IMG/VR virus record: IMGVR_UViG_3300005265_000549
Span: 25,202 to 89,201 of that record
Length of the DNA stretch: 64,000 bases
From: a virus
Reading direction: 5' to 3' (one strand)
In this document: piece by piece, positions 1 through 64,000 of the stretch
How positions within the stretch are numbered: the stretch's first letter is position 1
Layout of the letters: each line of letters opens with the position of its first letter
Translations under genes and position numbers: made by a program
The notes under the pieces: generated by a model
Told to the model about the DNA's origin: nothing
What the model saw: the letters and a program-made list of their open reading frames with translations, nothing else
The model's database searches: none

Positions 1-2
1 AT

Positions 3-926
3 GCTAAAGAAAAAAATATGGAATGGCGTTGGATTAGTAAAATTAATGAAAAAAATATAATTTCAACTCTTTCAACTATTTGTCGAATTGCTTCACGTGG
101 ATGTACAATTACTGAAAAACATCAAAAATTTATTGAACAAAAATTTGAAGAATTAAAAAAAATCATTCCTGTAGAAACTTCTAAAACTGAAACAAATAAA
201 CCTAAATTTAATATTCAAGAAAGAATTTATGAACAAGCTGGTGAAGTTATGGCTGAAGTTCATGAATTTGTTGATGCTTTTGTAGAACAAGGAATTGAAA
301 ATAAAATTATTAATTCTTTAGATAAAAAAGGTTTTGGTCGTCCTCAAACAAAACATATTATTAACTTAATTGAACGTTATATTGAAGAATTTATTACTGT
401 TAAAAATGCGAAAGTTGATGATAAAGAATTATTTGAATCTTATAATTTAAGTATTCGAAAAATTAATTCAATTATAAAATATTTAGAAAGTTTAAAAGTT
501 GAATGTGAAAAATGGATTTTAGTTAAGAAAAAAATTAAAAAATTATCAGAAACAAAAATTAAGACTCCTTATGAATTATGTAAAAATGTAAAAATAAATA
601 AAAATACTGAAATTAAACCAGAAAAAGTTGTTGGAGCAATGGCAACTGTTCTTCAAAATACTCGTAATAAATCATTAATGTTTTTAGTTTATGAAGATAA
701 ATTTTTAAGCATTAAAGGAACCACTATTACTAATGTTGATTTAAATAAATCAACACGATATATAATTAAAAATAAGTTTAAAGAAAAAGCAATAAAAGAA
801 TTAAGAAAAATTAAAAATATTTCAAAGTTAAAAACATTTTTAAACAATGAAGAAAAATTCAAAAAATCAAAACAATCATGCACTGGACGATTGGGAGCTT
901 ATAGTAATATTATATTAGTGATTTAA
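3..926 (+). CDS. Conserved T4-like hypothetical protein (frame open to the window edge, possibly 5'-truncated)
   Basis: No stop upstream of ATG 18 in this frame. C-terminal KVVGA..VLQNTRNK....LSIKGTTI pattern resembles a conserved T4-like phage protein. Confidence 0.55.
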   Translation, partial: AKEKNMEWRWISKINEKNIISTLSTICRIASRGCTITEKHQKFIEQKFEELKKIIPVETSKTETNKPKFNIQERIYEQAGEVMAEVHEFVDAFVEQGIENKIINSLDKKGFGRPQTKHIINLIERYIEEFITVKNAKVDDKELFESYNLSIRKINSIIKYLESLKVECEKWILVKKKIKKLSETKIKTPYELCKNVKINKNTEIKPEKVVGAMATVLQNTRNKSLMFLVYEDKFLSIKGTTITNVDLNKSTRYIIKNKFKEKAIKELRKIKNISKLKTFLNNEEKFKKSKQSCTGRLGAYSNIILVI

Positions 927-997
927 TGACATAATTCTTCTCTTGATAAATATATTATATTTAATTATTATATATTTAAAGGAGAAGAATTATGTCA
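927..997 (+). promoter_or_regulatory. RBS-occluding hairpin with late promoter GATAAATA (945-952) in the loop
   Basis: tgacataattcttctc (927-942) is the exact reverse complement of gagaagaattatgtca (982-997), which spans most of the SD and the ATG of ORF 992. Confidence 0.85.
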
Positions 998-1861
998 ACA
1001 GATAATACCAATTTAGGTACATTAGAATCAGTAACAAGTGAGTTAACAGAATTAATTAAAGCAAATAGTATTGCTTATCAAGTTTGTGGTATTCAACAAA
1101 CAACCACTTCAACTCCAGTAGTTTTTGGAATTAAAAAAACATCTGGTACAACTGGATTTCAAATTGTTAAAAAAGATACAGTTAAAAAAGCGTCAACAAA
1201 TTCTGAAGGTTTTACAGATGAATTAATGGAAGATGTTTTTTCATTATTTGGAAAAAATGCTAAAGAATATTTAAAAATTATTTCAGCAAATGATTTAATT
1301 GATTCATTAGATGATGAAATAATTTCATATATGTCTAGTATAGCAACAGTAGAAAATGCAGTAACTTATGATTTTTCTACAACTACAGATCATAGACAAA
1401 TAATCCATAATTTACTTTTAAAAATAAATAAAACAAGAGTTAGTATGGCAAACGATTTAAAACGTGGTCTTCCAAAAATTTTAATCGTTTCAAGTGCTAT
1501 AGCAGCTTTATTAATCACAAATAAAATGATTAGTGGGAATGATTCTGATTTTGTTGCAGGTGGAGCAGAAAATGTTAAATTTGTTGGTAAGATGGGTGAT
1601 ATGCTTGTTTATCAAGATTTTGATGCAGCAGCAGATTATGTTTTAATTGCTCATAAATCATATATTCCTGGAGATGCAAGTATTATTTTAATTCCTATTA
1701 ATGAACCGGTTGCGAATATTAGAAGAGATGATGAAACTGGTCAACCTAAATATCATTATAGAATGAGACATGCTTATTCTAGAAATCCTGTTGATTCAGG
1801 TTCTTCTACTGCGGATTCAGATTTTATTAGAAAATTTGCTGTTACATTAACTGATTTCTAA
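992..1861 (+). CDS. Capsid protein paralog (gp23/gp24-like, HK97 fold; possible vertex protein)
   Basis: QVCGIQQTTTSTPVVFGIK, KRGLPKILIVSS, FVGKMGDMLVYQD, GDASIILIP and ETGQPKYHYRMRHAYSRNP match gp23-family motifs. Confidence 0.75.
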   Translation: MSTDNTNLGTLESVTSELTELIKANSIAYQVCGIQQTTTSTPVVFGIKKTSGTTGFQIVKKDTVKKASTNSEGFTDELMEDVFSLFGKNAKEYLKIISANDLIDSLDDEIISYMSSIATVENAVTYDFSTTTDHRQIIHNLLLKINKTRVSMANDLKRGLPKILIVSSAIAALLITNKMISGNDSDFVAGGAENVKFVGKMGDMLVYQDFDAAADYVLIAHKSYIPGDASIILIPINEPVANIRRDDETGQPKYHYRMRHAYSRNPVDSGSSTADSDFIRKFAVTLTDF

Positions 1862-1868
1862 AAATAAA

Positions 1869-1921
1869 AATCATGGTTTATTCTTCAAGATAAATATAAA
1901 CAAGGAGAATAAACCATGATT
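1869..1921 (+). promoter_or_regulatory. RBS-occluding hairpin with late promoter GATAAATA (1889-1896) in the loop
   Basis: aatcatggtttattct (1869-1884) is the reverse complement of agaataaaccatgatt (1906-1921). It covers the ATG of ORF 1916 and extends into the SD. Confidence 0.85.
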
Positions 1922-2287
1922 AAACAAACTAAAGAATTATATAAAAATATTCCCTATTGGGTAAAATTAGTTTCTTCAATTTTAGCTGTTACGATAACTT
2001 TAGGTGGAGCTGTTTTAGCAATGGAAGATCGTTATGTTTCTGAAAAAGAAGAAATTAAAACTCTTCAAATTTTTAATTCAAATATTCAACAAAATTTTAG
2101 ATTAATGAATTTAAAAATTTTTCAATTACAATATGATCATTTAACAGATTCTTATTATCAATATAAAAAATTAAGAAGAAACCAACCAAATGATATTGAA
2201 ATACAAGAAGAATTTGAAAGAATTAAAAATGAAAGAAAATTAATAAAAGAAAAAATAAATAAATTATTAGAAGAAAGAAATAAATGA
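1916..2287 (+). CDS. Membrane-anchored coiled-coil protein, function unknown
   Basis: N-terminal hydrophobic helix (WVKLVSSILAVTITLGGAVLAM) followed by a helical region. Good SD. Confidence 0.6.
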   Translation: MIKQTKELYKNIPYWVKLVSSILAVTITLGGAVLAMEDRYVSEKEEIKTLQIFNSNIQQNFRLMNLKIFQLQYDHLTDSYYQYKKLRRNQPNDIEIQEEFERIKNERKLIKEKINKLLEERNK

Positions 2288-3192
2288 AATCATTTTCTAC
2301 TGTATTTCAAGAAATGAAACAAACTAAAAGAGTTGGAATTCAACATCTAAATCAATTAAAACCATTAGATTTTATTAAATTAGTTAAATTAGTAAAAGAA
2401 GAAATGGGTGGTAAGATTTCTAAAACTAATTCTTCTGTATCCCTTAAAGTTGATGGTTTTGGATTAAGATTTGGATTAAATAACAAGGATGAATTTTTTA
2501 TTGAATCTTCTAATAGTGGCCCACAATTTAAAGTTGATGCTTTTTCAGAATACACAAAAAATAAAAAAGGTGAGGTTGATAAAATTTCAATTGCTTATGA
2601 TCAAGTATTTAAATCATTGAAATCAAATAAAAAACTTCAAAAGATTTTAAAAGAAAATAATACTGATTCAGGAATTAAAATTATTTGTGAATGTCTTTAC
2701 ACTCCAATAGGTAAAAAAGATAAAGATAAAATTAAGTTTGTTAGTATAAATTATGATCAAAAAAAATTAGGTGAAATAGCAACTTTTGTATTAATTAAAG
2801 TTATTGATGGTGATAATAATATCTTAGATCAGAACATTCTAGAATACGTCAAAGAGCTATCTAGTAAACAATTTTTATTCACAGATGCTACTGTTACTTT
2901 AGATGATATTGATTTAACTATTGAAATTGATAATGTATTAAAATTTGTTAAAAAATATCCTGATTTAGATAAGATAGTATTAAGTAGAAAAAAAGTTGAT
3001 AAAGAAATAAAAAATTTAATTAAAGATACATTGAAAAATTATCAAGAACAAATGAGTGATAAATTATTGAAATCAATAAAATCAACTAAATTTGGAGATG
3101 AATTTGAAGGAATAGTATTCAACTTATTAAAAGGAAAATCTTTTAAAGTAATTTCAAAATCTTTTAGTCAAGGTATTAAATTTAAACCATAA
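2284..3192 (+). CDS. ATP-dependent ligase-fold (RNA/DNA ligase-like) nucleotidyltransferase with capsid-targeting-like N-terminus
   Basis: Motif I SLKVDG, motif III ICE, motif IV EFEGIVF, motif V SFKVIS. N-terminus MKSFSTVFQE. Confidence 0.65.
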   Translation: MKSFSTVFQEMKQTKRVGIQHLNQLKPLDFIKLVKLVKEEMGGKISKTNSSVSLKVDGFGLRFGLNNKDEFFIESSNSGPQFKVDAFSEYTKNKKGEVDKISIAYDQVFKSLKSNKKLQKILKENNTDSGIKIICECLYTPIGKKDKDKIKFVSINYDQKKLGEIATFVLIKVIDGDNNILDQNILEYVKELSSKQFLFTDATVTLDDIDLTIEIDNVLKFVKKYPDLDKIVLSRKKVDKEIKNLIKDTLKNYQEQMSDKLLKSIKSTKFGDEFEGIVFNLLKGKSFKVISKSFSQGIKFKP

Positions 3193-3205
3193 ATAGGATT
3201 AATAA

Positions 3206-4153
3206 ATGATTAATTTTAAAACTTTTTTACTTGAAATAAAAATTGAAAAAGAAATTAATGATAAATTATTATCTATTATTAATCGACTTGGTTATAATGA
3301 TATCAAAACAAATTCAAAATTTTATTTTTCTATTTTGACAAATAAAAATCGTATAGAAGTAATGAAAGAACTTGAAAAGGAAATTCAAAAAGAAATTCCA
3401 GAAGCAAAATGGGATATTTCCAGTTCCGGTTCTTCTATAGGAAATATTGTTATAGGTAAATTTAAGTTGGGAGTCAAACCAAAATCTAGACAAGGAAAAT
3501 CATCATTTGGTTTAGAAAATGAAATGACATTATTTAATATTCTTGATGAAATATTAATTAATAAACCAATCAATATAATTTTTTCTACTGGTAAAAAAGA
3601 ATTTAAAATTGAAAATGCTGTAAGTTATAAAGATGTCGGAAATAATACAAAAAATAGAAAAAAAGCTGATATAATAATATTTGATGATAAAGGAAAAAAA
3701 TATTCTATTTCAATTAAGAAAGATAATGCTGAAAATTGGGAATCTGCTGATTCTTATTATGCTGATAAAGCAAAAAAAATAATAGATAAATTAATTTCTC
3801 AAGATAAAATTAAATTAGAGCCATATAGAAAAGGATTTAAATTAAATAAAAATATTGGAATTCTTGCAAATAAAAAAGAAATTAAAGATGTGGTTTTTGG
3901 AAGTGATATTTTAGGAAATGGTTGTGTAATTAAAAAAACATTTGATGGAAAATATGTGATAAAAGATGAAAATGTGATTATAAAAGTTTCTGAAATTATT
4001 ACAAACCTTTCTGAAATTCCAGAAAATGAAAAAGTATATTTTTTAATAAGAAATGATATCACAAGAAATAATCCTAAATTATATAAAGGAATTAGAATAT
4101 TAGCTGTTATGAAATCACGAATCAATAAATCAATTTTATTATATAAAGGATAA
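3206..4153 (+). CDS. PD-(D/E)XK restriction-endonuclease-fold protein with capsid-targeting-like N-terminus
   Basis: GLENE...KADIIIFD...ISIKKD pattern. N-terminus MINFKTFLLE. CATAAATA at 3188-3195. Confidence 0.55.
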   Translation: MINFKTFLLEIKIEKEINDKLLSIINRLGYNDIKTNSKFYFSILTNKNRIEVMKELEKEIQKEIPEAKWDISSSGSSIGNIVIGKFKLGVKPKSRQGKSSFGLENEMTLFNILDEILINKPINIIFSTGKKEFKIENAVSYKDVGNNTKNRKKADIIIFDDKGKKYSISIKKDNAENWESADSYYADKAKKIIDKLISQDKIKLEPYRKGFKLNKNIGILANKKEIKDVVFGSDILGNGCVIKKTFDGKYVIKDENVIIKVSEIITNLSEIPENEKVYFLIRNDITRNNPKLYKGIRILAVMKSRINKSILLYKG

Positions 4154-4186
4154 AAATGTTAAAAAAAACTTTTAAGGATTTTTATC

Positions 4187-4354
4187 ATGTTGAAAATCCT
4201 ACATCATTTATTAATTCAAGAATTAATTAAAATTTCATTTGAAAAAGAAAGTTATGATGTACTTTCTACTTTTTATAAGAAACATCCTTATTCGTTAATA
4301 ACTATTGATAAATATATTTCTAATATGTTAAATAAAAAAATAAGAAAAAAGTAA
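4187..4354 (+). CDS. Small hypothetical protein (55 aa, not in ORF track)
   Basis: AAGGA SD upstream of ATG 4187; frame open to TAA at 4352-4354. Confidence 0.3.
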   Translation: MLKILHHLLIQELIKISFEKESYDVLSTFYKKHPYSLITIDKYISNMLNKKIRKK

Positions 4355-4398
4355 AAAAACATTTTTTAAATTTTATAAAAAACAAAAAATAAAATGGA

Positions 4399-5532
4399 AT
4401 GATAATGGGTGGTAATATTAAATTAATAAAATTTAAATCTTTTTGTTTACAAGAAGGTGGAAATGTTCATGTGGGTGATGTATCAGCACAACAAATCACA
4501 TCTAAAGTGAATCGAACCAAATTAGTAAACGATTTAATTAAAAATCTTTTGATTTTAAATAATCAATTCCAAAAAGAATATGGATTGAAAATTTGGAAAA
4601 ATGAATCATATCTTAAATCAGGTGAAGTTTTTTCTGGTTCTTCAGAACATTTTATTAATTTAAATATTTCTGATGAAGAATATTTAAAACATAAACCAAA
4701 AACTGGTGATATTGATATACAAATAGATAAATCTTTAGAAACTAATTTACATGATTTTTTTAAAAAACATAATAAATTTGGAACTATGGAATATCTAGGT
4801 CAATCTCAAACAGCTATTGGACAAATTTCTTCTTTATTTAAAATTGATGGATATATGGAAAAATCTGAAAAGAAAAGAAGATTAGTTAAAAAGAAAATTC
4901 TGATCCAATTAGATTTTGAATTTGTAGATGTTGATGAAAAAGGTAAACCAACTGAATGGTCTAAATTTTCTAGATCATCTAATTGGAGTGATATTGAAAA
5001 TGGAATAAAAGGTGTTTTTCATAAATTTGCATTAGCAAATATCGATCATGTGTTTACTAAAAAAATTAAAATTAAAAAAGGTAAACGTAATCCAAAAATT
5101 ATAGAACAAGAAATTCATTTTTTTGCATTCTCAGTACAAAATGGATTAAGACCTAAATATCGTCCTGTTCCAAATGAAAAAGATGTATGGGAAGCAATAC
5201 CTTCTAAAGAAGGAAATTATACACAAGATATTTCACAAATTTTTGAAACTCTTTTTAGAAAAAAACCAGGAAAAACTGATCGGGATTTATTTAATTCATT
5301 TGTTGGTATTATTGAATTAGTTAAAAAATATTTTAATAAAAAACAACAACAAAAATTTGTTAATGCTTTTGTTGAGTTTATTTGGGGCAAAAATGCTCAA
5401 AAATTATATAGAGGTAACCCTCTACAAGATGCTGAAGTTAAAAATGCAGCAATGAATTATATTGAAAAAAAATTAAAAATTAAAAAGTCTAAATATGATT
5501 CTATTATAAATAATTATTATAAAAATTATTAA
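4399..5532 (+). CDS. DNA polymerase-beta superfamily nucleotidyltransferase
   Basis: FSGSS...TGDIDIQ...IQLDF catalytic signature. N-terminal KFKSFCLQE-GGN segment. Confidence 0.7.
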   Translation: MIMGGNIKLIKFKSFCLQEGGNVHVGDVSAQQITSKVNRTKLVNDLIKNLLILNNQFQKEYGLKIWKNESYLKSGEVFSGSSEHFINLNISDEEYLKHKPKTGDIDIQIDKSLETNLHDFFKKHNKFGTMEYLGQSQTAIGQISSLFKIDGYMEKSEKKRRLVKKKILIQLDFEFVDVDEKGKPTEWSKFSRSSNWSDIENGIKGVFHKFALANIDHVFTKKIKIKKGKRNPKIIEQEIHFFAFSVQNGLRPKYRPVPNEKDVWEAIPSKEGNYTQDISQIFETLFRKKPGKTDRDLFNSFVGIIELVKKYFNKKQQQKFVNAFVEFIWGKNAQKLYRGNPLQDAEVKNAAMNYIEKKLKIKKSKYDSIINNYYKNY

Positions 5533-5535
5533 GGT

Positions 5536-5889
5536 ATGAGAGAAGGAAAAACGATGGATAAATTTGAAACTTTCTTATTGGAAAAAACAATAAAATTTCC
5601 AACTGATGAATTTGATGAATATAAAAATAGAATTCCTGTTCCGGAAGATTTTAATATATTTATTAAATCTTGGTTAATAAAAAATTCAAATAGATTAAAA
5701 GATGAATTTATTATTCAAGCAATTGAAGATGTAGCTTTTAGTTTAAATAAAAAATATAGTTATATTCCAGGAATAAATTTTGAAGTTGCAGGAAAAAAAT
5801 TAAGTATTTATACTAAATCAGGTCAATTTGTTTTCACTTGTGATCAAAAAATAACGTTTAAAAAAATTAAAAAATTAATAGGAATTTAA
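5536..5889 (+). CDS. Hypothetical internal-head-like protein (likely start at Met7, MDKFETFLLE)
   Basis: Capsid-targeting-like motif. AAGGA SD precedes the second Met. Confidence 0.55.
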   Translation: MREGKTMDKFETFLLEKTIKFPTDEFDEYKNRIPVPEDFNIFIKSWLIKNSNRLKDEFIIQAIEDVAFSLNKKYSYIPGINFEVAGKKLSIYTKSGQFVFTCDQKITFKKIKKLIGI

Positions 5890-8800
5890 ATGAATAGTTT
5901 AAATAAATTATTTGAAAATAGTTTATATAGTAATGATCAAGAAAAATCTGATTTTGTTAATTCAGAAAAACTTGTTCATATTGCTTTTTGGATTGGTTTT
6001 TTAGGTCCTATTTTTCTTTATATTAATAGTGATAATCCAGTAATTAAAAAATATTTTAAAAGTGATAAAAAATTAAGAATAGATGCTATTACTGATGATA
6101 ATAATGATACTTCTTTAACTCTAAGTTTAATTAAAACATCTATACCTCCGGCTTTAGTTAATAAAATTACAAGATTTCTTGTAAGACTTAAATCTGGTCA
6201 AAAAATTGATGAAGATCTTTTTAAGAAAGAAATATTTGATCCATTATATAAAAAAACAATTAATTTAACTTTAAGTCCTCAAATTAAACGAACATTAAAA
6301 AGTTATTATAATGGTAATCTTTCAAGTTTAGATGTAGTAAAAACATTCATTATTAATGCTAGAAGATGGAAAATTTGTAATGAATTTAAATTTTTAGCTA
6401 GAAAATGTAAAATTAAAGGTGAAGTAAAAATTTCAAAAGATACTTCTAATGATTCGAATATAATTAAAAAAGATAATAAAGATGGTGCTTCTACTGATAC
6501 AACTGTGATTAAACCACCTATTCCTGCCTGGGAAAATTATCTTATTGATTTTGCTAGTAAAATTAATAATAAAGAAATTAGAGCAATTTTTGAAGAAGAT
6601 CTAATTTCTTACTTTAAAGGTGAAATGTATGGACAAACATATCGAAATATCACGTTTCGTAATATGGATGTTTTTTTTGATTTAGTTTTAAGTTTAGATA
6701 AAAATCAACTACCAGACGTTAAATTTAACATTAGATTAATGGAAATAAAATCATTTCATTTACCATTAATTTTATTATCTTTGAATCCAAAATTAACTGA
6801 TAAAATTAAACAAACATCTTTTAGTAATATTGAACATACTGGATTGGATTATTTCAATCCAATCTTTTATTTAATGTTTTTTTATAAATTTAGTTCAGCA
6901 AGAATTATAACTGAAAAATGTTTTGCTGAAATGTCTATTGATTTATATTATAATACAATAGTTAAAGAAATGGCTGCAAATTCAAAAGGAATAGAATTTT
7001 TTACAATAGATTGGATTGCTGATTTTTTCTTTAATAACTTATATAAATTGGAAGATAAAGATTATTTTGTTTCTTTAATTAAATTTTTAATTAATAATCT
7101 TACATCTAAAGAATTTATTATGCTTAAATCAAAAGTGAATGATAATTTAAAAAACCGTTTAATTAAATATGGACTCTATCATTTATTTGAAAAACTACCT
7201 ATTGATAAAATTAAAATGTATGATTTTCAACAATTTATAGAAACTATTATGTCATCATCTTATAGTATGAATAAAATTTTTGAAGATTATAGAAAAGAAT
7301 ATTTACCAGATAATTCTCTAGAAGAAATAAAAAAAATATTCTTAAATCAAGATTTTAATGATCTTGATTTCAGTCGATTGAATAATGCTTTATCTTATAT
7401 TTCTGTATATGATCCTATTTTTATTGAAAAATTATGTGAATTTTTTAATAATGAGAAAAAAATTGTAGATTTAATTGATAAAATGATTAAAAATTTTAAT
7501 AATAATGATAATTCTTTAAATCGTTTAAGATCTCATTTTATTATTTTATTTCCTAATTACTTTTCTGAAAAAGAAAGAAATGAAATTTTTGAAAAAAATA
7601 TCATTTCTTTAATAAATGTATTACAATATTGTCATGATAATAAATCATTATCAAATTTAGAAAATTGGAAATATGAATATTGTGAAAAAATAATTAATTA
7701 TTTAACAAATAATAATAAATTCGATAAGAAAGAAAATTCAATTATTTCAAATATTAATTTAAATTTATTCAAACTTTTTGGTGATGTCTGGGCTAAAAAA
7801 TTATTTTCTAAATTTAAAGATAATTTTCTAAAAAATTATTTTCTAATTTCTTCTATTTATTCTAAAAATAAATTAAAAATTGAAATTTTACGTTTTAGTA
7901 AAATTTTAGATAAAAATATTATTTTTAAAATAATTAGTGATAGTGATGATAATGATCAAAAAGAATTAACATTACAAAAAATTAATGAGTTATTTATAAC
8001 AATCGTTGATAAATTTGATAATTCAATAGATATAGAAAGTTTAGAAAAAATTATTGAAACATTAAATGAAAAATTAGAATTTTCTAGTGATATGAATCAA
8101 TATCAAAAAAAATTCATAACTATTGAATTGCTTACAAAAAATATAAAATATAAAAATAATAAAATAATTGAAAATTTTTATGTTAATTTATTTAAACAAA
8201 ATCCAGGATTTTTTTGTAAATTAAATTTAAAAAATTTAAAAGATTTAGAAGAAATAATTAAAAAACATCTTTCAAAAAAACAAATTGCAGAAATTTTTAA
8301 AAATAAAAGTACAGAAGATATTATAGGTGAAAGATTTAATATAAATAATATAAATTTTATAAATTTAATAGACGATAATGATAAAAAAATTGAATTTTTT
8401 AAAAAATATATTAATGAATATAAACGTCAAGTGAATTCTTCTTTAAAAAGAGGTGGAATTATTCCTAAAATTAATAATTTTGCTTTTGATTTATATCAAA
8501 AAGATCCAAAAATTATTGATAAATTATTTGATGAATTAGATCTTTCAACTAAAAATCAATTATTTGCTGAATTAAGAACTTTTGTTACTATAGCACCATT
8601 ATTAAGCAATATACATACTTCACCAGTTGTTCCATTAAAAAAATTAAAATCTGAAGATATTAGAAATGCTTTAAAATATAATAAATTTGAAATTGCAGAA
8701 GTTATAAAAGTTAGAAAAAGAAAAGGTGAAACATATTCTGAAACATTGAAAAGAACTATTAAAATTGCTGATGCTTCACAAAATAAAATTCCTAAACAAA

Positions 8801-9747
8801 AAGTTGAAGAAGTAGAATTAACTGAAAAAGAAATAGCTGAAAAAACTTATAATTTAAATAAAAAATATCATGCAGGAAAACATGGAAGTATTGGAATTCA
8901 ATTACTAAAAGAATTTAATGTATCATTACCTGAAGAAGAATGGAAAGCTTTTAGAGAAGAATGGAAAGATAAAGGTGATGGAATTTTATATCCTATGTTT
9001 CATGGAACAAATGGAACAGCTGCTTCAATGATTTTAAGATTTGGTTTTGCTATTTTATCTGTTAAAGAATTATCTTCAGCCGGTGGAAAATATGCTGGTA
9101 ATATGTTAGGTGCTGGTGTTTATACTGCTCCTAACATGGATAAAGTTGCTAATTATATTGGTGAACAAAATTATGGACAATTAGGTTCTATTGGATATTT
9201 ATTTGAAATTGATCAAACTTTAGGTGAAAAAAATAATCATTATCGAACAATGGGGCATGGTGGAGATAGAATTCGTTCACCTGAATATTGTTCTAAATAT
9301 CCTAGAAAACAATTAAAAATTGTAAAATGTTATAAAGCAGTAAAATCATCATTAAAACATATTTCAAAAACTGCTAGTAAAAATGGAGTAAAATTAGATG
9401 AAGCTTTTGAAAATCAAATACATAAAGGAATTTTAATGGAAAGTGATGAATTAGATATGATAATTGATGAAGGTTGGACTAATTTTATTTTTATGGATGG
9501 TTATATTCCTATTGGTAATAATGATGCTTTAAATTTCAGTTTTGTAACTTCTCAATTTTATGATGATATTCAAATTACACAAAATCAAGATGGTATAGTA
9601 TATTCAATAAAAAATGATATAGGTAATTTTGAAACTTTTAAAATTCCAGATACTTTTTTTGCTATTGAAGAAAAAGATCCTATTATATCAAAATTTTTAA
9701 ATATGACAAAAGATAAATTAATTATTGATAAAGAAGAAATAAAATGA
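5890..9747 (+). CDS. Large ADP-ribosyltransferase with C-terminal PARP-like (H-Y-E) domain; functional analogue of T4 Alt
   Basis: MFHGT...RFGF...GNMLGAGVYTA...VANY...SPEY motifs. Long helical N-terminal region. N-terminus MNSLNKLFE. Confidence 0.75.
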   Translation: MNSLNKLFENSLYSNDQEKSDFVNSEKLVHIAFWIGFLGPIFLYINSDNPVIKKYFKSDKKLRIDAITDDNNDTSLTLSLIKTSIPPALVNKITRFLVRLKSGQKIDEDLFKKEIFDPLYKKTINLTLSPQIKRTLKSYYNGNLSSLDVVKTFIINARRWKICNEFKFLARKCKIKGEVKISKDTSNDSNIIKKDNKDGASTDTTVIKPPIPAWENYLIDFASKINNKEIRAIFEEDLISYFKGEMYGQTYRNITFRNMDVFFDLVLSLDKNQLPDVKFNIRLMEIKSFHLPLILLSLNPKLTDKIKQTSFSNIEHTGLDYFNPIFYLMFFYKFSSARIITEKCFAEMSIDLYYNTIVKEMAANSKGIEFFTIDWIADFFFNNLYKLEDKDYFVSLIKFLINNLTSKEFIMLKSKVNDNLKNRLIKYGLYHLFEKLPIDKIKMYDFQQFIETIMSSSYSMNKIFEDYRKEYLPDNSLEEIKKIFLNQDFNDLDFSRLNNALSYISVYDPIFIEKLCEFFNNEKKIVDLIDKMIKNFNNNDNSLNRLRSHFIILFPNYFSEKERNEIFEKNIISLINVLQYCHDNKSLSNLENWKYEYCEKIINYLTNNNKFDKKENSIISNINLNLFKLFGDVWAKKLFSKFKDNFLKNYFLISSIYSKNKLKIEILRFSKILDKNIIFKIISDSDDNDQKELTLQKINELFITIVDKFDNSIDIESLEKIIETLNEKLEFSSDMNQYQKKFITIELLTKNIKYKNNKIIENFYVNLFKQNPGFFCKLNLKNLKDLEEIIKKHLSKKQIAEIFKNKSTEDIIGERFNINNINFINLIDDNDKKIEFFKKYINEYKRQVNSSLKRGGIIPKINNFAFDLYQKDPKIIDKLFDELDLSTKNQLFAELRTFVTIAPLLSNIHTSPVVPLKKLKSEDIRNALKYNKFEIAEVIKVRKRKGETYSETLKRTIKIADASQNKIPKQKVEEVELTEKEIAEKTYNLNKKYHAGKHGSIGIQLLKEFNVSLPEEEWKAFREEWKDKGDGILYPMFHGTNGTAASMILRFGFAILSVKELSSAGGKYAGNMLGAGVYTAPNMDKVANYIGEQNYGQLGSIGYLFEIDQTLGEKNNHYRTMGHGGDRIRSPEYCSKYPRKQLKIVKCYKAVKSSLKHISKTASKNGVKLDEAFENQIHKGILMESDELDMIIDEGWTNFIFMDGYIPIGNNDALNFSFVTSQFYDDIQITQNQDGIVYSIKNDIGNFETFKIPDTFFAIEEKDPIISKFLNMTKDKLIIDKEEIK

Positions 9748-10307
9748 TATCATTTAAAAAATATTTAGAAGAAGCACTTTCATTAGATAATGTAAATAAA
9801 ACACCTGGTAAAAATAAAGTTGTTGTAATGATGGGTCGTTTTCAACCACCGACTATCGCACATTTAGATATAATTGAAAAAGCATATAAAAAATATAAAC
9901 TTCCTGTTATTATTGCAATAGTAAAATCAAAAAATAAAAATTCACCTTTTTCAGTAGATATAATTAAAAAAATGATTAAAGAATCTATTAAAGGAAAAAT
10001 AGAATTTTTAGAACTTTCAAGTGGTTTTATTGGAGATTTTATTTCTCCATTAAGAGATAAAAATTTAGAACCAACAATTTTATTTGCTGGTTCTGATCGA
10101 ATAAAAAGTTATGAAAATCAAATTGAACGATATAAAGAATTATTTGATTTAAATTTAACAGTAGAAGAAATAAAACGAAATGATGATGATGTTTCAGCAT
10201 CAAAAGTCAGAGATGCTTTAAAGAATAATGATGAAGAAAGTTTTAAAAAATTAATGTCAAAAAATTTACATAAATATTTTAAAAAATTAAAAGGGATGAT
10301 GGTATGA
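9744..10307 (+). CDS. HIGH-superfamily nucleotidyltransferase (cytidylyltransferase / NMN adenylyltransferase-like)
   Basis: MGRFQPPTIAH, NSPFS, AGSDR and VSASKVRDAL motifs. N-terminus MISFKKYLEE. Confidence 0.8.
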   Translation: MISFKKYLEEALSLDNVNKTPGKNKVVVMMGRFQPPTIAHLDIIEKAYKKYKLPVIIAIVKSKNKNSPFSVDIIKKMIKESIKGKIEFLELSSGFIGDFISPLRDKNLEPTILFAGSDRIKSYENQIERYKELFDLNLTVEEIKRNDDDVSASKVRDALKNNDEESFKKLMSKNLHKYFKKLKGMMV

Positions 10308-10498
10308 AAACATATAAAGAGATTTTAAATGAAAGATTGGGAAAAGGTACTGGTAGAGAATTTGATGATGGTGAAGATACTTGTAAATGTCCTAAATGTG
10401 GATTTGAAACAGAACATAAAGCTGGAACTCCTTGTTTAGAAACAAAATGTCCTAAATGTGGAACAGCAATGAAAGGAAAAAGCAAAGTAAATGATTAA
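10304..10498 (+). CDS. Small Cys-rich zinc-ribbon protein
   Basis: CKCPKCG...HKAGTPC...CPKCG. N-terminus MKTYKEILNE. Confidence 0.7.
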   Translation: MKTYKEILNERLGKGTGREFDDGEDTCKCPKCGFETEHKAGTPCLETKCPKCGTAMKGKSKVND

Positions 10499-10823
10499 TT
10501 ATAAAGAAATTCTAGAAGCAAAAAAGAAAACTGCAAGAGAATTGAAAAAAATTTTAGAAAGTTCTGATTTTGGTTATACAGAAGCTGGTGGAAATGGTCG
10601 ATGTAAAATTAAAGGTAAAAACCTTATTGTTTATAATTCTTATTGGGCAGGGAGCCAAAGACATCTTGATAATTTAATCAAATCTTGGTCTCCAAAAGGA
10701 TCAAATTATGAATATTTTAAAGAAGAAGGTTTTGATATAAAAATAATTAATTCTGGTTCTGAACCTAAAAGTAAAATTTATAAAGGTGAACCATCTGTTT
10801 GGGTTGAATTATCTGTAACTTGA
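10491..10823 (+). CDS. Hypothetical internal-head-like protein
   Basis: N-terminus MINYKEILE; overlaps the previous gene. Confidence 0.55.
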   Translation: MINYKEILEAKKKTARELKKILESSDFGYTEAGGNGRCKIKGKNLIVYNSYWAGSQRHLDNLIKSWSPKGSNYEYFKEEGFDIKIINSGSEPKSKIYKGEPSVWVELSVT

Positions 10824-10879
10824 TAAAAATATCACTACTTTTTAAAAAAATCAAATGAATTACTTTTTTCTATTTTTTT

Positions 10880-10948
10880 ATTAATAAAATTAAATACTTA
10901 CAATACACTTTTTTCAAAAAAAGTAAAAACATACCAAGGTGTATGTTA
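10880..10948. repeat. Dispersed intergenic repeat, copy 1
   Basis: attaataaaattaaatacttacaatac(a/g)cttttttcaaaaa...caaggtgtatgtta is shared with 33617-33671. Confidence 0.85.
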
Positions 10949-10982
10949 GATTTCTATAAATTTTAAATTAAAAGACTTTTTT

Positions 10983-11798
10983 ATGAAAAACTTTAAAGAT
11001 TACATTAGGTTACACGAATCATTAATTACTTTTGGTGGAAAGACTTTTCCAAAATTTAATAATATAGTAATTATTGCTGGTGGTCCCGCATCCGGAAAGA
11101 GTTTTATTAGAAAATATTTATTAGGTTTATCTGGAAAAATATTTGATGTTGATCAATTAAAAGATTTAACATTATTAACTATCGAATTAAAAAATAAAAT
11201 TAAAGAAAAGTTTGCTATTGATTTAGATAATTTTGATTTTAATGATGCTGAAAAAGTTTCTGAATTACATTCAATTTTGAGGGGAATGAAAATTCAAGAT
11301 AAAAAAATTAAAACTTTTCTTTTGAATACAGTAGGTAATAAAAATAAACCTAATATAATTTTTGATTTAACTTTAGATTCTTTATATTCATTAAATACTA
11401 TTACTAAATTAGTCATTCCTTATGGTTATGATAAAAAAAATATTCATATTGTTTGGGTTGTTAAAGAAATAAAAGAAGCTATTAAATTAAATAAAACAAG
11501 AGAAAGAAATATAGATCCAGATATTTTAATTAATAAACATGAAAATGTTGCTAATACATTCAAAAATATTTTATCAAATAAATCTAGATTTCAAAAATGG
11601 GTTGATGGTGATATTTGGGTTGTTTTTAATAAAACTGATGTTGATACTATTTTAAAAAATTCTGGAAATGGTGGTAGTTATATTGAAAAAGCATTAACAA
11701 TAAAAATTAAAGAACAGGGTAAAAAAATTAAAGATAGAAAAAGTATGGATAAAGATTTTTTACATAAATTATCTAAATATACTAAAAGACATTTTTAA
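10983..11798 (+). CDS. P-loop kinase (zeta-toxin / polynucleotide-kinase-like)
   Basis: Walker A AGGPASGKS, DVD, IIFD and lid motif NKTRERNI. N-terminus MKNFKDYIRLHE. Confidence 0.7.
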   Translation: MKNFKDYIRLHESLITFGGKTFPKFNNIVIIAGGPASGKSFIRKYLLGLSGKIFDVDQLKDLTLLTIELKNKIKEKFAIDLDNFDFNDAEKVSELHSILRGMKIQDKKIKTFLLNTVGNKNKPNIIFDLTLDSLYSLNTITKLVIPYGYDKKNIHIVWVVKEIKEAIKLNKTRERNIDPDILINKHENVANTFKNILSNKSRFQKWVDGDIWVVFNKTDVDTILKNSGNGGSYIEKALTIKIKEQGKKIKDRKSMDKDFLHKLSKYTKRHF

Positions 11799-11800
11799 AT

Positions 11801-11829
11801 TTTACATTTTTAATCATTTATTATATAAT
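11801..11829 (+). promoter_or_regulatory. Sigma70-like early promoter of the deazaguanine operon
   Basis: TTTACA-17 nt-TATAAT upstream of a GAGGAG SD and queD. Confidence 0.65.
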
Positions 11830-11858
11830 TAATTAAAAACTTTTGAGGAGGAGTTTTT

Positions 11859-12365
11859 ATGATTATCAGAAAAAAGTATAAATTTGAATCCGCTCACATT
11901 GTCAGAAATTGTTCATCAATTCGTTGTTCAGAATCAATTCATGGTCACTCATATATTGTAGAAGTTTTTATAAAATCAAATCATTTAGATAATGGTCAGA
12001 TGGTCTACGATTTTGGTTTAATGACTCCAATTAAAAATTTTATTGATAGATTTGATCATTCATATGTTTTTTGGAAAGATGAAAGTTCAGATTTTAAAAA
12101 ATTTATTCGTCTTTTTTCTGATAGATGGATTGAAATGCCATTATCACCGACTGCTGAATGTTTTTCTTTAATATTTTTTAAATTTATAGATGAAATATTA
12201 AATAATACTAAATTTAAAAATGGTGAAAAACGAGTTGAACTTCATTCAGTAAGAGTACATGAAACAGCAACTGGTTATGCTGAATGTTTTAAAAATGATA
12301 TGCATCTTATTAATAAATATGAAACAGAAGATATTAAATTTAGTGAATCTATAATGAAAGGATAA
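11859..12365 (+). CDS. queD: 6-carboxy-5,6,7,8-tetrahydropterin synthase
   Basis: FESAH, C..IHGHSY, MVYDFG, FDH, PTAE and VRVHET motifs. Confidence 0.92.
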   Translation: MIIRKKYKFESAHIVRNCSSIRCSESIHGHSYIVEVFIKSNHLDNGQMVYDFGLMTPIKNFIDRFDHSYVFWKDESSDFKKFIRLFSDRWIEMPLSPTAECFSLIFFKFIDEILNNTKFKNGEKRVELHSVRVHETATGYAECFKNDMHLINKYETEDIKFSESIMKG

Positions 12366-12368
12366 AAA

Positions 12369-13145
12369 ATGTTTGTTGATGAAATTTTTTATGGTTTACA
12401 AGGAGAAGGAAATCGTATGGGTTTCCCATCTGTTTTTATTAGAATAGGAGGATGTAATTTATGTTGCAAAGGATTTGGTTGTAAAACCATTTCACCAAAA
12501 ACAGGCGAAATATTATATGGTTGTGACACAATTCATGCAGCAAATACTGAACATTTTATTAGAACTTGGACAGATTATAAAAAATCTTTTGATATAATTA
12601 ATATTGTTTTAAATCAAGTTCCTAAAAATCGTCCTTATAATGAAGAAAGAGTTGATATTATTTTTACTGGTGGAGAACCATTTTTATTCCATAAAAATAA
12701 AATAATGATTGAAGTTGTTGAATATTTTATATCAAGAGGACATAAAGTTTATTTTGAAACTAATGGAACAATTAATATTGATTTTAATGAATTTGATATT
12801 TATAAAAAAGTTTCAATGAGTATAAGTGTAAAAATGAGCAATAGTGGTGAAGAAAAACGTAAAAGATGGAGACCAGAAGTCGTTAATAATTATCTAAAAC
12901 ATACTAAAGATTCTTATTTTAAATTTGTTATGAGTAAAGATAATTTAGAAAATGAAAGTGATGAAATTTTTGAATTTCTTAGTTTAGTTCCTACTTATGG
13001 AACAGTTTATTGTATGCCTAAAGGTGAAACTCAAAAAGAATTAAAAGAAAATAGTAAAGCAATTTATGAATTTGTTTCTAAACAAGGTTTTCGTTATTCA
13101 GATAGATTACATATTAGAATTTTTAGTGATAAAAGAGGAGTTTAA
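12369..13145 (+). CDS. queE: 7-carboxy-7-deazaguanine synthase (radical SAM)
   Basis: EIFYGLQGEG, FIRIGGCNLCC...CDT, TGGEP, ETNGT and RLHI motifs. Confidence 0.92.
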   Translation: MFVDEIFYGLQGEGNRMGFPSVFIRIGGCNLCCKGFGCKTISPKTGEILYGCDTIHAANTEHFIRTWTDYKKSFDIINIVLNQVPKNRPYNEERVDIIFTGGEPFLFHKNKIMIEVVEYFISRGHKVYFETNGTINIDFNEFDIYKKVSMSISVKMSNSGEEKRKRWRPEVVNNYLKHTKDSYFKFVMSKDNLENESDEIFEFLSLVPTYGTVYCMPKGETQKELKENSKAIYEFVSKQGFRYSDRLHIRIFSDKRGV

Positions 13146-13147
13146 AT

Positions 13148-13528
13148 ATGAATAAAAAACAATTTATTTTTACGACATTTCAACGTGAAGGATATCATTA
13201 TTATCCTGGAGCTAATATTAATTCAAAAACAGCAACAAATGATCGTTTTGATGTATCACATCTTGCTAATCTTCATATGCATTATTTTAATTTCAAAGTT
13301 TGGATTGAAGTCAAAGATACAAATAGAGAAATTGAATTTATTCAATTACGTCGATGGATTGAAGATTTATATACAAATGATACTTTAAAATTAGATTATA
13401 AATCTTGTGAAATGATTTCAGATGATTTATATTATGAATTAAGTAAAAAATATTCTAATTTAGAAATTAGAATTGAAATTAGTGAAGAAGGTATTAATGG
13501 AAGTTTTACTGAATATAAGGTTAATTAA
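13148..13528 (+). CDS. QueD-paralog T-fold protein, DpdL-like (putative CDG decarboxylase)
   Basis: LANLHMHYF resembles the LxxxHRHxF motif recalled for DpdL; also REIEFI and SCEMI. Located inside the que operon. Confidence 0.6.
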   Translation: MNKKQFIFTTFQREGYHYYPGANINSKTATNDRFDVSHLANLHMHYFNFKVWIEVKDTNREIEFIQLRRWIEDLYTNDTLKLDYKSCEMISDDLYYELSKKYSNLEIRIEISEEGINGSFTEYKVN

Positions 13529-13530
13529 TA

Positions 13531-14586
13531 ATGAAACAATTTATAATTTTTTCATTAGAACAATTAGAATCTAGATATACAAAAGAATGGTTTGATCATC
13601 TACCTTTATTATTTAATGATAAATTAGGTGATAAATTTGAAATTATTCAAATTAATGGTGAAACCACATCTAATGTTCCAACTCCTGGAGCATTTCTAGA
13701 TTTTGCCGCAACTAATTTATGGAAAAATGAACAAATAAATAAATTTTTTCATATGTTAGAAAATATAAAAAATGATGCTTTTATTTTATTTACTGATGCT
13801 TGGAATCCAACTATATTAGAAATAAAATATATTAAAGATTTATTGAAAAAAAATTGGACTATTATGTCTTTTTGGCATGCTGGATCTTATATTAATTCTG
13901 ATCCCTTAGGACAATTAATTTCAGATAAAAATTGGTCTTATTCAGCAGAATTATCATTTTTTCATGCTTGTGATTATAATATTTTTGCCACAAATGATCA
14001 TATAAAACAATTTAAAAAAGTATTAAATATAGGAGAAAATTTTAATCATAAAATAATTCGATCAGGATTTCCAATGGAATATATTCAAAAAATTCCTTTT
14101 CTTAATATTGGGAAAAAAAATACGATTGTTTTTGCTGCAAGAAATTCTCCTGAAAAACAACCTGAGATTTTTGATATAATTTCAAAAAAATGTCCAGAAT
14201 ATAAATGGGTTAATTGTCAACAAGAAAATTTTACAAAAAGTCAATATCATAATATTCTAGCAGAATCTAAAATATGTATTTCTTTTGCTTTATTAGAAAC
14301 TTTAGGAATTATTCAACATGAAGCCTTACAAGCTAGATCAATTCCTTTAGTTCCTAATCATTTATGTTATCCAGAAGAATATCTTCCTAATTGTAATTTT
14401 TTGTATGATGCTGATATCATAAAAGGTGAAATAAATTATTATAAAATTATTGAAATGATTCATAATTTCATAAATAATTATAATAAATATCAAAATGAAT
14501 TAGAAGAAAATTTAATATATCAAAGAAAAAATTATTTTTCATGTGATATTTTAATTCAAAAAATTAAAGGAGTTTATTATGAATGA
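13531..14586 (+). CDS. GT-B fold glycosyltransferase (GT4-like)
   Basis: FTDAWNP, WHAGSY, VFAARNSPEKQP and ETLGIIQHEA..(IPLVP) donor-binding motif. Confidence 0.8.
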   Translation: MKQFIIFSLEQLESRYTKEWFDHLPLLFNDKLGDKFEIIQINGETTSNVPTPGAFLDFAATNLWKNEQINKFFHMLENIKNDAFILFTDAWNPTILEIKYIKDLLKKNWTIMSFWHAGSYINSDPLGQLISDKNWSYSAELSFFHACDYNIFATNDHIKQFKKVLNIGENFNHKIIRSGFPMEYIQKIPFLNIGKKNTIVFAARNSPEKQPEIFDIISKKCPEYKWVNCQQENFTKSQYHNILAESKICISFALLETLGIIQHEALQARSIPLVPNHLCYPEEYLPNCNFLYDADIIKGEINYYKIIEMIHNFINNYNKYQNELEENLIYQRKNYFSCDILIQKIKGVYYE

Positions 14587-15343
14587 AAATTTTGAATCAA
14601 TAGATTTAAAAGAGTTTTTATTAAAACATTGGTATGAAAAATATCATAATTATGAAAACTTTGAAAAAACAATGAATAATTATAAAAATTTACCAATCTT
14701 TAAAGCTAATGAAAATGTTTTTGAAATGGGTTATAAATTTGATGATGAAACTCATTTTCTTATGCGAATGATAACACAATATTTTATTACACAAGCTTTT
14801 AAAGCTATGAAAATTGATATGAATGATGATAATATAGCTGAAAATTTTAATGAAGAAAACATTGGAACACCTGGGAGAATTGCAAAAATTTGGTGTGGTA
14901 AAAATACTGAAGATGATTCAGAATTAGGTAGTGGTAGATGGTGTAAACCACCAAGATTAGCAAAATTTAAAAATGTAAACGATCAACATTTTGTGATTGA
15001 AAAAACAATCGAATTGACTTCAAGTTGTTCACATCATTTTCTTCCTTTTAGTACATTATTTAATGATAGATCTTTTTGTACTATTAAATATATTCCTAAA
15101 GATTATGTTATTGGAATCAGTAAATTAAAAAGATTTATTAATGATTTTATTGCTAAAAGATTTTATTTGCAAGAAGATTTAACAAAAAATATTGGTGATG
15201 CTTTACAATATATTACACAATCTGATGATGTTTATGTTAAATTATATAAACTTCAACATAGTTGTGAAAAATTTCGTGGCGCTAAAGATTCTCAAGGTGC
15301 AATGACAACAGAATATAAAACAGGAAAATTTTTAAATGAATAA
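14579..15343 (+). CDS. folE: GTP cyclohydrolase I
   Basis: TPGRIAK, SSCSHHFLPF, IGISKL.R, LQEDLT and HSCEKFRG motifs. Confidence 0.92.
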   Translation: MNENFESIDLKEFLLKHWYEKYHNYENFEKTMNNYKNLPIFKANENVFEMGYKFDDETHFLMRMITQYFITQAFKAMKIDMNDDNIAENFNEENIGTPGRIAKIWCGKNTEDDSELGSGRWCKPPRLAKFKNVNDQHFVIEKTIELTSSCSHHFLPFSTLFNDRSFCTIKYIPKDYVIGISKLKRFINDFIAKRFYLQEDLTKNIGDALQYITQSDDVYVKLYKLQHSCEKFRGAKDSQGAMTTEYKTGKFLNE

Positions 15344-16598
15344 ATGCTCTTTCGAATATATTGCTTCAGGATGTAGTCATATTAGAATTGTTTTTAAAGA
15401 AGCTTATGAAAATAAAAATTGTTTAGCTTATTTAAAAAAATCTTTTAATTATCTTAATACTTTTTCTAAACATCATAAATTTTCTCTTTTGGCTAATGCT
15501 TGGACTGAACCTAATTTTGGTGAAATTTTCCAAAATTATAAACCAAGTATTAATCAAGTTATGTTAGATTCTGGTGGACTTCAAATTGTGACCCAAGGAA
15601 TGTTTATTACTGATAAAATTAAAGAAAAAATTTATTCTATTCAAAGTAAATGGTCTGATTCTGCTATGTGCTTTGATGAAATACCTCTTTCATTTAATGG
15701 TGATACATCTTCCAGAACTGATATTTCAAATAGATGGTTTGATAAAGATAAATTTAAAAATTGTGCTAAAATAACTGGAAAAAATGTTACTAGACAAATT
15801 GAAATATTTTTAGATGAAAAAAGTCAAACAAAACCATTTGTTATTGTTCAAGGAAATTGTTTAGAAACATATTGTGAATGGATTGAATTAGTTCTAAAAG
15901 AAATTCCATTATCATATCATAAATATATTCAAGGTGTTGCTATGGGTGCTGCATCTTTAGGATATGGAGTTCTAGAAGACATTAAAAAAGCTTTCTATTT
16001 TACACAATTACCAATAGAATGTAATAATCTACATATTTTAGGAGTTGGATCAATATCTAGATTACTTCCATTTATAATTTTTTCACAATCAGGATTATAT
16101 AAAAATATCCACATTTCATATGATTCTTCTACACACACTTCAGGAATAAATATGGGTAGATATTTTATTAATGGTAAAAACTTTAATTTTCCTAAAGTTT
16201 TAGATCATAAAATTTGGAATATTATGTATGAAGATGTTAAGAAAAACGGATTTTCTAATAATGAATCCATCAAACATTTTTTTATTCCTTTTTCTATACC
16301 AAGTATGGAATTTAAAGAAAAATATGGTTCTAGAGTTCCTTTTATAAAAATTATTAATTCAGTTTTTTGCTCAATAATAAAAAATTTTATAACAGAAGTT
16401 GATAAATGTTTTGATGAAAAATCTTATTTGATAAATAAATATACAAATGTGAAAACAAAAAATAGTTTTCTTTCATTGTATAACATTAAAAATAAAGAAG
16501 ATTTTAAAAGTTGGGAGAAAAATATTAGTCGATTTATTAATTCAAAATTTATCGCTTCACACAAAAGAAAAGAAACAGATTTAGATAATTTATTTTAG
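15336..16598 (+). CDS. dpdA: TGT-fold DNA transglycosylase (DpdA family)
   Basis: LDSGGLQ, CFDEIP, IVQG, GVAMG, LHILGVG and SYDSST TGT motifs; adjacent to folE/queD/queE. Confidence 0.75.
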   Translation: MNKCSFEYIASGCSHIRIVFKEAYENKNCLAYLKKSFNYLNTFSKHHKFSLLANAWTEPNFGEIFQNYKPSINQVMLDSGGLQIVTQGMFITDKIKEKIYSIQSKWSDSAMCFDEIPLSFNGDTSSRTDISNRWFDKDKFKNCAKITGKNVTRQIEIFLDEKSQTKPFVIVQGNCLETYCEWIELVLKEIPLSYHKYIQGVAMGAASLGYGVLEDIKKAFYFTQLPIECNNLHILGVGSISRLLPFIIFSQSGLYKNIHISYDSSTHTSGINMGRYFINGKNFNFPKVLDHKIWNIMYEDVKKNGFSNNESIKHFFIPFSIPSMEFKEKYGSRVPFIKIINSVFCSIIKNFITEVDKCFDEKSYLINKYTNVKTKNSFLSLYNIKNKEDFKSWEKNISRFINSKFIASHKRKETDLDNLF

Positions 16599-16607
16599 GG
16601 AGAAAAA

Positions 16608-17051
16608 ATGAAAACGTATAAAGAACAAATGGAAGCTGAAATATTAGAACAAGAAAATGTTGATGATGAACTTTATGATAAAATTTTAGATTTTTTAATT
16701 AGTTTAGATCCTGATGTTTTACCAGAAGATCAGGCTGATCTTCTTCATGAAATCTTAGATGAATTATTTGATGATTTTGATGATCTTTATGATGATGATG
16801 ATGTTGGCGATGGCGATGAAATTGAAGGTGAAACTATTACAACTGAAGCTTTTGCTGCAAAGAAAAAAAGAATTTCACCCGCTGAAAAAAATAAACGTAA
16901 AAGATTATATCGTAAAAATAAATCAAAAATTAAGATGAAAGCTAAAAAACGTAGAAAGACAGCTTCTTTCAAACGTTATAAAAAGAAAGCAAAAAGAATG
17001 GCTAAAAAAGGTAAGACTGCTTCAGGTAAACGTCGTACTAAATTTATCTAA
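16608..17051 (+). CDS. Prohead core / internal DNA-binding protein (acidic N-half, Lys/Arg-rich C-half; gp68-like)
   Basis: N-terminus MKTYKEQMEAE, strongly bipartite charge, GATAAATA at 16430-16437. Confidence 0.55.
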   Translation: MKTYKEQMEAEILEQENVDDELYDKILDFLISLDPDVLPEDQADLLHEILDELFDDFDDLYDDDDVGDGDEIEGETITTEAFAAKKKRISPAEKNKRKRLYRKNKSKIKMKAKKRRKTASFKRYKKKAKRMAKKGKTASGKRRTKFI

Positions 17052-17112
17052 TTGTTACTTATAATATATATTTAAGCTGTTTTGTTTAGAATAGTTAACA
17101 CTTTTAATATAA

Positions 17113-17141
17113 TTTACAAAAAGTGATTTATCATATATAAT
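17113..17141 (+). promoter_or_regulatory. Sigma70-like early promoter of the replication block
   Basis: TTTACA-17 nt-TATAAT upstream of a GAGGAG SD and gp45. Confidence 0.65.
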
Positions 17142-17180
17142 ATATTTTTAACTTTTAATATGAATGAGGAGATTTAAAAT

Positions 17181-17846
17181 ATGAATTTATCAAACCAAAC
17201 TATCAATTTCTTAAAAAACTTTGCTTTAATTAATAATTCAATACATATTGATGAAGAGGGTTATTTAAAAACAAAAACACCCAATGCTTCAAATATTATT
17301 GGTATTGCTAAAATTGATGAAAAATTACCAACACTTTCAATATATTCTTTAGATGAATTATTAGGTTCAATGTCATTATTTGAACAATCAAATATTGAAT
17401 ATACTATTAATGATGATTATATTATCATGACAGATGGTAAAATGAAAATTAATTATCGTTTATCTGACCCCGAACATATTTTAACAAAATGTAAAGCTGC
17501 TAAACAATATGAAGAATATGATGATTTTGATTGTTCTTTTAAATTAACTGAAGAACAATTAATTTCTATTCAAAAAGCATCTAGAATTTTAAAAGCTGAT
17601 GCTTTTTGTATTGATATGAAAAATGGTCAAGGTAAAATCAGTTTAATTAATTCTGAATTACCGATGACAAATAGTTTTGAGTTAGAAGTAAAAGGTAAAG
17701 GTGAAAGTTCAGTAAAAATCTGGGTTGATAATCTTTTAATTATGAATTCTGATTATACTGTAAATGTTTCCAATAATAAAGTTGTAAAATTTTCAAGTGA
17801 TTCATTACCGGTTTTTTATATGTTAGCTACTGCAATTCTTAATTAA
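17181..17846 (+). CDS. 45: Sliding clamp (T4 gp45-like)
   Basis: MNLSNQTINFLKNFALINNSI and IYSLDELLG; gene order 45-44-62-regA. Confidence 0.88.
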   Translation: MNLSNQTINFLKNFALINNSIHIDEEGYLKTKTPNASNIIGIAKIDEKLPTLSIYSLDELLGSMSLFEQSNIEYTINDDYIIMTDGKMKINYRLSDPEHILTKCKAAKQYEEYDDFDCSFKLTEEQLISIQKASRILKADAFCIDMKNGQGKISLINSELPMTNSFELEVKGKGESSVKIWVDNLLIMNSDYTVNVSNNKVVKFSSDSLPVFYMLATAILN

Positions 17847-17860
17847 TTGAAAGGAATAAG

Positions 17861-18826
17861 ATGACAGAAACTTTACATGGAAGATTATTTGATGATTTCA
17901 TCTGGGGATTAAAATATAGACCAAGATTTATTGATGATTTAGTATTACCAAAAAGAATTAAAATTTATATTAAAAATATTATTGATAGTGAAAGAATTCC
18001 TAATATGTTATTATCTGGTCCTGCTGGTACTGGAAAAACTTCAGCAGCTATTGTTATGTGTTGCGCATTAGATTTAGAATATCTTTATATTAATGCTAGT
18101 GAACAAACAGGAATTGATGTCTTAAGAACAAATGTTAGACAATTTATTACTAATAAATCTTGGGATGATAATGGAAAAATTGTTATTTTAGATGAATTTG
18201 ATCGAGCTAGTCCTCAATTTCAAGATGCATTAAAATCAACTTTAGAACAATTTTCTAAATCATGTAATTTTATTTTTATATCAAATCATAAAAATAAGAT
18301 TATTGCACCACTTCAATCAAGATTACAAACTATTGAATTTAAATTTTCTTTAGAAGAAACAAATAAATTAAAAAAAGAATTCTTTAAAAAATGTATTGAA
18401 ATTTTAAAGAAAGAAAAAGTAAAATATTCAGATAAAATTGTTGCACAAATAGTTAATAATATTTTCCCAGATATGAGAAAAATATTAAATGAATTACAAA
18501 AATTATCTCAACAAGATCAATTAGATAATTTTGATGCTATTAACAATATTATTACAGATGTTGATGATTATTATAAAATAATAAAATCAAGAAAATATAA
18601 AGATCTTTTAAAATATATTGCTCAATTACCAGGAGATCCTCAAGGATTTTATGCTAATCTTTATGATTCAGCATTAAAATATATTACTTCAGAATCTGTT
18701 CCAGATTTTATTATTTTATTAGGAAAATATTCATATGAATCAGCTTTCGTTGTAGACTCAAGAATTAATATTGCTTCATTTTCAACTGAAGTAATGACTA
18801 ATTGTAAGATAAAAGAAGAACTTTAA
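17861..18826 (+). CDS. 44: Clamp loader large subunit (T4 gp44)
   Basis: KYRP, GPAGTGKT, INAS, ILDEFD and PLQSR RFC motifs. Confidence 0.93.
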   Translation: MTETLHGRLFDDFIWGLKYRPRFIDDLVLPKRIKIYIKNIIDSERIPNMLLSGPAGTGKTSAAIVMCCALDLEYLYINASEQTGIDVLRTNVRQFITNKSWDDNGKIVILDEFDRASPQFQDALKSTLEQFSKSCNFIFISNHKNKIIAPLQSRLQTIEFKFSLEETNKLKKEFFKKCIEILKKEKVKYSDKIVAQIVNNIFPDMRKILNELQKLSQQDQLDNFDAINNIITDVDDYYKIIKSRKYKDLLKYIAQLPGDPQGFYANLYDSALKYITSESVPDFIILLGKYSYESAFVVDSRINIASFSTEVMTNCKIKEEL

Positions 18827-18827
18827 T

Positions 18828-19247
18828 ATGAAAATAATGGAAAAAGATAATGTAAATTTGTTTGATTTTTTAAAATCTATTTCTGAAACAAAAGAAGAAT
18901 TATTTGAATTAGAAGATTTTGAGAAAAAATATCCTTCATTCATGGTTAATAGATTTTTATGTGCTTTACAAGAAACTTTATTTTTTTCAAATATAATGTC
19001 ACAAATGTCACATTTACCAAAAATATTACAATACGCTTTTTATTTTTATGGAATAGAAAAAAAGCGTAGATATTTTCATTATGAAGGAAAAGGAAAAGGA
19101 AATAAAACTGAAGATATAAACAGTATTGTTAAATATTATCAATGTAATAGAGAACAAGCTATTGAATATCAAAACATTTTAACTAAAGAACAAATTGAAT
19201 TAATAAAAAATATTTATTCAAAAAGAATAGAAAGGGATAGAAGATGA
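18828..19247 (+). CDS. 62: Clamp loader small subunit (T4 gp62)
   Basis: LFDFLKSI, YPSFMVNRFL and YYQCNREQAIEY; gene order. Confidence 0.85.
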   Translation: MKIMEKDNVNLFDFLKSISETKEELFELEDFEKKYPSFMVNRFLCALQETLFFSNIMSQMSHLPKILQYAFYFYGIEKKRRYFHYEGKGKGNKTEDINSIVKYYQCNREQAIEYQNILTKEQIELIKNIYSKRIERDRR

Positions 19248-19618
19248 ATAAAATTCCAGGAATTGAAATTTCATTAAAAGAACATTTTTCTATTGTAAGA
19301 GAATCACTTGATAGAATTGGAATTGCTAATAAAGAGAAAAAAATTTTAAATCCAAGTTGTTATTTATTACATAAACGAGGAAAATATTACATTATTCATT
19401 TTAAAAATCTTTTACAATTAGATGGAAAACGAACTAATTATTCAGAAGAAGATGATATCAGACAATCATCTATTGCTAGATTATTAGAAAATTGGGGGTT
19501 AATTTCTATTAAAAATAAAGAAGAATTAAATGAAAAAAATACTTTTGTTTTTGTATTACCATATTCAATGAAAAAGAATTGGACAATTATTCATAAATAT
19601 TCAATTGGTAAAAAATAA
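19244..19618 (+). CDS. regA: Translational repressor RegA
   Basis: VRESLDRIGIA, SCYLLHKRGKYYIIHFK.L..LDG and IARLLENWGL. Confidence 0.93.
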   Translation: MNKIPGIEISLKEHFSIVRESLDRIGIANKEKKILNPSCYLLHKRGKYYIIHFKNLLQLDGKRTNYSEEDDIRQSSIARLLENWGLISIKNKEELNEKNTFVFVLPYSMKKNWTIIHKYSIGKK

Positions 19619-19620
19619 GT

Positions 19621-20196
19621 ATGAGTCAAATTTGGTTTTCTTCTGATTTTCATTTTTATCATTTTAATATTTTAAAATATTGTAATAGACCTTTTAAAAA
19701 TTTAGAAGAAATGCATATTACTATTTTAAATAATATAAATTCAACTGTGAATGAAAATGATATTTTTTTCATTGTTGGTGATATGACAATAAAACGTGGA
19801 AGTAAACATAAACCTTATCTTTCAAAATTATTTGGAGAATTACCAGGACAAAAACATTTGATTGTTGGAAATCATGATTATTACACAAGAAAATTTTATA
19901 TTGAACAATGTGGTTTTTTAAGTGTTAATAGAAAAATCACAACTAAACAATATATAATTACTCATGATCCAAAAGATTTTGGTGGAGAATGTATTTTTGA
20001 AAATAAAATTTTAATCCATGGACATACTCATACACATCATCCAGTTTTATTATTTAATGAATTATCAATGTTAAATGGAGAAGCAACCTATGATGTTGGT
20101 GTTGATGCAAATAATTTCAAACCAGTTTCTTTAAAATATATCAAAGAATATTTTAAAAAACCTTACGAAAGAAAACCAAAATATTCTACAAATTAA
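19621..20196 (+). CDS. Calcineurin-like metallophosphoesterase
   Basis: SDFHFYH, VGD, GNHD, HGHTH and DVGVD motifs. Confidence 0.9.
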   Translation: MSQIWFSSDFHFYHFNILKYCNRPFKNLEEMHITILNNINSTVNENDIFFIVGDMTIKRGSKHKPYLSKLFGELPGQKHLIVGNHDYYTRKFYIEQCGFLSVNRKITTKQYIITHDPKDFGGECIFENKILIHGHTHTHHPVLLFNELSMLNGEATYDVGVDANNFKPVSLKYIKEYFKKPYERKPKYSTN

Positions 20197-20213
20197 TATT
20201 TTTTTGTTATAAT
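20185..20213 (+). promoter_or_regulatory. Sigma70-like promoter with extended -10
   Basis: TCTACA-17 nt-TATAAT with a TG extension, upstream of ORF 20234. Confidence 0.5.
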
Positions 20214-20233
20214 GTAAATAAAAAGGATAAAAG

Positions 20234-21157
20234 ATGTCAAAAATATTTAACGGTGAGCCTTTTGTTTTATTAACCCATTATGATTTAGATGGAGTTGGTT
20301 GTGCATTACTTTTAGAAAAAGTAGCACAAGATCAAATTTTAAATATGACTCCAACTGGTTATAATTCAATTGAAAAAAATGTTAAAAAATTCAATAATAA
20401 TAAAAATTTAATAATTACTGATTTTTCTCCTCATCAAAATATAATTGATATTTTAAATGAAAAATTTGAAAATGTTATTATTATTGATCATCATTTAAGT
20501 TCTTTAGAAGTAGATTTTCCCAAACATTGGAAAACATATATTAACATGAAAGCTTCCGGAACTAAATTATTATATCTTTATCTTAAAAAATTAGGTTATA
20601 ATTTAGAAGGAACAAAACAATTCGTTGAATGTGTTAATGATTATGATTATGTGATGTGGGAAAATATAGATCATTTTAATGATGAAAAACAAAGATGGAT
20701 GAATGCGATATATTTAAATAATATATTTTGGAATTTAAAATTCTTTCCATTTAATCAAAAATTTAAAAACTTTTCATGGACTCCAAATTTATGGAAAAAA
20801 GCTAAAGATCTACAAAATATTAAAGAGCGTGAAATTTCAGAATTTGATAATTATTTAATTGATGATTTTCTACGAATTGTTATGGCGAAAAATTATATAA
20901 GTGATATTTCTTTATTTTACACAAATGAAAAACATTTTGTTATAATGAGGAATAAAAATGAAATGAGTTTTAGATCTAAATTTAATCTAAAATCGTTTTA
21001 TACACAATTAAATGATATAGGTATTCCTGCTGGGGGACATAAAAATGCTGGTGGTGTAAATTTAAAAAATACTGATTATGCTGGTAAAGAGATGGAAGTG
21101 ATTGAATTATTTTATAATTTTTTAAAGGAGAATATGAATGGACAAGCAAACAAATAA
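20234..21157 (+). CDS. DHH/DHHA1 family phosphoesterase
   Basis: THYDLDG, ITD, IDHH, SFRS and GGHKNAGG motifs. Confidence 0.88.
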   Translation: MSKIFNGEPFVLLTHYDLDGVGCALLLEKVAQDQILNMTPTGYNSIEKNVKKFNNNKNLIITDFSPHQNIIDILNEKFENVIIIDHHLSSLEVDFPKHWKTYINMKASGTKLLYLYLKKLGYNLEGTKQFVECVNDYDYVMWENIDHFNDEKQRWMNAIYLNNIFWNLKFFPFNQKFKNFSWTPNLWKKAKDLQNIKEREISEFDNYLIDDFLRIVMAKNYISDISLFYTNEKHFVIMRNKNEMSFRSKFNLKSFYTQLNDIGIPAGGHKNAGGVNLKNTDYAGKEMEVIELFYNFLKENMNGQANK

Positions 21158-21287
21158 AGAATATATGAAAAATGATCAATTCATTAAAGATTGTAAAAAA
21201 GTTGGTATTGAACCAACTAGTCGTCAAGCATCAAAATATAAAATGAAAAAAGGAAAAGTATATAAAACATTAAATAAATTATTTTAA
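21138..21287 (+). CDS. Small basic protein (49 aa, not in ORF track)
   Basis: AAGGAG SD. Reads MDKQTNKEYMKNDQFIKDCKKVGIEPTSRQASKYKMKKGKVYKTLNKLF and fills the gap before gp33. Confidence 0.65.
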   Translation: MDKQTNKEYMKNDQFIKDCKKVGIEPTSRQASKYKMKKGKVYKTLNKLF

Positions 21288-21298
21288 AAAGGAAATAT

Positions 21299-21532
21299 AT
21301 GAATTCAAAAGTATTTATTAAAAAGGTATATAACAGTTTTAAAATTGATAAAATGAATATTTTTGAAACTATTTTAGCAATTCAAGAAAAATATAATTTA
21401 ACAGTTGAAGAAATAGTTGAAATATTAAAAGAAGAAAAAACTTTATTAAAAGATTTAGAATCACATTGTTTAAAGAATGGTTTATTAAAGAATAATAATA
21501 AAATATTTAATATTGATAATTTATTTTTATGA
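21299..21532 (+). CDS. 33: Late transcription coactivator (T4 gp33-like)
   Basis: Size, F...IFETILAI..KY..L.K pattern and gene order 33-59-32. Confidence 0.65.
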   Translation: MNSKVFIKKVYNSFKIDKMNIFETILAIQEKYNLTVEEIVEILKEEKTLLKDLESHCLKNGLLKNNNKIFNIDNLFL

Positions 21533-22161
21533 AAATAACTGGTTTCAATGCTTATGTAATTTATATTGCTATTAAAAATATTCATTTTTCAAATAGTAAA
21601 TTTGACATCACAAAACATAAAGAAATTCCTTTTAAAGATAAATTAATAAATAACTGGAATAAAACTCGAAGATTAAAAGATGGTAATAAATTTTATGAAA
21701 TAGAAAAAAAATTCAATACATTAAACAGTTTAACTTTCTTATATAGTTCTTATTATATTCATAATTCAAATTTTTATATTCAAGAAATTTTAGAAGATAA
21801 TTTTAATAAAGTTAAGAAAAATTTAGCTGAATTAAAAAATATTAAAGACATTTACACAAATGATTTTTATGATGTTATAATATATTGTAAAGAAAATAAT
21901 TTAAAAGCAAAAGATCTATTTTTTAATGAAGGACGAATTCCTCCAATATTTAATTTAGATATATCGATAAATAGTTTAATAATTTTAAATGAATTATTTG
22001 ATATTGTTAAATTAAATGAAAAAAATAAAATTAATGATCTTGAGAAAGAGAGGTGGTTATCTTTTAAAATAATATTGAATAAATACAAACTTATAATTAA
22101 CAATTTTATTACTCAAGAAAATTGGAAAAAAATAACTAATAATATAATAAAAAAAAATTAG
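21529..22161 (+). CDS. 59: Helicase loader (T4 gp59-like)
   Basis: GFNAYVIYIAIK.HF..KFDI.K and RxD..F motifs; gene order. Confidence 0.8.
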   Translation: MKITGFNAYVIYIAIKNIHFSNSKFDITKHKEIPFKDKLINNWNKTRRLKDGNKFYEIEKKFNTLNSLTFLYSSYYIHNSNFYIQEILEDNFNKVKKNLAELKNIKDIYTNDFYDVIIYCKENNLKAKDLFFNEGRIPPIFNLDISINSLIILNELFDIVKLNEKNKINDLEKERWLSFKIILNKYKLIINNFITQENWKKITNNIIKKN

Positions 22162-22179
22162 TCATGCCGTAAGGTGGAC
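22161..22179 (+). promoter_or_regulatory. GNRA-tetraloop hairpin upstream of gp32 (possible autogenous operator)
   Basis: GUCAUGCC-GUAA-GGUGGAC followed by an unstructured A-rich leader up to the RBS. Confidence 0.45.
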
Positions 22180-22201
22180 GAAAAATTAAAAGGAAATAAA
22201 A

Positions 22202-23053
22202 ATGAATTTCAAAGATTTTAAAAAACAGCAACAAGAATTTACTGAATCAGTAAAAAAATTAATTCAACCTGCAAAAAATAATTACAAAGATGACCGCTTT
22301 TGGAAATTTACAAAAGATGCTGCAGGTAATGCAAATGCAATAATTAGATTTCTCCCACAAAAAGATTTATCAAAATCTCCTGTTCAATTAATTTATAAAC
22401 ATGGTAGTCAAATTAAAGGACGTTGGTTAATTGATGAATGTCCCGTAACTATTGGAAAAAAATGTCCTATTTGTGAATATGCTGGAGAAATCTGGGATTC
22501 AAATGAAGACCTTGCTAGAAAATTATATCGAAGTAAAAGATATGTTGCTAATATTCTAGTTATTGATGATCCTTCTGAACCAGAAAATAATGGCAAAATA
22601 TTTTTATTTTCATTTGGAAAGAAAATTTATGATAAAATTTTAGAAATTATTGCACCAGAAGACGAAGACGAAGAAAGTTTTAATATTTTTGATTTTGATG
22701 AAGGTGTTAATTTCAAACTTAAAATAACTCAAGTTGGTGGTCATAATAACTATGATAAATCTAAATTTTTATTAACCAAGAAATCTATTGGTGACGATAA
22801 AAAACAAGAAGAAGTATTTAATTCTTTATATGATCTTGATAAATTTTTAGATCCAGAATTATTTAAAACATATGAAACTTTACAACAAAAATTGAATAGT
22901 ATTTTAAATAATACTAATGTTACAACTAAAAATATTCAAGAAGAAATTAAAAAGGAAACTAAATTAGAACCTGTAGAAGAAGTTTCTGAGGAAAATGTAG
23001 AAGAAGTTGATGAAGAAGATATTGATTTTGACGCTTTATTAGCTGACGATTAA
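22202..23053 (+). CDS. 32: Single-stranded DNA-binding protein (T4 gp32)
   Basis: DDRFWK, GNANAIIRFLP, CPVTIGKKCPIC, FGKKIYDKI, NYDKSKF and an acidic tail. Confidence 0.95.
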   Translation: MNFKDFKKQQQEFTESVKKLIQPAKNNYKDDRFWKFTKDAAGNANAIIRFLPQKDLSKSPVQLIYKHGSQIKGRWLIDECPVTIGKKCPICEYAGEIWDSNEDLARKLYRSKRYVANILVIDDPSEPENNGKIFLFSFGKKIYDKILEIIAPEDEDEESFNIFDFDEGVNFKLKITQVGGHNNYDKSKFLLTKKSIGDDKKQEEVFNSLYDLDKFLDPELFKTYETLQQKLNSILNNTNVTTKNIQEEIKKETKLEPVEEVSEENVEEVDEEDIDFDALLADD

Positions 23054-23074
23054 TTTTTTATAATTACTTATATT

Positions 23075-23131
23075 ATAGAGGAAGAAGATTTAATTTGTTC
23101 CAGTTTTTAAATCTTCTTCCTCTATTTTTTT
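23075..23131 (+). terminator. Intrinsic terminator at the convergence of the two gene blocks
   Basis: 19-bp perfect inverted repeat (23075-23093 / 23107-23125) followed by a T run. Confidence 0.85.
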
Positions 23132-23521
23132 GATTAATTCAGAAAGAGTTGAACGAATAATTTTTTTATCAATATTTTCATTATTTTCATTATTTTCTAA
23201 TTTTTCAGAATTATTTTTATCTATATCTCTAATTTTTTCATGTAAATCTAATAAACTTTTTGATGAATCTGTTAATACTTTTACTGCATTAGCTGCTGCT
23301 TCAACAGCTCTAGGAGAAGGAGAAGTTTTTGCTTCTTGAACAGAAGTATCAATTAATTCTGATCCTCTAACAATAGAACGAATTAAATTTTCACGAACAA
23401 AATTATAATCATCTAATATATCTTCAACAGTTCCTTTTGATTCGACTTCAACAGCATCTAATTCAGCAGGTTCTCTTAAATTTTCATCTTCTTCAAATAT
23501 ATCATTTATATTTCTAGACAT
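23090..23521 (-). CDS. 16: Terminase small subunit (gp16-like)
   Basis: DDYNFVRENL, SPRAVEA, LLDLHEK and STLSELIK motifs. Confidence 0.8.
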   Translation of the reverse strand: MSRNINDIFEEDENLREPAELDAVEVESKGTVEDILDDYNFVRENLIRSIVRGSELIDTSVQEAKTSPSPRAVEAAANAVKVLTDSSKSLLDLHEKIRDIDKNNSEKLENNENNENIDKKIIRSTLSELIKKIEEEDLKTGTN

Positions 23522-23522
23522 T

Positions 23523-24224
23523 TTAATTCTCCGTAATAGTAGTCACAATATTTGGATCATGCCAATCATGACTAATATTTGCTATAATTTTATCTTGTTC
23601 ATTTTGAAAATTAACATCAATATGTTCAATTAATGATTCAGGTAAATCTGAAGGATAAATAAATCCTTTTAAAGTCAAACTTAATGTTGCTTGAAAATTT
23701 CTAAAAGATTCTTCTTCTCTTGTTAATTCCAATTCATTTTCTAAAGAAACATCATTTAAAACTATATTAACATCTCTAATAAAATTTAAATAAGGTAATT
23801 CTTTTACATCAAAATTTAAATCAGGTTTAAAAAAATATAAAATTTGTTCTAAAATTTGCCAAAAATCATTTTGATATTTTGTTCTTACTGTTACTTCAAA
23901 ATTAAAATTATATGGTATTCCTTCAAACATATATTTTCCATCTTCAACATTAATAGTATTTAAACTATTCATTTTTCTTACTGGATCATATTGAAGTCCA
24001 GTAATGATAAATCCAATGACTGGTAATATTAAAGAACTAGCACCAACATCATCTTTTTGTGTAAGCATATAACTAATTTTATTTTTTGATGCATATATTA
24101 AAGGTACTTTAATATTTTTAATTTCATTATCATCATCATCTAATCGTTTAACATTTATATCTGAAAATATTTTTGAAATAACAATAATATATGTTCTAAC
24201 TATATTGTGGTACCAATATGCCAT
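23523..24224 (-). CDS. 15: Tail sheath stabilizer / terminator (gp15)
   Basis: YWYHNIVR.Y, IKVPLIYASK, LP..GF....YDPVRK and QILEQIL.FF.P. Confidence 0.88.
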   Translation of the reverse strand: MAYWYHNIVRTYIIVISKIFSDINVKRLDDDDNEIKNIKVPLIYASKNKISYMLTQKDDVGASSLILPVIGFIITGLQYDPVRKMNSLNTINVEDGKYMFEGIPYNFNFEVTVRTKYQNDFWQILEQILYFFKPDLNFDVKELPYLNFIRDVNIVLNDVSLENELELTREEESFRNFQATLSLTLKGFIYPSDLPESLIEHIDVNFQNEQDKIIANISHDWHDPNIVTTITEN

Positions 24225-25916
24225 TTAAATTGCTCCCATAATTAAAGATAAAGTATCATCATCCGAAGAAACTTTCATGTCTGGTGGTTGAATAATATTA
24301 TTTGTATTTAATAAATTATTTGTATTTTGAACATTTTCTGTTCTAATTATTTTTTCTTCATTTACTAAATTAGATATTTGTTTAGTTTTTTGTTTTAATC
24401 TTTCATCTTTCTTAAGTTGTAATTCTTTTTTAGGTATTTCTTGACTATAACCAAATTCATCAATTTGTGAAATTTCTTTTGGTTGTGTTTCATTATCTGA
24501 AGTAAACCAACTAAACAATCTATCTTTTATTTTCAATACAAAACTTCGAATTAATTTCATTAAATCTAAATCAGGAATTTTAATATTATCAAGACTAAAT
24601 TTTTCTTTTAAAGAAATAAATATTTCTTTTATATATTCATATAAACTTTCAAATGGTGAAAATATAATATCACTTAAATTATTAAATAATGCTGCTGCTG
24701 ATGATTTTACTAAATCTAAATTACCTGTGAATATTCCTTTAATTAAATCAATAAAACTTCTAATAGAAGATGTAACATTTTCTAAAAATACATTAACAGA
24801 TGTAGTTATTTTAGTAGCTAAATCAGAAAAACCAAGAAAATTCAATATCCATGAAGCAGCTCCTGTTAACATTTTAATTAAACCACCAATTAAAGAATCA
24901 AATATTCCAATTAAACCTTCTTTTATTCCACCAATAATACCATCTTTTTTAAATCCTTTCATAAAACCTTTTACAAAAGAATAAGCACTCATAATCACTG
25001 TTAAAGGTAAAGTGATTTTTCCTAAGATTTCACCAAAACTTTTAGAAAATTTTAATACTTTTCCTATTATTCCTCCTACTTTTTTAGAATCTTTTGCTAA
25101 TTTAAATGTCCATTTAAAAAAATTTATAATAGGATCAATAATTTTTCTAATTACTTTAATAAAACCCTTTACAAAACCACCCATTTTTTTAATAATTTTT
25201 ATTTCACTAACAGCTTTTTTTACATCTAAAAATAAATCAACTAATGGTTTAAATAATTTAAATAATTTTCCACCAGTTATTTTATTTAAATACTTAAAAC
25301 TTTTTGTTAAACCTTCAAGATATCCTTTGACAACCATAAAAGGTACAACTAATGCTGCAACAATAATTCCTATCGTTGTCAATATTCCTTTAACAAAATT
25401 ATTTTCAATTTTTGGTTTTTCTTTACCTTGATCTACTAAATCTTCTAATAATTCATTAGTTTTTTCTGAAGTTCTTATTTGTTCTTCTTGTTTTTGTTCA
25501 GCAAAAAAATCATTTTTAGGAGTAGTATTTTTAATAATATTATCTAATTTTTCATTTGTATCTTCTGAATTATCATTTAATTCTTCTTGATTTTCTTCAC
25601 TTTCATTTAAATCATCATTAGCATCTGTTTTTTCAAATTTTAATAAATCATTTATTTTATCACCAAGTAAGGCTAACATAGGTGAGCCTGTTGATAAACC
25701 AATTCCTTTCAATAAAGATCCTGGTCTTAACAGACTTTTAAAAGAAGTAAGCTGTTTTGCGGCATTTTGAGCGAGTTGTGTGCGATAACCTTCAGAACTT
25801 TTTTCTGATGCTTTTTGAGTCTTAACAATTTTTTCACCAACTTCTTTAATTGTTTTTTCAGAAGCTGGTTGATTTTCTTTATTTATTTTACTTTTAACTT
25901 CTTTACTATTTTCCAC
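24225..25916 (-). CDS. Tape-measure / baseplate hub protein (gp29-like)
   Basis: Long amphipathic helical repeats with hydrophobic segments; follows gp26/gp51-like genes. Confidence 0.55.
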   Translation of the reverse strand: MENSKEVKSKINKENQPASEKTIKEVGEKIVKTQKASEKSSEGYRTQLAQNAAKQLTSFKSLLRPGSLLKGIGLSTGSPMLALLGDKINDLLKFEKTDANDDLNESEENQEELNDNSEDTNEKLDNIIKNTTPKNDFFAEQKQEEQIRTSEKTNELLEDLVDQGKEKPKIENNFVKGILTTIGIIVAALVVPFMVVKGYLEGLTKSFKYLNKITGGKLFKLFKPLVDLFLDVKKAVSEIKIIKKMGGFVKGFIKVIRKIIDPIINFFKWTFKLAKDSKKVGGIIGKVLKFSKSFGEILGKITLPLTVIMSAYSFVKGFMKGFKKDGIIGGIKEGLIGIFDSLIGGLIKMLTGAASWILNFLGFSDLATKITTSVNVFLENVTSSIRSFIDLIKGIFTGNLDLVKSSAAALFNNLSDIIFSPFESLYEYIKEIFISLKEKFSLDNIKIPDLDLMKLIRSFVLKIKDRLFSWFTSDNETQPKEISQIDEFGYSQEIPKKELQLKKDERLKQKTKQISNLVNEEKIIRTENVQNTNNLLNTNNIIQPPDMKVSSDDDTLSLIMGAI

Positions 25917-26112
25917 TATTTTTTGCTCTCTTTTTTTCTTCTTTTAGTTGTTTTAATAATATAGAAGAATAAATTTCCATTTCATAAGGAATCATATTTT
26001 CAACTTCAGTTAATGAATAATCTGAATATCTAACAAAATCAGCAATACTTTCATATAAATCTACTAAAGATTTACTTTTATATAATTCTATAATAAATTC
26101 AAAAAATGACAT
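25906..26112 (-). CDS. Baseplate hub assembly catalyst (gp51-like)
   Basis: YSLTEVENMIPYEMEIY motif directly after gp26. Confidence 0.75.
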   Translation of the reverse strand: MSFFEFIIELYKSKSLVDLYESIADFVRYSDYSLTEVENMIPYEMEIYSSILLKQLKEEKKRAKNSGK

Positions 26113-26801
26113 TAGAAAAAATCTATAATTTCTTCAGTTTCAAATTCGTTTTCTTTACCACAATTAGTACAAATAAATTTAAAAGCTATTTTAATTTTAG
26201 GTAATCTTTCTAAACCATCAGATATTTTTTTAATTTCTTGGTTTGTTAAATTAAAAAGAATATTTTCTTTAAATTCTTTAATAGTAAAATCATTATAAAC
26301 TATTTCCTCATAAACAATTGATTTTATTGAAGAACATATTAAATCAATTACTTCAAGTTTATCATTTTCAAAAAGAAGATTAATATTGGGTAAAATCATC
26401 TGAACAACTAATTTATCATTCACAGAAACTGTTTCTATTTCTTTATTAATATTTTCAAATTTTAAAGATTCTTCTAAATTAACAGCGAACAAAGTATTTT
26501 TTTTACAATATTTACATTTTAAACTACCTTCAATTTCTTCACCAGTTGATTTCATTCTAATACTTAAAATTAGATAAAAGAAATCAACCATATTTAATTC
26601 TTTTATATTAAAATCTTTAGTAACTACACAATTTTCAATTAGAATATTGAATATTTTTAATATTTCTTCTTTATTTTCTGTATTGATTGATGTTAATAAA
26701 GATTTTTCTTCTTTAATAACAAAAGGTTTTATTTCAATAATTTTTTTTGAAACTGGTAACGTTATTGAATGTATTGGAACTTGTAAAATAGGTAATGCCA
26801 T
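26112..26801 (-). CDS. 26: Baseplate hub assembly protein (gp26)
   Basis: MALP, KPFVIKEEKSLL, IRMKSTGE, two CxxC motifs and C-terminal DFF. Confidence 0.88.
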   Translation of the reverse strand: MALPILQVPIHSITLPVSKKIIEIKPFVIKEEKSLLTSINTENKEEILKIFNILIENCVVTKDFNIKELNMVDFFYLILSIRMKSTGEEIEGSLKCKYCKKNTLFAVNLEESLKFENINKEIETVSVNDKLVVQMILPNINLLFENDKLEVIDLICSSIKSIVYEEIVYNDFTIKEFKENILFNLTNQEIKKISDGLERLPKIKIAFKFICTNCGKENEFETEEIIDFF

Positions 26802-26819
26802 AATCTATCTCCTCGATAA

Positions 26820-27677
26820 TCATTTAAAAAAAGTTTTTGCTTTTTCAATCATACCCTTAGTAAAAGATTGTTTCTTTTCTTCTAATACTGGTGGAATATA
26901 TTTTTTAACTTCAGTTGCTGCATGTTTTACATCTTCAGGAATTAAATTATTTATATGTGATGGAATATTTTTAATATTCTCTGGTATAGGAATTTGTTTT
27001 GTAATAGATAATGGATCATGTGAAACTTCTTCCGGAATCCATTTTTCTATTTCAAGTGGTAATTTAGGAATTTCAAATGGTAATTTAAGAATCTTAAACG
27101 TTGATTTATTTGTATCTTCTTCATGATGCAAAGGACTTTTAGCAGCAACTGAATGATTAACTTCTATATTTTCATATTCTAATTTAAGAAAATTAAATGA
27201 TATTGAATATTCTAATAAAGTATCTGAATTTTCCCATGCTAAATCTAAAGCTGAAATATTTGTTGGATATGCTTCAATTATTTTTACCTTATGAATAACA
27301 TTACCAATTCTATCTAATAAATCAATATCAATATTACAACTATATGATTCTTTGAAACCATATTTACCTTCACTAAAAATATAAGCTGACCATTGAGTAA
27401 ATAATTTGGTGATAAAACCATCACCATCAATAAAAAAATTTATAGTAATAGGATCATAATCAGCTCCACTAACAAACTTTCTATAATAACCATCAACTAA
27501 AAATTTAGATTCATTAAATGTAACTCCAGGGATTTGAATATTTTTACAAGCAAAAGATAATAATTCAGAATGTGGTAATTCTGGAAGATTAAAAAAATTC
27601 ACTCTAAATAAATTAGATCTCGCAAAACCTGAAGAAAATTTTTGAACAAAATCATTTATAGAAAGATTATTTGCCAT
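26820..27677 (-). CDS. Baseplate-tail tube initiator (gp54-like) with C-terminal extension
   Basis: GFARSNLFRV, CKNIQIPG and EAYPTNIS tube-fold motifs. Confidence 0.75.
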   Translation of the reverse strand: MANNLSINDFVQKFSSGFARSNLFRVNFFNLPELPHSELLSFACKNIQIPGVTFNESKFLVDGYYRKFVSGADYDPITINFFIDGDGFITKLFTQWSAYIFSEGKYGFKESYSCNIDIDLLDRIGNVIHKVKIIEAYPTNISALDLAWENSDTLLEYSISFNFLKLEYENIEVNHSVAAKSPLHHEEDTNKSTFKILKLPFEIPKLPLEIEKWIPEEVSHDPLSITKQIPIPENIKNIPSHINNLIPEDVKHAATEVKKYIPPVLEEKKQSFTKGMIEKAKTFFK

Positions 27678-27920
27678 TTATAATGATTCTTTCAAACCTT
27701 TATTTAATGTTCTCAATAGTTCTTTAACCATTTTTTTATTTTCTAATAATTTTTTAGAAAACATCAATGGATAAAAACCTTTACCATCTAATTTATATGT
27801 GACAGTGATATAATCATTTTTATCTGGTTTTGACATTCCAGTATATTCTAAAATTTCACCAGATTGAGTTGTTGTTGTTTCTTCATTTAATTCATTGAAT
27901 ATTTCATTAAAAGATTTCAT
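27678..27920 (-). CDS. Small protein with capsid-targeting-like N-terminus
   Basis: N-terminus MKSFNEIFNELNEE; AAGGA SD. Confidence 0.55.
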   Translation of the reverse strand: MKSFNEIFNELNEETTTTQSGEILEYTGMSKPDKNDYITVTYKLDGKGFYPLMFSKKLLENKKMVKELLRTLNKGLKESL

Positions 27921-27938
27921 TTAATATTTTCCTTTTTA

Positions 27939-28436
27939 TCAAGATCTTTCCCAATGACTAAAACTAAATGTTACACCATATTCTAAAATAGTATCAGCAT
28001 TTTCAAAACCTAAGTCCATAGGATCAATAGTTGTAGGCCAACAATTAATTAATTTATATTTTCCATTATCTGATTCAGAACCATCACGATTTAATTGAAT
28101 AACTTGAGCGGTTCTAAAATATTCTGATAATTGACCTGCACCTTTAGCTTCACCATTAGCAATAATATCAGTTTGCCATTTATCTAATTGAGTTCTAATT
28201 AAATAATCTTCATCATTTAGAATTGTTATAGTCCAATCATCAAATGTAATATCTCCACCAATTTTTATTGTGTTATTAAGATATTTCACTTCTATTGGAT
28301 TTATTGTTTTACCTGGAATTTGAGCAGCTTTACAAGTGAATTCAAGTTTTTGGCTTAAACCATCAATAAAAACTTTATATAAATTTGCTCTTGCTCCAAT
28401 AGTAAAATTTGAAACAAAATCATTAACTGTACTCAT
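27939..28436 (-). CDS. 19: Tail tube protein (gp19)
   Basis: GARANLYKV, CKAAQIPG, GDITFDDWTIT..ND and CWPT motifs. Confidence 0.92.
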   Translation of the reverse strand: MSTVNDFVSNFTIGARANLYKVFIDGLSQKLEFTCKAAQIPGKTINPIEVKYLNNTIKIGGDITFDDWTITILNDEDYLIRTQLDKWQTDIIANGEAKGAGQLSEYFRTAQVIQLNRDGSESDNGKYKLINCWPTTIDPMDLGFENADTILEYGVTFSFSHWERS

Positions 28437-28449
28437 TTAATTTTCTCCT

Positions 28450-30174
28450 TTATGAATTATATTTAAATATAAAATTTCCACAATCCCATATTCTATCATA
28501 TCCATTTTGTTGCATATTTTCCCATTCAGTTAAATTTACATCAAAATTTTCTGATTTATTTTTCAATTTATGTTTCATATAATTAGCTCTATGTTCTAAT
28601 TCTATATAATTTTTAGTATACCAATAATTAGGAAGACTTTCATGTGAATATTTAAATCCTAATTTATAATACAATTTTCCTATGCTAAATCTTTTATCTG
28701 CATAGGTAATAATTTCTTGATTTTTCCAGAAATTATTTAAAAAATGTTTAAACAATCTAGAAGCAGAACCTATTACATTAGTATTTATCAAATTACAAAA
28801 TCTTATTAATTCAAAAGAAGTTTTTCCTGTAATTCGTCTACTACCAAAAGTCATCAAAGAAACTAATTTATTATCATAATATAAACCTAGTCTAATACTA
28901 GAATTATCTTTTCCTTGAAGATGATTATTATTTAGAAAATCATTTTTTTCTTTTCTTTTTACTTCTTTAATAATACATTTTCTTGCATAAATTTTATTAG
29001 GTGTTTTTCCTAATTTATTTTTAATAATAGATTTAATTATATCTTGTTTATTATTCCATTCAGAATCAAAGATATGAATTAAATCTATTCCTAATTGTTC
29101 TTTTGCTTGTTCAGTTTTCCATAGGTGGTAATTTCTATCTTTACTACCTGATAATTCTGTGTGATAATAAATACCATCACACTCAATTCCTAAATTATAA
29201 GAAGGAATTAATATATCTATTTCTAAATTACCTTTATTTCCAGATTGTGTGAAATCTTTAATAGGTTTTGTATTATTAATTGTTTCTATATTTAATGAAT
29301 GAATAAAAAAACAAACTTCTTCTTCAAAATTAGATTTAGTAAAACATTTTGGACATGAAAAATTTTTTCTATTACTTATATAATTTAATCTAAATATATT
29401 ACCACATTTATTATGTTTTATATTAAAATATCCTGTATTAACATATTCTTCTTTATTTGTTAATACTTTAAATATTTTTTTTTCTTCTATATCATTTTTA
29501 TAATTTTTATAATTATTATTTCTATCTTTAATTCGTTTTATATTTTCTTTATTAATTGTACCACATGATTTAGAACAAACACCCGAATATCCATTTTTTA
29601 ATCCATTAAAATTTTGATTTTTAATTCCACAGACTTTACATTTAGGTATTTCTTTCAAATCATTTATTATAATATAACACTTTTCAATTAATGTATTTCC
29701 TGGATATTCATAAATTGCTCTTAAAAGATTTGGATTTTTTTTAAATAAAGAATATTTTAAATTAGGAATATCTAAAAGTAGTAAAATTTCTTGAACTTTC
29801 AATTTTATATTTTTAATTTCTGAGTATTTTATTTCAAATATTTCTTTATCTGATACTACATTATTGGGCTTATGACCTTTTATTCTAAATCCTTTATATT
29901 TATTATCTTTACCAGTGCATTTTCTTGAACAATAAATAGCATATCCAAGTCTTTTATTTCCACCAAAAGAAACTTTTTTTCTACAAACTTTACATCTTGG
30001 AATTTCAGTAATATTAAAAAAATAATTATAACATTGTTGACTTATAGAAATATCACCAAAATTATATTGTGTATTATATAATTTAATCTTTTCATATATT
30101 TTTAAAGAACGAATTATTTTTGAAAATTGTCTTGGTTTTTCAAATCTTAATTTTAAATATTCTTGTTTTGTCAT
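28450..30174 (-). mobile_element. Free-standing Hef-like homing endonuclease (Zn-ribbon repeats + PD-(D/E)XK + GNAT-like C-terminal domain)
   Basis: Repeated PRCKVC...YCS..C units; EIDI.IP...GIECDGIYYH, HIFDSEW, IYARKC, NHLQG, ELIRFC, YADKRFS and RIWDCG. Inserted between sheath and tube genes. Confidence 0.8.
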
Positions 30175-30177
30175 AAG

Positions 30178-30256
30178 ATTGGTCCTTAAAATAAAAAAGT
30201 GAGTAAGACAATAAGACCAATTTATTGTCGGGATAGCTAATCCTTGTCCTCACTTT
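30178..30256 (-). promoter_or_regulatory. Structured RNA leader of the endonuclease gene (three-way junction plus loop-RBS pairing)
   Basis: Stems at 30196-30203/30249-30256, 30207-30214/30222-30229 and 30231-30234/30240-30243. Loop 30215-30221 is complementary to 30178-30184 at the SD. Confidence 0.65.
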
Positions 30257-30278
30257 CAATTTATTTTTTTTTTAATAT

Positions 30279-31931
30279 TTAGAATGATTTACCAATAAAT
30301 TCAGCAAAATCAACACCTGTACGAGTGGCGATAAAATTTAATGAAATAAATTCTGCGGTTCTAGTAGGTTGAATAAAAATATCACATACTAATTCATTAG
30401 CATCAATTACTGCTGGAGTATTATTAGTATCATCACAAACTACTAAGAATTCATTGATTCCTTCTCTACCTTGAACTCTTCTTAAAAATGGTTCGATCAT
30501 ACCTATAATTTGTCTACGAGTAAAAGCTGTATTTTTCTCAAAAATAAAATATTTTGAAGCTGTACTTATTGCTTTTTCAAGAATAATAAATAATCGTCTT
30601 ACATCAATTCTATCAAAAGCTGAAGGTTTATTTTGCATTGTTTTTTGTCCAAAAACTGTTGCACCATCACCAGCAAAAATTGTAATAGGATTAACTTGTT
30701 TTTTATATAAAGTATCTCTTTGAGCTCTATTTGGACTAAAAGCTAATTTAATAACATTTTTAATAATTCCACGATTTAAACCAGCTGGGGCAAACCAAGG
30801 ATCTCTAGTATTATCAGTATATGCAAAAATACCAGCTACATCACCAGTGATTGGAACCCAACGATATTTATCATTGAATTTATCATATTGATATTTCCAA
30901 TTTCCATATAATGCAGCATATGATGATGAAGTTAAAATAGTATCTCTATAATCTGTACAATTTGTTGTAGCTGTTCCTGCCGGAATATTTACGACATCAA
31001 TTTTTGGAACACCTAATATTCCCATACAATCTTTTCTAGAAGATGCTATTGAAATAATTTCTGCTTGAACTGTAATATTAGTAGATGCTGCATCTAAAAT
31101 TAAATTAATATCAAATTCTTCTGGATTAGCAAATAAATCTAATCCAAGAATAATATCATCATTTCCAGGTGCACCTTCAACTCCACCAGCTAATGCAGTT
31201 GCTTCAAATGCTAAAATTTCATCATCATCATCATCATTAGCATAAGCAAGTAAATATGAAGAATATCTATTAACATAATCTTCAACATAAATTGAAGTTC
31301 CTTCAAAATTTGTATCTGTTTCATTAAAAGAAACAATCATTTGTTCTAAAATTTGATCATCAGAATCTAAAACTACGATAGCAAATTGATCAGTAGTTTC
31401 TGGACCAAATTCAAATTCATCGGCAAATTTAGTTGTTCCAACAATATTAGCTGAAGCAAATTCAGCATAATTTGCTATTGCTACTTTATATGTATTTCCT
31501 TTGATACCAGGATATTTTGCGACTAATAATAATTTTTGATCTTCATCGGCCGCTGTATAAGTATAAACATCCGCTGCATCACTATTTGGAATATATACTG
31601 GTTTTGTTGCTGGCACACCAGCACCTGTAGTATCTTCACATTCCAATCCAGCATTAAGAGCTGAGCTATCATCAACTGCTCTTACAATATAAAGTGTATT
31701 TCCATATTGTAAAAAATTCCAAGCTGTAAACCAATCTTGATAATTAGCATCAGTTGGATATCCAAAAATGGTTAAAAGATCTTTTTCGCTTGTTACAAGT
31801 TTTTTGTCAAATGCTGGTCCCCATTCAAATTGACCAGACATTCCAGCTATTGAAGTTGAAACTGCTGGAATAGAAGTTGTTAAATCAATTTCTTTTACAT
31901 TGACAGATGGTGAAAGATTGAAGCCCATCAT
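30279..31931 (-). CDS. 18: Tail sheath protein (gp18)
   Basis: LSPSVNVKEIDLT, FEWGP, PWFAPAGLNRG, FDRIDVRRLF and VVCDDTNNTP. Confidence 0.96.
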   Translation of the reverse strand: MMGFNLSPSVNVKEIDLTTSIPAVSTSIAGMSGQFEWGPAFDKKLVTSEKDLLTIFGYPTDANYQDWFTAWNFLQYGNTLYIVRAVDDSSALNAGLECEDTTGAGVPATKPVYIPNSDAADVYTYTAADEDQKLLLVAKYPGIKGNTYKVAIANYAEFASANIVGTTKFADEFEFGPETTDQFAIVVLDSDDQILEQMIVSFNETDTNFEGTSIYVEDYVNRYSSYLLAYANDDDDDEILAFEATALAGGVEGAPGNDDIILGLDLFANPEEFDINLILDAASTNITVQAEIISIASSRKDCMGILGVPKIDVVNIPAGTATTNCTDYRDTILTSSSYAALYGNWKYQYDKFNDKYRWVPITGDVAGIFAYTDNTRDPWFAPAGLNRGIIKNVIKLAFSPNRAQRDTLYKKQVNPITIFAGDGATVFGQKTMQNKPSAFDRIDVRRLFIILEKAISTASKYFIFEKNTAFTRRQIIGMIEPFLRRVQGREGINEFLVVCDDTNNTPAVIDANELVCDIFIQPTRTAEFISLNFIATRTGVDFAEFIGKSF

Positions 31932-31980
31932 ATTCTCCTTTAATCTATATTGTTAATTTTCTTCAAATAATTAATATAAT

Positions 31981-31988
31981 TATTTATC
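31981..31988 (-). promoter_or_regulatory. T4-type late promoter GATAAATA upstream of gp18
   Basis: The same (G/C)ATAAATA 8-mer lies shortly upstream of several late genes (945, 1889, 3188, 4307, 36373, 46405, 53755, 62690, 63377). Confidence 0.6.
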
Positions 31989-31990
31989 TT

Positions 31991-33553
31991 TTAAAAAAAA
32001 TATTCTAATGGTATTGAATTATCTTCTTTTTTCATTGAATCTGGAAAAAAGCCTACTGGTAATAAATTATTTTCTATTTCCTCCATTGCTTTAGAATAAA
32101 TTTTTCCCAAAATATTTTCTTGTTCTAACCAAATATCAACTAATTGTTCATTTGACATAAAATATGAAAATAAAATTAATGGAGTAATTAAATCATCATG
32201 TTTTGTTTTAGCAGCAGAAAACGTTCCATTTTTCTGCTTCTCAAAATAACTAAATTGTTCGATTGTTTCAAAATTTAATATATTTAATTTATTTAATTCT
32301 ATAAATGTTTTAAGATGTGAACAACCTAATCGTTTTGAACCTCTAGTCATCCTAATTCCAAATTTTTTATTATAAAAAAATAAATTTTCATATTCATAAT
32401 CATAATTCAAAGAATTTAAAACTGATTCACCAATAGAATTATTTTCAACAATTACTAATGAATTATTATAAGCTTTTCCTATATTATTTATCACATTAGA
32501 AAATAAATTAGTTTTAATCAAATTATCATTAAATACTGCTACTTGCTTCCATGGAATCGTTGTGACATCAATAATTTGAATTGTAGAATAATCACCACCA
32601 ACACCTTCAGCTACATCACAAACAGAAATATAACTATGATTTTTAATTGGATTTTCATAAATTTTTAAGTTATCATTATTTATTGAAATTGGGTCTTCAA
32701 ATACCATATTTCTTATTGTATTTACATCAATTAAAGTATTAGATGATCCTAAAAATTCAGATTCAAATTCTTGTCGGAATCTTTCAATTCCTATTTCAGA
32801 AATCATTTTTTCACGCCAAGCTTCATCTCGACCAGGAACTTCATTCCATTTTATACTAAAATATTTATAACCATTTATTCCTTTTTCTGCTTCAATCCAA
32901 AATTTATAAAAGTGATTTAATCCCCAAGGAGTAGAAACCATTAAAATTTTAGCTTCTTTTGATGTTGAAATAGTTGGATAAACAGATTGAATGAAGTCTT
33001 CAAAAACACCATGATGAATAAATGCAAATTCATCAAGTGCTAAAAAATTTATTGCCATACCACGAATGGCTGATGAACTTGTTGCTGCTGTAACTATTCT
33101 AGAACCATTATCAAATTCAACAGTTCCTTTATTCCATTCAACAACTCCAGGTTTTAACCATTTTGGAAGATTTTCAAACATTATTTTTATTCTATATAAT
33201 ATTTCTCTAGCTGTCTTATCTTTATTACCTAAAATTGCTGCAGTTTTATTTTCATTGAATATTATATAATGACACATATAAGCTGCAAAAGATGCAGTCT
33301 TTCCTGATTGTCTTCCAAGCTTTGCTATAATTCTTTTATTATTATGTATTAAATTAATAAATTTAGTTTGATAATCATATAAATCAAATTTAATTAATCC
33401 ATCATCCAAATTTACAATATAAATATAATTTTTTATAAAATAAATTGGATCAAATTTACAACGAATTATTTCTCTAATTTGTTCTTTAGTATAATTTTCT
33501 TTGAAACCTTTAGGGTTTAGATTTATATTACCTTGATAAGATACTTTATTCAT
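31991..33553 (-). CDS. 17: Terminase large subunit (gp17)
   Basis: RQSGKT Walker A, LDEFAF Walker B, STPWG.NHFY, RFRQEFE, DVAEGVGGDYS and HDDL. No intein visible. Confidence 0.96.
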   Translation of the reverse strand: MNKVSYQGNINLNPKGFKENYTKEQIREIIRCKFDPIYFIKNYIYIVNLDDGLIKFDLYDYQTKFINLIHNNKRIIAKLGRQSGKTASFAAYMCHYIIFNENKTAAILGNKDKTAREILYRIKIMFENLPKWLKPGVVEWNKGTVEFDNGSRIVTAATSSSAIRGMAINFLALDEFAFIHHGVFEDFIQSVYPTISTSKEAKILMVSTPWGLNHFYKFWIEAEKGINGYKYFSIKWNEVPGRDEAWREKMISEIGIERFRQEFESEFLGSSNTLIDVNTIRNMVFEDPISINNDNLKIYENPIKNHSYISVCDVAEGVGGDYSTIQIIDVTTIPWKQVAVFNDNLIKTNLFSNVINNIGKAYNNSLVIVENNSIGESVLNSLNYDYEYENLFFYNKKFGIRMTRGSKRLGCSHLKTFIELNKLNILNFETIEQFSYFEKQKNGTFSAAKTKHDDLITPLILFSYFMSNEQLVDIWLEQENILGKIYSKAMEEIENNLLPVGFFPDSMKKEDNSIPLEYFF

Positions 33554-33616
33554 AAAAATTCTCCATAGTCTATAAATTTTAAAAAAAATCGTTTAATCGT
33601 CATTTTCTGTTTTTTC

Positions 33617-33671
33617 ATTAATAAAATTAAATACTTACAATACGCTTTTTTCAAAAACAAGGTGTATGTTA
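33617..33671. repeat. Dispersed intergenic repeat, copy 2 (upstream of gp17)
   Basis: Near-identical to 10880-10948 apart from an internal deletion of about 14 nt. Confidence 0.85.
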
Positions 33672-33740
33672 AAAATAAGTAAAATTTTATTTATTTGATT
33701 TTTTTATAAAACTTTAATAATTTCATTAACTTACATAAAT

Positions 33741-33776
33741 AAAAATTGGGATTTTCCCTCACAAAGAAAATCCCAA
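33741..33776 (-). terminator. Intrinsic terminator after gp14
   Basis: 11-bp stem ttgggattttc/gaaaatcccaa with a T run on the - strand. Confidence 0.8.
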
Positions 33777-33809
33777 CGAGGAGGACACATATTTCATCTT
33801 CAATAACTT

Positions 33810-34403
33810 TTAAAATCCATCGTTAAATGGATCAGTTTCATTAAATTCTAATATATCTGTAAAAGTTTGAATTGAATCATCTTTAGCTGATATTTTATCT
33901 TCTAATATATCAATATTAATATCACCTGTATCAAGAATTTCTCCTGAATAATTCCATTTTTTAGCTGAAAAAGTAAATAAAGTTTGTCCTCCAGCTAAAT
34001 AAAATATTTCTTCATCTTCTACAAATGATATTTCAAAAATCACTTTATTAAATTTAAATTGAATTAAATCTCCAATCTCTGGTAATTCACCACCTAATAA
34101 TTCAATCATATAATTTTGTTGAATTTTTAATTTTAATGTATCATCAATTTCTAAACCAAATTTAGAAAAGAAATCTTGTTGACCACCAAAAGCTGTATAA
34201 TCATCTAATAACATCTTACATTCAATTTTTTCATCAAATGTTGATAAATCATCTTCACCAAATAAATCATCTTGAGCTATAGATGTTCTTGGTAAATAAA
34301 TTACAGGAATACCATATTGTTCAATATATTCTAAAGTATTATCATTATATAAAGCATATTCATTTGAAGAATTTTCTTCAAAAAAATTAAAATAACCCAT
34401 CAT
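33810..34403 (-). CDS. 14: Neck protein (gp14)
   Basis: G..V.YLPR, DDLFGED, FSKFGLEI.D, PEIGDLI and FEISFVE.E..FY. Confidence 0.92.
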   Translation of the reverse strand: MMGYFNFFEENSSNEYALYNDNTLEYIEQYGIPVIYLPRTSIAQDDLFGEDDLSTFDEKIECKMLLDDYTAFGGQQDFFSKFGLEIDDTLKLKIQQNYMIELLGGELPEIGDLIQFKFNKVIFEISFVEDEEIFYLAGGQTLFTFSAKKWNYSGEILDTGDINIDILEDKISAKDDSIQTFTDILEFNETDPFNDGF

Positions 34404-34439
34404 TTTATCCTATTAAATAAATCTTCATAAATTTTTATT

Positions 34440-35138
34440 TTAACCCCACATAAAGTCAATTGGTTCTTGATAACGATTATATAATTCTTCTTCTAATAAT
34501 TCTTTTTCTGTTTTACCTTCTTCTAAAATAGATCCATAATTTAATGAAACTCCACCTGGTAAAGTGGCTCCTTCATATTTTCCAATATTACCAGCCCAGA
34601 TAATTTTACTTAAAGCTGCAGCGTATTTTTTTACCCAAAGATTTTCATATAATAATGTTTCATCTACTGGTGAAGAATATACTTGTAGAGCAACTTTTTC
34701 ATCTGAAGTTATTTTAAAAAATTTAATTAAATGAGTTGTTGAATTAAAATCAAATGATTTTTGTCTTTTAAGATAATTTTCGGTATTTGAAATATTTTGA
34801 TAAAACATTTCCAAATCTAAAACACTAGAAGAATAAGTCGGAGTCATATTATTAATTAAATAAGGATTAATTAATAAAGGTTCATCAGTAATTAAAGAAT
34901 CAGTAATTGATAAAACTCGTAAAACTGTTTTTATATTAATAGGTAAATTATATTCTAAAGTATCTTTTATTAAATTTAAAAAAACAAAACCTTCATCTAA
35001 ACCATCATAATGAACTTCAACAAATTTATCAATCGTATCTTGGATTGCGATATCTAACTGTTCATCAGCAATTTCAATATTAATAACTGGTGATCCTAGA
35101 CGTTGCATTATATGCTGTTTGAATTCTACTTTTGTCAT
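34440..35138 (-). CDS. 13: Neck protein (gp13)
   Basis: RLGSPVINIE, HYDG, WVKKYAAAL.K..W..N..KY and LPGGV.LN. Confidence 0.92.
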   Translation of the reverse strand: MTKVEFKQHIMQRLGSPVINIEIADEQLDIAIQDTIDKFVEVHYDGLDEGFVFLNLIKDTLEYNLPINIKTVLRVLSITDSLITDEPLLINPYLINNMTPTYSSSVLDLEMFYQNISNTENYLKRQKSFDFNSTTHLIKFFKITSDEKVALQVYSSPVDETLLYENLWVKKYAAALSKIIWAGNIGKYEGATLPGGVSLNYGSILEEGKTEKELLEEELYNRYQEPIDFMWG

Positions 35139-35449
35139 ACTAATTTTACCTTAAAAGAAGGCATCCATTGTATTCCAGCAGGTGCCGTAGGTTTATATAT
35201 TGTAACTGATGCGTCATATGTGCCTTCTTGTAAATCTGGAACATTTAAAATTTTAATTGTAATAGTTCCATTATTAGCTGACCAATCAAAAGCATCAGTT
35301 ATTATATCTGAATCAATAACAACTTCACCCAATTCCATCACAACTCTTGTGACAGTTGATAAATCCGCCGGGGCAAAAACCCCGGTAGAATTATCACTTA
35401 ATTTTATTTTTTGAACATTTTCTTTACCAATTGCAAATGTTAAAGTCAT
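35135..35449 (-). CDS. Small beta-rich structural/adaptor protein
   Basis: Open frame in the structural operon with Ig/BppU-like alternating strands. Confidence 0.5.
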   Translation of the reverse strand: MTLTFAIGKENVQKIKLSDNSTGVFAPADLSTVTRVVMELGEVVIDSDIITDAFDWSANNGTITIKILNVPDLQEGTYDASVTIYKPTAPAGIQWMPSFKVKLV

Positions 35450-35462
35450 TTAATTTAACCTA

Positions 35463-36254
35463 TTAATTTAGTGATGTTACAAATTGTCCAGCTAAAAATT
35501 TAACATCATCATTTAATCCTACAGCTTGATCGACTACATTCGTATTATCATACATCAACATATTACCGGCATTTAAATCATCACATAATGCTGTTGCAAC
35601 AATAGTTCCCCAAGAACCAGAAGGTGTATTAAATTGAATGTTTGTATTATTATTCAATGTTCCAGTTGTTGCAGTTGACCAATCTGAAAAAGCTTTTCTA
35701 GCATAGTTATTTCCAGCAGGATCTGAAACTGTTGATCCTGTATCTGAATCTGAAACAGTAGCGGTAACCAATGCAACATAAATTGATGGTTGTGCATAAG
35801 ATGTATTTTTGAACATAAATTCTAATAATGCATTTGCTAAATAATCTGACATTCCTGTTCCAGAACCAGCATTTACACTAATAACAACTTCACCAGATGC
35901 AATTGATGGGGTACTATTAACAACGACATTAATATCATTATTTAATGAACCATAAGCTAACATATTACCACCTGAAGAAGCATCAAATATAGCATAATAA
36001 CCATATGTTTCATCTCCAGAAGTAGATTTTGGAAAAGTAACTGTTCCAGATTGTGTTATTGCTCTTGATGCTGCTGCGCCAAATGTAATAGCTTTTCTTG
36101 TATAAGAACCATACGTTGCTTCAGTCCATCCTGAAGCATCTTCACCAGCATCTGTAGAACTTAATGCAACATAAACAGTAGAAACTTGTGAATAAGAAGT
36201 ATTCCCAAAAATATGATTTAAGATTGCATTTTCTGCATAATTTGTTAAACTCAT
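35463..36254 (-). CDS. Virion fibre/decoration protein with a tandemly duplicated domain
   Basis: Two copies of (M)S.Y..NA.L...F....YVAL...Y.RKA...F...GN.L.Y. Confidence 0.7.
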   Translation of the reverse strand: MSLTNYAENAILNHIFGNTSYSQVSTVYVALSSTDAGEDASGWTEATYGSYTRKAITFGAAASRAITQSGTVTFPKSTSGDETYGYYAIFDASSGGNMLAYGSLNNDINVVVNSTPSIASGEVVISVNAGSGTGMSDYLANALLEFMFKNTSYAQPSIYVALVTATVSDSDTGSTVSDPAGNNYARKAFSDWSTATTGTLNNNTNIQFNTPSGSWGTIVATALCDDLNAGNMLMYDNTNVVDQAVGLNDDVKFLAGQFVTSLN

Positions 36255-36262
36255 TTTTTACC

Positions 36263-38965
36263 TCATTTTTGAATATTGATTACTATTAGTGGGAAATCTT
36301 TTTCCTCACTTACATTTTCAATTTTTTGTTTATAATCAATTAATTTTTCTAATTTAAAATTAATACTCTCATTATTTATCAAACTAAAATATTCTTTATT
36401 TATTTTTCGTTTTTCACTAACATTTTCTAATTTTCTAAAAATAGTTTTATTTATTTTTTGTTTATCAAGAACTTCATAATAATTTTTCTCTAGAGGAATT
36501 CTTAATAATTTTGTGAATATACTATTATTATTTATATGTCTGAAAATTGAAACATTTTCAATTTTTGAAAAATCAGAAATATTTTTAATTCTTGTTTTAA
36601 GTATTTCACCTAAATAATCCCATAATAAAATAATATCATTATTAATAAATTCTAATTCATTAATATTAGATAAAAATTCTCTATAACAAAAAATATCAAT
36701 ATTTGAAAAATCAAAATTAACATTAATACTATTTTCAAATGTTTTTGTAATTATCGCATTGATTACATCAATGACAATATTATTATTTATATTATTTAGT
36801 AATTCAGAAATTTTAAATATTTGAATATCTGAAATATTTAAACTATTTAATTTATTAAATTCTAATAATCTTTCAATCGAAATAACAATATTATCATTAA
36901 TATTAAATTCAATATCATTAACACTATTAAATTCTCTATCTATATTAATTAATAATGATGATACATTAATATTATTATTAATATTTGAATTTATTGCCCA
37001 ATAATTATATAAATTAAAAGTATTTAAATTAAATTGTAATTCTAATTGACTTAATAAATTTCTTTCAATTGAAACAATAATAATATTATTATTATTAAAT
37101 TCATTTTCAATATTAGAAATTATTTCTCTATCAACAGTAATATCAACATTTGTAATATCTAAAATTGAAGTTGCTTCACAAGAAAATTTATGAAGATTTT
37201 TAACTTCAATATCTTTTGAAGTAACAATATTATCTATTGTTGAAATTAATAATCTTTCATTTGAAACAATACTATTTGAAAGACTAATTATATTTTCAAC
37301 TTCAAATTTTCTTCTACTATGTTTTATTTCCCGTAAAACAACTGCTGCTGCATCTGAAGTAACAAAATATCCTAATGCTGGTTGAAGAAGAAGTTCTCTA
37401 TTATTAAGATATCTTATAACAAATGCATCAACAATATTTGTTTCTGTATTGATTTGAATATTTGCATTGAAAAATCTATCAGTAACTTCAATTGCATTAA
37501 CAATATTTGTTTCTGTATTGATTTGAATATTTGCATTTAATTCAATATTTCTAGAAACTATTACAATACTATTTGATAATGAAGTTTCTATTGAAATATT
37601 TGAATTAAAAAATCTTTCAGTAACTGAAATTGCTTCAATATCTGATGCATCAATATTATTTTCAATGAATGCTACAAGTGGAATACCTGTAATTTCTGAT
37701 GCTTTAATATCATTAACATTAAATTCTATTTGAATATTAGAAGTTAATGCTTTTTCTTGTGCAATATAAATTTCTGAACATATAAATGAAGAATTTATTT
37801 CACAACTATAAGTTGAAGCAATATTAACATCACTACAAATAAATAATTCTTCGTGTCCTGGATAAAATACTTCATTTGGAAAAATTCTTTCACCAGGATA
37901 TTTACTTTTTAATATATCTGCTTTTAAGAAAACATCTTTAACACTTTTAGCATCAATATCTGTAACTGTTATTTCATTATTAATTGTTGCTGATAATGAA
38001 TTTTCTAATGAAACATCTATATTATTATTAATAACAGTATGTCTAATTGTTGAACGTAAATTTATATCAGTAACTTCAATTGCATTAATTTTAGAACAAA
38101 CAAATTGATCTTGTAAACCAGGATAAAAACCATTATTAGGATAACTATTATTTGTTGGATAATCTTGTCTAAAAATATTAGCTTTAAATTGTCTAATATT
38201 TGTTAATGAAATATCAGTTATAGAATAACAATTTTCAATAAATGCTACAAGTGGAATACCTGTTATTTCAACTGCTTCAATATTTGAAAGATTTATTACT
38301 GATTGAATATTTGTATTAAAATCAGTAATAAAATAAAATTCAATATTTGAATTTATAAAATTAGTAAGAATATTAGTTCTTAAACTTGTTTCTGTGACTT
38401 CTTGAACATCTAAATTAGAAGTTATAAAATCATTGACAATATTTGAAATAAAATAATAATTATTTCTACAAAGTACTAGTGATATATCAAAATCATTTTT
38501 GATATCAGCAATTAATGGAATTATATTTTCAGCTATTGGAACTGATAATTTAACTGTATGTCTGATTATTGAACGTAAAGTTCTTTCAGTAGATTCAATT
38601 GCTTTAGCTGATGAACAAACAAATTGATCTCTTAAACCAGGATAAAAATCATTATTAGGTAAATTTGATACTTTTGGATAAGTTTGTTTATGAATATCAG
38701 CAGCTAATAATCTTTCAACTGAAATACTAATTTCAGAATTATCAATAGTATTTTCAATAAATGAATTAAATAATATTCCTTGTTCTACTTCTACTTTTAT
38801 TTCATTATTATCAATAACACTTTCAATATTTGCTTCATAATAAAAATGTTTAATTAAATCAATATTAGAACAAGTTGTATTAATATCTAAATTAGTTCTA
38901 AAGGCTGAAATACCAACTATTTGTGGTTCAACGTCTGAAGTTTGTGTATTAACAGGAATATTTGC
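36263..38965 (-). CDS. Hidden C-terminal segment (900 codons, no Met) of the giant fibre gene, in the -1 frame relative to ORF 38917..45462
   Basis: Translated by hand: ANIPVNTQTSDVEPQ...AADIHKQTYPKVSNLPNNDFYPGLRDQFVCS...PLIVINIQK-TGA with no internal stop. Same repeat family as the upstream ORF. Confidence 0.85.
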   Translation of the reverse strand, partial: ANIPVNTQTSDVEPQIVGISAFRTNLDINTTCSNIDLIKHFYYEANIESVIDNNEIKVEVEQGILFNSFIENTIDNSEISISVERLLAADIHKQTYPKVSNLPNNDFYPGLRDQFVCSSAKAIESTERTLRSIIRHTVKLSVPIAENIIPLIADIKNDFDISLVLCRNNYYFISNIVNDFITSNLDVQEVTETSLRTNILTNFINSNIEFYFITDFNTNIQSVINLSNIEAVEITGIPLVAFIENCYSITDISLTNIRQFKANIFRQDYPTNNSYPNNGFYPGLQDQFVCSKINAIEVTDINLRSTIRHTVINNNIDVSLENSLSATINNEITVTDIDAKSVKDVFLKADILKSKYPGERIFPNEVFYPGHEELFICSDVNIASTYSCEINSSFICSEIYIAQEKALTSNIQIEFNVNDIKASEITGIPLVAFIENNIDASDIEAISVTERFFNSNISIETSLSNSIVIVSRNIELNANIQINTETNIVNAIEVTDRFFNANIQINTETNIVDAFVIRYLNNRELLLQPALGYFVTSDAAAVVLREIKHSRRKFEVENIISLSNSIVSNERLLISTIDNIVTSKDIEVKNLHKFSCEATSILDITNVDITVDREIISNIENEFNNNNIIIVSIERNLLSQLELQFNLNTFNLYNYWAINSNINNNINVSSLLINIDREFNSVNDIEFNINDNIVISIERLLEFNKLNSLNISDIQIFKISELLNNINNNIVIDVINAIITKTFENSINVNFDFSNIDIFCYREFLSNINELEFINNDIILLWDYLGEILKTRIKNISDFSKIENVSIFRHINNNSIFTKLLRIPLEKNYYEVLDKQKINKTIFRKLENVSEKRKINKEYFSLINNESINFKLEKLIDYKQKIENVSEEKDFPLIVINIQK

Positions 38966-41900
38966 TTAGCAGTAAATTCTCTTTCAACTTTAAAATTTAT
39001 TATTGAATTATAAACAGTATGTCTAATTATTGAAATAATTTCATGATCAATATCAACAAACATATCAATTTTAGATGTTATGTATTGATCAGCAATTCCT
39101 GGATAAATTAAATTTCCTGGATAATAATCATTTTCTGGATATACTTGTTTAAAAATATCAGCTACAAAAGGAATAACTTTATAACAAATTACATTTGTGA
39201 TTTCTGTAGTAACAGGAATATTTGTAACTAATTCAATTTTATGAAATGAAGTTGCTATCGCATCTGATAAACTAAAATCTAAAGAAATATCAGAAACTAT
39301 TTCAATTGCTCCAGCTCCAGTAACATCAATATCTGTAATTTCTGTATTAACAGGAATATTTGCAATTAAATCTTTATGAATTATTGCATCAATATCTGTA
39401 ATTTCTGTATTAACAGGAATATTTGCAACTAAATCTCTAGAAATTATTCGTTCAACATCAATATCTGTAATTTCTGTATTAACAGGAATATTTGTAATTA
39501 AATCTCTTTCATTATCAACAGTAATTAATTCTATATCAGAAATTATTGAAATGTTTGCTGATAAACCAATTCCTGTAATTTCAAAAACAGTAATATCTGA
39601 ACAAACAAATTGATCTGGAAAACCAGGATAAAATGTATCTGAAGGATATATTATTGTTCCAGGATATAATTGTTTAAAAATATTTGATCTAAATTCACGT
39701 TTGACAGCAAATATTGTATCTGATAAATTAAAATTATTATTAATTGAAGATGAAAATTCTCTAGCTACTGAACAATCTAAATCTCCTAAATAAAATGTTC
39801 CAAGAGAATTAGCTGTAAAAGTCAATGATGTAGTTTCTGTAGCTTCGATTTCTGAAACATCAAATTCAATACTAATATCAGTTTCTAATTCTCTATCAAC
39901 TTCAATATCAACATTAGAAGTTTTTGAAGTATGAATAACTTCTGAACTTAATGGTCTATCAGTAACTTCTATAGCATTAATATCTGAAGTTTGTGTAGTA
40001 AATGAAATATTTGTTGATAAATTATGTTCAACATTAGAAATAGGATTATTTAAACTAAATTCTAGTTGTATATTTGCATTTAATGTTTTTTCAGTAACTT
40101 CAATAGCATCAATTTTAGATAATACAAATTGATCTGAAATACCAGGATAAAAAGTTATTCCAGGATAACTACTATCATTTGGAAAAAGTTGTCTAAATAT
40201 ATCTGCTCTGAAATCACGTTCATTATAAAAAATTGCGTTTGATAGTGAAAAATTACATAAATTATTTTCACTTAAATCACGTTCGACACTAGAAATAAAA
40301 TTATTTAAATTAAATTCTGATTGAATATTTGCACTAAATTCTCTATCATTATCAACTATTGGATTGGCTAAAGAAAATACAATAGGAATATTAGAGGTAA
40401 TATCTCTTTGAAATAAAATTTCATCAATATTTGAAGTTTGTGTAGTAAATGAAATATTTGCTTCAAATTCATGATTTAAACCTAAATAAAAATTTTCAAC
40501 ATTAAAATCAATTGAAATTTGTGCAGTAAGACTAATTCCAGTAGTTTCTAAAGCTGTAACATTTGAACAAACAAATTGATCAGCTATTCCAGGAAATACT
40601 TGTTCACCTGGATAATAATCATTTTCTGGATATACTTGTCTAAATATATCTGCTTTTAAATCTCTTTCAACTATTCCTTGAATATCTGTAGAATCAATAT
40701 TAATAGGAATAGAAGTATTAAATTCTCTATCTATATCAACTATTGGATCAGTTAAATTAATAACATTTTGAATATTAGAACTAAATTCTCTATCTATATC
40801 AACGATTGGATCAGTTAAATTAATAACATTTTCAATTGATGTTGATAATTCTCTAATTATATCTAAATCAACATTTGTAATTTCTGTATTAACAGGAATA
40901 TTTGCAACTAAATCTCTATGTACTAATGACTCAATATTTGTAATTTGAGAAGTAAATGGTTGATTAGCTAATAATTCACGGACTCCATAAAATATTGTGT
41001 CATTAGTTGAAAAAGAAATATTAATATTTGAAGATAATTCTCTGATAGTAATTTCAACAATATCAATTTTAGATAATACAAATTGATCTGAAATGCCAGG
41101 ATAAACCCCATTTCCAGGATAAAATGTAGTATTTGGATATAATTGTCTAAATATATCTGCTCTGAAATTTCTTTCAATAATTAATTCAATATCAGAAATT
41201 TCAGAAATATTTATAATTGAAGCAGATAATTCTCTATCTATATCAACTATTGGATTAGTGAAATCAATATCATTAGAAATTGTAGCAGATAATTCTCTTA
41301 AAACAGTAGAGTCAACATTTGTAATTTCTGTATTAACAGGAATGTTTGATTCTAATTCTCTTAAAACAGTAGAGTCAACATTTGTAATTTCTGTATTAAC
41401 AGGAATGTTTGATTCTAATTCTCTTAAAACGGTAGAGTCAATATCTGTTATAGAAGAAATAACAGGAATGTTTGATTCTAAAGATCTAACAATATAAAAA
41501 ATTGAATTATTAGTTAAAGTTGAATTACTTATATTACTAGATAATTCTCTATCTATATCAACTATTGGATTAGTTAAATTAATAACATTTTGAATATTTG
41601 AAATTAAATCACGTTCAACAGTAGAATCAACATTAGTAATTTGATAAGTCGTAGATATATTATTATCTAATGATCTTACAACATGAAAAATTGCATCATT
41701 AGTTAGAGTTGAAGCACTAATATCAGCTTCAAAAGTAATAACAGTAATTTCAATAATATCAATTTTAGATAATACAAATTGATCAGATATACCAGGGTGG
41801 ACACCATCTCCTGGATAAAAATTTGAGGAAGGATAGAGTTGACGATAAATATCAGCTCTTAAATCACGTTCATTATAAAAAATTGCATCTGAAATTGATA

Positions 41901-44900
41901 GATTAACTGATAAAGTAGCTAATAAATCTCTTTCAGCTTTAACATTAATATCATTTGTTTGAGAAATTAAACTTATATTTGTTGATAATTCTCTTACTGA
42001 TGACAAATCAATAACTGAATTAGAATATACAATTGAAATTGAAGATACTAAATCTCTTTGAACTTTAGAATCAATATCAGTTAATGAAGAAACAAATGGT
42101 AAATTTGTTTCTAAATCTCTTTGAACTTTAGAATCAATATCAGTTAATGAAGAAACAAATGGTAAATTTGAACTTAATTCACGTTCAGCTTTTATATTAA
42201 TAATATTTAAAGAATCTGGTAATCTATTTGATGAATGAAATTTATTAGATATTATATTATCAGTAGGACAAATATTTGAATAATAAAGCTCGTCGAAAAG
42301 AAGGGAGTTTCCATAAGATTTACGACGTGCCATTTCTAACTTACCATCACCAGCATAAGTGAAATAATTATCTCCCAAAGATGAGCCGTCGAATTCCAAT
42401 ACACCATTAACATACATTTTAGGATTACCGCCATTTTTCCAGGTAATATCTATTGTATATTCAGTATTGGCAGAATAATTAATAAAACCACCCACATAAG
42501 ATCCATTTGCTGCTAAAGCCATACCAATATCCCGCATCACAGCGTGTAATTGTAAGGTTGTCCCCTGACAAATCGTACATAATGTTCCATTCGTATACCC
42601 ATCATGGTCTGTCATTTCCTTTTCAGAATTAACCACAAAATGTACATGACCATCTTTGGTTAGATCAAGATCAGTCTGGTAATTCAACTTCCCAGCAGAC
42701 CGTGAACCATCGACAAAGGAAGTTGAGAAGGATTTTTTTTCGAGTTGAACCCCGTCAACATATATAATAGCGCTTTTAGCACAAGGTATGCTTCCACGAA
42801 GCCTTAAAGCAAACTCAATATTTGTTTCATTTGAGGTTGTAAAAATAGTTTCCAGTCTTTCAAATTTTGAATTGTCTCCACTAGAATAAGCACTCCAATG
42901 AGTTATGTACCCTCCGTCATAATATTCAATAATTTCAAGTTTAACATTCTCGGATGTTTTTACATAAGCAGTAAAAGCATAAGTTGTGTCAACAGTGGCG
43001 GAAATTTTACTGGCTGGGGAAGCAATCGTCGCAAAAAAGTTATCAGCTTCCGAAGCATCAGTCGTAATCTTAACTGAATAATCTCCAAATTTACTTGTTT
43101 CATTTGTCCGAACTATTGAGCAACGATAACTTCCCTCCCAATCATCTAAATTAATTTCTACAGAAGGATTTGATGCCAAATTCTCTGTCGCTTCCTCAAC
43201 CGCTACCGCACCACCAAACTTACCCTCATCAGGACGCATGGTAACAAGATATCCAGGCTCTGGAGTTATTGTTTTATCTACAGAAGTTAAACTATTTTTT
43301 TTATTTAATTCTTCATCATATTCATAAAATTGAAAATCATCAAAATATATTGTATTAGTTCCTGTTCCATAATTAGGAAGAGTCATAAATACAATATATT
43401 CAGTTCCTCTACGAAATTTATTATATACTGGTTGTTGATTATATAAATTAACACCTTCAATAATTCCAGAATAATTAGTCCATTCTATTGGAGCAATCAT
43501 ATTAGAAGCTAAATTATAATTATAAGATGCACCTGATGAAGAATTTCCAATTTCAGTACCTTTAGAAAATGATGCTCCAACAGTATATCCACTATATAAA
43601 GTAATTTTCCAAATATCTTTTGATGAAGTTGTTGTTTTAGTATAAGGATATAATGTTGAACCTTCAGTTACTTGTTGACCCCAAAGATATAATCCAGAAG
43701 AACCATCACCTTGATAAGAATTTGAACCACTTACTCTTATATGATTATGAAGATTTAAAATTGTTGCATCAGATCCAGTTGTTATTGGAACAGAACATCT
43801 ATACCAACCACTACCAACAGATTCAATTGCTACTCCAGAACTACCTGTACAGGTTCCATTCGTTAAATCAAAATAACCATTAACAGATACTCTTGTTGAA
43901 TTATTATCATAATAATAAAAAGCTAAAGTATCTCTTTCTCCTTTTTTAGCATATACTGACATATTATAAGTAGTGCTTGAAGAAATACTAATATCGGTTT
44001 GATAAGTATAATGATAATTGTCATCAGAATTTTCAACTAATTTATCTGCAGTAGTCGTTCCATCTGGTGCAGTTATCGCATTTGCAGAAATTGAAGCATA
44101 ACCACAATGATTTGGAGAAGTATCAAAAGCTTCACTTTGTAAAGCAATATTTGTTATAGTTTCTATTGAATCAGAATCTGAAGAAATTCTTAAAGTTTTA
44201 TCTGGTAATTCATGATCATCTTCAGTAGGATTAAATTGAATAAATGAATTTGAAACAGCAAACCAATTTTCACTTGCTGGTTCAACATAAACAATATTAT
44301 CACTAGAAGTAACATCAGCAGCTAAAGTTGTATCTTTATCAGGATCTCTCCAACATGCAGCATAAGAAATAGTATTTTTATTTTTATCTAAACATTTAAA
44401 ACCTAAATAAATTTTAGCACTATCGCTAATAGATTTTATAGCTACTTCTTCTTTATATTTTTTTTCTATACAAACATTTATTGGAATATCAGAAAAATTA
44501 CTATTTGTAGATGTAACTTTAACACAACCTAATTCTTTAAAACCTTCAGTTCCATCATATACAAAACTAGAAAAATTTGTATTATTTTTATATTCTAAAT
44601 TTCCATTATAAAATAAATTATCTTTATCAAATCTAAATAATTTTTCTTTAATAGAAGAAATATTAATTTCATTAATAAGTTTTCTTATTAAATTAGCTTG
44701 AATATCTTTACCAGTTGGTATATCTAATCTTGAAGGGCCAGCAAATATTTCTTTTATTTTATTATCTGTTGGACAATAAATACTATAATAAAGCTCATCG
44801 AAAAGGACAGAATTAACACATTGACCAACATATCTACCCATTTCTAACTTACCATCACCAGCATAGGTAAAATAATCATCACCTAAAGAACTACCATCAT

Positions 44901-45462
44901 ATTTTAATTCACCATCAACATATAATTTAGGATTACCACCATTTTTCCAAGTGACATCTATTGTGTAATCAATACTTTTTGTAAAAGATTGAATATAATG
45001 ACTTGAACCTTTTACTATTAAATATAAACCACTTTGATACATCCAAATATCTAACTGACGTGTGGTTCCCCGTCCGATAGTACACAAAGCACCACTATAA
45101 TAACTAATATGATCTGTTGGATTTTTATGAGAATTAACCACAAAATGCACATGACCATCTTCAGTCAAATCAAGATCAGTCTGGTAATCCAATGCTCCGG
45201 GAGCAGTAACTTCTACAACTTCAATATTATCGTAATAAACAGTATTATCAACTGAACTAACTGTTGAATATAAATAAACTCTTGCTTGAGTCGTTCCAGC
45301 AGGCATAGTCACGATAATTTCTAATTCTTGCCACGATCCATTACCTTCTCTAGAAATTGTATGACTTGATGGTGTTGTCTGGTCTCTAAGATTTATATAA
45401 GCATAATTTCCAGATTCTGCAAAAAAATTAACTTTAAGTCTATAAGTTTTATTTTCACTCAC
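38917..45462 (-). CDS. Giant fibre/spike protein, middle segment (CBM-like and LamG-like modules, then ~21-aa beta repeats)
   Basis: GKFGGAVAVEE, NPSVE..QLEK..FSTSF, duplicated YQTDLDLT...LFDELYYS module and R.L..NIPVNTEIT repeats. The GTG start is in frame with the upstream ORF. Confidence 0.8.
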   Translation of the reverse strand: MSENKTYRLKVNFFAESGNYAYINLRDQTTPSSHTISREGNGSWQELEIIVTMPAGTTQARVYLYSTVSSVDNTVYYDNIEVVEVTAPGALDYQTDLDLTEDGHVHFVVNSHKNPTDHISYYSGALCTIGRGTTRQLDIWMYQSGLYLIVKGSSHYIQSFTKSIDYTIDVTWKNGGNPKLYVDGELKYDGSSLGDDYFTYAGDGKLEMGRYVGQCVNSVLFDELYYSIYCPTDNKIKEIFAGPSRLDIPTGKDIQANLIRKLINEINISSIKEKLFRFDKDNLFYNGNLEYKNNTNFSSFVYDGTEGFKELGCVKVTSTNSNFSDIPINVCIEKKYKEEVAIKSISDSAKIYLGFKCLDKNKNTISYAACWRDPDKDTTLAADVTSSDNIVYVEPASENWFAVSNSFIQFNPTEDDHELPDKTLRISSDSDSIETITNIALQSEAFDTSPNHCGYASISANAITAPDGTTTADKLVENSDDNYHYTYQTDISISSSTTYNMSVYAKKGERDTLAFYYYDNNSTRVSVNGYFDLTNGTCTGSSGVAIESVGSGWYRCSVPITTGSDATILNLHNHIRVSGSNSYQGDGSSGLYLWGQQVTEGSTLYPYTKTTTSSKDIWKITLYSGYTVGASFSKGTEIGNSSSGASYNYNLASNMIAPIEWTNYSGIIEGVNLYNQQPVYNKFRRGTEYIVFMTLPNYGTGTNTIYFDDFQFYEYDEELNKKNSLTSVDKTITPEPGYLVTMRPDEGKFGGAVAVEEATENLASNPSVEINLDDWEGSYRCSIVRTNETSKFGDYSVKITTDASEADNFFATIASPASKISATVDTTYAFTAYVKTSENVKLEIIEYYDGGYITHWSAYSSGDNSKFERLETIFTTSNETNIEFALRLRGSIPCAKSAIIYVDGVQLEKKSFSTSFVDGSRSAGKLNYQTDLDLTKDGHVHFVVNSEKEMTDHDGYTNGTLCTICQGTTLQLHAVMRDIGMALAANGSYVGGFINYSANTEYTIDITWKNGGNPKMYVNGVLEFDGSSLGDNYFTYAGDGKLEMARRKSYGNSLLFDELYYSNICPTDNIISNKFHSSNRLPDSLNIINIKAERELSSNLPFVSSLTDIDSKVQRDLETNLPFVSSLTDIDSKVQRDLVSSISIVYSNSVIDLSSVRELSTNISLISQTNDINVKAERDLLATLSVNLSISDAIFYNERDLRADIYRQLYPSSNFYPGDGVHPGISDQFVLSKIDIIEITVITFEADISASTLTNDAIFHVVRSLDNNISTTYQITNVDSTVERDLISNIQNVINLTNPIVDIDRELSSNISNSTLTNNSIFYIVRSLESNIPVISSITDIDSTVLRELESNIPVNTEITNVDSTVLRELESNIPVNTEITNVDSTVLRELSATISNDIDFTNPIVDIDRELSASIINISEISDIELIIERNFRADIFRQLYPNTTFYPGNGVYPGISDQFVLSKIDIVEITIRELSSNINISFSTNDTIFYGVRELLANQPFTSQITNIESLVHRDLVANIPVNTEITNVDLDIIRELSTSIENVINLTDPIVDIDREFSSNIQNVINLTDPIVDIDREFNTSIPINIDSTDIQGIVERDLKADIFRQVYPENDYYPGEQVFPGIADQFVCSNVTALETTGISLTAQISIDFNVENFYLGLNHEFEANISFTTQTSNIDEILFQRDITSNIPIVFSLANPIVDNDREFSANIQSEFNLNNFISSVERDLSENNLCNFSLSNAIFYNERDFRADIFRQLFPNDSSYPGITFYPGISDQFVLSKIDAIEVTEKTLNANIQLEFSLNNPISNVEHNLSTNISFTTQTSDINAIEVTDRPLSSEVIHTSKTSNVDIEVDRELETDISIEFDVSEIEATETTSLTFTANSLGTFYLGDLDCSVAREFSSSINNNFNLSDTIFAVKREFRSNIFKQLYPGTIIYPSDTFYPGFPDQFVCSDITVFEITGIGLSANISIISDIELITVDNERDLITNIPVNTEITDIDVERIISRDLVANIPVNTEITDIDAIIHKDLIANIPVNTEITDIDVTGAGAIEIVSDISLDFSLSDAIATSFHKIELVTNIPVTTEITNVICYKVIPFVADIFKQVYPENDYYPGNLIYPGIADQYITSKIDMFVDIDHEIISIIRHTVYNSIINFKVEREFTAKQIFLLIHKLQTLNHK
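41290..41480. repeat. 63-bp tandem repeat (about 3 copies) encoding RELESNIPVNTEITNVDSTVL
   Basis: Unit starts at 41290, 41353 and 41416. Confidence 0.85.
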
Positions 45463-45480
45463 GGTGAAAGTTTGGGTAAG

Positions 45481-46368
45481 TCAACCAGCGCCTGAATTCA
45501 CACCATCTTGAACCATTTTATGCGAATATGTTCCATATTTTGATTTATCGGATACTACTGAATGAGTTGCATATGTAGAATTACAATTCCAACTCCATCC
45601 GGTTTCATCACCATCCTCAAATCCTGGATTTGTTGCTACTTTATTATCACTTCCAATAGTAGTAAATGAATTTGACCATTTACATTTTTCTAATTGCCAT
45701 TCTGAAATTGTTATTGAACCAGTAGCATCAGTAGCATCATTAAAATAAGCAAGTAAAGCAATACTTACTGTGTCATCATATACATTGAAACTATTATATT
45801 CAAATCTTTCTAAATAATCTTCAGAAGCATCTGCTTTTAAAATTGATTTTGTTAAATATCCTGCTGAAGATCCTTCAGAGTTAATAAATCTAATTGCAAA
45901 AGTAATTTTAGTAGCATCAGCAGGCCAACTATTAACTTTATATTTTCCAGAAAATGAAATTAATTCACCTGGTACTAATTCATTAGATAAATATCCAGAA
46001 ACTGATGTTGATAAATAATACCAATCATCAATAGAAGAAAAAGTTGCTGAACCATCACCATTTAAGGTAATATAATTAGAACGCCAACCAGTACCTGCTG
46101 AAAAATCAACTGAAAAATCAGCAACTAATTTATTACAATGTGATTCTTCAACTGCTACCGCTCCACCAAATTTTCCATCATCTCTAAGAGTAGTCACAGA
46201 ACCAGAAAGTGGTTCTGTTAAACCATCAGTTGATTTTAAATCAACATCAAATCTAAATAATTTAGGTTGTACTGTATCTGATTTTATATTTGCTGAAAAC
46301 AAATATGTTGCTACATCAGGATATTGACCATTATCTGGATATAAAGAATTTTTTGGATATAGACTCAT
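45481..46368 (-). CDS. Giant fibre/spike protein, N-terminal segment, ending at an in-frame TGA
   Basis: MSLYPKNSLYPDNGQYP, FRFD and DGKFGGAVAVEE. The CBM-like NPGFEDG domain is cut mid-domain by TGA. GATAAATA at 46405-46412. Confidence 0.8.
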   Translation of the reverse strand: MSLYPKNSLYPDNGQYPDVATYLFSANIKSDTVQPKLFRFDVDLKSTDGLTEPLSGSVTTLRDDGKFGGAVAVEESHCNKLVADFSVDFSAGTGWRSNYITLNGDGSATFSSIDDWYYLSTSVSGYLSNELVPGELISFSGKYKVNSWPADATKITFAIRFINSEGSSAGYLTKSILKADASEDYLERFEYNSFNVYDDTVSIALLAYFNDATDATGSITISEWQLEKCKWSNSFTTIGSDNKVATNPGFEDGDETGWSWNCNSTYATHSVVSDKSKYGTYSHKMVQDGVNSGAG

Positions 46369-46422
46369 ATATTGATTTTAATACCTGTATTTAAATTTAT
46401 AAAGTATTTATCGATATATTAT

Positions 46423-46818
46423 TTAATTTAATCTAAACCATTGAAGATTTTTATTTATAATAAAAATTGTTATATCATATTTATTTGCTACAGACATCAA
46501 TAAATTAATAAAATGATAATCTTTCTCAAAATCTTCTATTATCAATAAAACTGCTGGTTTTTTTCCTGTGTTAATAGCGTAACTTAATGATTGACCAATT
46601 GATTCAGCCCATTTACTTGCAAAATCAACTTCAACAGCATATTGTTCAGTTAAACAATCAACTCTTGTTCTATTTGATAATACATATTCACATTGACCAT
46701 TATTTTGATCACACCACGCCTTTTGATAATATTTTTCAAGATGTAAATGTTTAGCTTCAACATTAATACTAAAAAATAAAATAAATAAAATTGTTATTAA
46801 AATAAAAATTTTTTTCAT
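46423..46818 (-). CDS. Signal-peptide-bearing protein with a PD-(D/E)XK-like fold
   Basis: MKKIFILITILFILFFSINVEA leader; RVDCLT..YAVEVDFA.KWAESIGQSL.YA. Confidence 0.55.
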   Translation of the reverse strand: MKKIFILITILFILFFSINVEAKHLHLEKYYQKAWCDQNNGQCEYVLSNRTRVDCLTEQYAVEVDFASKWAESIGQSLSYAINTGKKPAVLLIIEDFEKDYHFINLLMSVANKYDITIFIINKNLQWFRLN

Positions 46819-47070
46819 TTATAAATCAGTTTCTTCATCATTATCATTATTAAAAATATCAACTTTTGATTTTGATATTTCTTGAATTAATTTTTTTCCA
46901 TTAACCATACCTTTATCATCCATCATATTAACAATAATTAAAATTATTTCTAATTTTCTTTTATCATCATTTTGAATAGTTTTAAAAATTTCTTGAAAAG
47001 GTGCATTATCTTTTTCATTAGTAAATAAAGGTAATAATTGTAAAATACTTGCTACTGGAATTGTTGACAT
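46819..47070 (-). CDS. Hypothetical protein
   Basis: Tightly packed ORF in the operon. Confidence 0.5.
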   Translation of the reverse strand: MSTIPVASILQLLPLFTNEKDNAPFQEIFKTIQNDDKRKLEIILIIVNMMDDKGMVNGKKLIQEISKSKVDIFNNDNDEETDL

Positions 47071-47071
47071 A

Positions 47072-47587
47072 TTATATTTCCTCCATTAATTTATTAAATT
47101 CATCCATATTTTTAATAATTCTTAAAGGTTTTAACCAAGAAGAAGAGACACAATAACTTGGATCAATTTTATATGTTTTGACTGTATTATTAAATAATTG
47201 ATAATTTTTATTTAAATTACAATCATCAGTAACTTGATGTGAACAAAACCATTTTTTAGGATCATCTTTCCAAAGAAATCTTGTCATAAAATTAAATCCA
47301 GCTAAAGCACGCCAATCATATTTACAACCTACTTTTTCTTCAGCTCTTCTCCAAACTTGTCTATGATATTCTTGAGGATATTGTAAAGATAATAATAAAA
47401 CTTCTGTACCTTTTTTATGATCATCCCATAGAGTTTTAAAAAATTGAACTCCTCCTTTTAATCTAGATTCAATTGAATGACCCTTTTCATTTATTAAAGC
47501 AACATGAGAAAACTTTCCCCAAGTTTCTAATTTAATCGCTTTTGAAGTCCATTTTTTTCCTTTATAAGCACCAACAAAAATTTTCAT
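47072..47587 (-). CDS. Permuted papain-like (NlpC/P60, YiiX-like) enzyme
   Basis: FSHVAL...G.KYDW...KWFCS, with His before Cys. Confidence 0.75.
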   Translation of the reverse strand: MKIFVGAYKGKKWTSKAIKLETWGKFSHVALINEKGHSIESRLKGGVQFFKTLWDDHKKGTEVLLLSLQYPQEYHRQVWRRAEEKVGCKYDWRALAGFNFMTRFLWKDDPKKWFCSHQVTDDCNLNKNYQLFNNTVKTYKIDPSYCVSSSWLKPLRIIKNMDEFNKLMEEI

Positions 47588-47772
47588 TTTTTAAGTCCTG
47601 TTTTTAAATAAGTTGCAAAAGATGATAACCAAGCAGTTCCTCCATATGGAACCCATTTTAAAATATCATTATTTTTACCAAAATAACCAAGAAGACCAAC
47701 TCCAACAATTAATATCAAAGCTAATGCAAACAATGCTAATTCGTCCCCACTTCCTTCTGAAAAAAATTTCAT
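47584..47772 (-). CDS. Small two-TM membrane protein (holin-like)
   Basis: Two hydrophobic segments and a basic C-terminus, next to an M23 peptidase. Confidence 0.45.
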   Translation of the reverse strand: MKFFSEGSGDELALFALALILIVGVGLLGYFGKNNDILKWVPYGGTAWLSSFATYLKTGLKK

Positions 47773-47790
47773 TATTAACTCCTCCTTTTT

Positions 47791-48186
47791 TTATAATTTT
47801 CCAACCAATAAACTTAAATCAAATGAATCCATTTCTGTATGTATATGATTAGTCATATTTTTACCATATTTTTTTGTTATATCTTGAGCATAACCTATAA
47901 TATCACCAGCTTTTAAAAATTTACCTATAATATTTTCAAGTGGTGATATATAAAAAATTTTTATTCTCATATATTTATTTCCAATTAAAAGACCTTTATA
48001 ATAAAGATCTCCTACATAAGGATATGCTAATCTAATTATTTTACAATCAATAGGAGTATAAATTTCTTCATAAGGACGTGCTTCCCAATCAACACCTTGA
48101 TGGATATGATTTCCTCTTGGTGCTAAATAATGTCCATCACCCATTGAATCACTTCTAATTTTTGGATTTTTAGTAAATGTAAGCAT
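47791..48186 (-). CDS. M23 family metallopeptidase (putative endolysin)
   Basis: HQGVD (HxxxD) and HIH (HxH) zinc motifs; GDIIGYAQ. Confidence 0.8.
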   Translation of the reverse strand: MLTFTKNPKIRSDSMGDGHYLAPRGNHIHQGVDWEARPYEEIYTPIDCKIIRLAYPYVGDLYYKGLLIGNKYMRIKIFYISPLENIIGKFLKAGDIIGYAQDITKKYGKNMTNHIHTEMDSFDLSLLVGKL

Positions 48187-48187
48187 A

Positions 48188-48547
48188 TTAATCTAATCCT
48201 GATATTTTTTTAATAAATTTAGCAAATAATAGAAACCATTTTGGACATTTATTCGAATGAATAAAATCTGATAATTCATCAATTTCTTTTTTAAGAATTT
48301 TAGGACTATGATCACCTTCCCAACAACTCTTATGATCTTTCATTAAAATATTTAAATTTTTTGCATTTTCTTTTAATTTAATTACTTCAGGACATAACAC
48401 ATCTTTTAATGAAGTTTGTATTTTTTTTAATTCTTCATTTTGTAAAAGAATTTCTTTTTTTAATTCTGTTATATGATTATTATTTTCATCCCTGGTTGTT
48501 TTAATTAATTCTTTAATAACTAAAAATAAATCAGAAAATTCACTCAT
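48188..48547 (-). CDS. Hypothetical coiled-coil protein
   Basis: Operonic ORF. Confidence 0.5.
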   Translation of the reverse strand: MSEFSDLFLVIKELIKTTRDENNNHITELKKEILLQNEELKKIQTSLKDVLCPEVIKLKENAKNLNILMKDHKSCWEGDHSPKILKKEIDELSDFIHSNKCPKWFLLFAKFIKKISGLD

Positions 48548-48942
48548 GAAACATAGGCCTTATCTGATGGAATTGTTACACTAATATATCGACATTGTTC
48601 ATCATTTCTAATTAAATGTTCAACATTAGCATTAATATAATACATATCACCTTCTTTTAATAGTTTATCTGGTTCGTTCTTAATTGAAAGAGTTAATGAA
48701 CCTTCAAAAACAATTAATAATTCTTTTGTTTTATGTTTATGATTTTTTAAAACTGAATTTTCTGCATGATAACAAGACATTATACCTATTTGTTTACTTT
48801 TAAATAAACCACGACAATAACTATGACCTTCAATAGTTTCTAATTCAGCAAAATTACCACCATTTTCTTTAATAATTTTTGAAAAATCTAATGATTGAGT
48901 TAAAGCATCATATTTTGCTAAAATCTTTTCAAAATCACTCAT
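48544..48942 (-). CDS. Cupin domain protein
   Basis: HKH...E...V.EG and L.EGD..YI.ANVEH cupin motifs. Confidence 0.8.
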   Translation of the reverse strand: MSDFEKILAKYDALTQSLDFSKIIKENGGNFAELETIEGHSYCRGLFKSKQIGIMSCYHAENSVLKNHKHKTKELLIVFEGSLTLSIKNEPDKLLKEGDMYYINANVEHLIRNDEQCRYISVTIPSDKAYVS

Positions 48943-48953
48943 TTTATTCCTTT

Positions 48954-49373
48954 TTAATTTTTATACCACATATTGATTAAATGACTACTTGTAGCTGTCA
49001 AAGCAATTCCTAAAAAATCACCAGTTAAAACATTTGTAACTTTTCCAGGTTCATTTTCTGAAAGATAAATACTATCACCTATAGAAACTGTTACTGCATT
49101 TTCAACTTGAACATCTTTTATATATCCACTACCTATAGCTTTTCCAGGATTAGCAGATTCTATAACAAAACAATTAGAATAAGTTAATGAAGATGAAGCA
49201 TCAGCTGGTTGAACTGTTCCAGAACTATCAATATATCCAAACATTCCAACAGAAGTAGAGTGAGTATCAACTTCTAAGAAAGCATGTATTTTATTAATTT
49301 CATTAATAACTTCATTTTGTTTGTTAAACCAATCTTGAAATGAATCATCTGGAATGATAATTGTTAAAGCCAT
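48954..49373 (-). CDS. Virion structural protein
   Basis: DSFQDWFNKQNE N-terminal motif and GDSIYLS..PGKVT C-terminal motif, typical of fibre/cement proteins. Confidence 0.55.
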   Translation of the reverse strand: MALTIIIPDDSFQDWFNKQNEVINEINKIHAFLEVDTHSTSVGMFGYIDSSGTVQPADASSSLTYSNCFVIESANPGKAIGSGYIKDVQVENAVTVSIGDSIYLSENEPGKVTNVLTGDFLGIALTATSSHLINMWYKN

Positions 49374-49376
49374 TAA

Positions 49377-49550
49377 TTATTCCTTTATTAAACTTTTAAC
49401 CAAAGTTTCTAATTTTTTAATTTTTTTATCTAAATACTTATTTTTCTTTTCTAAATCTAAAATCTTTTTAGATTCTTCTTGTTTTTGTAAATCTTCTTTT
49501 GAAGGAAAGAATAATAAAGCACCAGAATTTAAACATCTTTTTTCTATCAT
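49377..49550 (-). CDS. Small coiled-coil protein (57 aa, not in ORF track)
   Basis: AAGGA SD; reads MIEKRCLNSGALLFFPSKEDLQ...LIKE and fills the gap. Confidence 0.65.
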   Translation of the reverse strand: MIEKRCLNSGALLFFPSKEDLQKQEESKKILDLEKKNKYLDKKIKKLETLVKSLIKE

Positions 49551-49564
49551 TATTATATATCCTT

Positions 49565-52500
49565 TTAAACAGTTTTCATTATAAATCTAAGTTTTTCAAT
49601 AACTGGTGAACTTAAAGCTGAAGTATTATTTAAATGAATTTTTCCAGTAAATTGTGTTCCAGTTGAATAAGCTGTATCACCAGTTCCACCCGTAGTAATT
49701 GTAGCACCTGATGAATCACCTGTAAAAGTCAAACTAGTTAATGTTCCAGATTTATCTGAAAATAAACAATTTGATGAAGTATGATCAAGATATGTAAAAG
49801 AATTTCCACCATTAGTAAATGTTTCACCTTCTTCTGGAGTTCCGGTTGTTCCAGTAATTCCAATCGTACTAAAATCAGTGATATCAGTTGTATAAATGTA
49901 ATTATATACATCTGTTTCAATTTCAGAAGTTTCATCTTGATCACCAATTCTATTCAAAGGAAAGAACAATAAACCATCCAATGAACCATAAAATGTAGCA
50001 GCTGTTCCTGATGGTAAATTCATATCAAAAGAAGTTTTTACTGTATTATAAGCAGGAACATTATCAACTTGTTTTGTTTGATAATAATTATCACCATCAG
50101 TATTAAAAGCTGAAGTAATAACATTTAAAGTATTAAAATCAATTGATGGAGTAAGTTTTCCATTACCTGTAAATTCAATTTTTATTTTTGCTGAAGTATT
50201 TAATGTATCTAATGTATTAAATTCATCATGTAAAATAGATTCCCAAGTAACTCCATTATCATTAGAATAAAAATATTTAAGATCAGTTTCTGGAGGTAAA
50301 ATATTATCAATTTGTGGATTAATATAAGCAATATTTAATCCAGTTTTATTTTCTGTTATAATATTACCTGATGTTTTAAAAGTAGGTTCATATAATTTAA
50401 ATGATAAATCTTTCGTTTGTAATGGAGTCCAAGTATCATTATTTGAAGAAGCAAATAATATTCCAGTTAAATATGAATTTTTACTGACTATTTCATCGGT
50501 AATAATATCTTTTTTACCCATTTCTGAAATAAATAATGAATATTCATTACTTTCAGAACCAACACTAATAAAAAATGTTTTACCTGCTGGGATAAAAATT
50601 GGAGCAGTAAATTCAATATTTGTTGCAACAGAACCATCAGTTGAAACTGTTATATCTTCTGGTAATATTTCTTGATAATGAAATATTGAAGAACTTGAAG
50701 GAAATCCATTTTCAATATATCCAATTTGTAAAAATGCTTTTGTATCACTAGAGCCTTTAGTTTTAAAATAAAGATCAATAGAACTAAACATTTTATTATC
50801 TTCAAAATTAAAAGATTGTGCAAGAGGATCAATGAACCAATGACGATGGTGACCATTCCAATTCCACCATCTAGTTCTTCTTGACCATCTCCATCCTCTA
50901 ATAATTTCATGTCGTTTAGTAACAACTTTTCTTTTCTTAATAATTTTATTAACACCATTACTTGTAAAAGTAGCTGATGAAATTAAATTAGCATCAATAT
51001 CAATAAAATCAACCTTATGAGTACCGGTTTTTGTATTAGAAGGAACAACAAAAGTTCCAGTAAATCCACCACCAGATTGAACAATTAAATAATCATCTCC
51101 ATCTACAGTACCTGTTGCTGGAATAATTCTAGTATCATCAAAATTTATTTGAATTCTATTTCCAACTGTCCAATCTTGACCAGTAAAAGTAATTATTGAT
51201 TCTTGAGCAATTTGTGCAATTTTTTCTTCAATTTTTTCAGTATTTTTTATAGAAGTATCTAAATATTTTTTAGTTTTTCTAAAATGAACATATCTTCTTG
51301 AAGACCACCACCATAACCAAGGGCGATGAATTGTTCTATATGATCTAACATTAACATTTTTTGTTTTAACAATATTTTTAACTTCTTCATGAACCCAATT
51401 ATCAACAGCTGGATCAATAACAACAGTACCAGCTGCAGGAATAAAACCATAAGGATTTAAATTTAATGTTCCAGTTTTATTTTCTATTTCTAAAGCAACC
51501 GTTTCAGCTGTTCTTTCTAAAGTAATATCAATATGACCACCATCATTTTTAATATCAACATCAGTTTCAGTATTATTTAAATAATCAAAACTTATATTAT
51601 CATAATCAATTGCTGCAGTTAATTCATTATCAATTAAATTTAAAGCACATTTCCAATCACCAGCTGTTATATTTGATTTATCAAAATCACTAAAATTATC
51701 AACTAATATTCCTCTTAAAGATGTTGGTAATTCAGAACTTTTTGCTTGATTTTCTAATGCTAATTCTGCTTGATTTAATTCCAAATCATCTACTCTAACA
51801 AGTAAATTATAAAGATCTCGCATTGTTACTCTAGAATATTTATATTCATAAATTAGAGATTCATCATAATCTCTATTAGGCATCAATTTAATTGTACCTA
51901 TTGGAAGGTTTTGTTCTGAAGCGCTAGGAATTTGATCCTCTGTATAAAAAACAGGATTTCCAGTGGTAACAATTATTTTTCCATCTTTATTAATTGAAAC
52001 TAAATCAGTTCTTGCTAAATAATAATTATAATCAATTAACATTTCAGAAGCATCAACAGGAGTATCCCCACCTGAAATATGAACATCTGAATATTTAGAA
52101 TCTTCAGAATTTGATACTAAAGTATAATCTGTATTAAGAACTAAATCTTTAACATAAATAAAATCAACCCAATATGAACTTCCACCTGATGGTTCACTTC
52201 CACCTGGAGACCAATCAACAGTATCACCAGTCAAAATATAATCAGTTGATGGAGTATAATCTGCACCACCACCATCAGTATCAGAAATTTTTGTAATTGA
52301 ATAAATTGAAGAATAACCTGGAATTGAATCAGCAGTATTTGAAACTGCTCCCCTGATAATTTCAACAGAAGCTACTGCAACATGAGCAGATAAATGCTCA
52401 ACTTCTTTTACATAAGGAACATTTAATTTATAATTTGTTGTTCCACTAGAAAAAGTTTTAGGTTCATTTAATCTTTCATCAAAAGTTTGTGATAAATCAA

Positions 52501-53206
52501 CTTCTATTTTTTGAGGAACTATAAAATTGACTTCATATCCTTGAACATAAGCCTTACCAGCATCGATAGCAAAATTCATTTTATTTGCATTAATACTTGC
52601 TTCTGTATATAATTCCATTCCTTCAACAAGATAATTACCTGATTCATCATATGTTCTTTTTGCTAAAGTATCCATAATAATACTATAATCAGGTTTTTTA
52701 GCTGCATCAGTAATGACACCATCTGTTATAGTATAAAATGTAATCATATCTTCATCATCTTTAGCAATTGTCCATATTTGTTTTAAACGATCAGCACCAG
52801 GTAAATTATAATTATTATATCCAGCTGCAGGATCAAATAATGTTGAATCATCATCAGAATCAATAATTGTTTCGACTATTTTTAATCCGATATTTTCTAT
52901 TCCAGATTTAGTTATTGAGATAGTTTGATCTTCAACTACATATACTCTTCCATCAAAATATAATAACCCTGAAGATAAATAAGCTGTATCTTCAGTTGAA
53001 GAAATAGACAAATCACAACCTTCAATCAATGTACCATTTTTATATAGAGTATTAAAATTTTCTTGTAATTGATCTATTAATAAAGATTGATTTTGTGTTA
53101 ATTCTCTAGCTTGAAGAGGTCGACCAGGATTATAAAGTAATTGTTTATAACCCTTTTCATATTGAGATTGATGGTCATCGTAATAAGGATATTGATTCAA
53201 ATCCAT
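49565..53206 (-). CDS. Large baseplate/virion structural protein (DUF4815-like)
   Basis: PYYDD, PGRPLQARELTQ.Q, PGADRLK, LAKRTYDESGNY, GKAYV.GYEV and DPLAQSF. Confidence 0.85.
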   Translation of the reverse strand: MDLNQYPYYDDHQSQYEKGYKQLLYNPGRPLQARELTQNQSLLIDQLQENFNTLYKNGTLIEGCDLSISSTEDTAYLSSGLLYFDGRVYVVEDQTISITKSGIENIGLKIVETIIDSDDDSTLFDPAAGYNNYNLPGADRLKQIWTIAKDDEDMITFYTITDGVITDAAKKPDYSIIMDTLAKRTYDESGNYLVEGMELYTEASINANKMNFAIDAGKAYVQGYEVNFIVPQKIEVDLSQTFDERLNEPKTFSSGTTNYKLNVPYVKEVEHLSAHVAVASVEIIRGAVSNTADSIPGYSSIYSITKISDTDGGGADYTPSTDYILTGDTVDWSPGGSEPSGGSSYWVDFIYVKDLVLNTDYTLVSNSEDSKYSDVHISGGDTPVDASEMLIDYNYYLARTDLVSINKDGKIIVTTGNPVFYTEDQIPSASEQNLPIGTIKLMPNRDYDESLIYEYKYSRVTMRDLYNLLVRVDDLELNQAELALENQAKSSELPTSLRGILVDNFSDFDKSNITAGDWKCALNLIDNELTAAIDYDNISFDYLNNTETDVDIKNDGGHIDITLERTAETVALEIENKTGTLNLNPYGFIPAAGTVVIDPAVDNWVHEEVKNIVKTKNVNVRSYRTIHRPWLWWWSSRRYVHFRKTKKYLDTSIKNTEKIEEKIAQIAQESIITFTGQDWTVGNRIQINFDDTRIIPATGTVDGDDYLIVQSGGGFTGTFVVPSNTKTGTHKVDFIDIDANLISSATFTSNGVNKIIKKRKVVTKRHEIIRGWRWSRRTRWWNWNGHHRHWFIDPLAQSFNFEDNKMFSSIDLYFKTKGSSDTKAFLQIGYIENGFPSSSSIFHYQEILPEDITVSTDGSVATNIEFTAPIFIPAGKTFFISVGSESNEYSLFISEMGKKDIITDEIVSKNSYLTGILFASSNNDTWTPLQTKDLSFKLYEPTFKTSGNIITENKTGLNIAYINPQIDNILPPETDLKYFYSNDNGVTWESILHDEFNTLDTLNTSAKIKIEFTGNGKLTPSIDFNTLNVITSAFNTDGDNYYQTKQVDNVPAYNTVKTSFDMNLPSGTAATFYGSLDGLLFFPLNRIGDQDETSEIETDVYNYIYTTDITDFSTIGITGTTGTPEEGETFTNGGNSFTYLDHTSSNCLFSDKSGTLTSLTFTGDSSGATITTGGTGDTAYSTGTQFTGKIHLNNTSALSSPVIEKLRFIMKTV

Positions 53207-53221
53207 TTATATAATTCCTTT

Positions 53222-53734
53222 TTAAAATTCTAAGATTATTGATACTTTTTCTTTTTGACTGATACTTCTGTGTGTAACTAATCTATTATCTATATAATGT
53301 AAAACACCTTGACTATGAAGATCACCAACATCATATTCTTGTTCTGTACAATCAGTTTCTATATCAACATTCATCCAAGTTGGATTTTCTAAAAGCCCTA
53401 TAGCTCTAAATGAAATCAAAGGATAATTATCATAATCTAAAAGAACATCTAAATATAAATTGATAATATTTTCTGTAAAAATATTTTCTTCAGCAACTTC
53501 TAACCAATTTGTATCTCTATAAACAATAGAACCACCAGGATCAGGTTTTACATATTTGATGTTTTCAACTCTAGCAATAAAATTTAATTCATCTAATAAA
53601 GTATCAGAAGGATCTGGTGCATCAGGAATATTTTCATTTGACCAAGCAGATGTTTGTCCAAAACCAATATAAAGATTTTTTTGTGCTAAATCATATGTTC
53701 TTTGTGTTCTACTGTTTAAAGTAATAACAGCCAT
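53222..53734 (-). CDS. Baseplate wedge protein (gp8-like)
   Basis: YIGFGQTSAW..E..P, FRAIGLL.NP and G.L.YIDNR...R...QKE...I.EF. Confidence 0.7.
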   Translation of the reverse strand: MAVITLNSRTQRTYDLAQKNLYIGFGQTSAWSNENIPDAPDPSDTLLDELNFIARVENIKYVKPDPGGSIVYRDTNWLEVAEENIFTENIINLYLDVLLDYDNYPLISFRAIGLLENPTWMNVDIETDCTEQEYDVGDLHSQGVLHYIDNRLVTHRSISQKEKVSIILEF

Positions 53735-53760
53735 TTAATATTTCTCCTTTAGTTTATTTA

Positions 53761-54291
53761 TCAAGACCAATCAACATCAATTACATCTTGAATAGATGTT
53801 GCTGAATCTACGGATGCTTCCATTATATCTGATTCATCTCTAATTGCTTTTATTTGAGCCCAAATCGCTAATATAGCATCAGAAGTCGCTTCTTCTTCAG
53901 CAGACCAATTTGAAGGACCTATATGTTGCAAATTTAATCCAGTAGCTAATAAATTTCTTTGTTTTATTTCATCAGCAATTTCAAGAATTTTTTCATTAGC
54001 TTCTTTCTTAATTATTTCTTTTTTTCTTGTTTTAACTACATCAATATCTGAATATTTATCAACAATTTTCCATTTCATATAATACTTACCATCAGTATAA
54101 GTAGCACCATCTAATTCAGCATTATGAAAATCATCAACTACTGGCGCAGTTGTTTTATTCAGTATATACCAACCAGTAAAACTAATTTTTTCATCAGTAA
54201 TTTCTGCTGGTAAAGTAGAAGGGTATAATTTTTCTTTTAATTCTTCTACATCATTTAATATTTCTTGAGTTGTTGGGTTATAAAAAACCAT
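53761..54291 (-). CDS. Tail fibre assembly chaperone-like protein
   Basis: Follows fibre genes; C-terminal W..IKAIR..SD..E....V.W motif. Confidence 0.6.
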   Translation of the reverse strand: MVFYNPTTQEILNDVEELKEKLYPSTLPAEITDEKISFTGWYILNKTTAPVVDDFHNAELDGATYTDGKYYMKWKIVDKYSDIDVVKTRKKEIIKKEANEKILEIADEIKQRNLLATGLNLQHIGPSNWSAEEEATSDAILAIWAQIKAIRDESDIMEASVDSATSIQDVIDVDWS

Positions 54292-54311
54292 TTTTTTCTC
54301 CTATTTATTTT

Positions 54312-55316
54312 TTAAGCAAATGCAAAATATATGTAATCAGCCCCATTATAATTACCATGACTATTCCCTTTAACAGTAATTCCAGAAGCATAGTAATCTA
54401 CAAAATCACTTCCGGTTGTCTCATCAGTATTATTATCTAAATCCATATATCCTTCATTTCCTGAACCTATTCCTAAACTTTTACACCACAAATGCCATCC
54501 ACCAGTTGCAGAAATAGACTTTGAAACAAACATACTTGCACCAGTCGCAAATCCCATGTCAATATTCTGTGATGTACCATTTCCAGTATAAGCACCAGTT
54601 TTAAATATACCAGGATAATCAGCAAAAGTATACATGGTAAAATCTTGATTATTTTCATTTACACTTTGACCATATCCTAAAGTCACATAAGTATCATTGA
54701 GAGCTGTATCATTCCAATTATTTGTTTCTACTCTTTCATCTGTTAGATTTAATTTTAATTTATATTCTTCTGGAGCAGTTGCATGTAAGTGTTTATGATA
54801 AACCGCCCAATCACGATCATCGTGATCATTTTTTATCCAGATCATTGTGGGAGTGGTTCCCATCAAATGATTAACTGTTTTTCCAGCCGTTCCATTTCCC
54901 GTATAAGTTTTGACTCTAAAAATTCTATTAGAACTTAAAGAACTAGCTCGAATTGAAAATCCTACATAATGAACACCATTTGTATTAATATAATTACTAG
55001 TACCTAAAGTAAATCCAGTCGTCCCAAAAGCTGTGATTTTATCAGTTGCTGTAAAATATTCATCCGAATTATCAGGATTTAATTGTACATTAACACCATT
55101 TACAGTATCTGAACATTGCCATCGACCATCAGTACCATCTCTATTTTTAACAACAGCTAATCCTCGATTATTAACTAAATCAAGATCAGTTGTAATTGTT
55201 TTAGCTAAATCAAGATCAGTTGTAATTGTTTTAGCTGCACCCGTTCCGGTATAAATAAATTGATCAAATATTTTAGGAAGCCCACCAACAATTTTTAATT
55301 TATCTGCTAATAACAT
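54312..55316 (-). CDS. Tail fibre / receptor-binding protein with YTGNG repeats
   Basis: Three (Y)TG(T/N)G repeats, MIWIK.....W.VYH and C-terminal YIYFAFA. Confidence 0.7.
   Translation of the reverse strand: MLLADKLKIVGGLPKIFDQFIYTGTGAAKTITTDLDLAKTITTDLDLVNNRGLAVVKNRDGTDGRWQCSDTVNGVNVQLNPDNSDEYFTATDKITAFGTTGFTLGTSNYINTNGVHYVGFSIRASSLSSNRIFRVKTYTGNGTAGKTVNHLMGTTPTMIWIKNDHDDRDWAVYHKHLHATAPEEYKLKLNLTDERVETNNWNDTALNDTYVTLGYGQSVNENNQDFTMYTFADYPGIFKTGAYTGNGTSQNIDMGFATGASMFVSKSISATGGWHLWCKSLGIGSGNEGYMDLDNNTDETTGSDFVDYYASGITVKGNSHGNYNGADYIYFAFA
55175..55236. repeat. Perfect 30-bp tandem duplication (AKTITTDLDL x2)
   Basis: ctaaatcaagatcagttgtaattgttttag at 55175 and 55205. Confidence 0.9.
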
Positions 55317-56159
55317 CTATTTAATATCCTTTCCAGCAAGAAAACCATACCAAGTTGTACCAGCATCAATAGTCGTAAAAACTAATATATCTATACCAGA
55401 AGCAGTTAATGTAGGAGCTGTTCCACCTTCCCAATCTACAGAAGTAGGCCAAGTTATCGTAGAAGCTGCACCATTAGTTAAAATTAAAGTGAAAGAACCT
55501 TCAGAACCACTTGCTGGAGGATTACTGAATGTAAATGTTGGTGCTGTTGTTGAAACTGTTGCAGTAATAACATTACCATCTTCTAAATCTACATCTGGAG
55601 AAGCTCCAACAGTACCTAAAGCATTTACTGTTTCTGAATAATCTATTAATTTAGGTCTTTGAAAAGTATTATCAGCCATATTAATACTTGCTGATCTTGT
55701 TTCTGAAGCATTTTTATATGAAACATAAGCACTATAAGCTAAAACATCTGTTCCAATAACCAAACCTAAATTACTTCTTGCTCCAGATGCGTTTGATACA
55801 CCAGATAAATCATCAACTAAAGCATTTACTTCTGATGTTGAATAAACGCCTAAATTACTTCTTGCTCCAGATGCGTTTGATACACCAGATAAATCATCAA
55901 CTAAAGCATTTACTTCTGATGTTGAATAAACGCCTAAATTACTTCTTGCAGTTGACGCATCTGTAACTCCTGATAAATCATCAACCGCTGCACCAATTTC
56001 TGTAGTAATTTCTGATCCTGTTTTAAAATTTGTAACTTGACCTTCTAAAGTAGTTGTTCTAGAATCAACATCAGCTATTCCATCTTCTATGTTATTTAAA
56101 TTTGTTGCATTAATAGCTGGAGCTTGATCATTTACCCACGTTGTTTTTGTATAAGACAT
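55317..56159 (-). CDS. Tail fibre protein
   Basis: MSYTKTTWVN..PAINATNLNNIEDGI attachment-type N-terminus, ARSNLG repeats and WP..V.W.GGTAPTL...DILVF.T.D.GTTW C-terminal domain. Confidence 0.8.
   Translation of the reverse strand: MSYTKTTWVNDQAPAINATNLNNIEDGIADVDSRTTTLEGQVTNFKTGSEITTEIGAAVDDLSGVTDASTARSNLGVYSTSEVNALVDDLSGVSNASGARSNLGVYSTSEVNALVDDLSGVSNASGARSNLGLVIGTDVLAYSAYVSYKNASETRSASINMADNTFQRPKLIDYSETVNALGTVGASPDVDLEDGNVITATVSTTAPTFTFSNPPASGSEGSFTLILTNGAASTITWPTSVDWEGGTAPTLTASGIDILVFTTIDAGTTWYGFLAGKDIK
55765..55949. repeat. Perfect 84-bp tandem repeat (2.2 copies) in the fibre gene
   Basis: Unit starts at 55765, 55849 and 55933. Confidence 0.9.
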
Positions 56160-56170
56160 CTATTTCTCCA

Positions 56171-57166
56171 TTAACTTGTGATATCTAAATTAGCACTTCT
56201 TTGAACATTAATTGTATCTACATCATTATTTGTTAAAGAAAGTGGTTTTAAATTATTTGTTGGTTCTAAATCATTCTTTGGATATATACCATCAAAAAAT
56301 AATTTAGTATCAAAATCATAAAAATCTTTTATTTTATAACTAAATAAATCTTCTATTTTTGTTAAATAATAATCATATGTTCTTACTGAACTTACTAAAG
56401 TTCCAGTAAAAAGTTCATCTATCCAGAACATTAAAGCTATTGTTCCCGATAAAATTATATAATTATTTATCACACCAGGACTAGAAGAATAGACTAATTG
56501 AATATCTCTATTATCCAAAACACCAGTTCTTGAATTTGTATTAAAATGATTTTGTTCCTCAATATAAAATTCTTCATTATTATGAGGAATTATCATTTCC
56601 ATATTTCCAATATCTGGAAATTCAATTATTTTATTAGCAAAAACTTTTACACCGATTGGATGCATAGTGTTTTTAACTAAATCTTCATAAATACCAATAT
56701 CTAAATCAGTTTCAACTTCATATGTATAATAAGCATAATAAAAATTATCATGTAAATATTTACTATTATCTAATTCACTTTGATTTAAAATAAAAATACT
56801 TTCAGCAGGATATTTTATTTTAATTTTTTTATTTAATAAATTAAAAATAAATTTTAATGATTCTTCATTACCTTTATTTGAATAAAAAACTTTTGCATTT
56901 TTAATAAATTCTTTTACATTTAAATCATTTAATAGAGTTGCTGGAAATGAACTAATATATTGTTTTATATAATAAATTAATGAATCATCATTAACAGAAT
57001 TAATATCAATATATTCAGGTAAAGAATATAAAACTCCAACTGGTCCAGATTCAGATTCAATTGCTTCCAAATATTTTTTAATAAAAGCAATATAATTAGG
57101 ATATTCATCTTTAATATATTGTGGAATAATTGCATCAACTAAATAAGAATAAGGTCTTTCTTTCAT
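56171..57166 (-). CDS. Baseplate wedge protein (gp7-like)
   Basis: IP.YI..EYP..I.FIK.Y, FY..KG.EES..F.F, LHD..YY..YTY and HPIG motifs. Confidence 0.7.
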   Translation of the reverse strand: MKERPYSYLVDAIIPQYIKDEYPNYIAFIKKYLEAIESESGPVGVLYSLPEYIDINSVNDDSLIYYIKQYISSFPATLLNDLNVKEFIKNAKVFYSNKGNEESLKFIFNLLNKKIKIKYPAESIFILNQSELDNSKYLHDNFYYAYYTYEVETDLDIGIYEDLVKNTMHPIGVKVFANKIIEFPDIGNMEMIIPHNNEEFYIEEQNHFNTNSRTGVLDNRDIQLVYSSSPGVINNYIILSGTIALMFWIDELFTGTLVSSVRTYDYYLTKIEDLFSYKIKDFYDFDTKLFFDGIYPKNDLEPTNNLKPLSLTNNDVDTINVQRSANLDITS

Positions 57167-58810
57167 TTATACACCAATAAAAGTAAAATTTGTTGTTCCT
57201 AAAATAGGTAAATTATTTCTAATAAAAACAATATCATCAATAGCAGTTTTAAAATATAATAAATTATCTGTTTCATCCATATCATCTCTTGCAAAACTAA
57301 TTCTTCCACTTGTATAATCAACTGAACCAATAATTTCTAAAGTTGATTTATCAACAATATTTCCTAAACTATCATCTCTCAAATATGTATTATCAATTGA
57401 ACCTGGTAATAAAGCATTTCTTGTTTCAAAAGAATAAGCAAAACTTGAAAGAGTTGTTTTATTAAATTTTATATTTAAAATAAGATCAGTTAAATTATTT
57501 GATACTTCTGGTAATTCATCAATTAAATGAATTAAATTTGAATATTTTAATTTAGTATCATAAACTAATAATTGATTTTTAAAATAATCAGAAATATTTG
57601 ATTGAATTTCTGAACTAATAGTTGAAGTTGATTTATTATAATTTAAATAATAATATATTTTTGATGATATATTTACATAAATATAAATTGGATCAATAAT
57701 TTTTAGAACGATTGAAAGTGGCATATATGGTCTAATAAAAGAATATATTTCATCTTTTTGTGTATCTGATAAATTTGAAATCGTATCAACTGGTTTGAAT
57801 GTAGAAAAAATTGTTCCATAAGTTGGAGGACTTTCATCAGCACCATTCCAAACATTCAATATTTCAACAAATGAAATATCTTTTAATAATGCTTGATAAT
57901 CTTGCCTAGTAACCGCTCTATTTTGTGCTTCATAAAATTTTGGAGCATTAGTTTTAATTGAATTTAAACTCTCTTCATTTAATCCTCCATTAGAAACTTC
58001 AGAAGTAATTAAAAAATCACTATTATCAAAAGCGGTAACATTTGAATAAACAGTTTGATCTAATGTAGCATCTGTTAAAGAATTTCCTAAAACTCCTTCA
58101 GTAACACCATAAGTAACTTTTATTTCAACACCATTTAATGGTTTTTTACCAATAATATTATCACCAAAAGTAATTACTAATTTATCATCTAAATTTAAAT
58201 CAACAAAATATATTTCAGAATCACTTGTTCCAGAAATATTATTTCTATATTCTGTCCATAAAACTCCATCAACTGTAACTGAAAGAAAATTATCATCAAT
58301 ATCATAACCATATAATAATTCAATATCACTTCCATCAAAAGTAAATGTTTCTTCATACAATTCTCTTTGATATAAAGAAATTTCAGTTTCAGAAATTTTA
58401 TCTAAAATAGTATATGAAGCTTCTGTTATAAACTTTTTTCCACCAACACTAAACAAACAATTTTGTGGAATTAATATTCCATAATCTTCTTCAATTTCTT
58501 TTTCTAAAGTAACACATTTCATTTTTATTTTTAAACTTGATGAAATTTTTCTATGAGGAATATAGTTTAATGATTTTGCTATCACTACCGCATTTTTATA
58601 AAGTGTTGCAGTATCCAAATATAATTCTTGAGTCGTCATATTTAAATAATAATTTTGTTGAAGTGTAATATAAGTCAACAAATTTGCAATACTATTTAAA
58701 GCAGAACCATCAAAAGAATAATCTTGAAATTCATCAGAATCTTTTATATAATTTATTATATTTTCTTTTAGATCATCAAAATCTAATTTATCAAATAAAT
58801 AATCAGCCAT
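57167..58810 (-). CDS. 6: Baseplate wedge protein (gp6)
   Basis: LDFDDLK, FQDYSFDGS, A..L.YIP, FGDNIIGKKP and APKFY..QNRAVT..DY. Confidence 0.92.
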   Translation of the reverse strand: MADYLFDKLDFDDLKENIINYIKDSDEFQDYSFDGSALNSIANLLTYITLQQNYYLNMTTQELYLDTATLYKNAVVIAKSLNYIPHRKISSSLKIKMKCVTLEKEIEEDYGILIPQNCLFSVGGKKFITEASYTILDKISETEISLYQRELYEETFTFDGSDIELLYGYDIDDNFLSVTVDGVLWTEYRNNISGTSDSEIYFVDLNLDDKLVITFGDNIIGKKPLNGVEIKVTYGVTEGVLGNSLTDATLDQTVYSNVTAFDNSDFLITSEVSNGGLNEESLNSIKTNAPKFYEAQNRAVTRQDYQALLKDISFVEILNVWNGADESPPTYGTIFSTFKPVDTISNLSDTQKDEIYSFIRPYMPLSIVLKIIDPIYIYVNISSKIYYYLNYNKSTSTISSEIQSNISDYFKNQLLVYDTKLKYSNLIHLIDELPEVSNNLTDLILNIKFNKTTLSSFAYSFETRNALLPGSIDNTYLRDDSLGNIVDKSTLEIIGSVDYTSGRISFARDDMDETDNLLYFKTAIDDIVFIRNNLPILGTTNFTFIGV

Positions 58811-59191
58811 TTAAAGTCCTTGTAATTGTAAGGTAATTTGAACATTTCCTATTGAATTTAATTTAATAATGATATATTCTATATCAATATAATATTGTAA
58901 ATTTTCATTATCTGCTTGTATATCTATATTATTTATCTGAATCCTAGGTTCATGATTTTCAAGTGCAAAATTTATTTCATTTCTAATTAATAATTCTGTA
59001 ACTAATGACATTTTTTCAAATAAAATATTATTTAACCCAGAACCAAATAGAGGATCAAAAGGAACTTCTCCTCTATTAGTAAATAAAATATTTTTAATTG
59101 ATTGATTAATTGATTTATAATCTTCTAATGTTTCAATATCATTAGTAATAATTTTATCAAATTCAAAATTAAAATCTGAATAAATTGACAT
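58811..59191 (-). CDS. 25: Baseplate wedge subunit gp25 (start corrected to MSIYSDF)
   Basis: SI.QSIKNIL.T..GE.PF.P.FG and EPRI; GGAG SD before ATG 59191. Confidence 0.9.
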   Translation of the reverse strand: MSIYSDFNFEFDKIITNDIETLEDYKSINQSIKNILFTNRGEVPFDPLFGSGLNNILFEKMSLVTELLIRNEINFALENHEPRIQINNIDIQADNENLQYYIDIEYIIIKLNSIGNVQITLQLQGL

Positions 59192-59193
59192 TT

Positions 59194-59493
59194 TTACTCC
59201 GCAAATGTTTTTAATGATGATGTTATAATTGTACCAACAGGACAAGCAGAAACTACATCACCTAATCTTGCTGCTTGTTGATTTTCAGCATATACTGACT
59301 TTGCTGAAGTAACTATTATTGTTATATGTCCACAATCACATAAAGCAATATCACCTAGACGTGCTACTTGTTGATTTTCAGCATATACTGATTTAGCACC
59401 TGTAATAATTGTTCCTATTGTATGTCTACAACCACTATGACAACAACAAACACATGAAACCAAATCTCCAACTCTTGACATTAAATTATTCAT
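59194..59493 (-). CDS. PAAR-like spike tip protein (gp5.4-like)
   Basis: SRVGD, VARLGD and AARLGD repeats with Cys/His metal ligands. Confidence 0.85.
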   Translation of the reverse strand: MNNLMSRVGDLVSCVCCCHSGCRHTIGTIITGAKSVYAENQQVARLGDIALCDCGHITIIVTSAKSVYAENQQAARLGDVVSACPVGTIITSSLKTFAE

Positions 59494-60149
59494 GATATTT
59501 CATATAACATAGAAAATAAAAGTGGATATTTTTCTATTGAATTTAATAATGAATATTTTTTAATATAATTCATTGCATCATCATAACCATTGTTATCTGC
59601 ATCAACTTTATTTTCTAATGTTACTGTAATTAAATTTAAATTTGTTTTATAATATGTTAATTCTAAATCTAATTCAATTAATTCTGATAAAGAATAATCA
59701 CCTGGCATTGAAGATAAAAATGTATTAAAATTTTTATAATCATTTTTAATAGTTGAAAGATAAGATGATTCCAATGATGAAAGATTATCTATAACAATCT
59801 TATGAACTCCATAAGTATCATCAATTTCTAATGGATCTAAATTATCTTCACTTAAAATATTTGATTTTAAATTTGCCATTGATATTAAAACAATTAATTT
59901 TTGTTCAAAAAATTCATGTCTTTCATCATTTAATTCTTCTAAATAATCTTTGAAATTATTAACAATAGTTTGTAAATCACCTATTAAACCATCAAAAATT
60001 GCTTTTTCATCAGTATCAGAACAAGTAACATCTGTTGTCATTGTACTTAATTTTAAAATTGATGATGATACATAATTAATGATTGAAGAGTAAGGATTCT
60101 TCAATGATGATCCATTAATAAGATTATTTATTTTATTAGTAATAGTCAT
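59490..60149 (-). CDS. Hypothetical helical baseplate-region protein
   Basis: Operonic ORF between gp5 and the PAAR gene. Confidence 0.55.
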   Translation of the reverse strand: MTITNKINNLINGSSLKNPYSSIINYVSSSILKLSTMTTDVTCSDTDEKAIFDGLIGDLQTIVNNFKDYLEELNDERHEFFEQKLIVLISMANLKSNILSEDNLDPLEIDDTYGVHKIVIDNLSSLESSYLSTIKNDYKNFNTFLSSMPGDYSLSELIELDLELTYYKTNLNLITVTLENKVDADNNGYDDAMNYIKKYSLLNSIEKYPLLFSMLYEIS

Positions 60150-61022
60150 TTAATTTAACTCTATTTTTGAACCAGTGATAACAACTTTTCCACTTGATTT
60201 TATATTTGTTTGCCCACCAGTTGTTATATTTGAATCACCACCAACATCGATATTTAATGTTTCATTTATTTTTTCATTTTTACTTTTATTAATTAAAATA
60301 TTTTTTGCTCCATCTATATGAACATTTTTATTTCCTTCAATAAGAATATTATCATCAGAAATAATAATTGTTGTTTGTTTATTTTTAATATTATTTACTA
60401 CTTGTCCATCTGGAAAATATTCTTGAAAACTACCTGATTTATGATATATATGAATTCTTTCTTTTCCATTTGTATCATCTATTTCAATAATATGTCCTGA
60501 TTTAGTTTCAATAACTCTATTATCTGGATATTTTGAATCATATTCTGTTTTTGGTTCATCAAAAGAAGTTCCATTACAATTTATACCAGTTTTAACATTA
60601 TTTTTTTTATCTTGAATAATAGTTTTTTCTATTTTTTCATTTCTTGCAAGTCTAGAAATTGGAGATTCATTTTTATATTCTTTATTAGGATGTTTTCCAG
60701 CTGGATCAGAAAAACCTAAAGTAAAATCAGGTTGTTGTTGTAAAATTTTTGGAATTGTTCCAAAATAAATAGGATGTTGAAATTCTGAATCTAAAAATAA
60801 AATTAAAACATAAGAACCTTGTTCTGGAACTTTAAAATCACTAATACCATCAATTGAATTTGTAAAACATGGAACTGCCCAAGGTAGATCATCAACATTT
60901 AAAAATTTATTATCTATTTCATTATTTTTATTTTCAGTATGAATTCCAATAATTCTAACTTTTATTCTTCCTAATTTTAAAGGATCTGAAGAATTATCTT
61001 CACAAACTCCGACAAAAATCAT
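60150..61022 (-). CDS. 5: Baseplate central spike (gp5-like; OB-fold + short beta-helix, no lysozyme domain)
   Basis: DPLKLGRIKVRIIG.H, LPWA and YPDNRV.ET.SGH..EIDDT...ERIHIYHKSG. Confidence 0.9.
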   Translation of the reverse strand: MIFVGVCEDNSSDPLKLGRIKVRIIGIHTENKNNEIDNKFLNVDDLPWAVPCFTNSIDGISDFKVPEQGSYVLILFLDSEFQHPIYFGTIPKILQQQPDFTLGFSDPAGKHPNKEYKNESPISRLARNEKIEKTIIQDKKNNVKTGINCNGTSFDEPKTEYDSKYPDNRVIETKSGHIIEIDDTNGKERIHIYHKSGSFQEYFPDGQVVNNIKNKQTTIIISDDNILIEGNKNVHIDGAKNILINKSKNEKINETLNIDVGGDSNITTGGQTNIKSSGKVVITGSKIELN

Positions 61023-62215
61023 ATATTTTTTCTCCCTTTTATTTTTTCAAATTCTTTAAAATTAAAAAATGAATTTTTAATTAATTTTACATTTTGTTCA
61101 AAATAACCTGTTCTATAAATAATATGATTTATATTAGTAACAAACCAATTTCCATATAATAAAGTATTTATATCATTATCATCTTTTATTTGTCTTCTAA
61201 TATCAAGATTAAAAACTTGTCCAACTGTTTTTGTTGAATCACCATTTAATTTTACAATCATATGATACTTAGATAAAGCTTTTAATAATAAACTTCTATA
61301 AGAAAGATGTTCACCAGAATTTTTATAAGTTATATTAATATTATTGTAATTTGATAATTCTTTTCTATTTTGAACATTTTTACCTAAAAATGTTCCTTTT
61401 TCAGTTGCTGAAATAAAATCATTATTAAAGACATTAAAACCATAAATATTATCTAAAATTTGATAATATGTATTTCCAAAACTTCCTAATTTAAGAAGTT
61501 CTAAATCATTAAAATATTTTGAAATTGTTTTACTTTTTATTATATTATATTTATATAAAGATTCATTAGTATCTTTAAAAAATAATTCATGAGTTGGTTT
61601 TTTACTCATTAATTCACTTAATGATGTAAAATTAAAACCATTTATATTTTCAAAAAACAAAAAATCATGATATTTATTTTTTGAATATTTTGTTAAATAA
61701 TTAAATATTTCTGATGGTTTCCAAAAATTACTTATAAATTCAATTTTTTCAATATTTGATTCAAAATTAATATTTTTCTTTGATTTAAAAATATCAGTAA
61801 ATATTTTTTGAATTATGTTATTTGGAGTATCATTAAATTTTTTACTAAATTTAAATTGTTCATTTAAAATAAATTCTTTTGAAGCAAAATAAATAACGAC
61901 TAATGATGCATCTTTTATTTTTGATTGAACATTTAAATCTTTTTCTATTTTATAAATATAATATGTTTGAATATTATTTTTATTAAAATCATTATTAGTA
62001 TTAAAAAATATTGTTATTTCTTCACCACCAACAATAGGAAAAGTTTCAATTATATTATTTGTATCTTCTAAAATTAATTTACCTGTTTTAAAATTTGAAA
62101 AAATATCTTCAAAAATATTAACTGAAACAAATACATTTTTTAATGAAACTTCTTTTTCATCATTTTTTAAATTTAATTTATATAAATTAGCATTAGATAT
62201 TATTTCATTAATCAT
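61019..62215 (-). CDS. Baseplate hub protein (gp27-like)
   Basis: IFEDIF....G...L.D, PIVGGE, FLFFEN..GFNF.S and G.W.VT.I.H. Confidence 0.75.
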   Translation of the reverse strand: MINEIISNANLYKLNLKNDEKEVSLKNVFVSVNIFEDIFSNFKTGKLILEDTNNIIETFPIVGGEEITIFFNTNNDFNKNNIQTYYIYKIEKDLNVQSKIKDASLVVIYFASKEFILNEQFKFSKKFNDTPNNIIQKIFTDIFKSKKNINFESNIEKIEFISNFWKPSEIFNYLTKYSKNKYHDFLFFENINGFNFTSLSELMSKKPTHELFFKDTNESLYKYNIIKSKTISKYFNDLELLKLGSFGNTYYQILDNIYGFNVFNNDFISATEKGTFLGKNVQNRKELSNYNNINITYKNSGEHLSYRSLLLKALSKYHMIVKLNGDSTKTVGQVFNLDIRRQIKDDNDINTLLYGNWFVTNINHIIYRTGYFEQNVKLIKNSFFNFKEFEKIKGRKNI

Positions 62216-62674
62216 TTAAATACTCTTTATTACTTCTGATAATACTGTTCCAATATATAAAGGATTAATTACTTTAATAATTCTTTTATTATCATTTTCT
62301 AAAATTAATATTTCTACTTGAGATATATAATAATTCATAGCTTCTGTATTAGTATTTAAATTAACATCATCACCATAAATTTTCTTTGTTCTATCTTTTG
62401 CTATTAAATATAAAATTTCTTCAGATATTGGAAGATCAAAAATAATATCATCTATTTTATTTAATAATGCTAAAATCCACCAATAATCAGTTTTATTATA
62501 TAATTCAAATGATATTGTATCTAATCGTTTTATTCCATCAATTCTATAGATATCAATAAATTCATTATCATCTAAAATTATATTAAGATGGAAAAATATA
62601 TTTTTCATCTTAGCAGTGGATGAAATACTAGAAATTGTATATTCTAAAGTTGGTAAATTTGAAAAATATTGCAA
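62216..62674 (-). CDS. 53: Baseplate wedge protein (gp53)
   Basis: YFSNLP..Y, R.DTIS..LY..TDYWWIL.LLN.I.D and ENDNKRII; TTG start. Confidence 0.85.
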   Translation of the reverse strand: MQYFSNLPTLEYTISSISSTAKMKNIFFHLNIILDDNEFIDIYRIDGIKRLDTISFELYNKTDYWWILALLNKIDDIIFDLPISEEILYLIAKDRTKKIYGDDVNLNTNTEAMNYYISQVEILILENDNKRIIKVINPLYIGTVLSEVIKSI

Positions 62675-62692
62675 AATTAAATCCTTTTTTAT

Positions 62693-63355
62693 TTATGATG
62701 GAACATCACTTTGACTAGCTCGATATAATTCTTTAAAATCTATTGACATTTTTACAGAAAGAGGATGTCCTGTTTTATACATTCTTAGAACACCATCTGG
62801 AGTATAATTAACAGTAAAATTTGTAATCACACAATCTTGAATATAAATTCCCATTGGATTTTGACTAACAGGAAATAAATTCCACATGGCTGGATAATGA
62901 ATTAATTGTCCTGTGTATGTGGGTAAAGATTCTTTTCTAATTTTAGAAATAATCTTTGATAATATAGTTGCTTCTTCTTCACTAGATGGTATTAAATCCC
63001 AAGAAAAAGAATAAGTTCTAAAATTAGATCCATTATATGATAATGAAGCATAATCATTAATAAATTCTCCTTTTATTAAATGTTTTAGTGGTGTACCACC
63101 ACTTTCAATCATTTTTTTACCAAATCCAGCTTTTGCACCTTCTTTGAAAGATATTAAACCTTCAGTTTCATCCCAATTAGAACCTTCAGTTAGATTTAAC
63201 CCTTCTGAAGGAGTCGGAAGAATTATTTTTACTGAATCTGGAATTTTATTAATTTTTTGATAAAATCTATGTGATTTTAATGTAATTCTATAACTAATAG
63301 GAATCATCAAAAAAGAATCACCTTTGTTTGAAATATCTTTTGGAAATTGTAACAT
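62693..63355 (-). CDS. Baseplate tail-tube cap (gp48-like)
   Basis: LQFP.D, LP.P, FRTYSFSW.L.P.S.EEA, CVIT...VNYTP.G and F.EL. Confidence 0.8.
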   Translation of the reverse strand: MLQFPKDISNKGDSFLMIPISYRITLKSHRFYQKINKIPDSVKIILPTPSEGLNLTEGSNWDETEGLISFKEGAKAGFGKKMIESGGTPLKHLIKGEFINDYASLSYNGSNFRTYSFSWDLIPSSEEEATILSKIISKIRKESLPTYTGQLIHYPAMWNLFPVSQNPMGIYIQDCVITNFTVNYTPDGVLRMYKTGHPLSVKMSIDFKELYRASQSDVPS

Positions 63356-63390
63356 TTATACCTCACTTATTTATTTTATTTATCAGATAG

Positions 63391-63424
63391 AAAAAGCGAC
63401 GATTCAATTAAGGATCGTCGCTTT
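63391..63424 (-). terminator. Intrinsic terminator after the major capsid gene
   Basis: aaagcgacgat / atcgtcgcttt stem with a T run on the - strand. Confidence 0.85.
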
Positions 63425-63449
63425 AATATATTTAAATTAAGTTAATAAT

Positions 63450-63998
63450 CTAATTAGGTAAACTATTAACTGTAATTTTTTGATAATAATTCTTAGCACC
63501 GAAAGGATTTTCAGTTAAACCATATCTTGTGCTGAAGAATAAACGTGGAATATTATCTTCTTCACCATAACCTTTATTTACACGAAGTGGAATATAAGGA
63601 CAGTAATAAAGACCAGCATCAATTTCTGAACCACCTTTATAACCTAAGTAAACAGCTTCTTCTGCAGTAGTTGGGAATAAATCAACAAAAACTTTCATTC
63701 CATCAAAAGTACCAACAAAAGCATTACTTAAAGGATCGCCATTTGATTTAAATCTTCCAGTTGCTTCTAATGCTGTTAAAACTCCAGAAGTAACAATCAT
63801 AAAAGTTGCTTGACCACGACGATTAGCAACAGCTAATTTACGACGTTGTCGAGAAATAATATTAATTAATGAAGTTAAAGCAGCATAAGCTTTGATTTGA
63901 TCAATAAATTCTCTATTCATTTCACGAACAATTTCATCACCAGCTACGCCAGAAAGTAATTGTTCTGCATTTAAACCATGAACAGCTCTTAAATCGTC
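63450..63998 (-). CDS. 23: Major capsid protein gp23, C-terminal part (gene continues beyond the window)
   Basis: DDLRAVHGLNAE...EI.REMNRE, RRG, GYKG.SE.DAG.YYCPY.PL and TRYGL.ENPF. Confidence 0.9.
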   Translation of the reverse strand, partial: DDLRAVHGLNAEQLLSGVAGDEIVREMNREFIDQIKAYAALTSLINIISRQRRKLAVANRRGQATFMIVTSGVLTALEATGRFKSNGDPLSNAFVGTFDGMKVFVDLFPTTAEEAVYLGYKGGSEIDAGLYYCPYIPLRVNKGYGEEDNIPRLFFSTRYGLTENPFGAKNYYQKITVNSLPN

Positions 63999-64000
63999 TT

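Follow-up and report, generated by a model that had tools for sequence, protein, structure and literature searches.

A block of leader-bearing, mostly enzymatic proteins as probable head cargo of an uncultured T4-like phage

Introduction

Does a short N-terminal sequence shared by nine of ten consecutive genes (2284 to 11798) of an uncultured T4-like myovirus mark their otherwise unrelated products as cargo of the phage head? The genes, named here by the coordinate at which their ORF opens (Table 1), lie in a window of 64,000 nucleotides belonging to an 89-kb fragment of 22–24% GC (48% complete, 127 ORFs). Diverse cargo behind a conserved tag has previously been described in T-even phages and, as the passages of PMC9026906 on the work of Mullaney and Black describe it, positions 4 and 7 of the T4 capsid targeting sequence (CTS) serve targeting and positions 8 and 10 cutting. 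We consider it probable that the block encodes T4-like head cargo, targeted by the leader, cut by a gp21-type protease and delivered with the DNA.

Results

A CTS-like leader is concentrated in the block

The leader, M-x-x-(F/Y)-x-x-hydrophobic-(L/I)-x-E, is conserved at CTS positions 4, 7, 8 and 10. The nine motif-bearing N-termini of the original prediction were all located where it had placed them, and its two outliers, 16608 and 27920 (MKSFNEIFNELNE, minus strand), are real matches as well. In two block genes the leader lies away from the first ATG: the true start of ORF 5536 is likely its second Met, at 5554, and in 4399 eight extra residues stand in front. Besides this internal leader, the departures from the 10-residue model are a Glu shifted to position 9 (5890, 10491) or 12 (10983), and a Phe at P3 in 2284.

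Table 1. Coordinates of the block, its upstream flank and two leader-bearing genes outside it
Gene	Coordinates	Strand	Feature or product	Leader	Remarks
	945..952	+	GATAAATA, late-promoter-like motif		47 nt before gp23-family gene 992
992	992..1861	+	Short (289 aa) gp23-family head protein paralogue		First in operon; Pfam Gp23 PF07068, E 3.7e-23; phrog_138, major head protein
	1889–1896		GATAAATA, further copy		Before 1916
1916	1916..2287	+	123-aa protein, one predicted membrane helix	None	Stop overlaps 2284 start
2284	2284..3192	+	RNA-ligase-like covalent nucleotidyltransferase	MKSFSTVFQE	Family residues, structure match
3206	3206..4153	+	phrog_12709 protein, possibly PD-(D/E)xK nuclease	MINFKTFLLE	phrog_12709, E 1e-51
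	4307–4314		GATAAATA, further copy		92 nt before 4399
4399	4399..5532	+	Pol-beta-superfamily nucleotidyltransferase	LIKFKSFCLQE	Internal, residues 9–19
5536	5554..5889	+	111-aa protein	MDKFETFLLE	ORF opens at 5536; second ATG fits leader
5890	5890..9747	+	1285-aa protein, C-terminal PARP-like (H-Y-E) ADP-ribosyltransferase domain (about aa 1000–1130)	MNSLNKLFE	
9744	9744..10307	+	HIGH-motif (cytidylyltransferase-like) nucleotidyltransferase	MISFKKYLEE	Followed by 13-residue linker
10304	10304..10498	+	64-aa putative zinc ribbon protein, two CxxC pairs	MKTYKEILNE	Leader nearest to T4 CTS
10491	10491..10823	+	110-aa basic protein	MINYKEILE	
10983	10983..11798	+	Putative P-loop, zeta-toxin-like kinase-fold protein	MKNFKDYIRLHE	phrog_5268
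16608	16608..17051	+	147-aa protein, acidic middle, very basic tail	MKTYKEQMEAE	Outside block
27920	27678..27920	-	80-aa protein amid tail-tube-like genes	MKSFNEIFNE(LNE)	

Counted over all 127 ORFs of the contig, 10 N-termini carry the strict form of the motif, which ends in hydrophobic-x-E, whereas the internal positions of these proteins predict 0.6. In ungapped BLOSUM62 comparison with the T4 CTS (MKTYQEFIAE), 13 N-termini score 10 or more (1.5 expected), with gene 10304 scoring highest at 28. The motif is clustered, being found in 7/10 block genes and 9/117 elsewhere (Fisher p = 1e-5). All ten block proteins are basic, with a pI that exceeds 8 throughout and 8.9 in nine of them; their median of 9.5 compares with 6.4 for the others.

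Such a resemblance could also carry no signal at all and reflect AT-rich codon use, a translation-start preference or common descent of the 5' ends. At 22–24% GC the residues K, N, I, F, Y and E abound, many proteins begin with MK- and a few tail genes fit looser patterns; the tail-region genes 33810 and 48188 bear the motif at their N-termini, so that the regular expression is incompletely specific. Yet this reading has to account for the excess over the expectation given above and for the early genes, in which the original prediction had asked for the commonness of the motif to be checked: the full motif is present in 0 of the ~60 N-termini of the early-gene half of the contig, upstream of the block, and gp32 (MNFKDFKK) is out of register and ends without hydrophobic-x-E. 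It is further opposed by the occurrence of the leader in a relative of 35% GC and on homologues from cultured enterobacterial, Aeromonas and Stenotrophomonas phages, as well as by the family comparisons below; overall, we regard it as scarcely credible.

The leader is a modular addition to conserved proteins

The Pol-beta nucleotidyltransferase (NTase) begins MIMGGNIK-LIKFKSFCLQE↓GGN (arrow, predicted cut), with no start codon before the leader and a predicted mature N-terminus GGN. Among 150 representatives of its family, at most 50% identical to one another, 58 start directly with M-GGN and 74 have a leader ending in E↓GGN. These leaders are variable, spanning 5–24 residues, with the E directly before the invariant GGN, and P3 is occupied 48 times by L, 25 times by I and once by M; L/I in 73/74 corresponds to the T4 gp21 rule (binomial 5e-59 against a 15% L+I background). 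Both the constancy of P3 in leaders otherwise freely different and the start of leaderless homologues exactly at the junction argue against the absence of a signal.

In three enzyme families the mature N-terminus is invariant while the leader in front of it may be present or absent, and the add-on pattern is common to the NTase, RNA-ligase-like, kinase-like and ART families. Homologues of 2284 either bear a leader or begin at the conserved core, and KVP40.0017, a leaderless homologue of 3206, aligns only from residue 43. The 5890 product has a short, Alt-like propeptide (MNSLNKLFE↓NSLY); its homologues P0002, P0003, Marzo gp073 and Aeh1 ORF131c all have 5–9 initial residues ending in (L/I)-x-E, followed by conserved bodies that open with NS(L/F)Y in all except Aeh1. 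In the kinase family, a leader of 11–12 residues ending in L-x-E is kept in Aeromonas phage 65, Klebsiella Fraggle and Cronobacter S13. AlphaFold2 (AF2) models place disordered leaders before well-folded domains in 2284 (residues 1–8; mean pLDDT 90) and 4399 (residues 1–15; mean pLDDT 93).

Gene order, protease and virion detection in relatives

The neighbourhood conservation called for in the original prediction was found: the NTase adjoins a ligase-like gene in 54/80 IMG/VR loci, and the succession ligase, NTase, small ORF, giant ART, HIGH NTase recurs in three loci (L007–L009), leaders included. In a complete relative (G004, 35% GC), all five strict leaders lie at 116–134 kb, against 0.8 expected genome-wide. 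Peptidase_S77 (gp21) is encoded by 4/4 complete related genomes. Neither Peptidase_S77 nor a gp20/21/22 head module is present on the 48%-complete contig, and we assume that the gp21-type protease of the present phage is encoded off it. The Campylobacter phage vB_CcoM-IBB_35 gene 1-56 starts MKLSELMFILE↓GGN and matches 4399 in BLASTP (30% identity, E 2e-35); its product was detected in purified virions with 17% coverage, a proteome that bears on virion presence and not on processing or ejection (PMC3322345).

The destination of the proteins might instead be the membrane, a different assembly or a pathway that degrades or activates them, with the leader removed by a Glu-specific protease of host or phage other than gp21. 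In favour of this, the targeting role is deduced only by resemblance to T4, and the contig has no gene for the protease. However, the phage is T4-like, the junction obeys the gp21 rule and complete relatives have gp21; the block lies behind a head gene, one homologue is found in virions and the leader is devoid of a signal-peptide-like hydrophobic core. We therefore judge another destination to be very unlikely.

The block resembles a late operon

The starts of the block genes overlap the preceding stops in an operon-like layout behind the head gene. The (G/C)ATAAATA elements originally seen upstream of several genes are borne out by counting: NATAAATA occurs within 50 nt upstream of 16/127 genes versus 3.8 expected, for a motif that is short in an AT-rich genome. 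The sites bearing it include GATAAATA before 992 and 1916, CATAAATA before 3206 and 10304, TATAAATA 31 nt before 5536 and AATAAATA before 2284. GATAAATA also precedes minus-strand tail and baseplate genes (gp18, 45481–46368, 53222–53734, 62693–63355) and the ART gene of Stenotrophomonas phage Marzo, and NATAAATA lies upstream of the kinase gene in Klebsiella Fraggle and Cronobacter S13. In related loci, late motif and leader status were not significantly associated (8/34 vs 0/8).

Predicted folds of the cargo

Four of the folds originally proposed stand. The 2284 family (38 sequences) has invariant K55-x-D-G, E275-G-x-V and K288, with PF09414 in some members, and Foldseek ranks Naegleria RNA ligase and T4 Rnl2 highest (E 2e-6). 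The 4399 family keeps G20-G21-N22, G80-S81, D104-x-D106 and D172, and in structure it matches Pol lambda/beta, cGLR and TUTases. For 5890 the Pfam PARP match is sub-threshold (E 4e-4), and a four-sequence profile matches the catalytic domains of PARP1/2 and tankyrase (E 2.6e-6); the catalytic Glu is lost in some homologues. The HIGH NTase matches Pfam CTP_transf_like above the cut-off (E 2.7e-8) with the domain starting at residue 29, and alignments with phosphopantetheine adenylyltransferases of the PDB start at query residue 25–28.

The nuclease and kinase assignments should be taken as leads only. The nearest named Atlas clusters of 3206 are restriction endonucleases (0.87–0.89); 10983 matches phrog_5268 over its full length (E 5e-74), and homologues of it are present in 215 records of cultured T4-like phages. 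The proposed zinc ribbon of 10304 is suggested by its two visible CxxC pairs and sub-threshold Pfam zinc-ribbon matches. Searches of Pfam and PHROG with 10491 gave zero matches. Outside the block, 16608, for which no homologue was found in cultured phages, is a candidate DNA-binding internal protein.

Discussion

T4-type targeting and cleavage leaders on unrelated enzymes, as originally predicted, are supported by the modular leader, its P3 rule, the gp21 of relatives and the virion-detected homologue. We propose that the cargo genes would be expressed late, co-transcribed with the gp23-family head gene, and that the 9–12-residue leader would bind each protein to the prohead scaffolding core. 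A gp21-type prohead protease would then cut the leader off behind the Glu of its closing (L/I/F)-x-E, releasing the mature basic protein amid the packaged DNA, and at the next infection the proteins would exit with the DNA and be in the cell ahead of any phage gene expression. About nine tagged proteins, mostly enzymes, are thus probably packed, trimmed and delivered: the RNA-ligase-like adenylyltransferase, a possible nuclease, the Pol-beta-fold NTase, the giant PARP-like ART, which would be processed like T4 Alt, the HIGH-motif NTase, a putative zinc ribbon, a P-loop kinase-like protein and two of no assigned function.

The leader could also be a removable propeptide that brings the proteins into the prohead, where they act or stay with no first-strike injection. 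All targeting and cleavage evidence fits this equally well, and in T4 some of the processed core fragments stay inside the head (PMC9026906). Against it, the model cargoes, T4 internal proteins and Alt, are ejected, and leaderless family members exist. The one examined, from Vibrio phage pv27, has a TATAAT-like box in front and small genes of early type around it, which suggests an early cytoplasmic need for these enzymes during infection. We consider action or retention in the head unlikely and retain delivery with the DNA.

The original prediction knew of no comparable system. The concept is in fact covered, by T-even CTS-tagged internal proteins, T4 Alt and predictions of head-packaged ARTs and polyvalent proteins; the enzyme set is not. 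As in T4 internal proteins, basic cargo unrelated in sequence is preceded, in a T4-like phage, by a leader of ~10 residues in which position 4 is aromatic, positions 7 and 8 are hydrophobic and position 10 is Glu. T4 internal proteins are, however, small and non-enzymatic (IPI inhibits a restriction enzyme), whereas the present cargo is predicted to be mostly enzymes of 187–1285 aa encoded in a single operon behind a head gene, with leaders of 9–12 residues, one of them internal. Like Alt, 5890 encodes a large ART with a very short propeptide ending in (L/I)-x-E, which probably enters the head and is delivered together with the DNA, and homologues exist in other T4-like phages; Alt, head-packaged and injected, belongs to the R-S-E clade, whereas 5890 is PARP-like H-Y-E, about twice as long and without detectable sequence similarity to Alt.

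Polyvalent proteins and head-packaged NAD/ADPr enzymes (Iyer, Aravind; PMC5512222, PMC9503650) likewise include ARTs, Pol-beta NTases, nucleases and other disparate activities, for which packaging and injection along with the DNA as infection begins have been proposed. In the sections of these papers covered here, the predictions rest on head-gene linkage, the domains are fused together or to MuF/portal, in contrast to the separate genes with their own, predictably cleavable tags described here, and no leader or propeptide serves as evidence ('propeptide' occurs 0 times). IBB_35 protein 1-56, the CP220 gp100 orthologue, shares with 4399 its homology, a leader ending in I-L-E↓GGN and a T4-like virion in which it was detected by MS, but its leader is of the MKLSEL type, not M-x-x-F, and it is annotated as hypothetical only, with no fold, leader or processing noted.

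While the idea of CTS-directed cargo is known, the enzyme set is new. The cargo may serve RNA/tRNA repair, NAD handling or counter-defence, as the original prediction suggested. Most likely, we infer, the ligase, NTase, kinase and nuclease would heal and seal broken RNA or DNA ends and the ART would ADP-ribosylate host targets, and the HIGH NTase may perhaps act on a nucleotide cofactor.

T4-like leaders cluster on a run of consecutive genes

The N-termini quoted in the original prediction are all present in open reading frames of the window. The leader starts at the first ATG in seven of the nine block genes that carry it (genes are named by their start coordinate). In gene 5536 it opens at the second Met, as MDKFETFLLE, and in gene 4399 it is internal, MIMGGNIK being followed by LIKFKSFCLQE and then by GGN, with no usable start codon before the leader. 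We scored the 127 ORFs of the whole contig in two ways, with a regular expression and by ungapped BLOSUM62 comparison to the T4 capsid targeting sequence (CTS), MKTYQEFIAE, the latter being a standard that does not derive from this genome. Ten N-termini match the pattern M-x-x-[FY]-x-x-hydrophobic ... hydrophobic-x-E, where the rate at internal positions of these proteins predicts 0.6, and 13 N-termini score at least 10 against the T4 CTS (1.5 expected), the best match being that of gene 10304 (MKTYKEILNE, score 28). The motif is clustered, with 7 of the 10 block genes against 9 of the 117 genes outside (Fisher p 1e-5). The original prediction had itself raised the alternative that the motif is equally common among early genes; we checked this and found the full motif in no early-region gene, the N-terminus of gp32 (MNFKDFKK) being out of register.

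Position 4 is F or Y and position 7 is I, F, Y or V in eight of the nine block leaders, gene 5890 having L at both; P3 is L or I in eight of nine, with F in gene 2284. Conservation falls on positions 4 and 7, which are aromatic or hydrophobic, on 8 (L/I) and on 10 (E); in the T4 CTS, positions 4 and 7 are needed for targeting and 8 and 10 for processing (review of Black's work, PMC9026906). The leaders of the two modelled genes, 2284 and 4399, are unstructured in AlphaFold.

An artefact of base composition could be suspected in DNA of 20-32% GC (about 22% around the block). Strict leaders also exceed expectation in a complete related genome of 35% GC (G004, 170.7 kb), with five against 0.8 expected, all between 116 and 134 kb; extreme AT content thus does not explain the signal. 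Common descent of the whole leader-bearing proteins was rejected because their folds are unrelated, and a signal peptide reading of the leader was rejected as well. The pattern supports, at the level of sequence, the prediction that in this phage the block encodes capsid-targeted cargo of the T4 type.

Outside the block, the 147-aa product of gene 16608 begins with an almost perfect T4-like leader (MKTYKEQMEAE), is acidic in its middle part and ends in a tail rich in Lys and Arg, which makes it a candidate DNA-condensing internal protein; tblastn against cultured phages found no homologue.

Coordinates of the features discussed (positions in the window unless a locus or accession is named)
Feature	Position (nt)	Strand	Description
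phrog_11903 protein	1-926		361 aa; start 159 nt upstream of the window
Gene 992	992		gp23-family, 289 aa
Gene 1916	1916		membrane protein, 123 aa, no leader
Leader block	2284-11798		ten consecutive genes, nine with leader
Gene 2284	2284		RNA-ligase-like
Gene 3206	3206		possible nuclease
Gene 4399	4399		Pol-beta-type NTase (predicted)
Double start of gene 4399	4399-4458		MIMGGN, then leader, then GGN
Gene 5536	5536		leader opens at 5554
Gene 5890	5890		giant PARP-like ART (predicted), 1285 aa
Internal CTS-like joint	8389-8421		KIEFFKKYINE, aa 834-844 of gene 5890
Gene 9744	9744		HIGH-motif NTase (predicted)
Gene 10304	10304		putative zinc ribbon
Gene 10491	10491		
Gene 10983	10983		kinase-like
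Gene 16608	16608-17051		candidate internal protein
HNH homing endonuclease	28450-30174	-	574 aa, phrog_3339, E 5e-108
Giant-ART homologue	L007:15710-16369		Ala for predicted catalytic Glu
CP220 gp100	L101:2336-3502		leader-bearing NTase
Vibrio phage pv27 NTase	L102:2498-3652		leaderless
IBB_35 gene 1-56	HM246720 39251-40417		homologue of gene 4399

Genomic setting of the block

The phage is a T4-like myovirus. Its 89,201-bp IMG/VR contig (bases 25202-89201 form the window), with a CheckV completeness of about 48%, encodes a gp16-type small terminase, gp15 tail sheath stabiliser, gp17 large terminase, baseplate hub and tail tube proteins of the gp19 and gp48/54 types, with the sheath protein and gp32 assigned by position and size. 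The HNH homing endonuclease gene lies between the sheath and tail tube genes. Upstream of the window are about 60 small early-type genes, together with genes of the size of an NAD-dependent ligase and a nicotinamide phosphoribosyltransferase. On this 48%-complete contig, we found no portal, protease, scaffold or major capsid gene, and a search for Peptidase_S77, the family of the T4 prohead protease gp21, gave no match.

The block comes after a gp23-family gene (Pfam Gp23, E 3.7e-23) and a membrane protein gene. Several starts overlap the previous stop, as in an operon (start/stop at 2284/2287, 9744/9747, 10304/10307 and 10491/10498). The sequence GATAAATA is located 47 nt before gene 992, 27 nt before gene 1916 and 92 nt before gene 4399. 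On the opposite strand it also stands ahead of the sheath gene and of three genes for tail or baseplate proteins. NATAAATA occurs at most 50 nt upstream of 16 of the 127 genes (3.8 expected), six of the 16 being in the stretch made up of genes 992 and 1916 and the block. At the level of motifs, this distribution fits a T4-type late promoter, and the arrangement looks like an operon behind the gp23-family gene, which would be expressed late with the head genes. When upstream NATAAATA was set against leader status in related loci, the counts were 8/34 versus 0/8, a difference that is not significant. All ten block proteins have a pI above 8 and nine above 8.9 (median 9.5), against a median of 6.4 for the other 117 proteins, 30% of which are above 8.8. 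A related-locus search with the gp23-like protein returned no relatives. The phrog_11903 protein encoded immediately ahead of it opens with MAKKFVRKYLKQKASEIIE, loosely leader-like, with I-I-E at residues 17-19.

A leader or a bare GGN in the Pol-beta-like family

In the family alignment, G80-S81, D104, D106 and D172 of gene 4399 are invariant. Foldseek matched its AlphaFold model (pLDDT 93) to the palm and thumb of Pol lambda/beta (E 6e-3, probability 0.99-1.0), and VIA-align, which is independent of Foldseek, gave Z scores of 5-7.3 with top-ranked rows that are nearly all Pol-beta-fold NTases. From the hG[GS] and DxD motifs, the third carboxylate and the predicted palm fold, we assign gene 4399 to the Pol-beta superfamily of nucleotidyltransferases, as a divergent member since the structural scores are modest. 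Note that phmmer against PDB sequences returned nothing useful for this gene, for gene 2284, for the kinase or for the ART region of gene 5890.

HMMER found 622 representative relatives of gene 4399, and we read the N-termini of the best 150, at no more than 50% mutual identity. Among these 150, 58 start with M-G-G-N and 74 have a leader of 5 to 24 residues with a Glu directly before the invariant G-G-N. Of the 74 leaders, 48 have Leu at P3, three residues before the junction, 25 have Ile and one has Met, for an L+I background of 15% in these proteins (binomial about 5e-59). As the selection was on Glu only, L/I at P3 independently matches the rule by which the T4 prohead protease cuts, (L/I)-x-E. 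By the methionine aminopeptidase rule, Met is removed before Gly; thus, loss of Met in leaderless members and cleavage after Glu in the others would both yield a mature N-terminus of GGN, which is invariant in the family. Gene 4399 itself begins with a first GGN resembling the start of a leaderless family member (P0083, MIM then GGN). The leader that follows this leaderless-type start may be a recombination insertion, and the double start looks like a recombination scar.

The homologue in the Campylobacter CP220 group opens with MKLSELMFILE followed by GGN and has AATAAATA upstream. In phage vB_CcoM-IBB_35 it is gene 1-56 (BLASTP 2e-35 to gene 4399), detected in purified virions at 17% sequence coverage, above the portal protein, and labelled by the authors a hypothetical protein (PMC3322345, Table S2). 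A leader-bearing member of the family is thus a virion component of a T4-like phage.

The RNA-ligase-like family

Members of the gene 2284 family are about 300 aa long, with invariant K55, D57 and G58 (KxDG), E275, G276 and V278 (EGxV) and K288, and Pfam RNA_ligase (PF09414) is recorded on several homologues. For the AlphaFold model (pLDDT 90), the best Foldseek matches are the Naegleria nick-sealing RNA ligase NgrRnl and T4 Rnl2 (E 2e-6, probability 1.0, TM about 0.4), which places gene 2284, as a predicted activity, in the ATP-dependent RNA/DNA ligase (covalent nucleotidyltransferase) superfamily. Its relatives either carry an M-x-x-F-x-x-(F/Y)-(L/I)-x-E leader or start at the T-K-R-V-G-I-Q-H-L core; tblastn against cultured phages found nothing.

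A giant PARP-like ADP-ribosyltransferase

The C-terminal domain of the gene 5890 product has FHGT, G-x-G-x-Y (GVY) and LFE (LFEID) motifs. The single-sequence Pfam PARP match does not reach the gathering score; with a profile built from four homologues, the catalytic domains of PARP1/2 and tankyrase are matched (E 2.6e-6) with H-G and G-x-G-x-Y aligned, so that the protein is predicted to be a PARP-like (H-Y-E) ADP-ribosyltransferase (ART). We considered the T4 Alt/VIP2 (R-S-E) family and rejected it, the domain aligning to H-Y-E PARPs; the resemblance to Alt is thus in the propeptide and the predicted delivery only. A homology search with the 1285-aa protein gave only two relatives. The propeptide could be compared in two metagenomic proteins (P0002 and P0003) as well as in gp073 of Stenotrophomonas phage Marzo and ORF131c of Aeromonas phage Aeh1: in gene 5890 and these relatives, an N-terminal peptide of 5-9 residues ending in (L/I)-x-E precedes a conserved body that opens with NS(L/F)Y in all but Aeh1, recalling the short propeptide of T4 Alt. 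In Marzo, GATAAATA stands directly after a terminator ahead of the ART gene. By analogy with Alt, the model of an injected ART, the enzyme probably modifies host macromolecules at entry.

Two giant-ART homologues keep the His and the Tyr but have another residue in place of the predicted catalytic Glu, L007 an Ala and P0002 a Leu; in PARPs, replacement of this Glu goes with mono-ADP-ribosylation. Gene 5890 also contains one internal CTS-like joint, ahead of its ART domain. Since the closest homologue, P0002, does not share this joint, we do not claim a polyprotein; P0003 has similar internal motifs elsewhere.

Other block proteins

Gene 9744 matches Pfam CTP_transf_like above cut-off (E 2.7e-8), with T-I-A-H for the (T/H)xGH motif; its nearest solved relatives are phosphopantetheine adenylyltransferases (PPATs), aligned from residue 25 on, and it is predicted to be a HIGH-motif cytidylyltransferase-like NTase. 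Its start overlaps the ART stop, and in L007, too, it comes after the ART, so that the two enzymes may act jointly. The two CxxC pairs of gene 10304 are read as a putative zinc ribbon, all Pfam zinc-ribbon matches being sub-threshold. A nuclease fold is a lead for gene 3206 (phrog_12709), whose leaderless KVP40 homologue is without residues 1-42. Genes 5536 and 10491 have no Pfam or PHROG match.

Gene 10983 belongs to phrog_5268; its product has a P-loop and weakly matches zeta toxin. Within this family, a leader of 11-12 residues ending in L-x-E is kept in the homologues of Aeromonas phage 65 (MKKFSEFIKLEE), of a Klebsiella phage (MKSFKDFTSLDE) and of Cronobacter phage S13 (MNFKEFCQLDE), and NATAAATA lies just upstream of the gene in the Klebsiella phage and in S13, where it directly follows a terminator-like hairpin. 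A proteome paper on a Klebsiella Jiaodavirus deals with an ART of the Alt type and makes no mention of the kinase family, and the paper on phage pf16 contains neither a proteome nor text on an ART.

Gene order and delivery in related phages

We found 80 IMG/VR loci with a relative of the ligase-like protein; in 54 of them the NTase gene lies no more than 10 kb away, mostly as the direct neighbour. The gene order of the window recurs in loci L007-L009, where the ligase (MKSFKRYLTE), the NTase (MISFKKFIAE before GGN) and the HIGH NTase (MKSFSQFINE) have leaders and the giant ART opens with a short L-x-E propeptide (MRNKTYKELHE before NLLY). Peptidase_S77 is present in all four complete genomes among these contigs, G004 being one of them, each of which encodes leader-bearing homologues. 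Only 8 unique pairs allowed leader status of ligase and NTase to be compared within one genome: both have a leader in 4, one in 3 and neither in 1.

In Vibrio phage pv27 the leaderless NTase gene follows a TATAAT-like box and is surrounded by small genes of early type, whereas the late-type motif AATAAATA lies upstream of the leader-bearing gp100 of CP220. This contrast suggests that early transcription and pre-packaging may be alternative routes of delivery. A wider reading, to which we give a little less than an even chance, is that uncultured T4-like phages share a widespread virion-delivered module for end processing and ADP-ribosylation (RNA-ligase-like enzyme, Pol-beta-fold NTase, often a HIGH NTase, and giant PARP-like ART). 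Each family would switch between a leaderless early gene and a tagged late gene, whose product is packed, trimmed by the head protease and injected, with the same mature N-terminus in both modes.

Discussion

CTS-tagged and highly diverse internal proteins are known in T-even phages (PMC3012670, PMC9026906). Iyer, Aravind and colleagues used gene neighbourhoods and fusions with MuF or portal domains to predict head packaging and injection for ARTs (those of PARP type among them), for Nudix, Macro and other enzymes, and for the multi-domain polyvalent proteins (PMC5512222, PMC9503650). The polyvalent proteins combine 2-15 disparate effector domains per polypeptide (Iyer et al. 2017), whereas in the block every activity has a gene and a leader to itself; we therefore rejected this identification, the likeness being functional only. 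New are this enzyme set, carried as individually tagged genes, the alternation of leader-bearing and leaderless forms before an invariant mature N-terminus, the statistics on L/I-x-E for three or four families and the link to an existing virion proteome.

By analogy with T4, we infer that the leader would guide each protein to the prohead core, that cleavage would follow the Glu and that the proteins would be released with the DNA. The ligase, the family-X-like transferase, the kinase-like protein and the possible nuclease look like an end-healing and sealing kit. T4 repairs cut tRNAs with Pnk and Rnl1, and the substrate here could be RNA, such as tRNAs cut by host nucleases, or equally the incoming DNA.

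The finding is of interest as general, rule-based and directly testable in cultured phages, whose homologues make the prediction checkable by virion proteomics. It offers a testable sequence rule for injected effectors in metagenomes: a leader, (L/I)-x-E and a conserved mature N-terminus. If the tags work as in T4, many environmental T4-like phages would bring into the cell, in the first minutes, not DNA alone but also enzymes made beforehand, including a ligase, a polymerase-like transferase, a kinase-like protein and an ADP-ribosyltransferase of the PARP-like kind. This would bear on how such phages survive defences that act before phage gene expression, such as RNA- or DNA-cutting and NAD-consuming systems.

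Follow-up and report, generated by a model that had tools for sequence, protein, structure and literature searches.

The lambda G/GT type of recoding is a programmed −1 frameshift of phage tail genes, and the long tail fibres of T4-like myoviruses (e.g. gp34–gp37) are encoded by four genes. The locus described here lies in a 64-kb stretch of viral DNA (64,000 nt; the window) and is like the lambda G/GT type in that two overlapping frames of a tail module are present, the downstream one without a start of its own. It is like the T4-like long tail fibres in its place among myovirus tail and baseplate genes (sheath, baseplate wedge), in its match to a PHROG 'tail protein' family and in its long repetitive shaft, and like phage tailspikes in that the window's fibre protein carries carbohydrate-binding modules. 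The likeliest source of the break between the two frames is faulty assembly of repeat-rich sequence; at the most it would reflect a deletion allele of low frequency.

A giant fibre gene and the open frame behind it

A stop-to-stop listing of the window revealed 900 codons without a stop on the minus strand, from 38965 to 36263. At the window's G+C content of 24%, about 9% of random codons are expected to be stops (our estimate from composition), and 900 open codons are therefore not a product of chance. Codon counts found 0 in-frame ATG or GTG codons and a single TTG, at codon 862 (36382), and it is because of the lack of an in-frame ATG or GTG that the ORF track has a gap at 36263–38965. Scarcity of Met is a property of the stalk repeats, there being a single Met among the final ~1000 amino acids that the upstream ORF encodes. 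The repeats of the 900-codon frame are those of the ORF upstream, and the two frames are offset by −1/+2. The initial annotation had described this open frame, its shared repeats and its lack of ATG and GTG, and both the listing and the codon counts agree with that description. The features of the locus, all on the minus strand, are as follows (P0003 to P0007 are predicted proteins described below).

36263..38965, minus strand: C-terminal 900 codons of the giant tail-fibre gene, with the TGA stop at 36263–36265 (stop-free frame; protein identity to other assemblies)
38917..38967, minus strand: spurious 16-codon tail (KQIFLLIHKLQTLNHK) and TAG of the 2181-aa gene call, made by the frame error (found in P0005, the gene call of the window, and in no other)
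38965..38966, minus strand: point where the window contig omits 64 nt (joint in contigs of all four runs; rebuilt frame open; peptide matches in P0003, P0004, P0006 and P0007)
38968..45480, minus strand: upstream part of the fibre gene, with CBM and LamG-like globular domains followed by stalk repeats of 21–23 residues with YP loops (translation; PHROG 5939; 63-nt tandem arrays)
39955..39981, minus strand: 27-nt repeat copy (INAIEVTDR); the central part of the missing 64 nt agrees with it but for one difference, I to K (contig comparison; rebuilt protein)
45481..45483, minus strand: in-frame TGA that separates the 295-codon ORF from the giant one (same in four runs; inside one CBM_4_9-type domain)
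45484..46368, minus strand: 295-codon N-terminal ORF in the frame of the giant ORF

As called, the upstream ORF specifies 2181 aa from GTG 45462 and reaches 2483 codons only with the TGA at 45481 read through; the true gene, which ends at 36263, specifies 3087 aa when counted from GTG 45462, and counted from ATG 46368, with the TGA passed, it has 3389 codons. The short and long fibres initially put at about 2,480 and 3,370 aa are corrected to these values. Tandem arrays of 63-nt units and dispersed repeats abound in the gene, whose repeat units measure 63–69 nt. A match to phrog_5939 ('tail protein', E 1.3e-23) is confined to residues 437–614 of P0007, and the neighbouring genes encode baseplate wedge, sheath, neck and gp80-like fibre proteins; judged by homology and by position in a tail module, the gene product is a phage tail fibre or tail protein. 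Searched against PDB sequences, the read-through N-terminal part gave no match, ESM Atlas returned just viral clusters without names (all scores <0.9), and a single-sequence AlphaFold2 model of 420 shaft residues was unusable (pLDDT 31).

The junction in the window, in other runs and in other assemblies

In the window contig the letters at the junction are AGA GAA TTT ACT GCT AAG CAA ATA TTC CTG. The upstream frame continues for 16 codons beyond the break to a TAG at 38917, a TAA at 38968–38966 bounds the downstream frame, and the two frames overlap by 49 nt. The direct 38965|38966 joint, GCTAAGCAAAT, has a microhomology of 0, is 5 nt off the repeat register and sits between two TTTACTGC(T/A)AATATTCC copies that are 69 nt apart. 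A script scan of 38985–38905 found no X XXY YYZ slippery heptamer in the zero frame, as the initial annotation had stated for the overlap, and the overlap contains neither a run of at least 6 A/T or at least 5 G/C nor a simple-sequence tract.

We compared the region with Logan contigs of four metagenome runs (X1–X4) from two studies (marine sediment 2017 and hydrothermal vent 2023), of which X1 may be the window's source sample. The DNA-level evidence comes from these contigs, and contigs drop rare variants; other assemblies were compared at the protein level. In 4/4 runs there are 64 additional bases between 38965 and 38966, with the contig that covers 37508–38965 running through the additional 64 nt into 38966 onward, and the depth of this contig (16, 21.5, 20.7 and 6.2 in X1–X4, respectively) equals that of the flanks. 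The direct joint of 38965 to 38966, i.e. the short form, was found in none of the contigs listed for the four runs. Over a 10.5-kb stretch X1 and the window differ by the 64 nt and by three low-depth substitution sites and otherwise match, and the window's strain therefore carries the 64 nt as its main form. An exact-pattern scan for 38966–39005 gave 0 matches among viral and metagenome contigs, a set that may omit records near the window's own.

Read on the plus strand, the missing 64 nt consist of AGTAAAGAA, then 27 nt like 39955–39981, then TGTTGAAACAAATAAATTACTTGGAATA (9 + 27 + 28 = 64), and together they are 5 nt short of one 69-nt stalk repeat unit. The lesion thus lies in repeated DNA, the missing piece including a copy of a 27-nt segment from elsewhere in a gene with many 63-nt arrays. 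Putting the 64 nt back brings both frames into phase (2 + 64 = 66 nt = 22 codons), and the junction then reads ...VEREFTANIPSNLFVSTINAKEVTDRFFTANIPVNTQ..., with one additional stalk repeat unit; the real protein has one more 23-residue unit (NIPSNLFVSTINAKEVTDRFFTA) at this position. The rebuilt frame, 46368..36263, is continuous, and codon 296, a TGA, is the one stop inside it.

The same peptide, VEREFTANIPSNLFVSTINAKEVTDRFFTANIPVNTQ, is read across the junction in the four other public assemblies (4/4), whose proteins fall in one 90% cluster: P0007 (3087 aa, JGI, 42-kb contig), P0003 (3086 aa, ENA), P0006 (3022 aa, ENA) and P0004 (1208 aa, ENA; its gene call begins at an internal TTG, 39825). 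Between P0007 and the rebuilt protein there are three residue differences in addition to the I/K difference in the insert. The truncated 2181-aa form (P0005) occurs on one contig among five assemblies, namely the window's own, of 89,201 bases. Comparison of related genomes had been proposed in the initial annotation; in the four other assemblies of the same phage the gene is intact, and only the window's contig is broken. Repeat regions vary among the assemblies, P0006 being without units of 21, 21 and 23 aa.

The C-terminal 900 residues of P0007 and P0004 are identical to the product of the hidden frame, and those of P0006 are also identical, minus one 23-residue repeat unit, which bears out the earlier suggestion that the frame is an undecayed continuation of the fibre gene. 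Strain SNPs of X3 in this frame (4 synonymous, 6 non-synonymous and 0 stops) are too few to gauge selection. No relatives of the hidden 900 residues were found in IMG/VR with peptide patterns, in 50,697 phage records with tblastn, or among proteins of 495–1575 aa. On the evidence of these sequences, the hidden frame of 900 codons is truly the final part of a giant tail-fibre gene of the phage.

A conserved in-frame TGA in a carbohydrate-binding domain

Separate from the frameshift question is the TGA at 45481–45483, which is real and conserved and lies in the middle of one CBM-type beta-sandwich. It is unaltered in 4/4 runs, and P0009 is identical on 5 contigs. The Pfam domain CBM_4_9 (PF02018) spans the TGA with 28.6 bits, against a gathering cut-off of 25.9, and the match covers profile positions 2–131 of 136 and residues 243–368 of the read-through protein P0008; the Pfam search gave no match for either half of the gene alone. 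The predicted fold of the TGA-spanning domain has a pLDDT of 89.9. Phage-wide use of genetic code 4 (TGA = W) was considered and rejected: only one gene in the 64 kb merges under code 4, the other TGA-ended ORFs gain only a few codons, and Trp is written TGG. We found no tRNA or suppressor genes within the 64-kb window.

Origin of the break and comparison with known systems

The reading we prefer, to which we give a probability of roughly 0.7, is that there is one continuous fibre gene and that the window contig omits 64 nt, most likely as a result of short-read assembly across repeats. In this reading the phage has a single continuous tail-fibre gene ending at 36263, the apparent frameshift at 38966/38965 arises from the 64-nt omission in the IMG/VR contig, and the omission most likely came from assembling short reads over the many 63–69-nt repeats of the gene. 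All other data sets contain the 64 nt, which restore both the frame and the repeat pattern; that the assembler made the omission, rather than that a minority of phage genomes carries it, is what we infer. The form of the lesion is a 64-nt omission in a metagenome-derived contig, which sets it apart from a duplicated k-mer overlap and from a single-base indel. A rather unlikely alternative is that the 64-nt deletion is real but rare, a recent loss-of-function giving a 2181-aa fibre in a minority of genomes in the source sample, and that the assembler took that path. The lack of microhomology at a joint that is out of repeat register would suit a non-homologous deletion better than a k-mer (de Bruijn) repeat collapse, and the undecayed downstream frame fits a very recent event. 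However, the direct junction is in no contig listed for the four runs, in the likely source run the 64-nt form stands at full flank depth, only one contig among five assemblies has the truncated protein, and the majority path is the usual choice of an assembler. We consider it unlikely that the sediment sample contains the form without the 64 nt as a true minority allele, with 2181-aa fibres (without the last ~920 residues) beside 3087-aa fibres; if it were, then, together with the in-frame loss of units of 21–23 residues in P0006, fibre length would be variable in the wild.

Programmed recoding (a −1/+2 ribosomal frameshift), or phase variation that toggles between a short and a long fibre, is highly improbable. 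Two long overlapping frames in a tail gene do resemble known phage frameshifts, and an overlap of 49 nt would permit a −1 shift, but this overlap is without an X XXY YYZ heptamer, homopolymer or simple-sequence tract, and the frame is continuous in four runs and in four other assemblies of the same phage. Because all other assemblies have the 64 nt, no recoding is needed, and because the break is absent elsewhere, no shift is involved in making the long protein there; moreover, changes of 63- or 69-nt units are in frame and cannot switch phase. Among the three explanations that the initial annotation had offered, assembly error is thus the one favoured, and recoding or phase variation is not needed. 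Just as improbable is an insertion of 5 nt (GCTAA) into a gene otherwise intact, which is how the lesion had first been described. Removal of GCTAA does restore REFTANIP, and the repeat register across the break was correctly foreseen in this way, but the four runs and four assemblies all hold 64 more bases, not 5 fewer, and the 5 nt are the remainder of 69 − 64.

For annotation, these findings mean that the 2181-aa gene call on the IMG/VR contig is wrong and that the final 900 codons of the fibre gene make up the 2.7-kb 'gap'; at about 3,100–3,400 codons, this gene is among the longest phage structural genes. A false recoding candidate is removed, and the gene's one reproducible interruption is the TGA that lies in frame within a carbohydrate-binding domain. 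When an undecayed frame follows a frameshift in a repeat-rich gene of a metagenome contig, other assemblies should be compared before recoding is proposed.

Unlike in the lambda G/GT type, the fibre gene here has no slippery heptamer, its long form is encoded directly elsewhere, and the break is not conserved even inside the same phage population. Unlike T4-like fibres, this one has its globular sugar-binding domains at the N-terminal end and is specified by one gene of about 3,100–3,400 codons, and its C-terminal 900 residues gave no sequence match to isolated phages.

A 900-codon open frame within a tail-fibre gene

The minus-strand stop-to-stop frame from 38965 to 36263 contains 900 sense codons and ends at a TGA. 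It carries on the 21-23-residue repeats and YP-rich loops of the upstream ORF. ATG and GTG are both missing in frame, and TTG occurs once (codon 862), which explains the 2.6-kb gap left by an ORF finder that needs a start codon; stop-to-stop listing and codon counts thus bear out the frame proposed in the initial annotation. Lack of Met is inherent in the shaft repeats, and the upstream ORF itself has one Met in its last ~1000 residues. The upstream frame reads REFTA-KQIFLLIHKLQTLNHK-stop, the stop being TAG at 38917, and the hidden frame, offset by -1/+2, starts directly past a TAA (38968-38966), reading ANIPVNTQ. The 49-nt overlap of the two frames contains no X XXY YYZ heptamer, as the earlier remark on slippery sites had it, and no homopolymer.

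The window comprises bases 25202-89201 of an 89,201-base IMG/VR virus contig with an estimated completeness of 48% (CheckV) and no end repeats found; its G+C content is 24%. PHROG matches delineate a myovirus structural module on the minus strand between 23 and 64 kb, including large terminase, tail sheath, head-closure and adaptor proteins, baseplate wedge subunits, and tail proteins. The following features lie near or within it:

36263-38965, minus strand, hidden frame of the fibre gene
35463-36254, Gp80 'fiber I' domain protein (Pfam), directly downstream of the hidden frame
45481-45483, minus strand, in-frame TGA (GGT TGA CTT)
28450-30174, minus strand, 574-aa HNH or homing endonuclease (PHROG 3339/559), inserted in the structural module next to the tail sheath gene, on its downstream side
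47072-47587, minus strand, 171-aa tail-module protein matching PHROG 1128 'enoyl-CoA hydratase/carnithine racemase-like' (E 1.9e-16), a fold family unexpected among structural genes

Once rebuilt as described below, the gene encodes a tail protein roughly 3,100 residues long. Its first ~1,080 residues form globular modules of sugar-binding type (residues 437-614 match PHROG 5939 'tail protein'), and the other ~2,000, the hidden 900 included, make up a repetitive, Met-poor shaft for which we found no relatives outside this phage population and for which single-sequence folding gave no usable prediction (pLDDT 31). Gene position and domain content suggest that the protein is a host-binding fibre.

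Sixty-four nucleotides missing from the contig

Part of this stretch is present in eight public runs from three studies, with at least 85% of sampled words in three runs. We compared the Logan contigs of four metagenome runs over 36000-46500:

X1, marine sediment, 2017, possible source of the window
X3, another sample from the study of X1
X2 and X4, hydrothermal vent, 2023, a study other than that of X1 and X3

The same 24% G+C myovirus occurs in both the sediment and the vent metagenomes and is near-identical between the studies across this 10.5-kb stretch, except for the strain in X3, which has several dozen SNPs. In all four runs, the contig covering 37508-38965 reads 64 extra bases before resuming at 38966 (plus strand: AGTAAAGAA, then 27 nt matching 39955-39981, then TGTTGAAACAAATAAATTACTTGGAATA). 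X1, the run with the window-like strain, is among them. The depth of these contigs (16, 21.5, 20.7 and 6.2) equals that of the flanking contigs, and the direct 38965-38966 join is found in none of the listed Logan contigs of the four runs. A 28-nt piece of the 64 nt occurs nowhere in the 89-kb record and therefore is not misplaced sequence.

We rebuilt the gene by script, inserting the 64 nt with its 27-nt part borrowed from the window's own repeat copy. Together with AA (38967-38966), the insert gives 22 codons, the next codon being GCA at 38965. The rebuilt gene stays open all the way from ATG 46368 to its terminal TGA (36263) except for a TGA at codon 296, the sole internal stop. Its junction, ...VEREFTANIPSNLFVSTINA(I/K)EVTDRFFTANIPVNTQTSDVE..., is one additional R-x-(L/F)-x-x-N-I-P repeat unit. 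The distance between the two copies of TTTACTGC(T/A)AATATTCC is 69 nt; what the contig omits is therefore one 69-nt unit less 5 nt, and this explains why removing 5 nt restored the register in the initial annotation. That observation stands, whereas a 5-nt insertion (GCTAA) into an intact gene, the lesion proposed there, is contradicted by the 64 extra bases in the other data.

A search among longer proteins returned a 3086-aa protein with 100% identity to the first 400 hidden residues, and its 90%-identity cluster has five members.

Members of the fibre protein cluster (protein; length; source; contig)
P0007; 3087 aa; JGI/IMG; 42,398 bases
P0003; 3086 aa; ENA; 104,384 bases
P0006; 3022 aa; ENA; 65,001 bases
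P0004; 1208 aa; ENA; two contigs, up to 139,980 bases
P0005; 2181 aa; JGI/IMG; 89,201 bases (the window's own gene call)

P0007, P0003, P0006 and P0004 all have VEREFTANIPSNLFVSTINAKEVTDRFFTANIPVNTQ across the junction, and within the cluster the KQIFLLIHKLQTLNHK tail is found only in P0005. Comparison with related genomes, a check the initial annotation had suggested, thus yields four other assemblies that read through the junction, with the break confined to P0005. These assemblies were compared as proteins; the DNA-level evidence for the 64 nt comes from the Logan contigs. P0007 and the rebuilt protein disagree at three residues, plus I/K within the insert. One difference, I463T, is a SNP seen in X3, indicating that P0007 derives from an X3-like strain and the window from an X1-like strain. 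P0006 is short of three in-frame units, of 21, 21 and 23 residues. The P0004 call begins at an internal TTG (39825), which implies a break upstream in its contigs. In P0003 a patch of the second LamG-like module (residues ~925-1050) is replaced. Such differences could reflect genuine variation in length or mosaic structure, or more assembly trouble. The contigs of up to 139,980 bases carrying the gene indicate that genomes more complete than the 89-kb record exist.

Origin of the break

In nature the fibre gene runs on unbroken; the frameshift is confined to this single contig and is most likely not a real biological feature. The most likely source is an assembly error (probability roughly 0.7), one of the explanations initially put forward. 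Repeats, as 63-nt tandem arrays and dispersed copies, crowd the gene. Logan contigs break up in this repeat-crowded part, and assemblies of the same gene also disagree within repeat regions (e.g. P0006 and P0004). The 38965/38966 junction, however, shows no microhomology and is out of repeat register, so it is not a classic repeat collapse. This feature favours a real but rare deletion allele taken up by the assembler, a distinctly less probable source that is nonetheless compatible with the contig data because rare variants are lost from contigs. Programmed frameshifting or phase variation, also raised initially, is effectively excluded: a slip site is lacking, the break fails to recur in the other data sets, and other assemblies encode the long protein directly.

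An in-frame TGA in a predicted CBM_4_9-type domain

The TGA at 45481-45483 stands between a 295-codon ORF and the giant ORF, which share one frame. In contrast to the frameshift, it is a reproducible feature: all four runs have it unchanged, the divergent X3 strain included. Five contigs from four sources carry an identical 295-aa product ending there, and P0011, a protein with a different N-terminus, terminates at exactly the same residue. The gene caller's start downstream (GTG 45462) is not preceded by a Shine-Dalgarno-like motif, in contrast to 18 of 24 neighbouring genes. Use of code 4 phage-wide was not supported.

Read through the TGA, residues 243-368 match Pfam CBM_4_9 (28.6 bits, cut-off 25.9), and neither half alone has a Pfam match. 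More than 70 library proteins align unbroken across the position, the residue opposite the TGA being variable. The site is a candidate case of UGA readthrough, or of one domain completed jointly by two chains. An AlphaFold2 model of the 160 residues spanning it (45181-45660) is a single beta-sandwich (pLDDT 89.9), four of its strands preceding the TGA and seven following it. Among solved structures, the folds closest to this model are CBM16, CBM4, CBM22 and CBM61 modules and phage tailspike modules.
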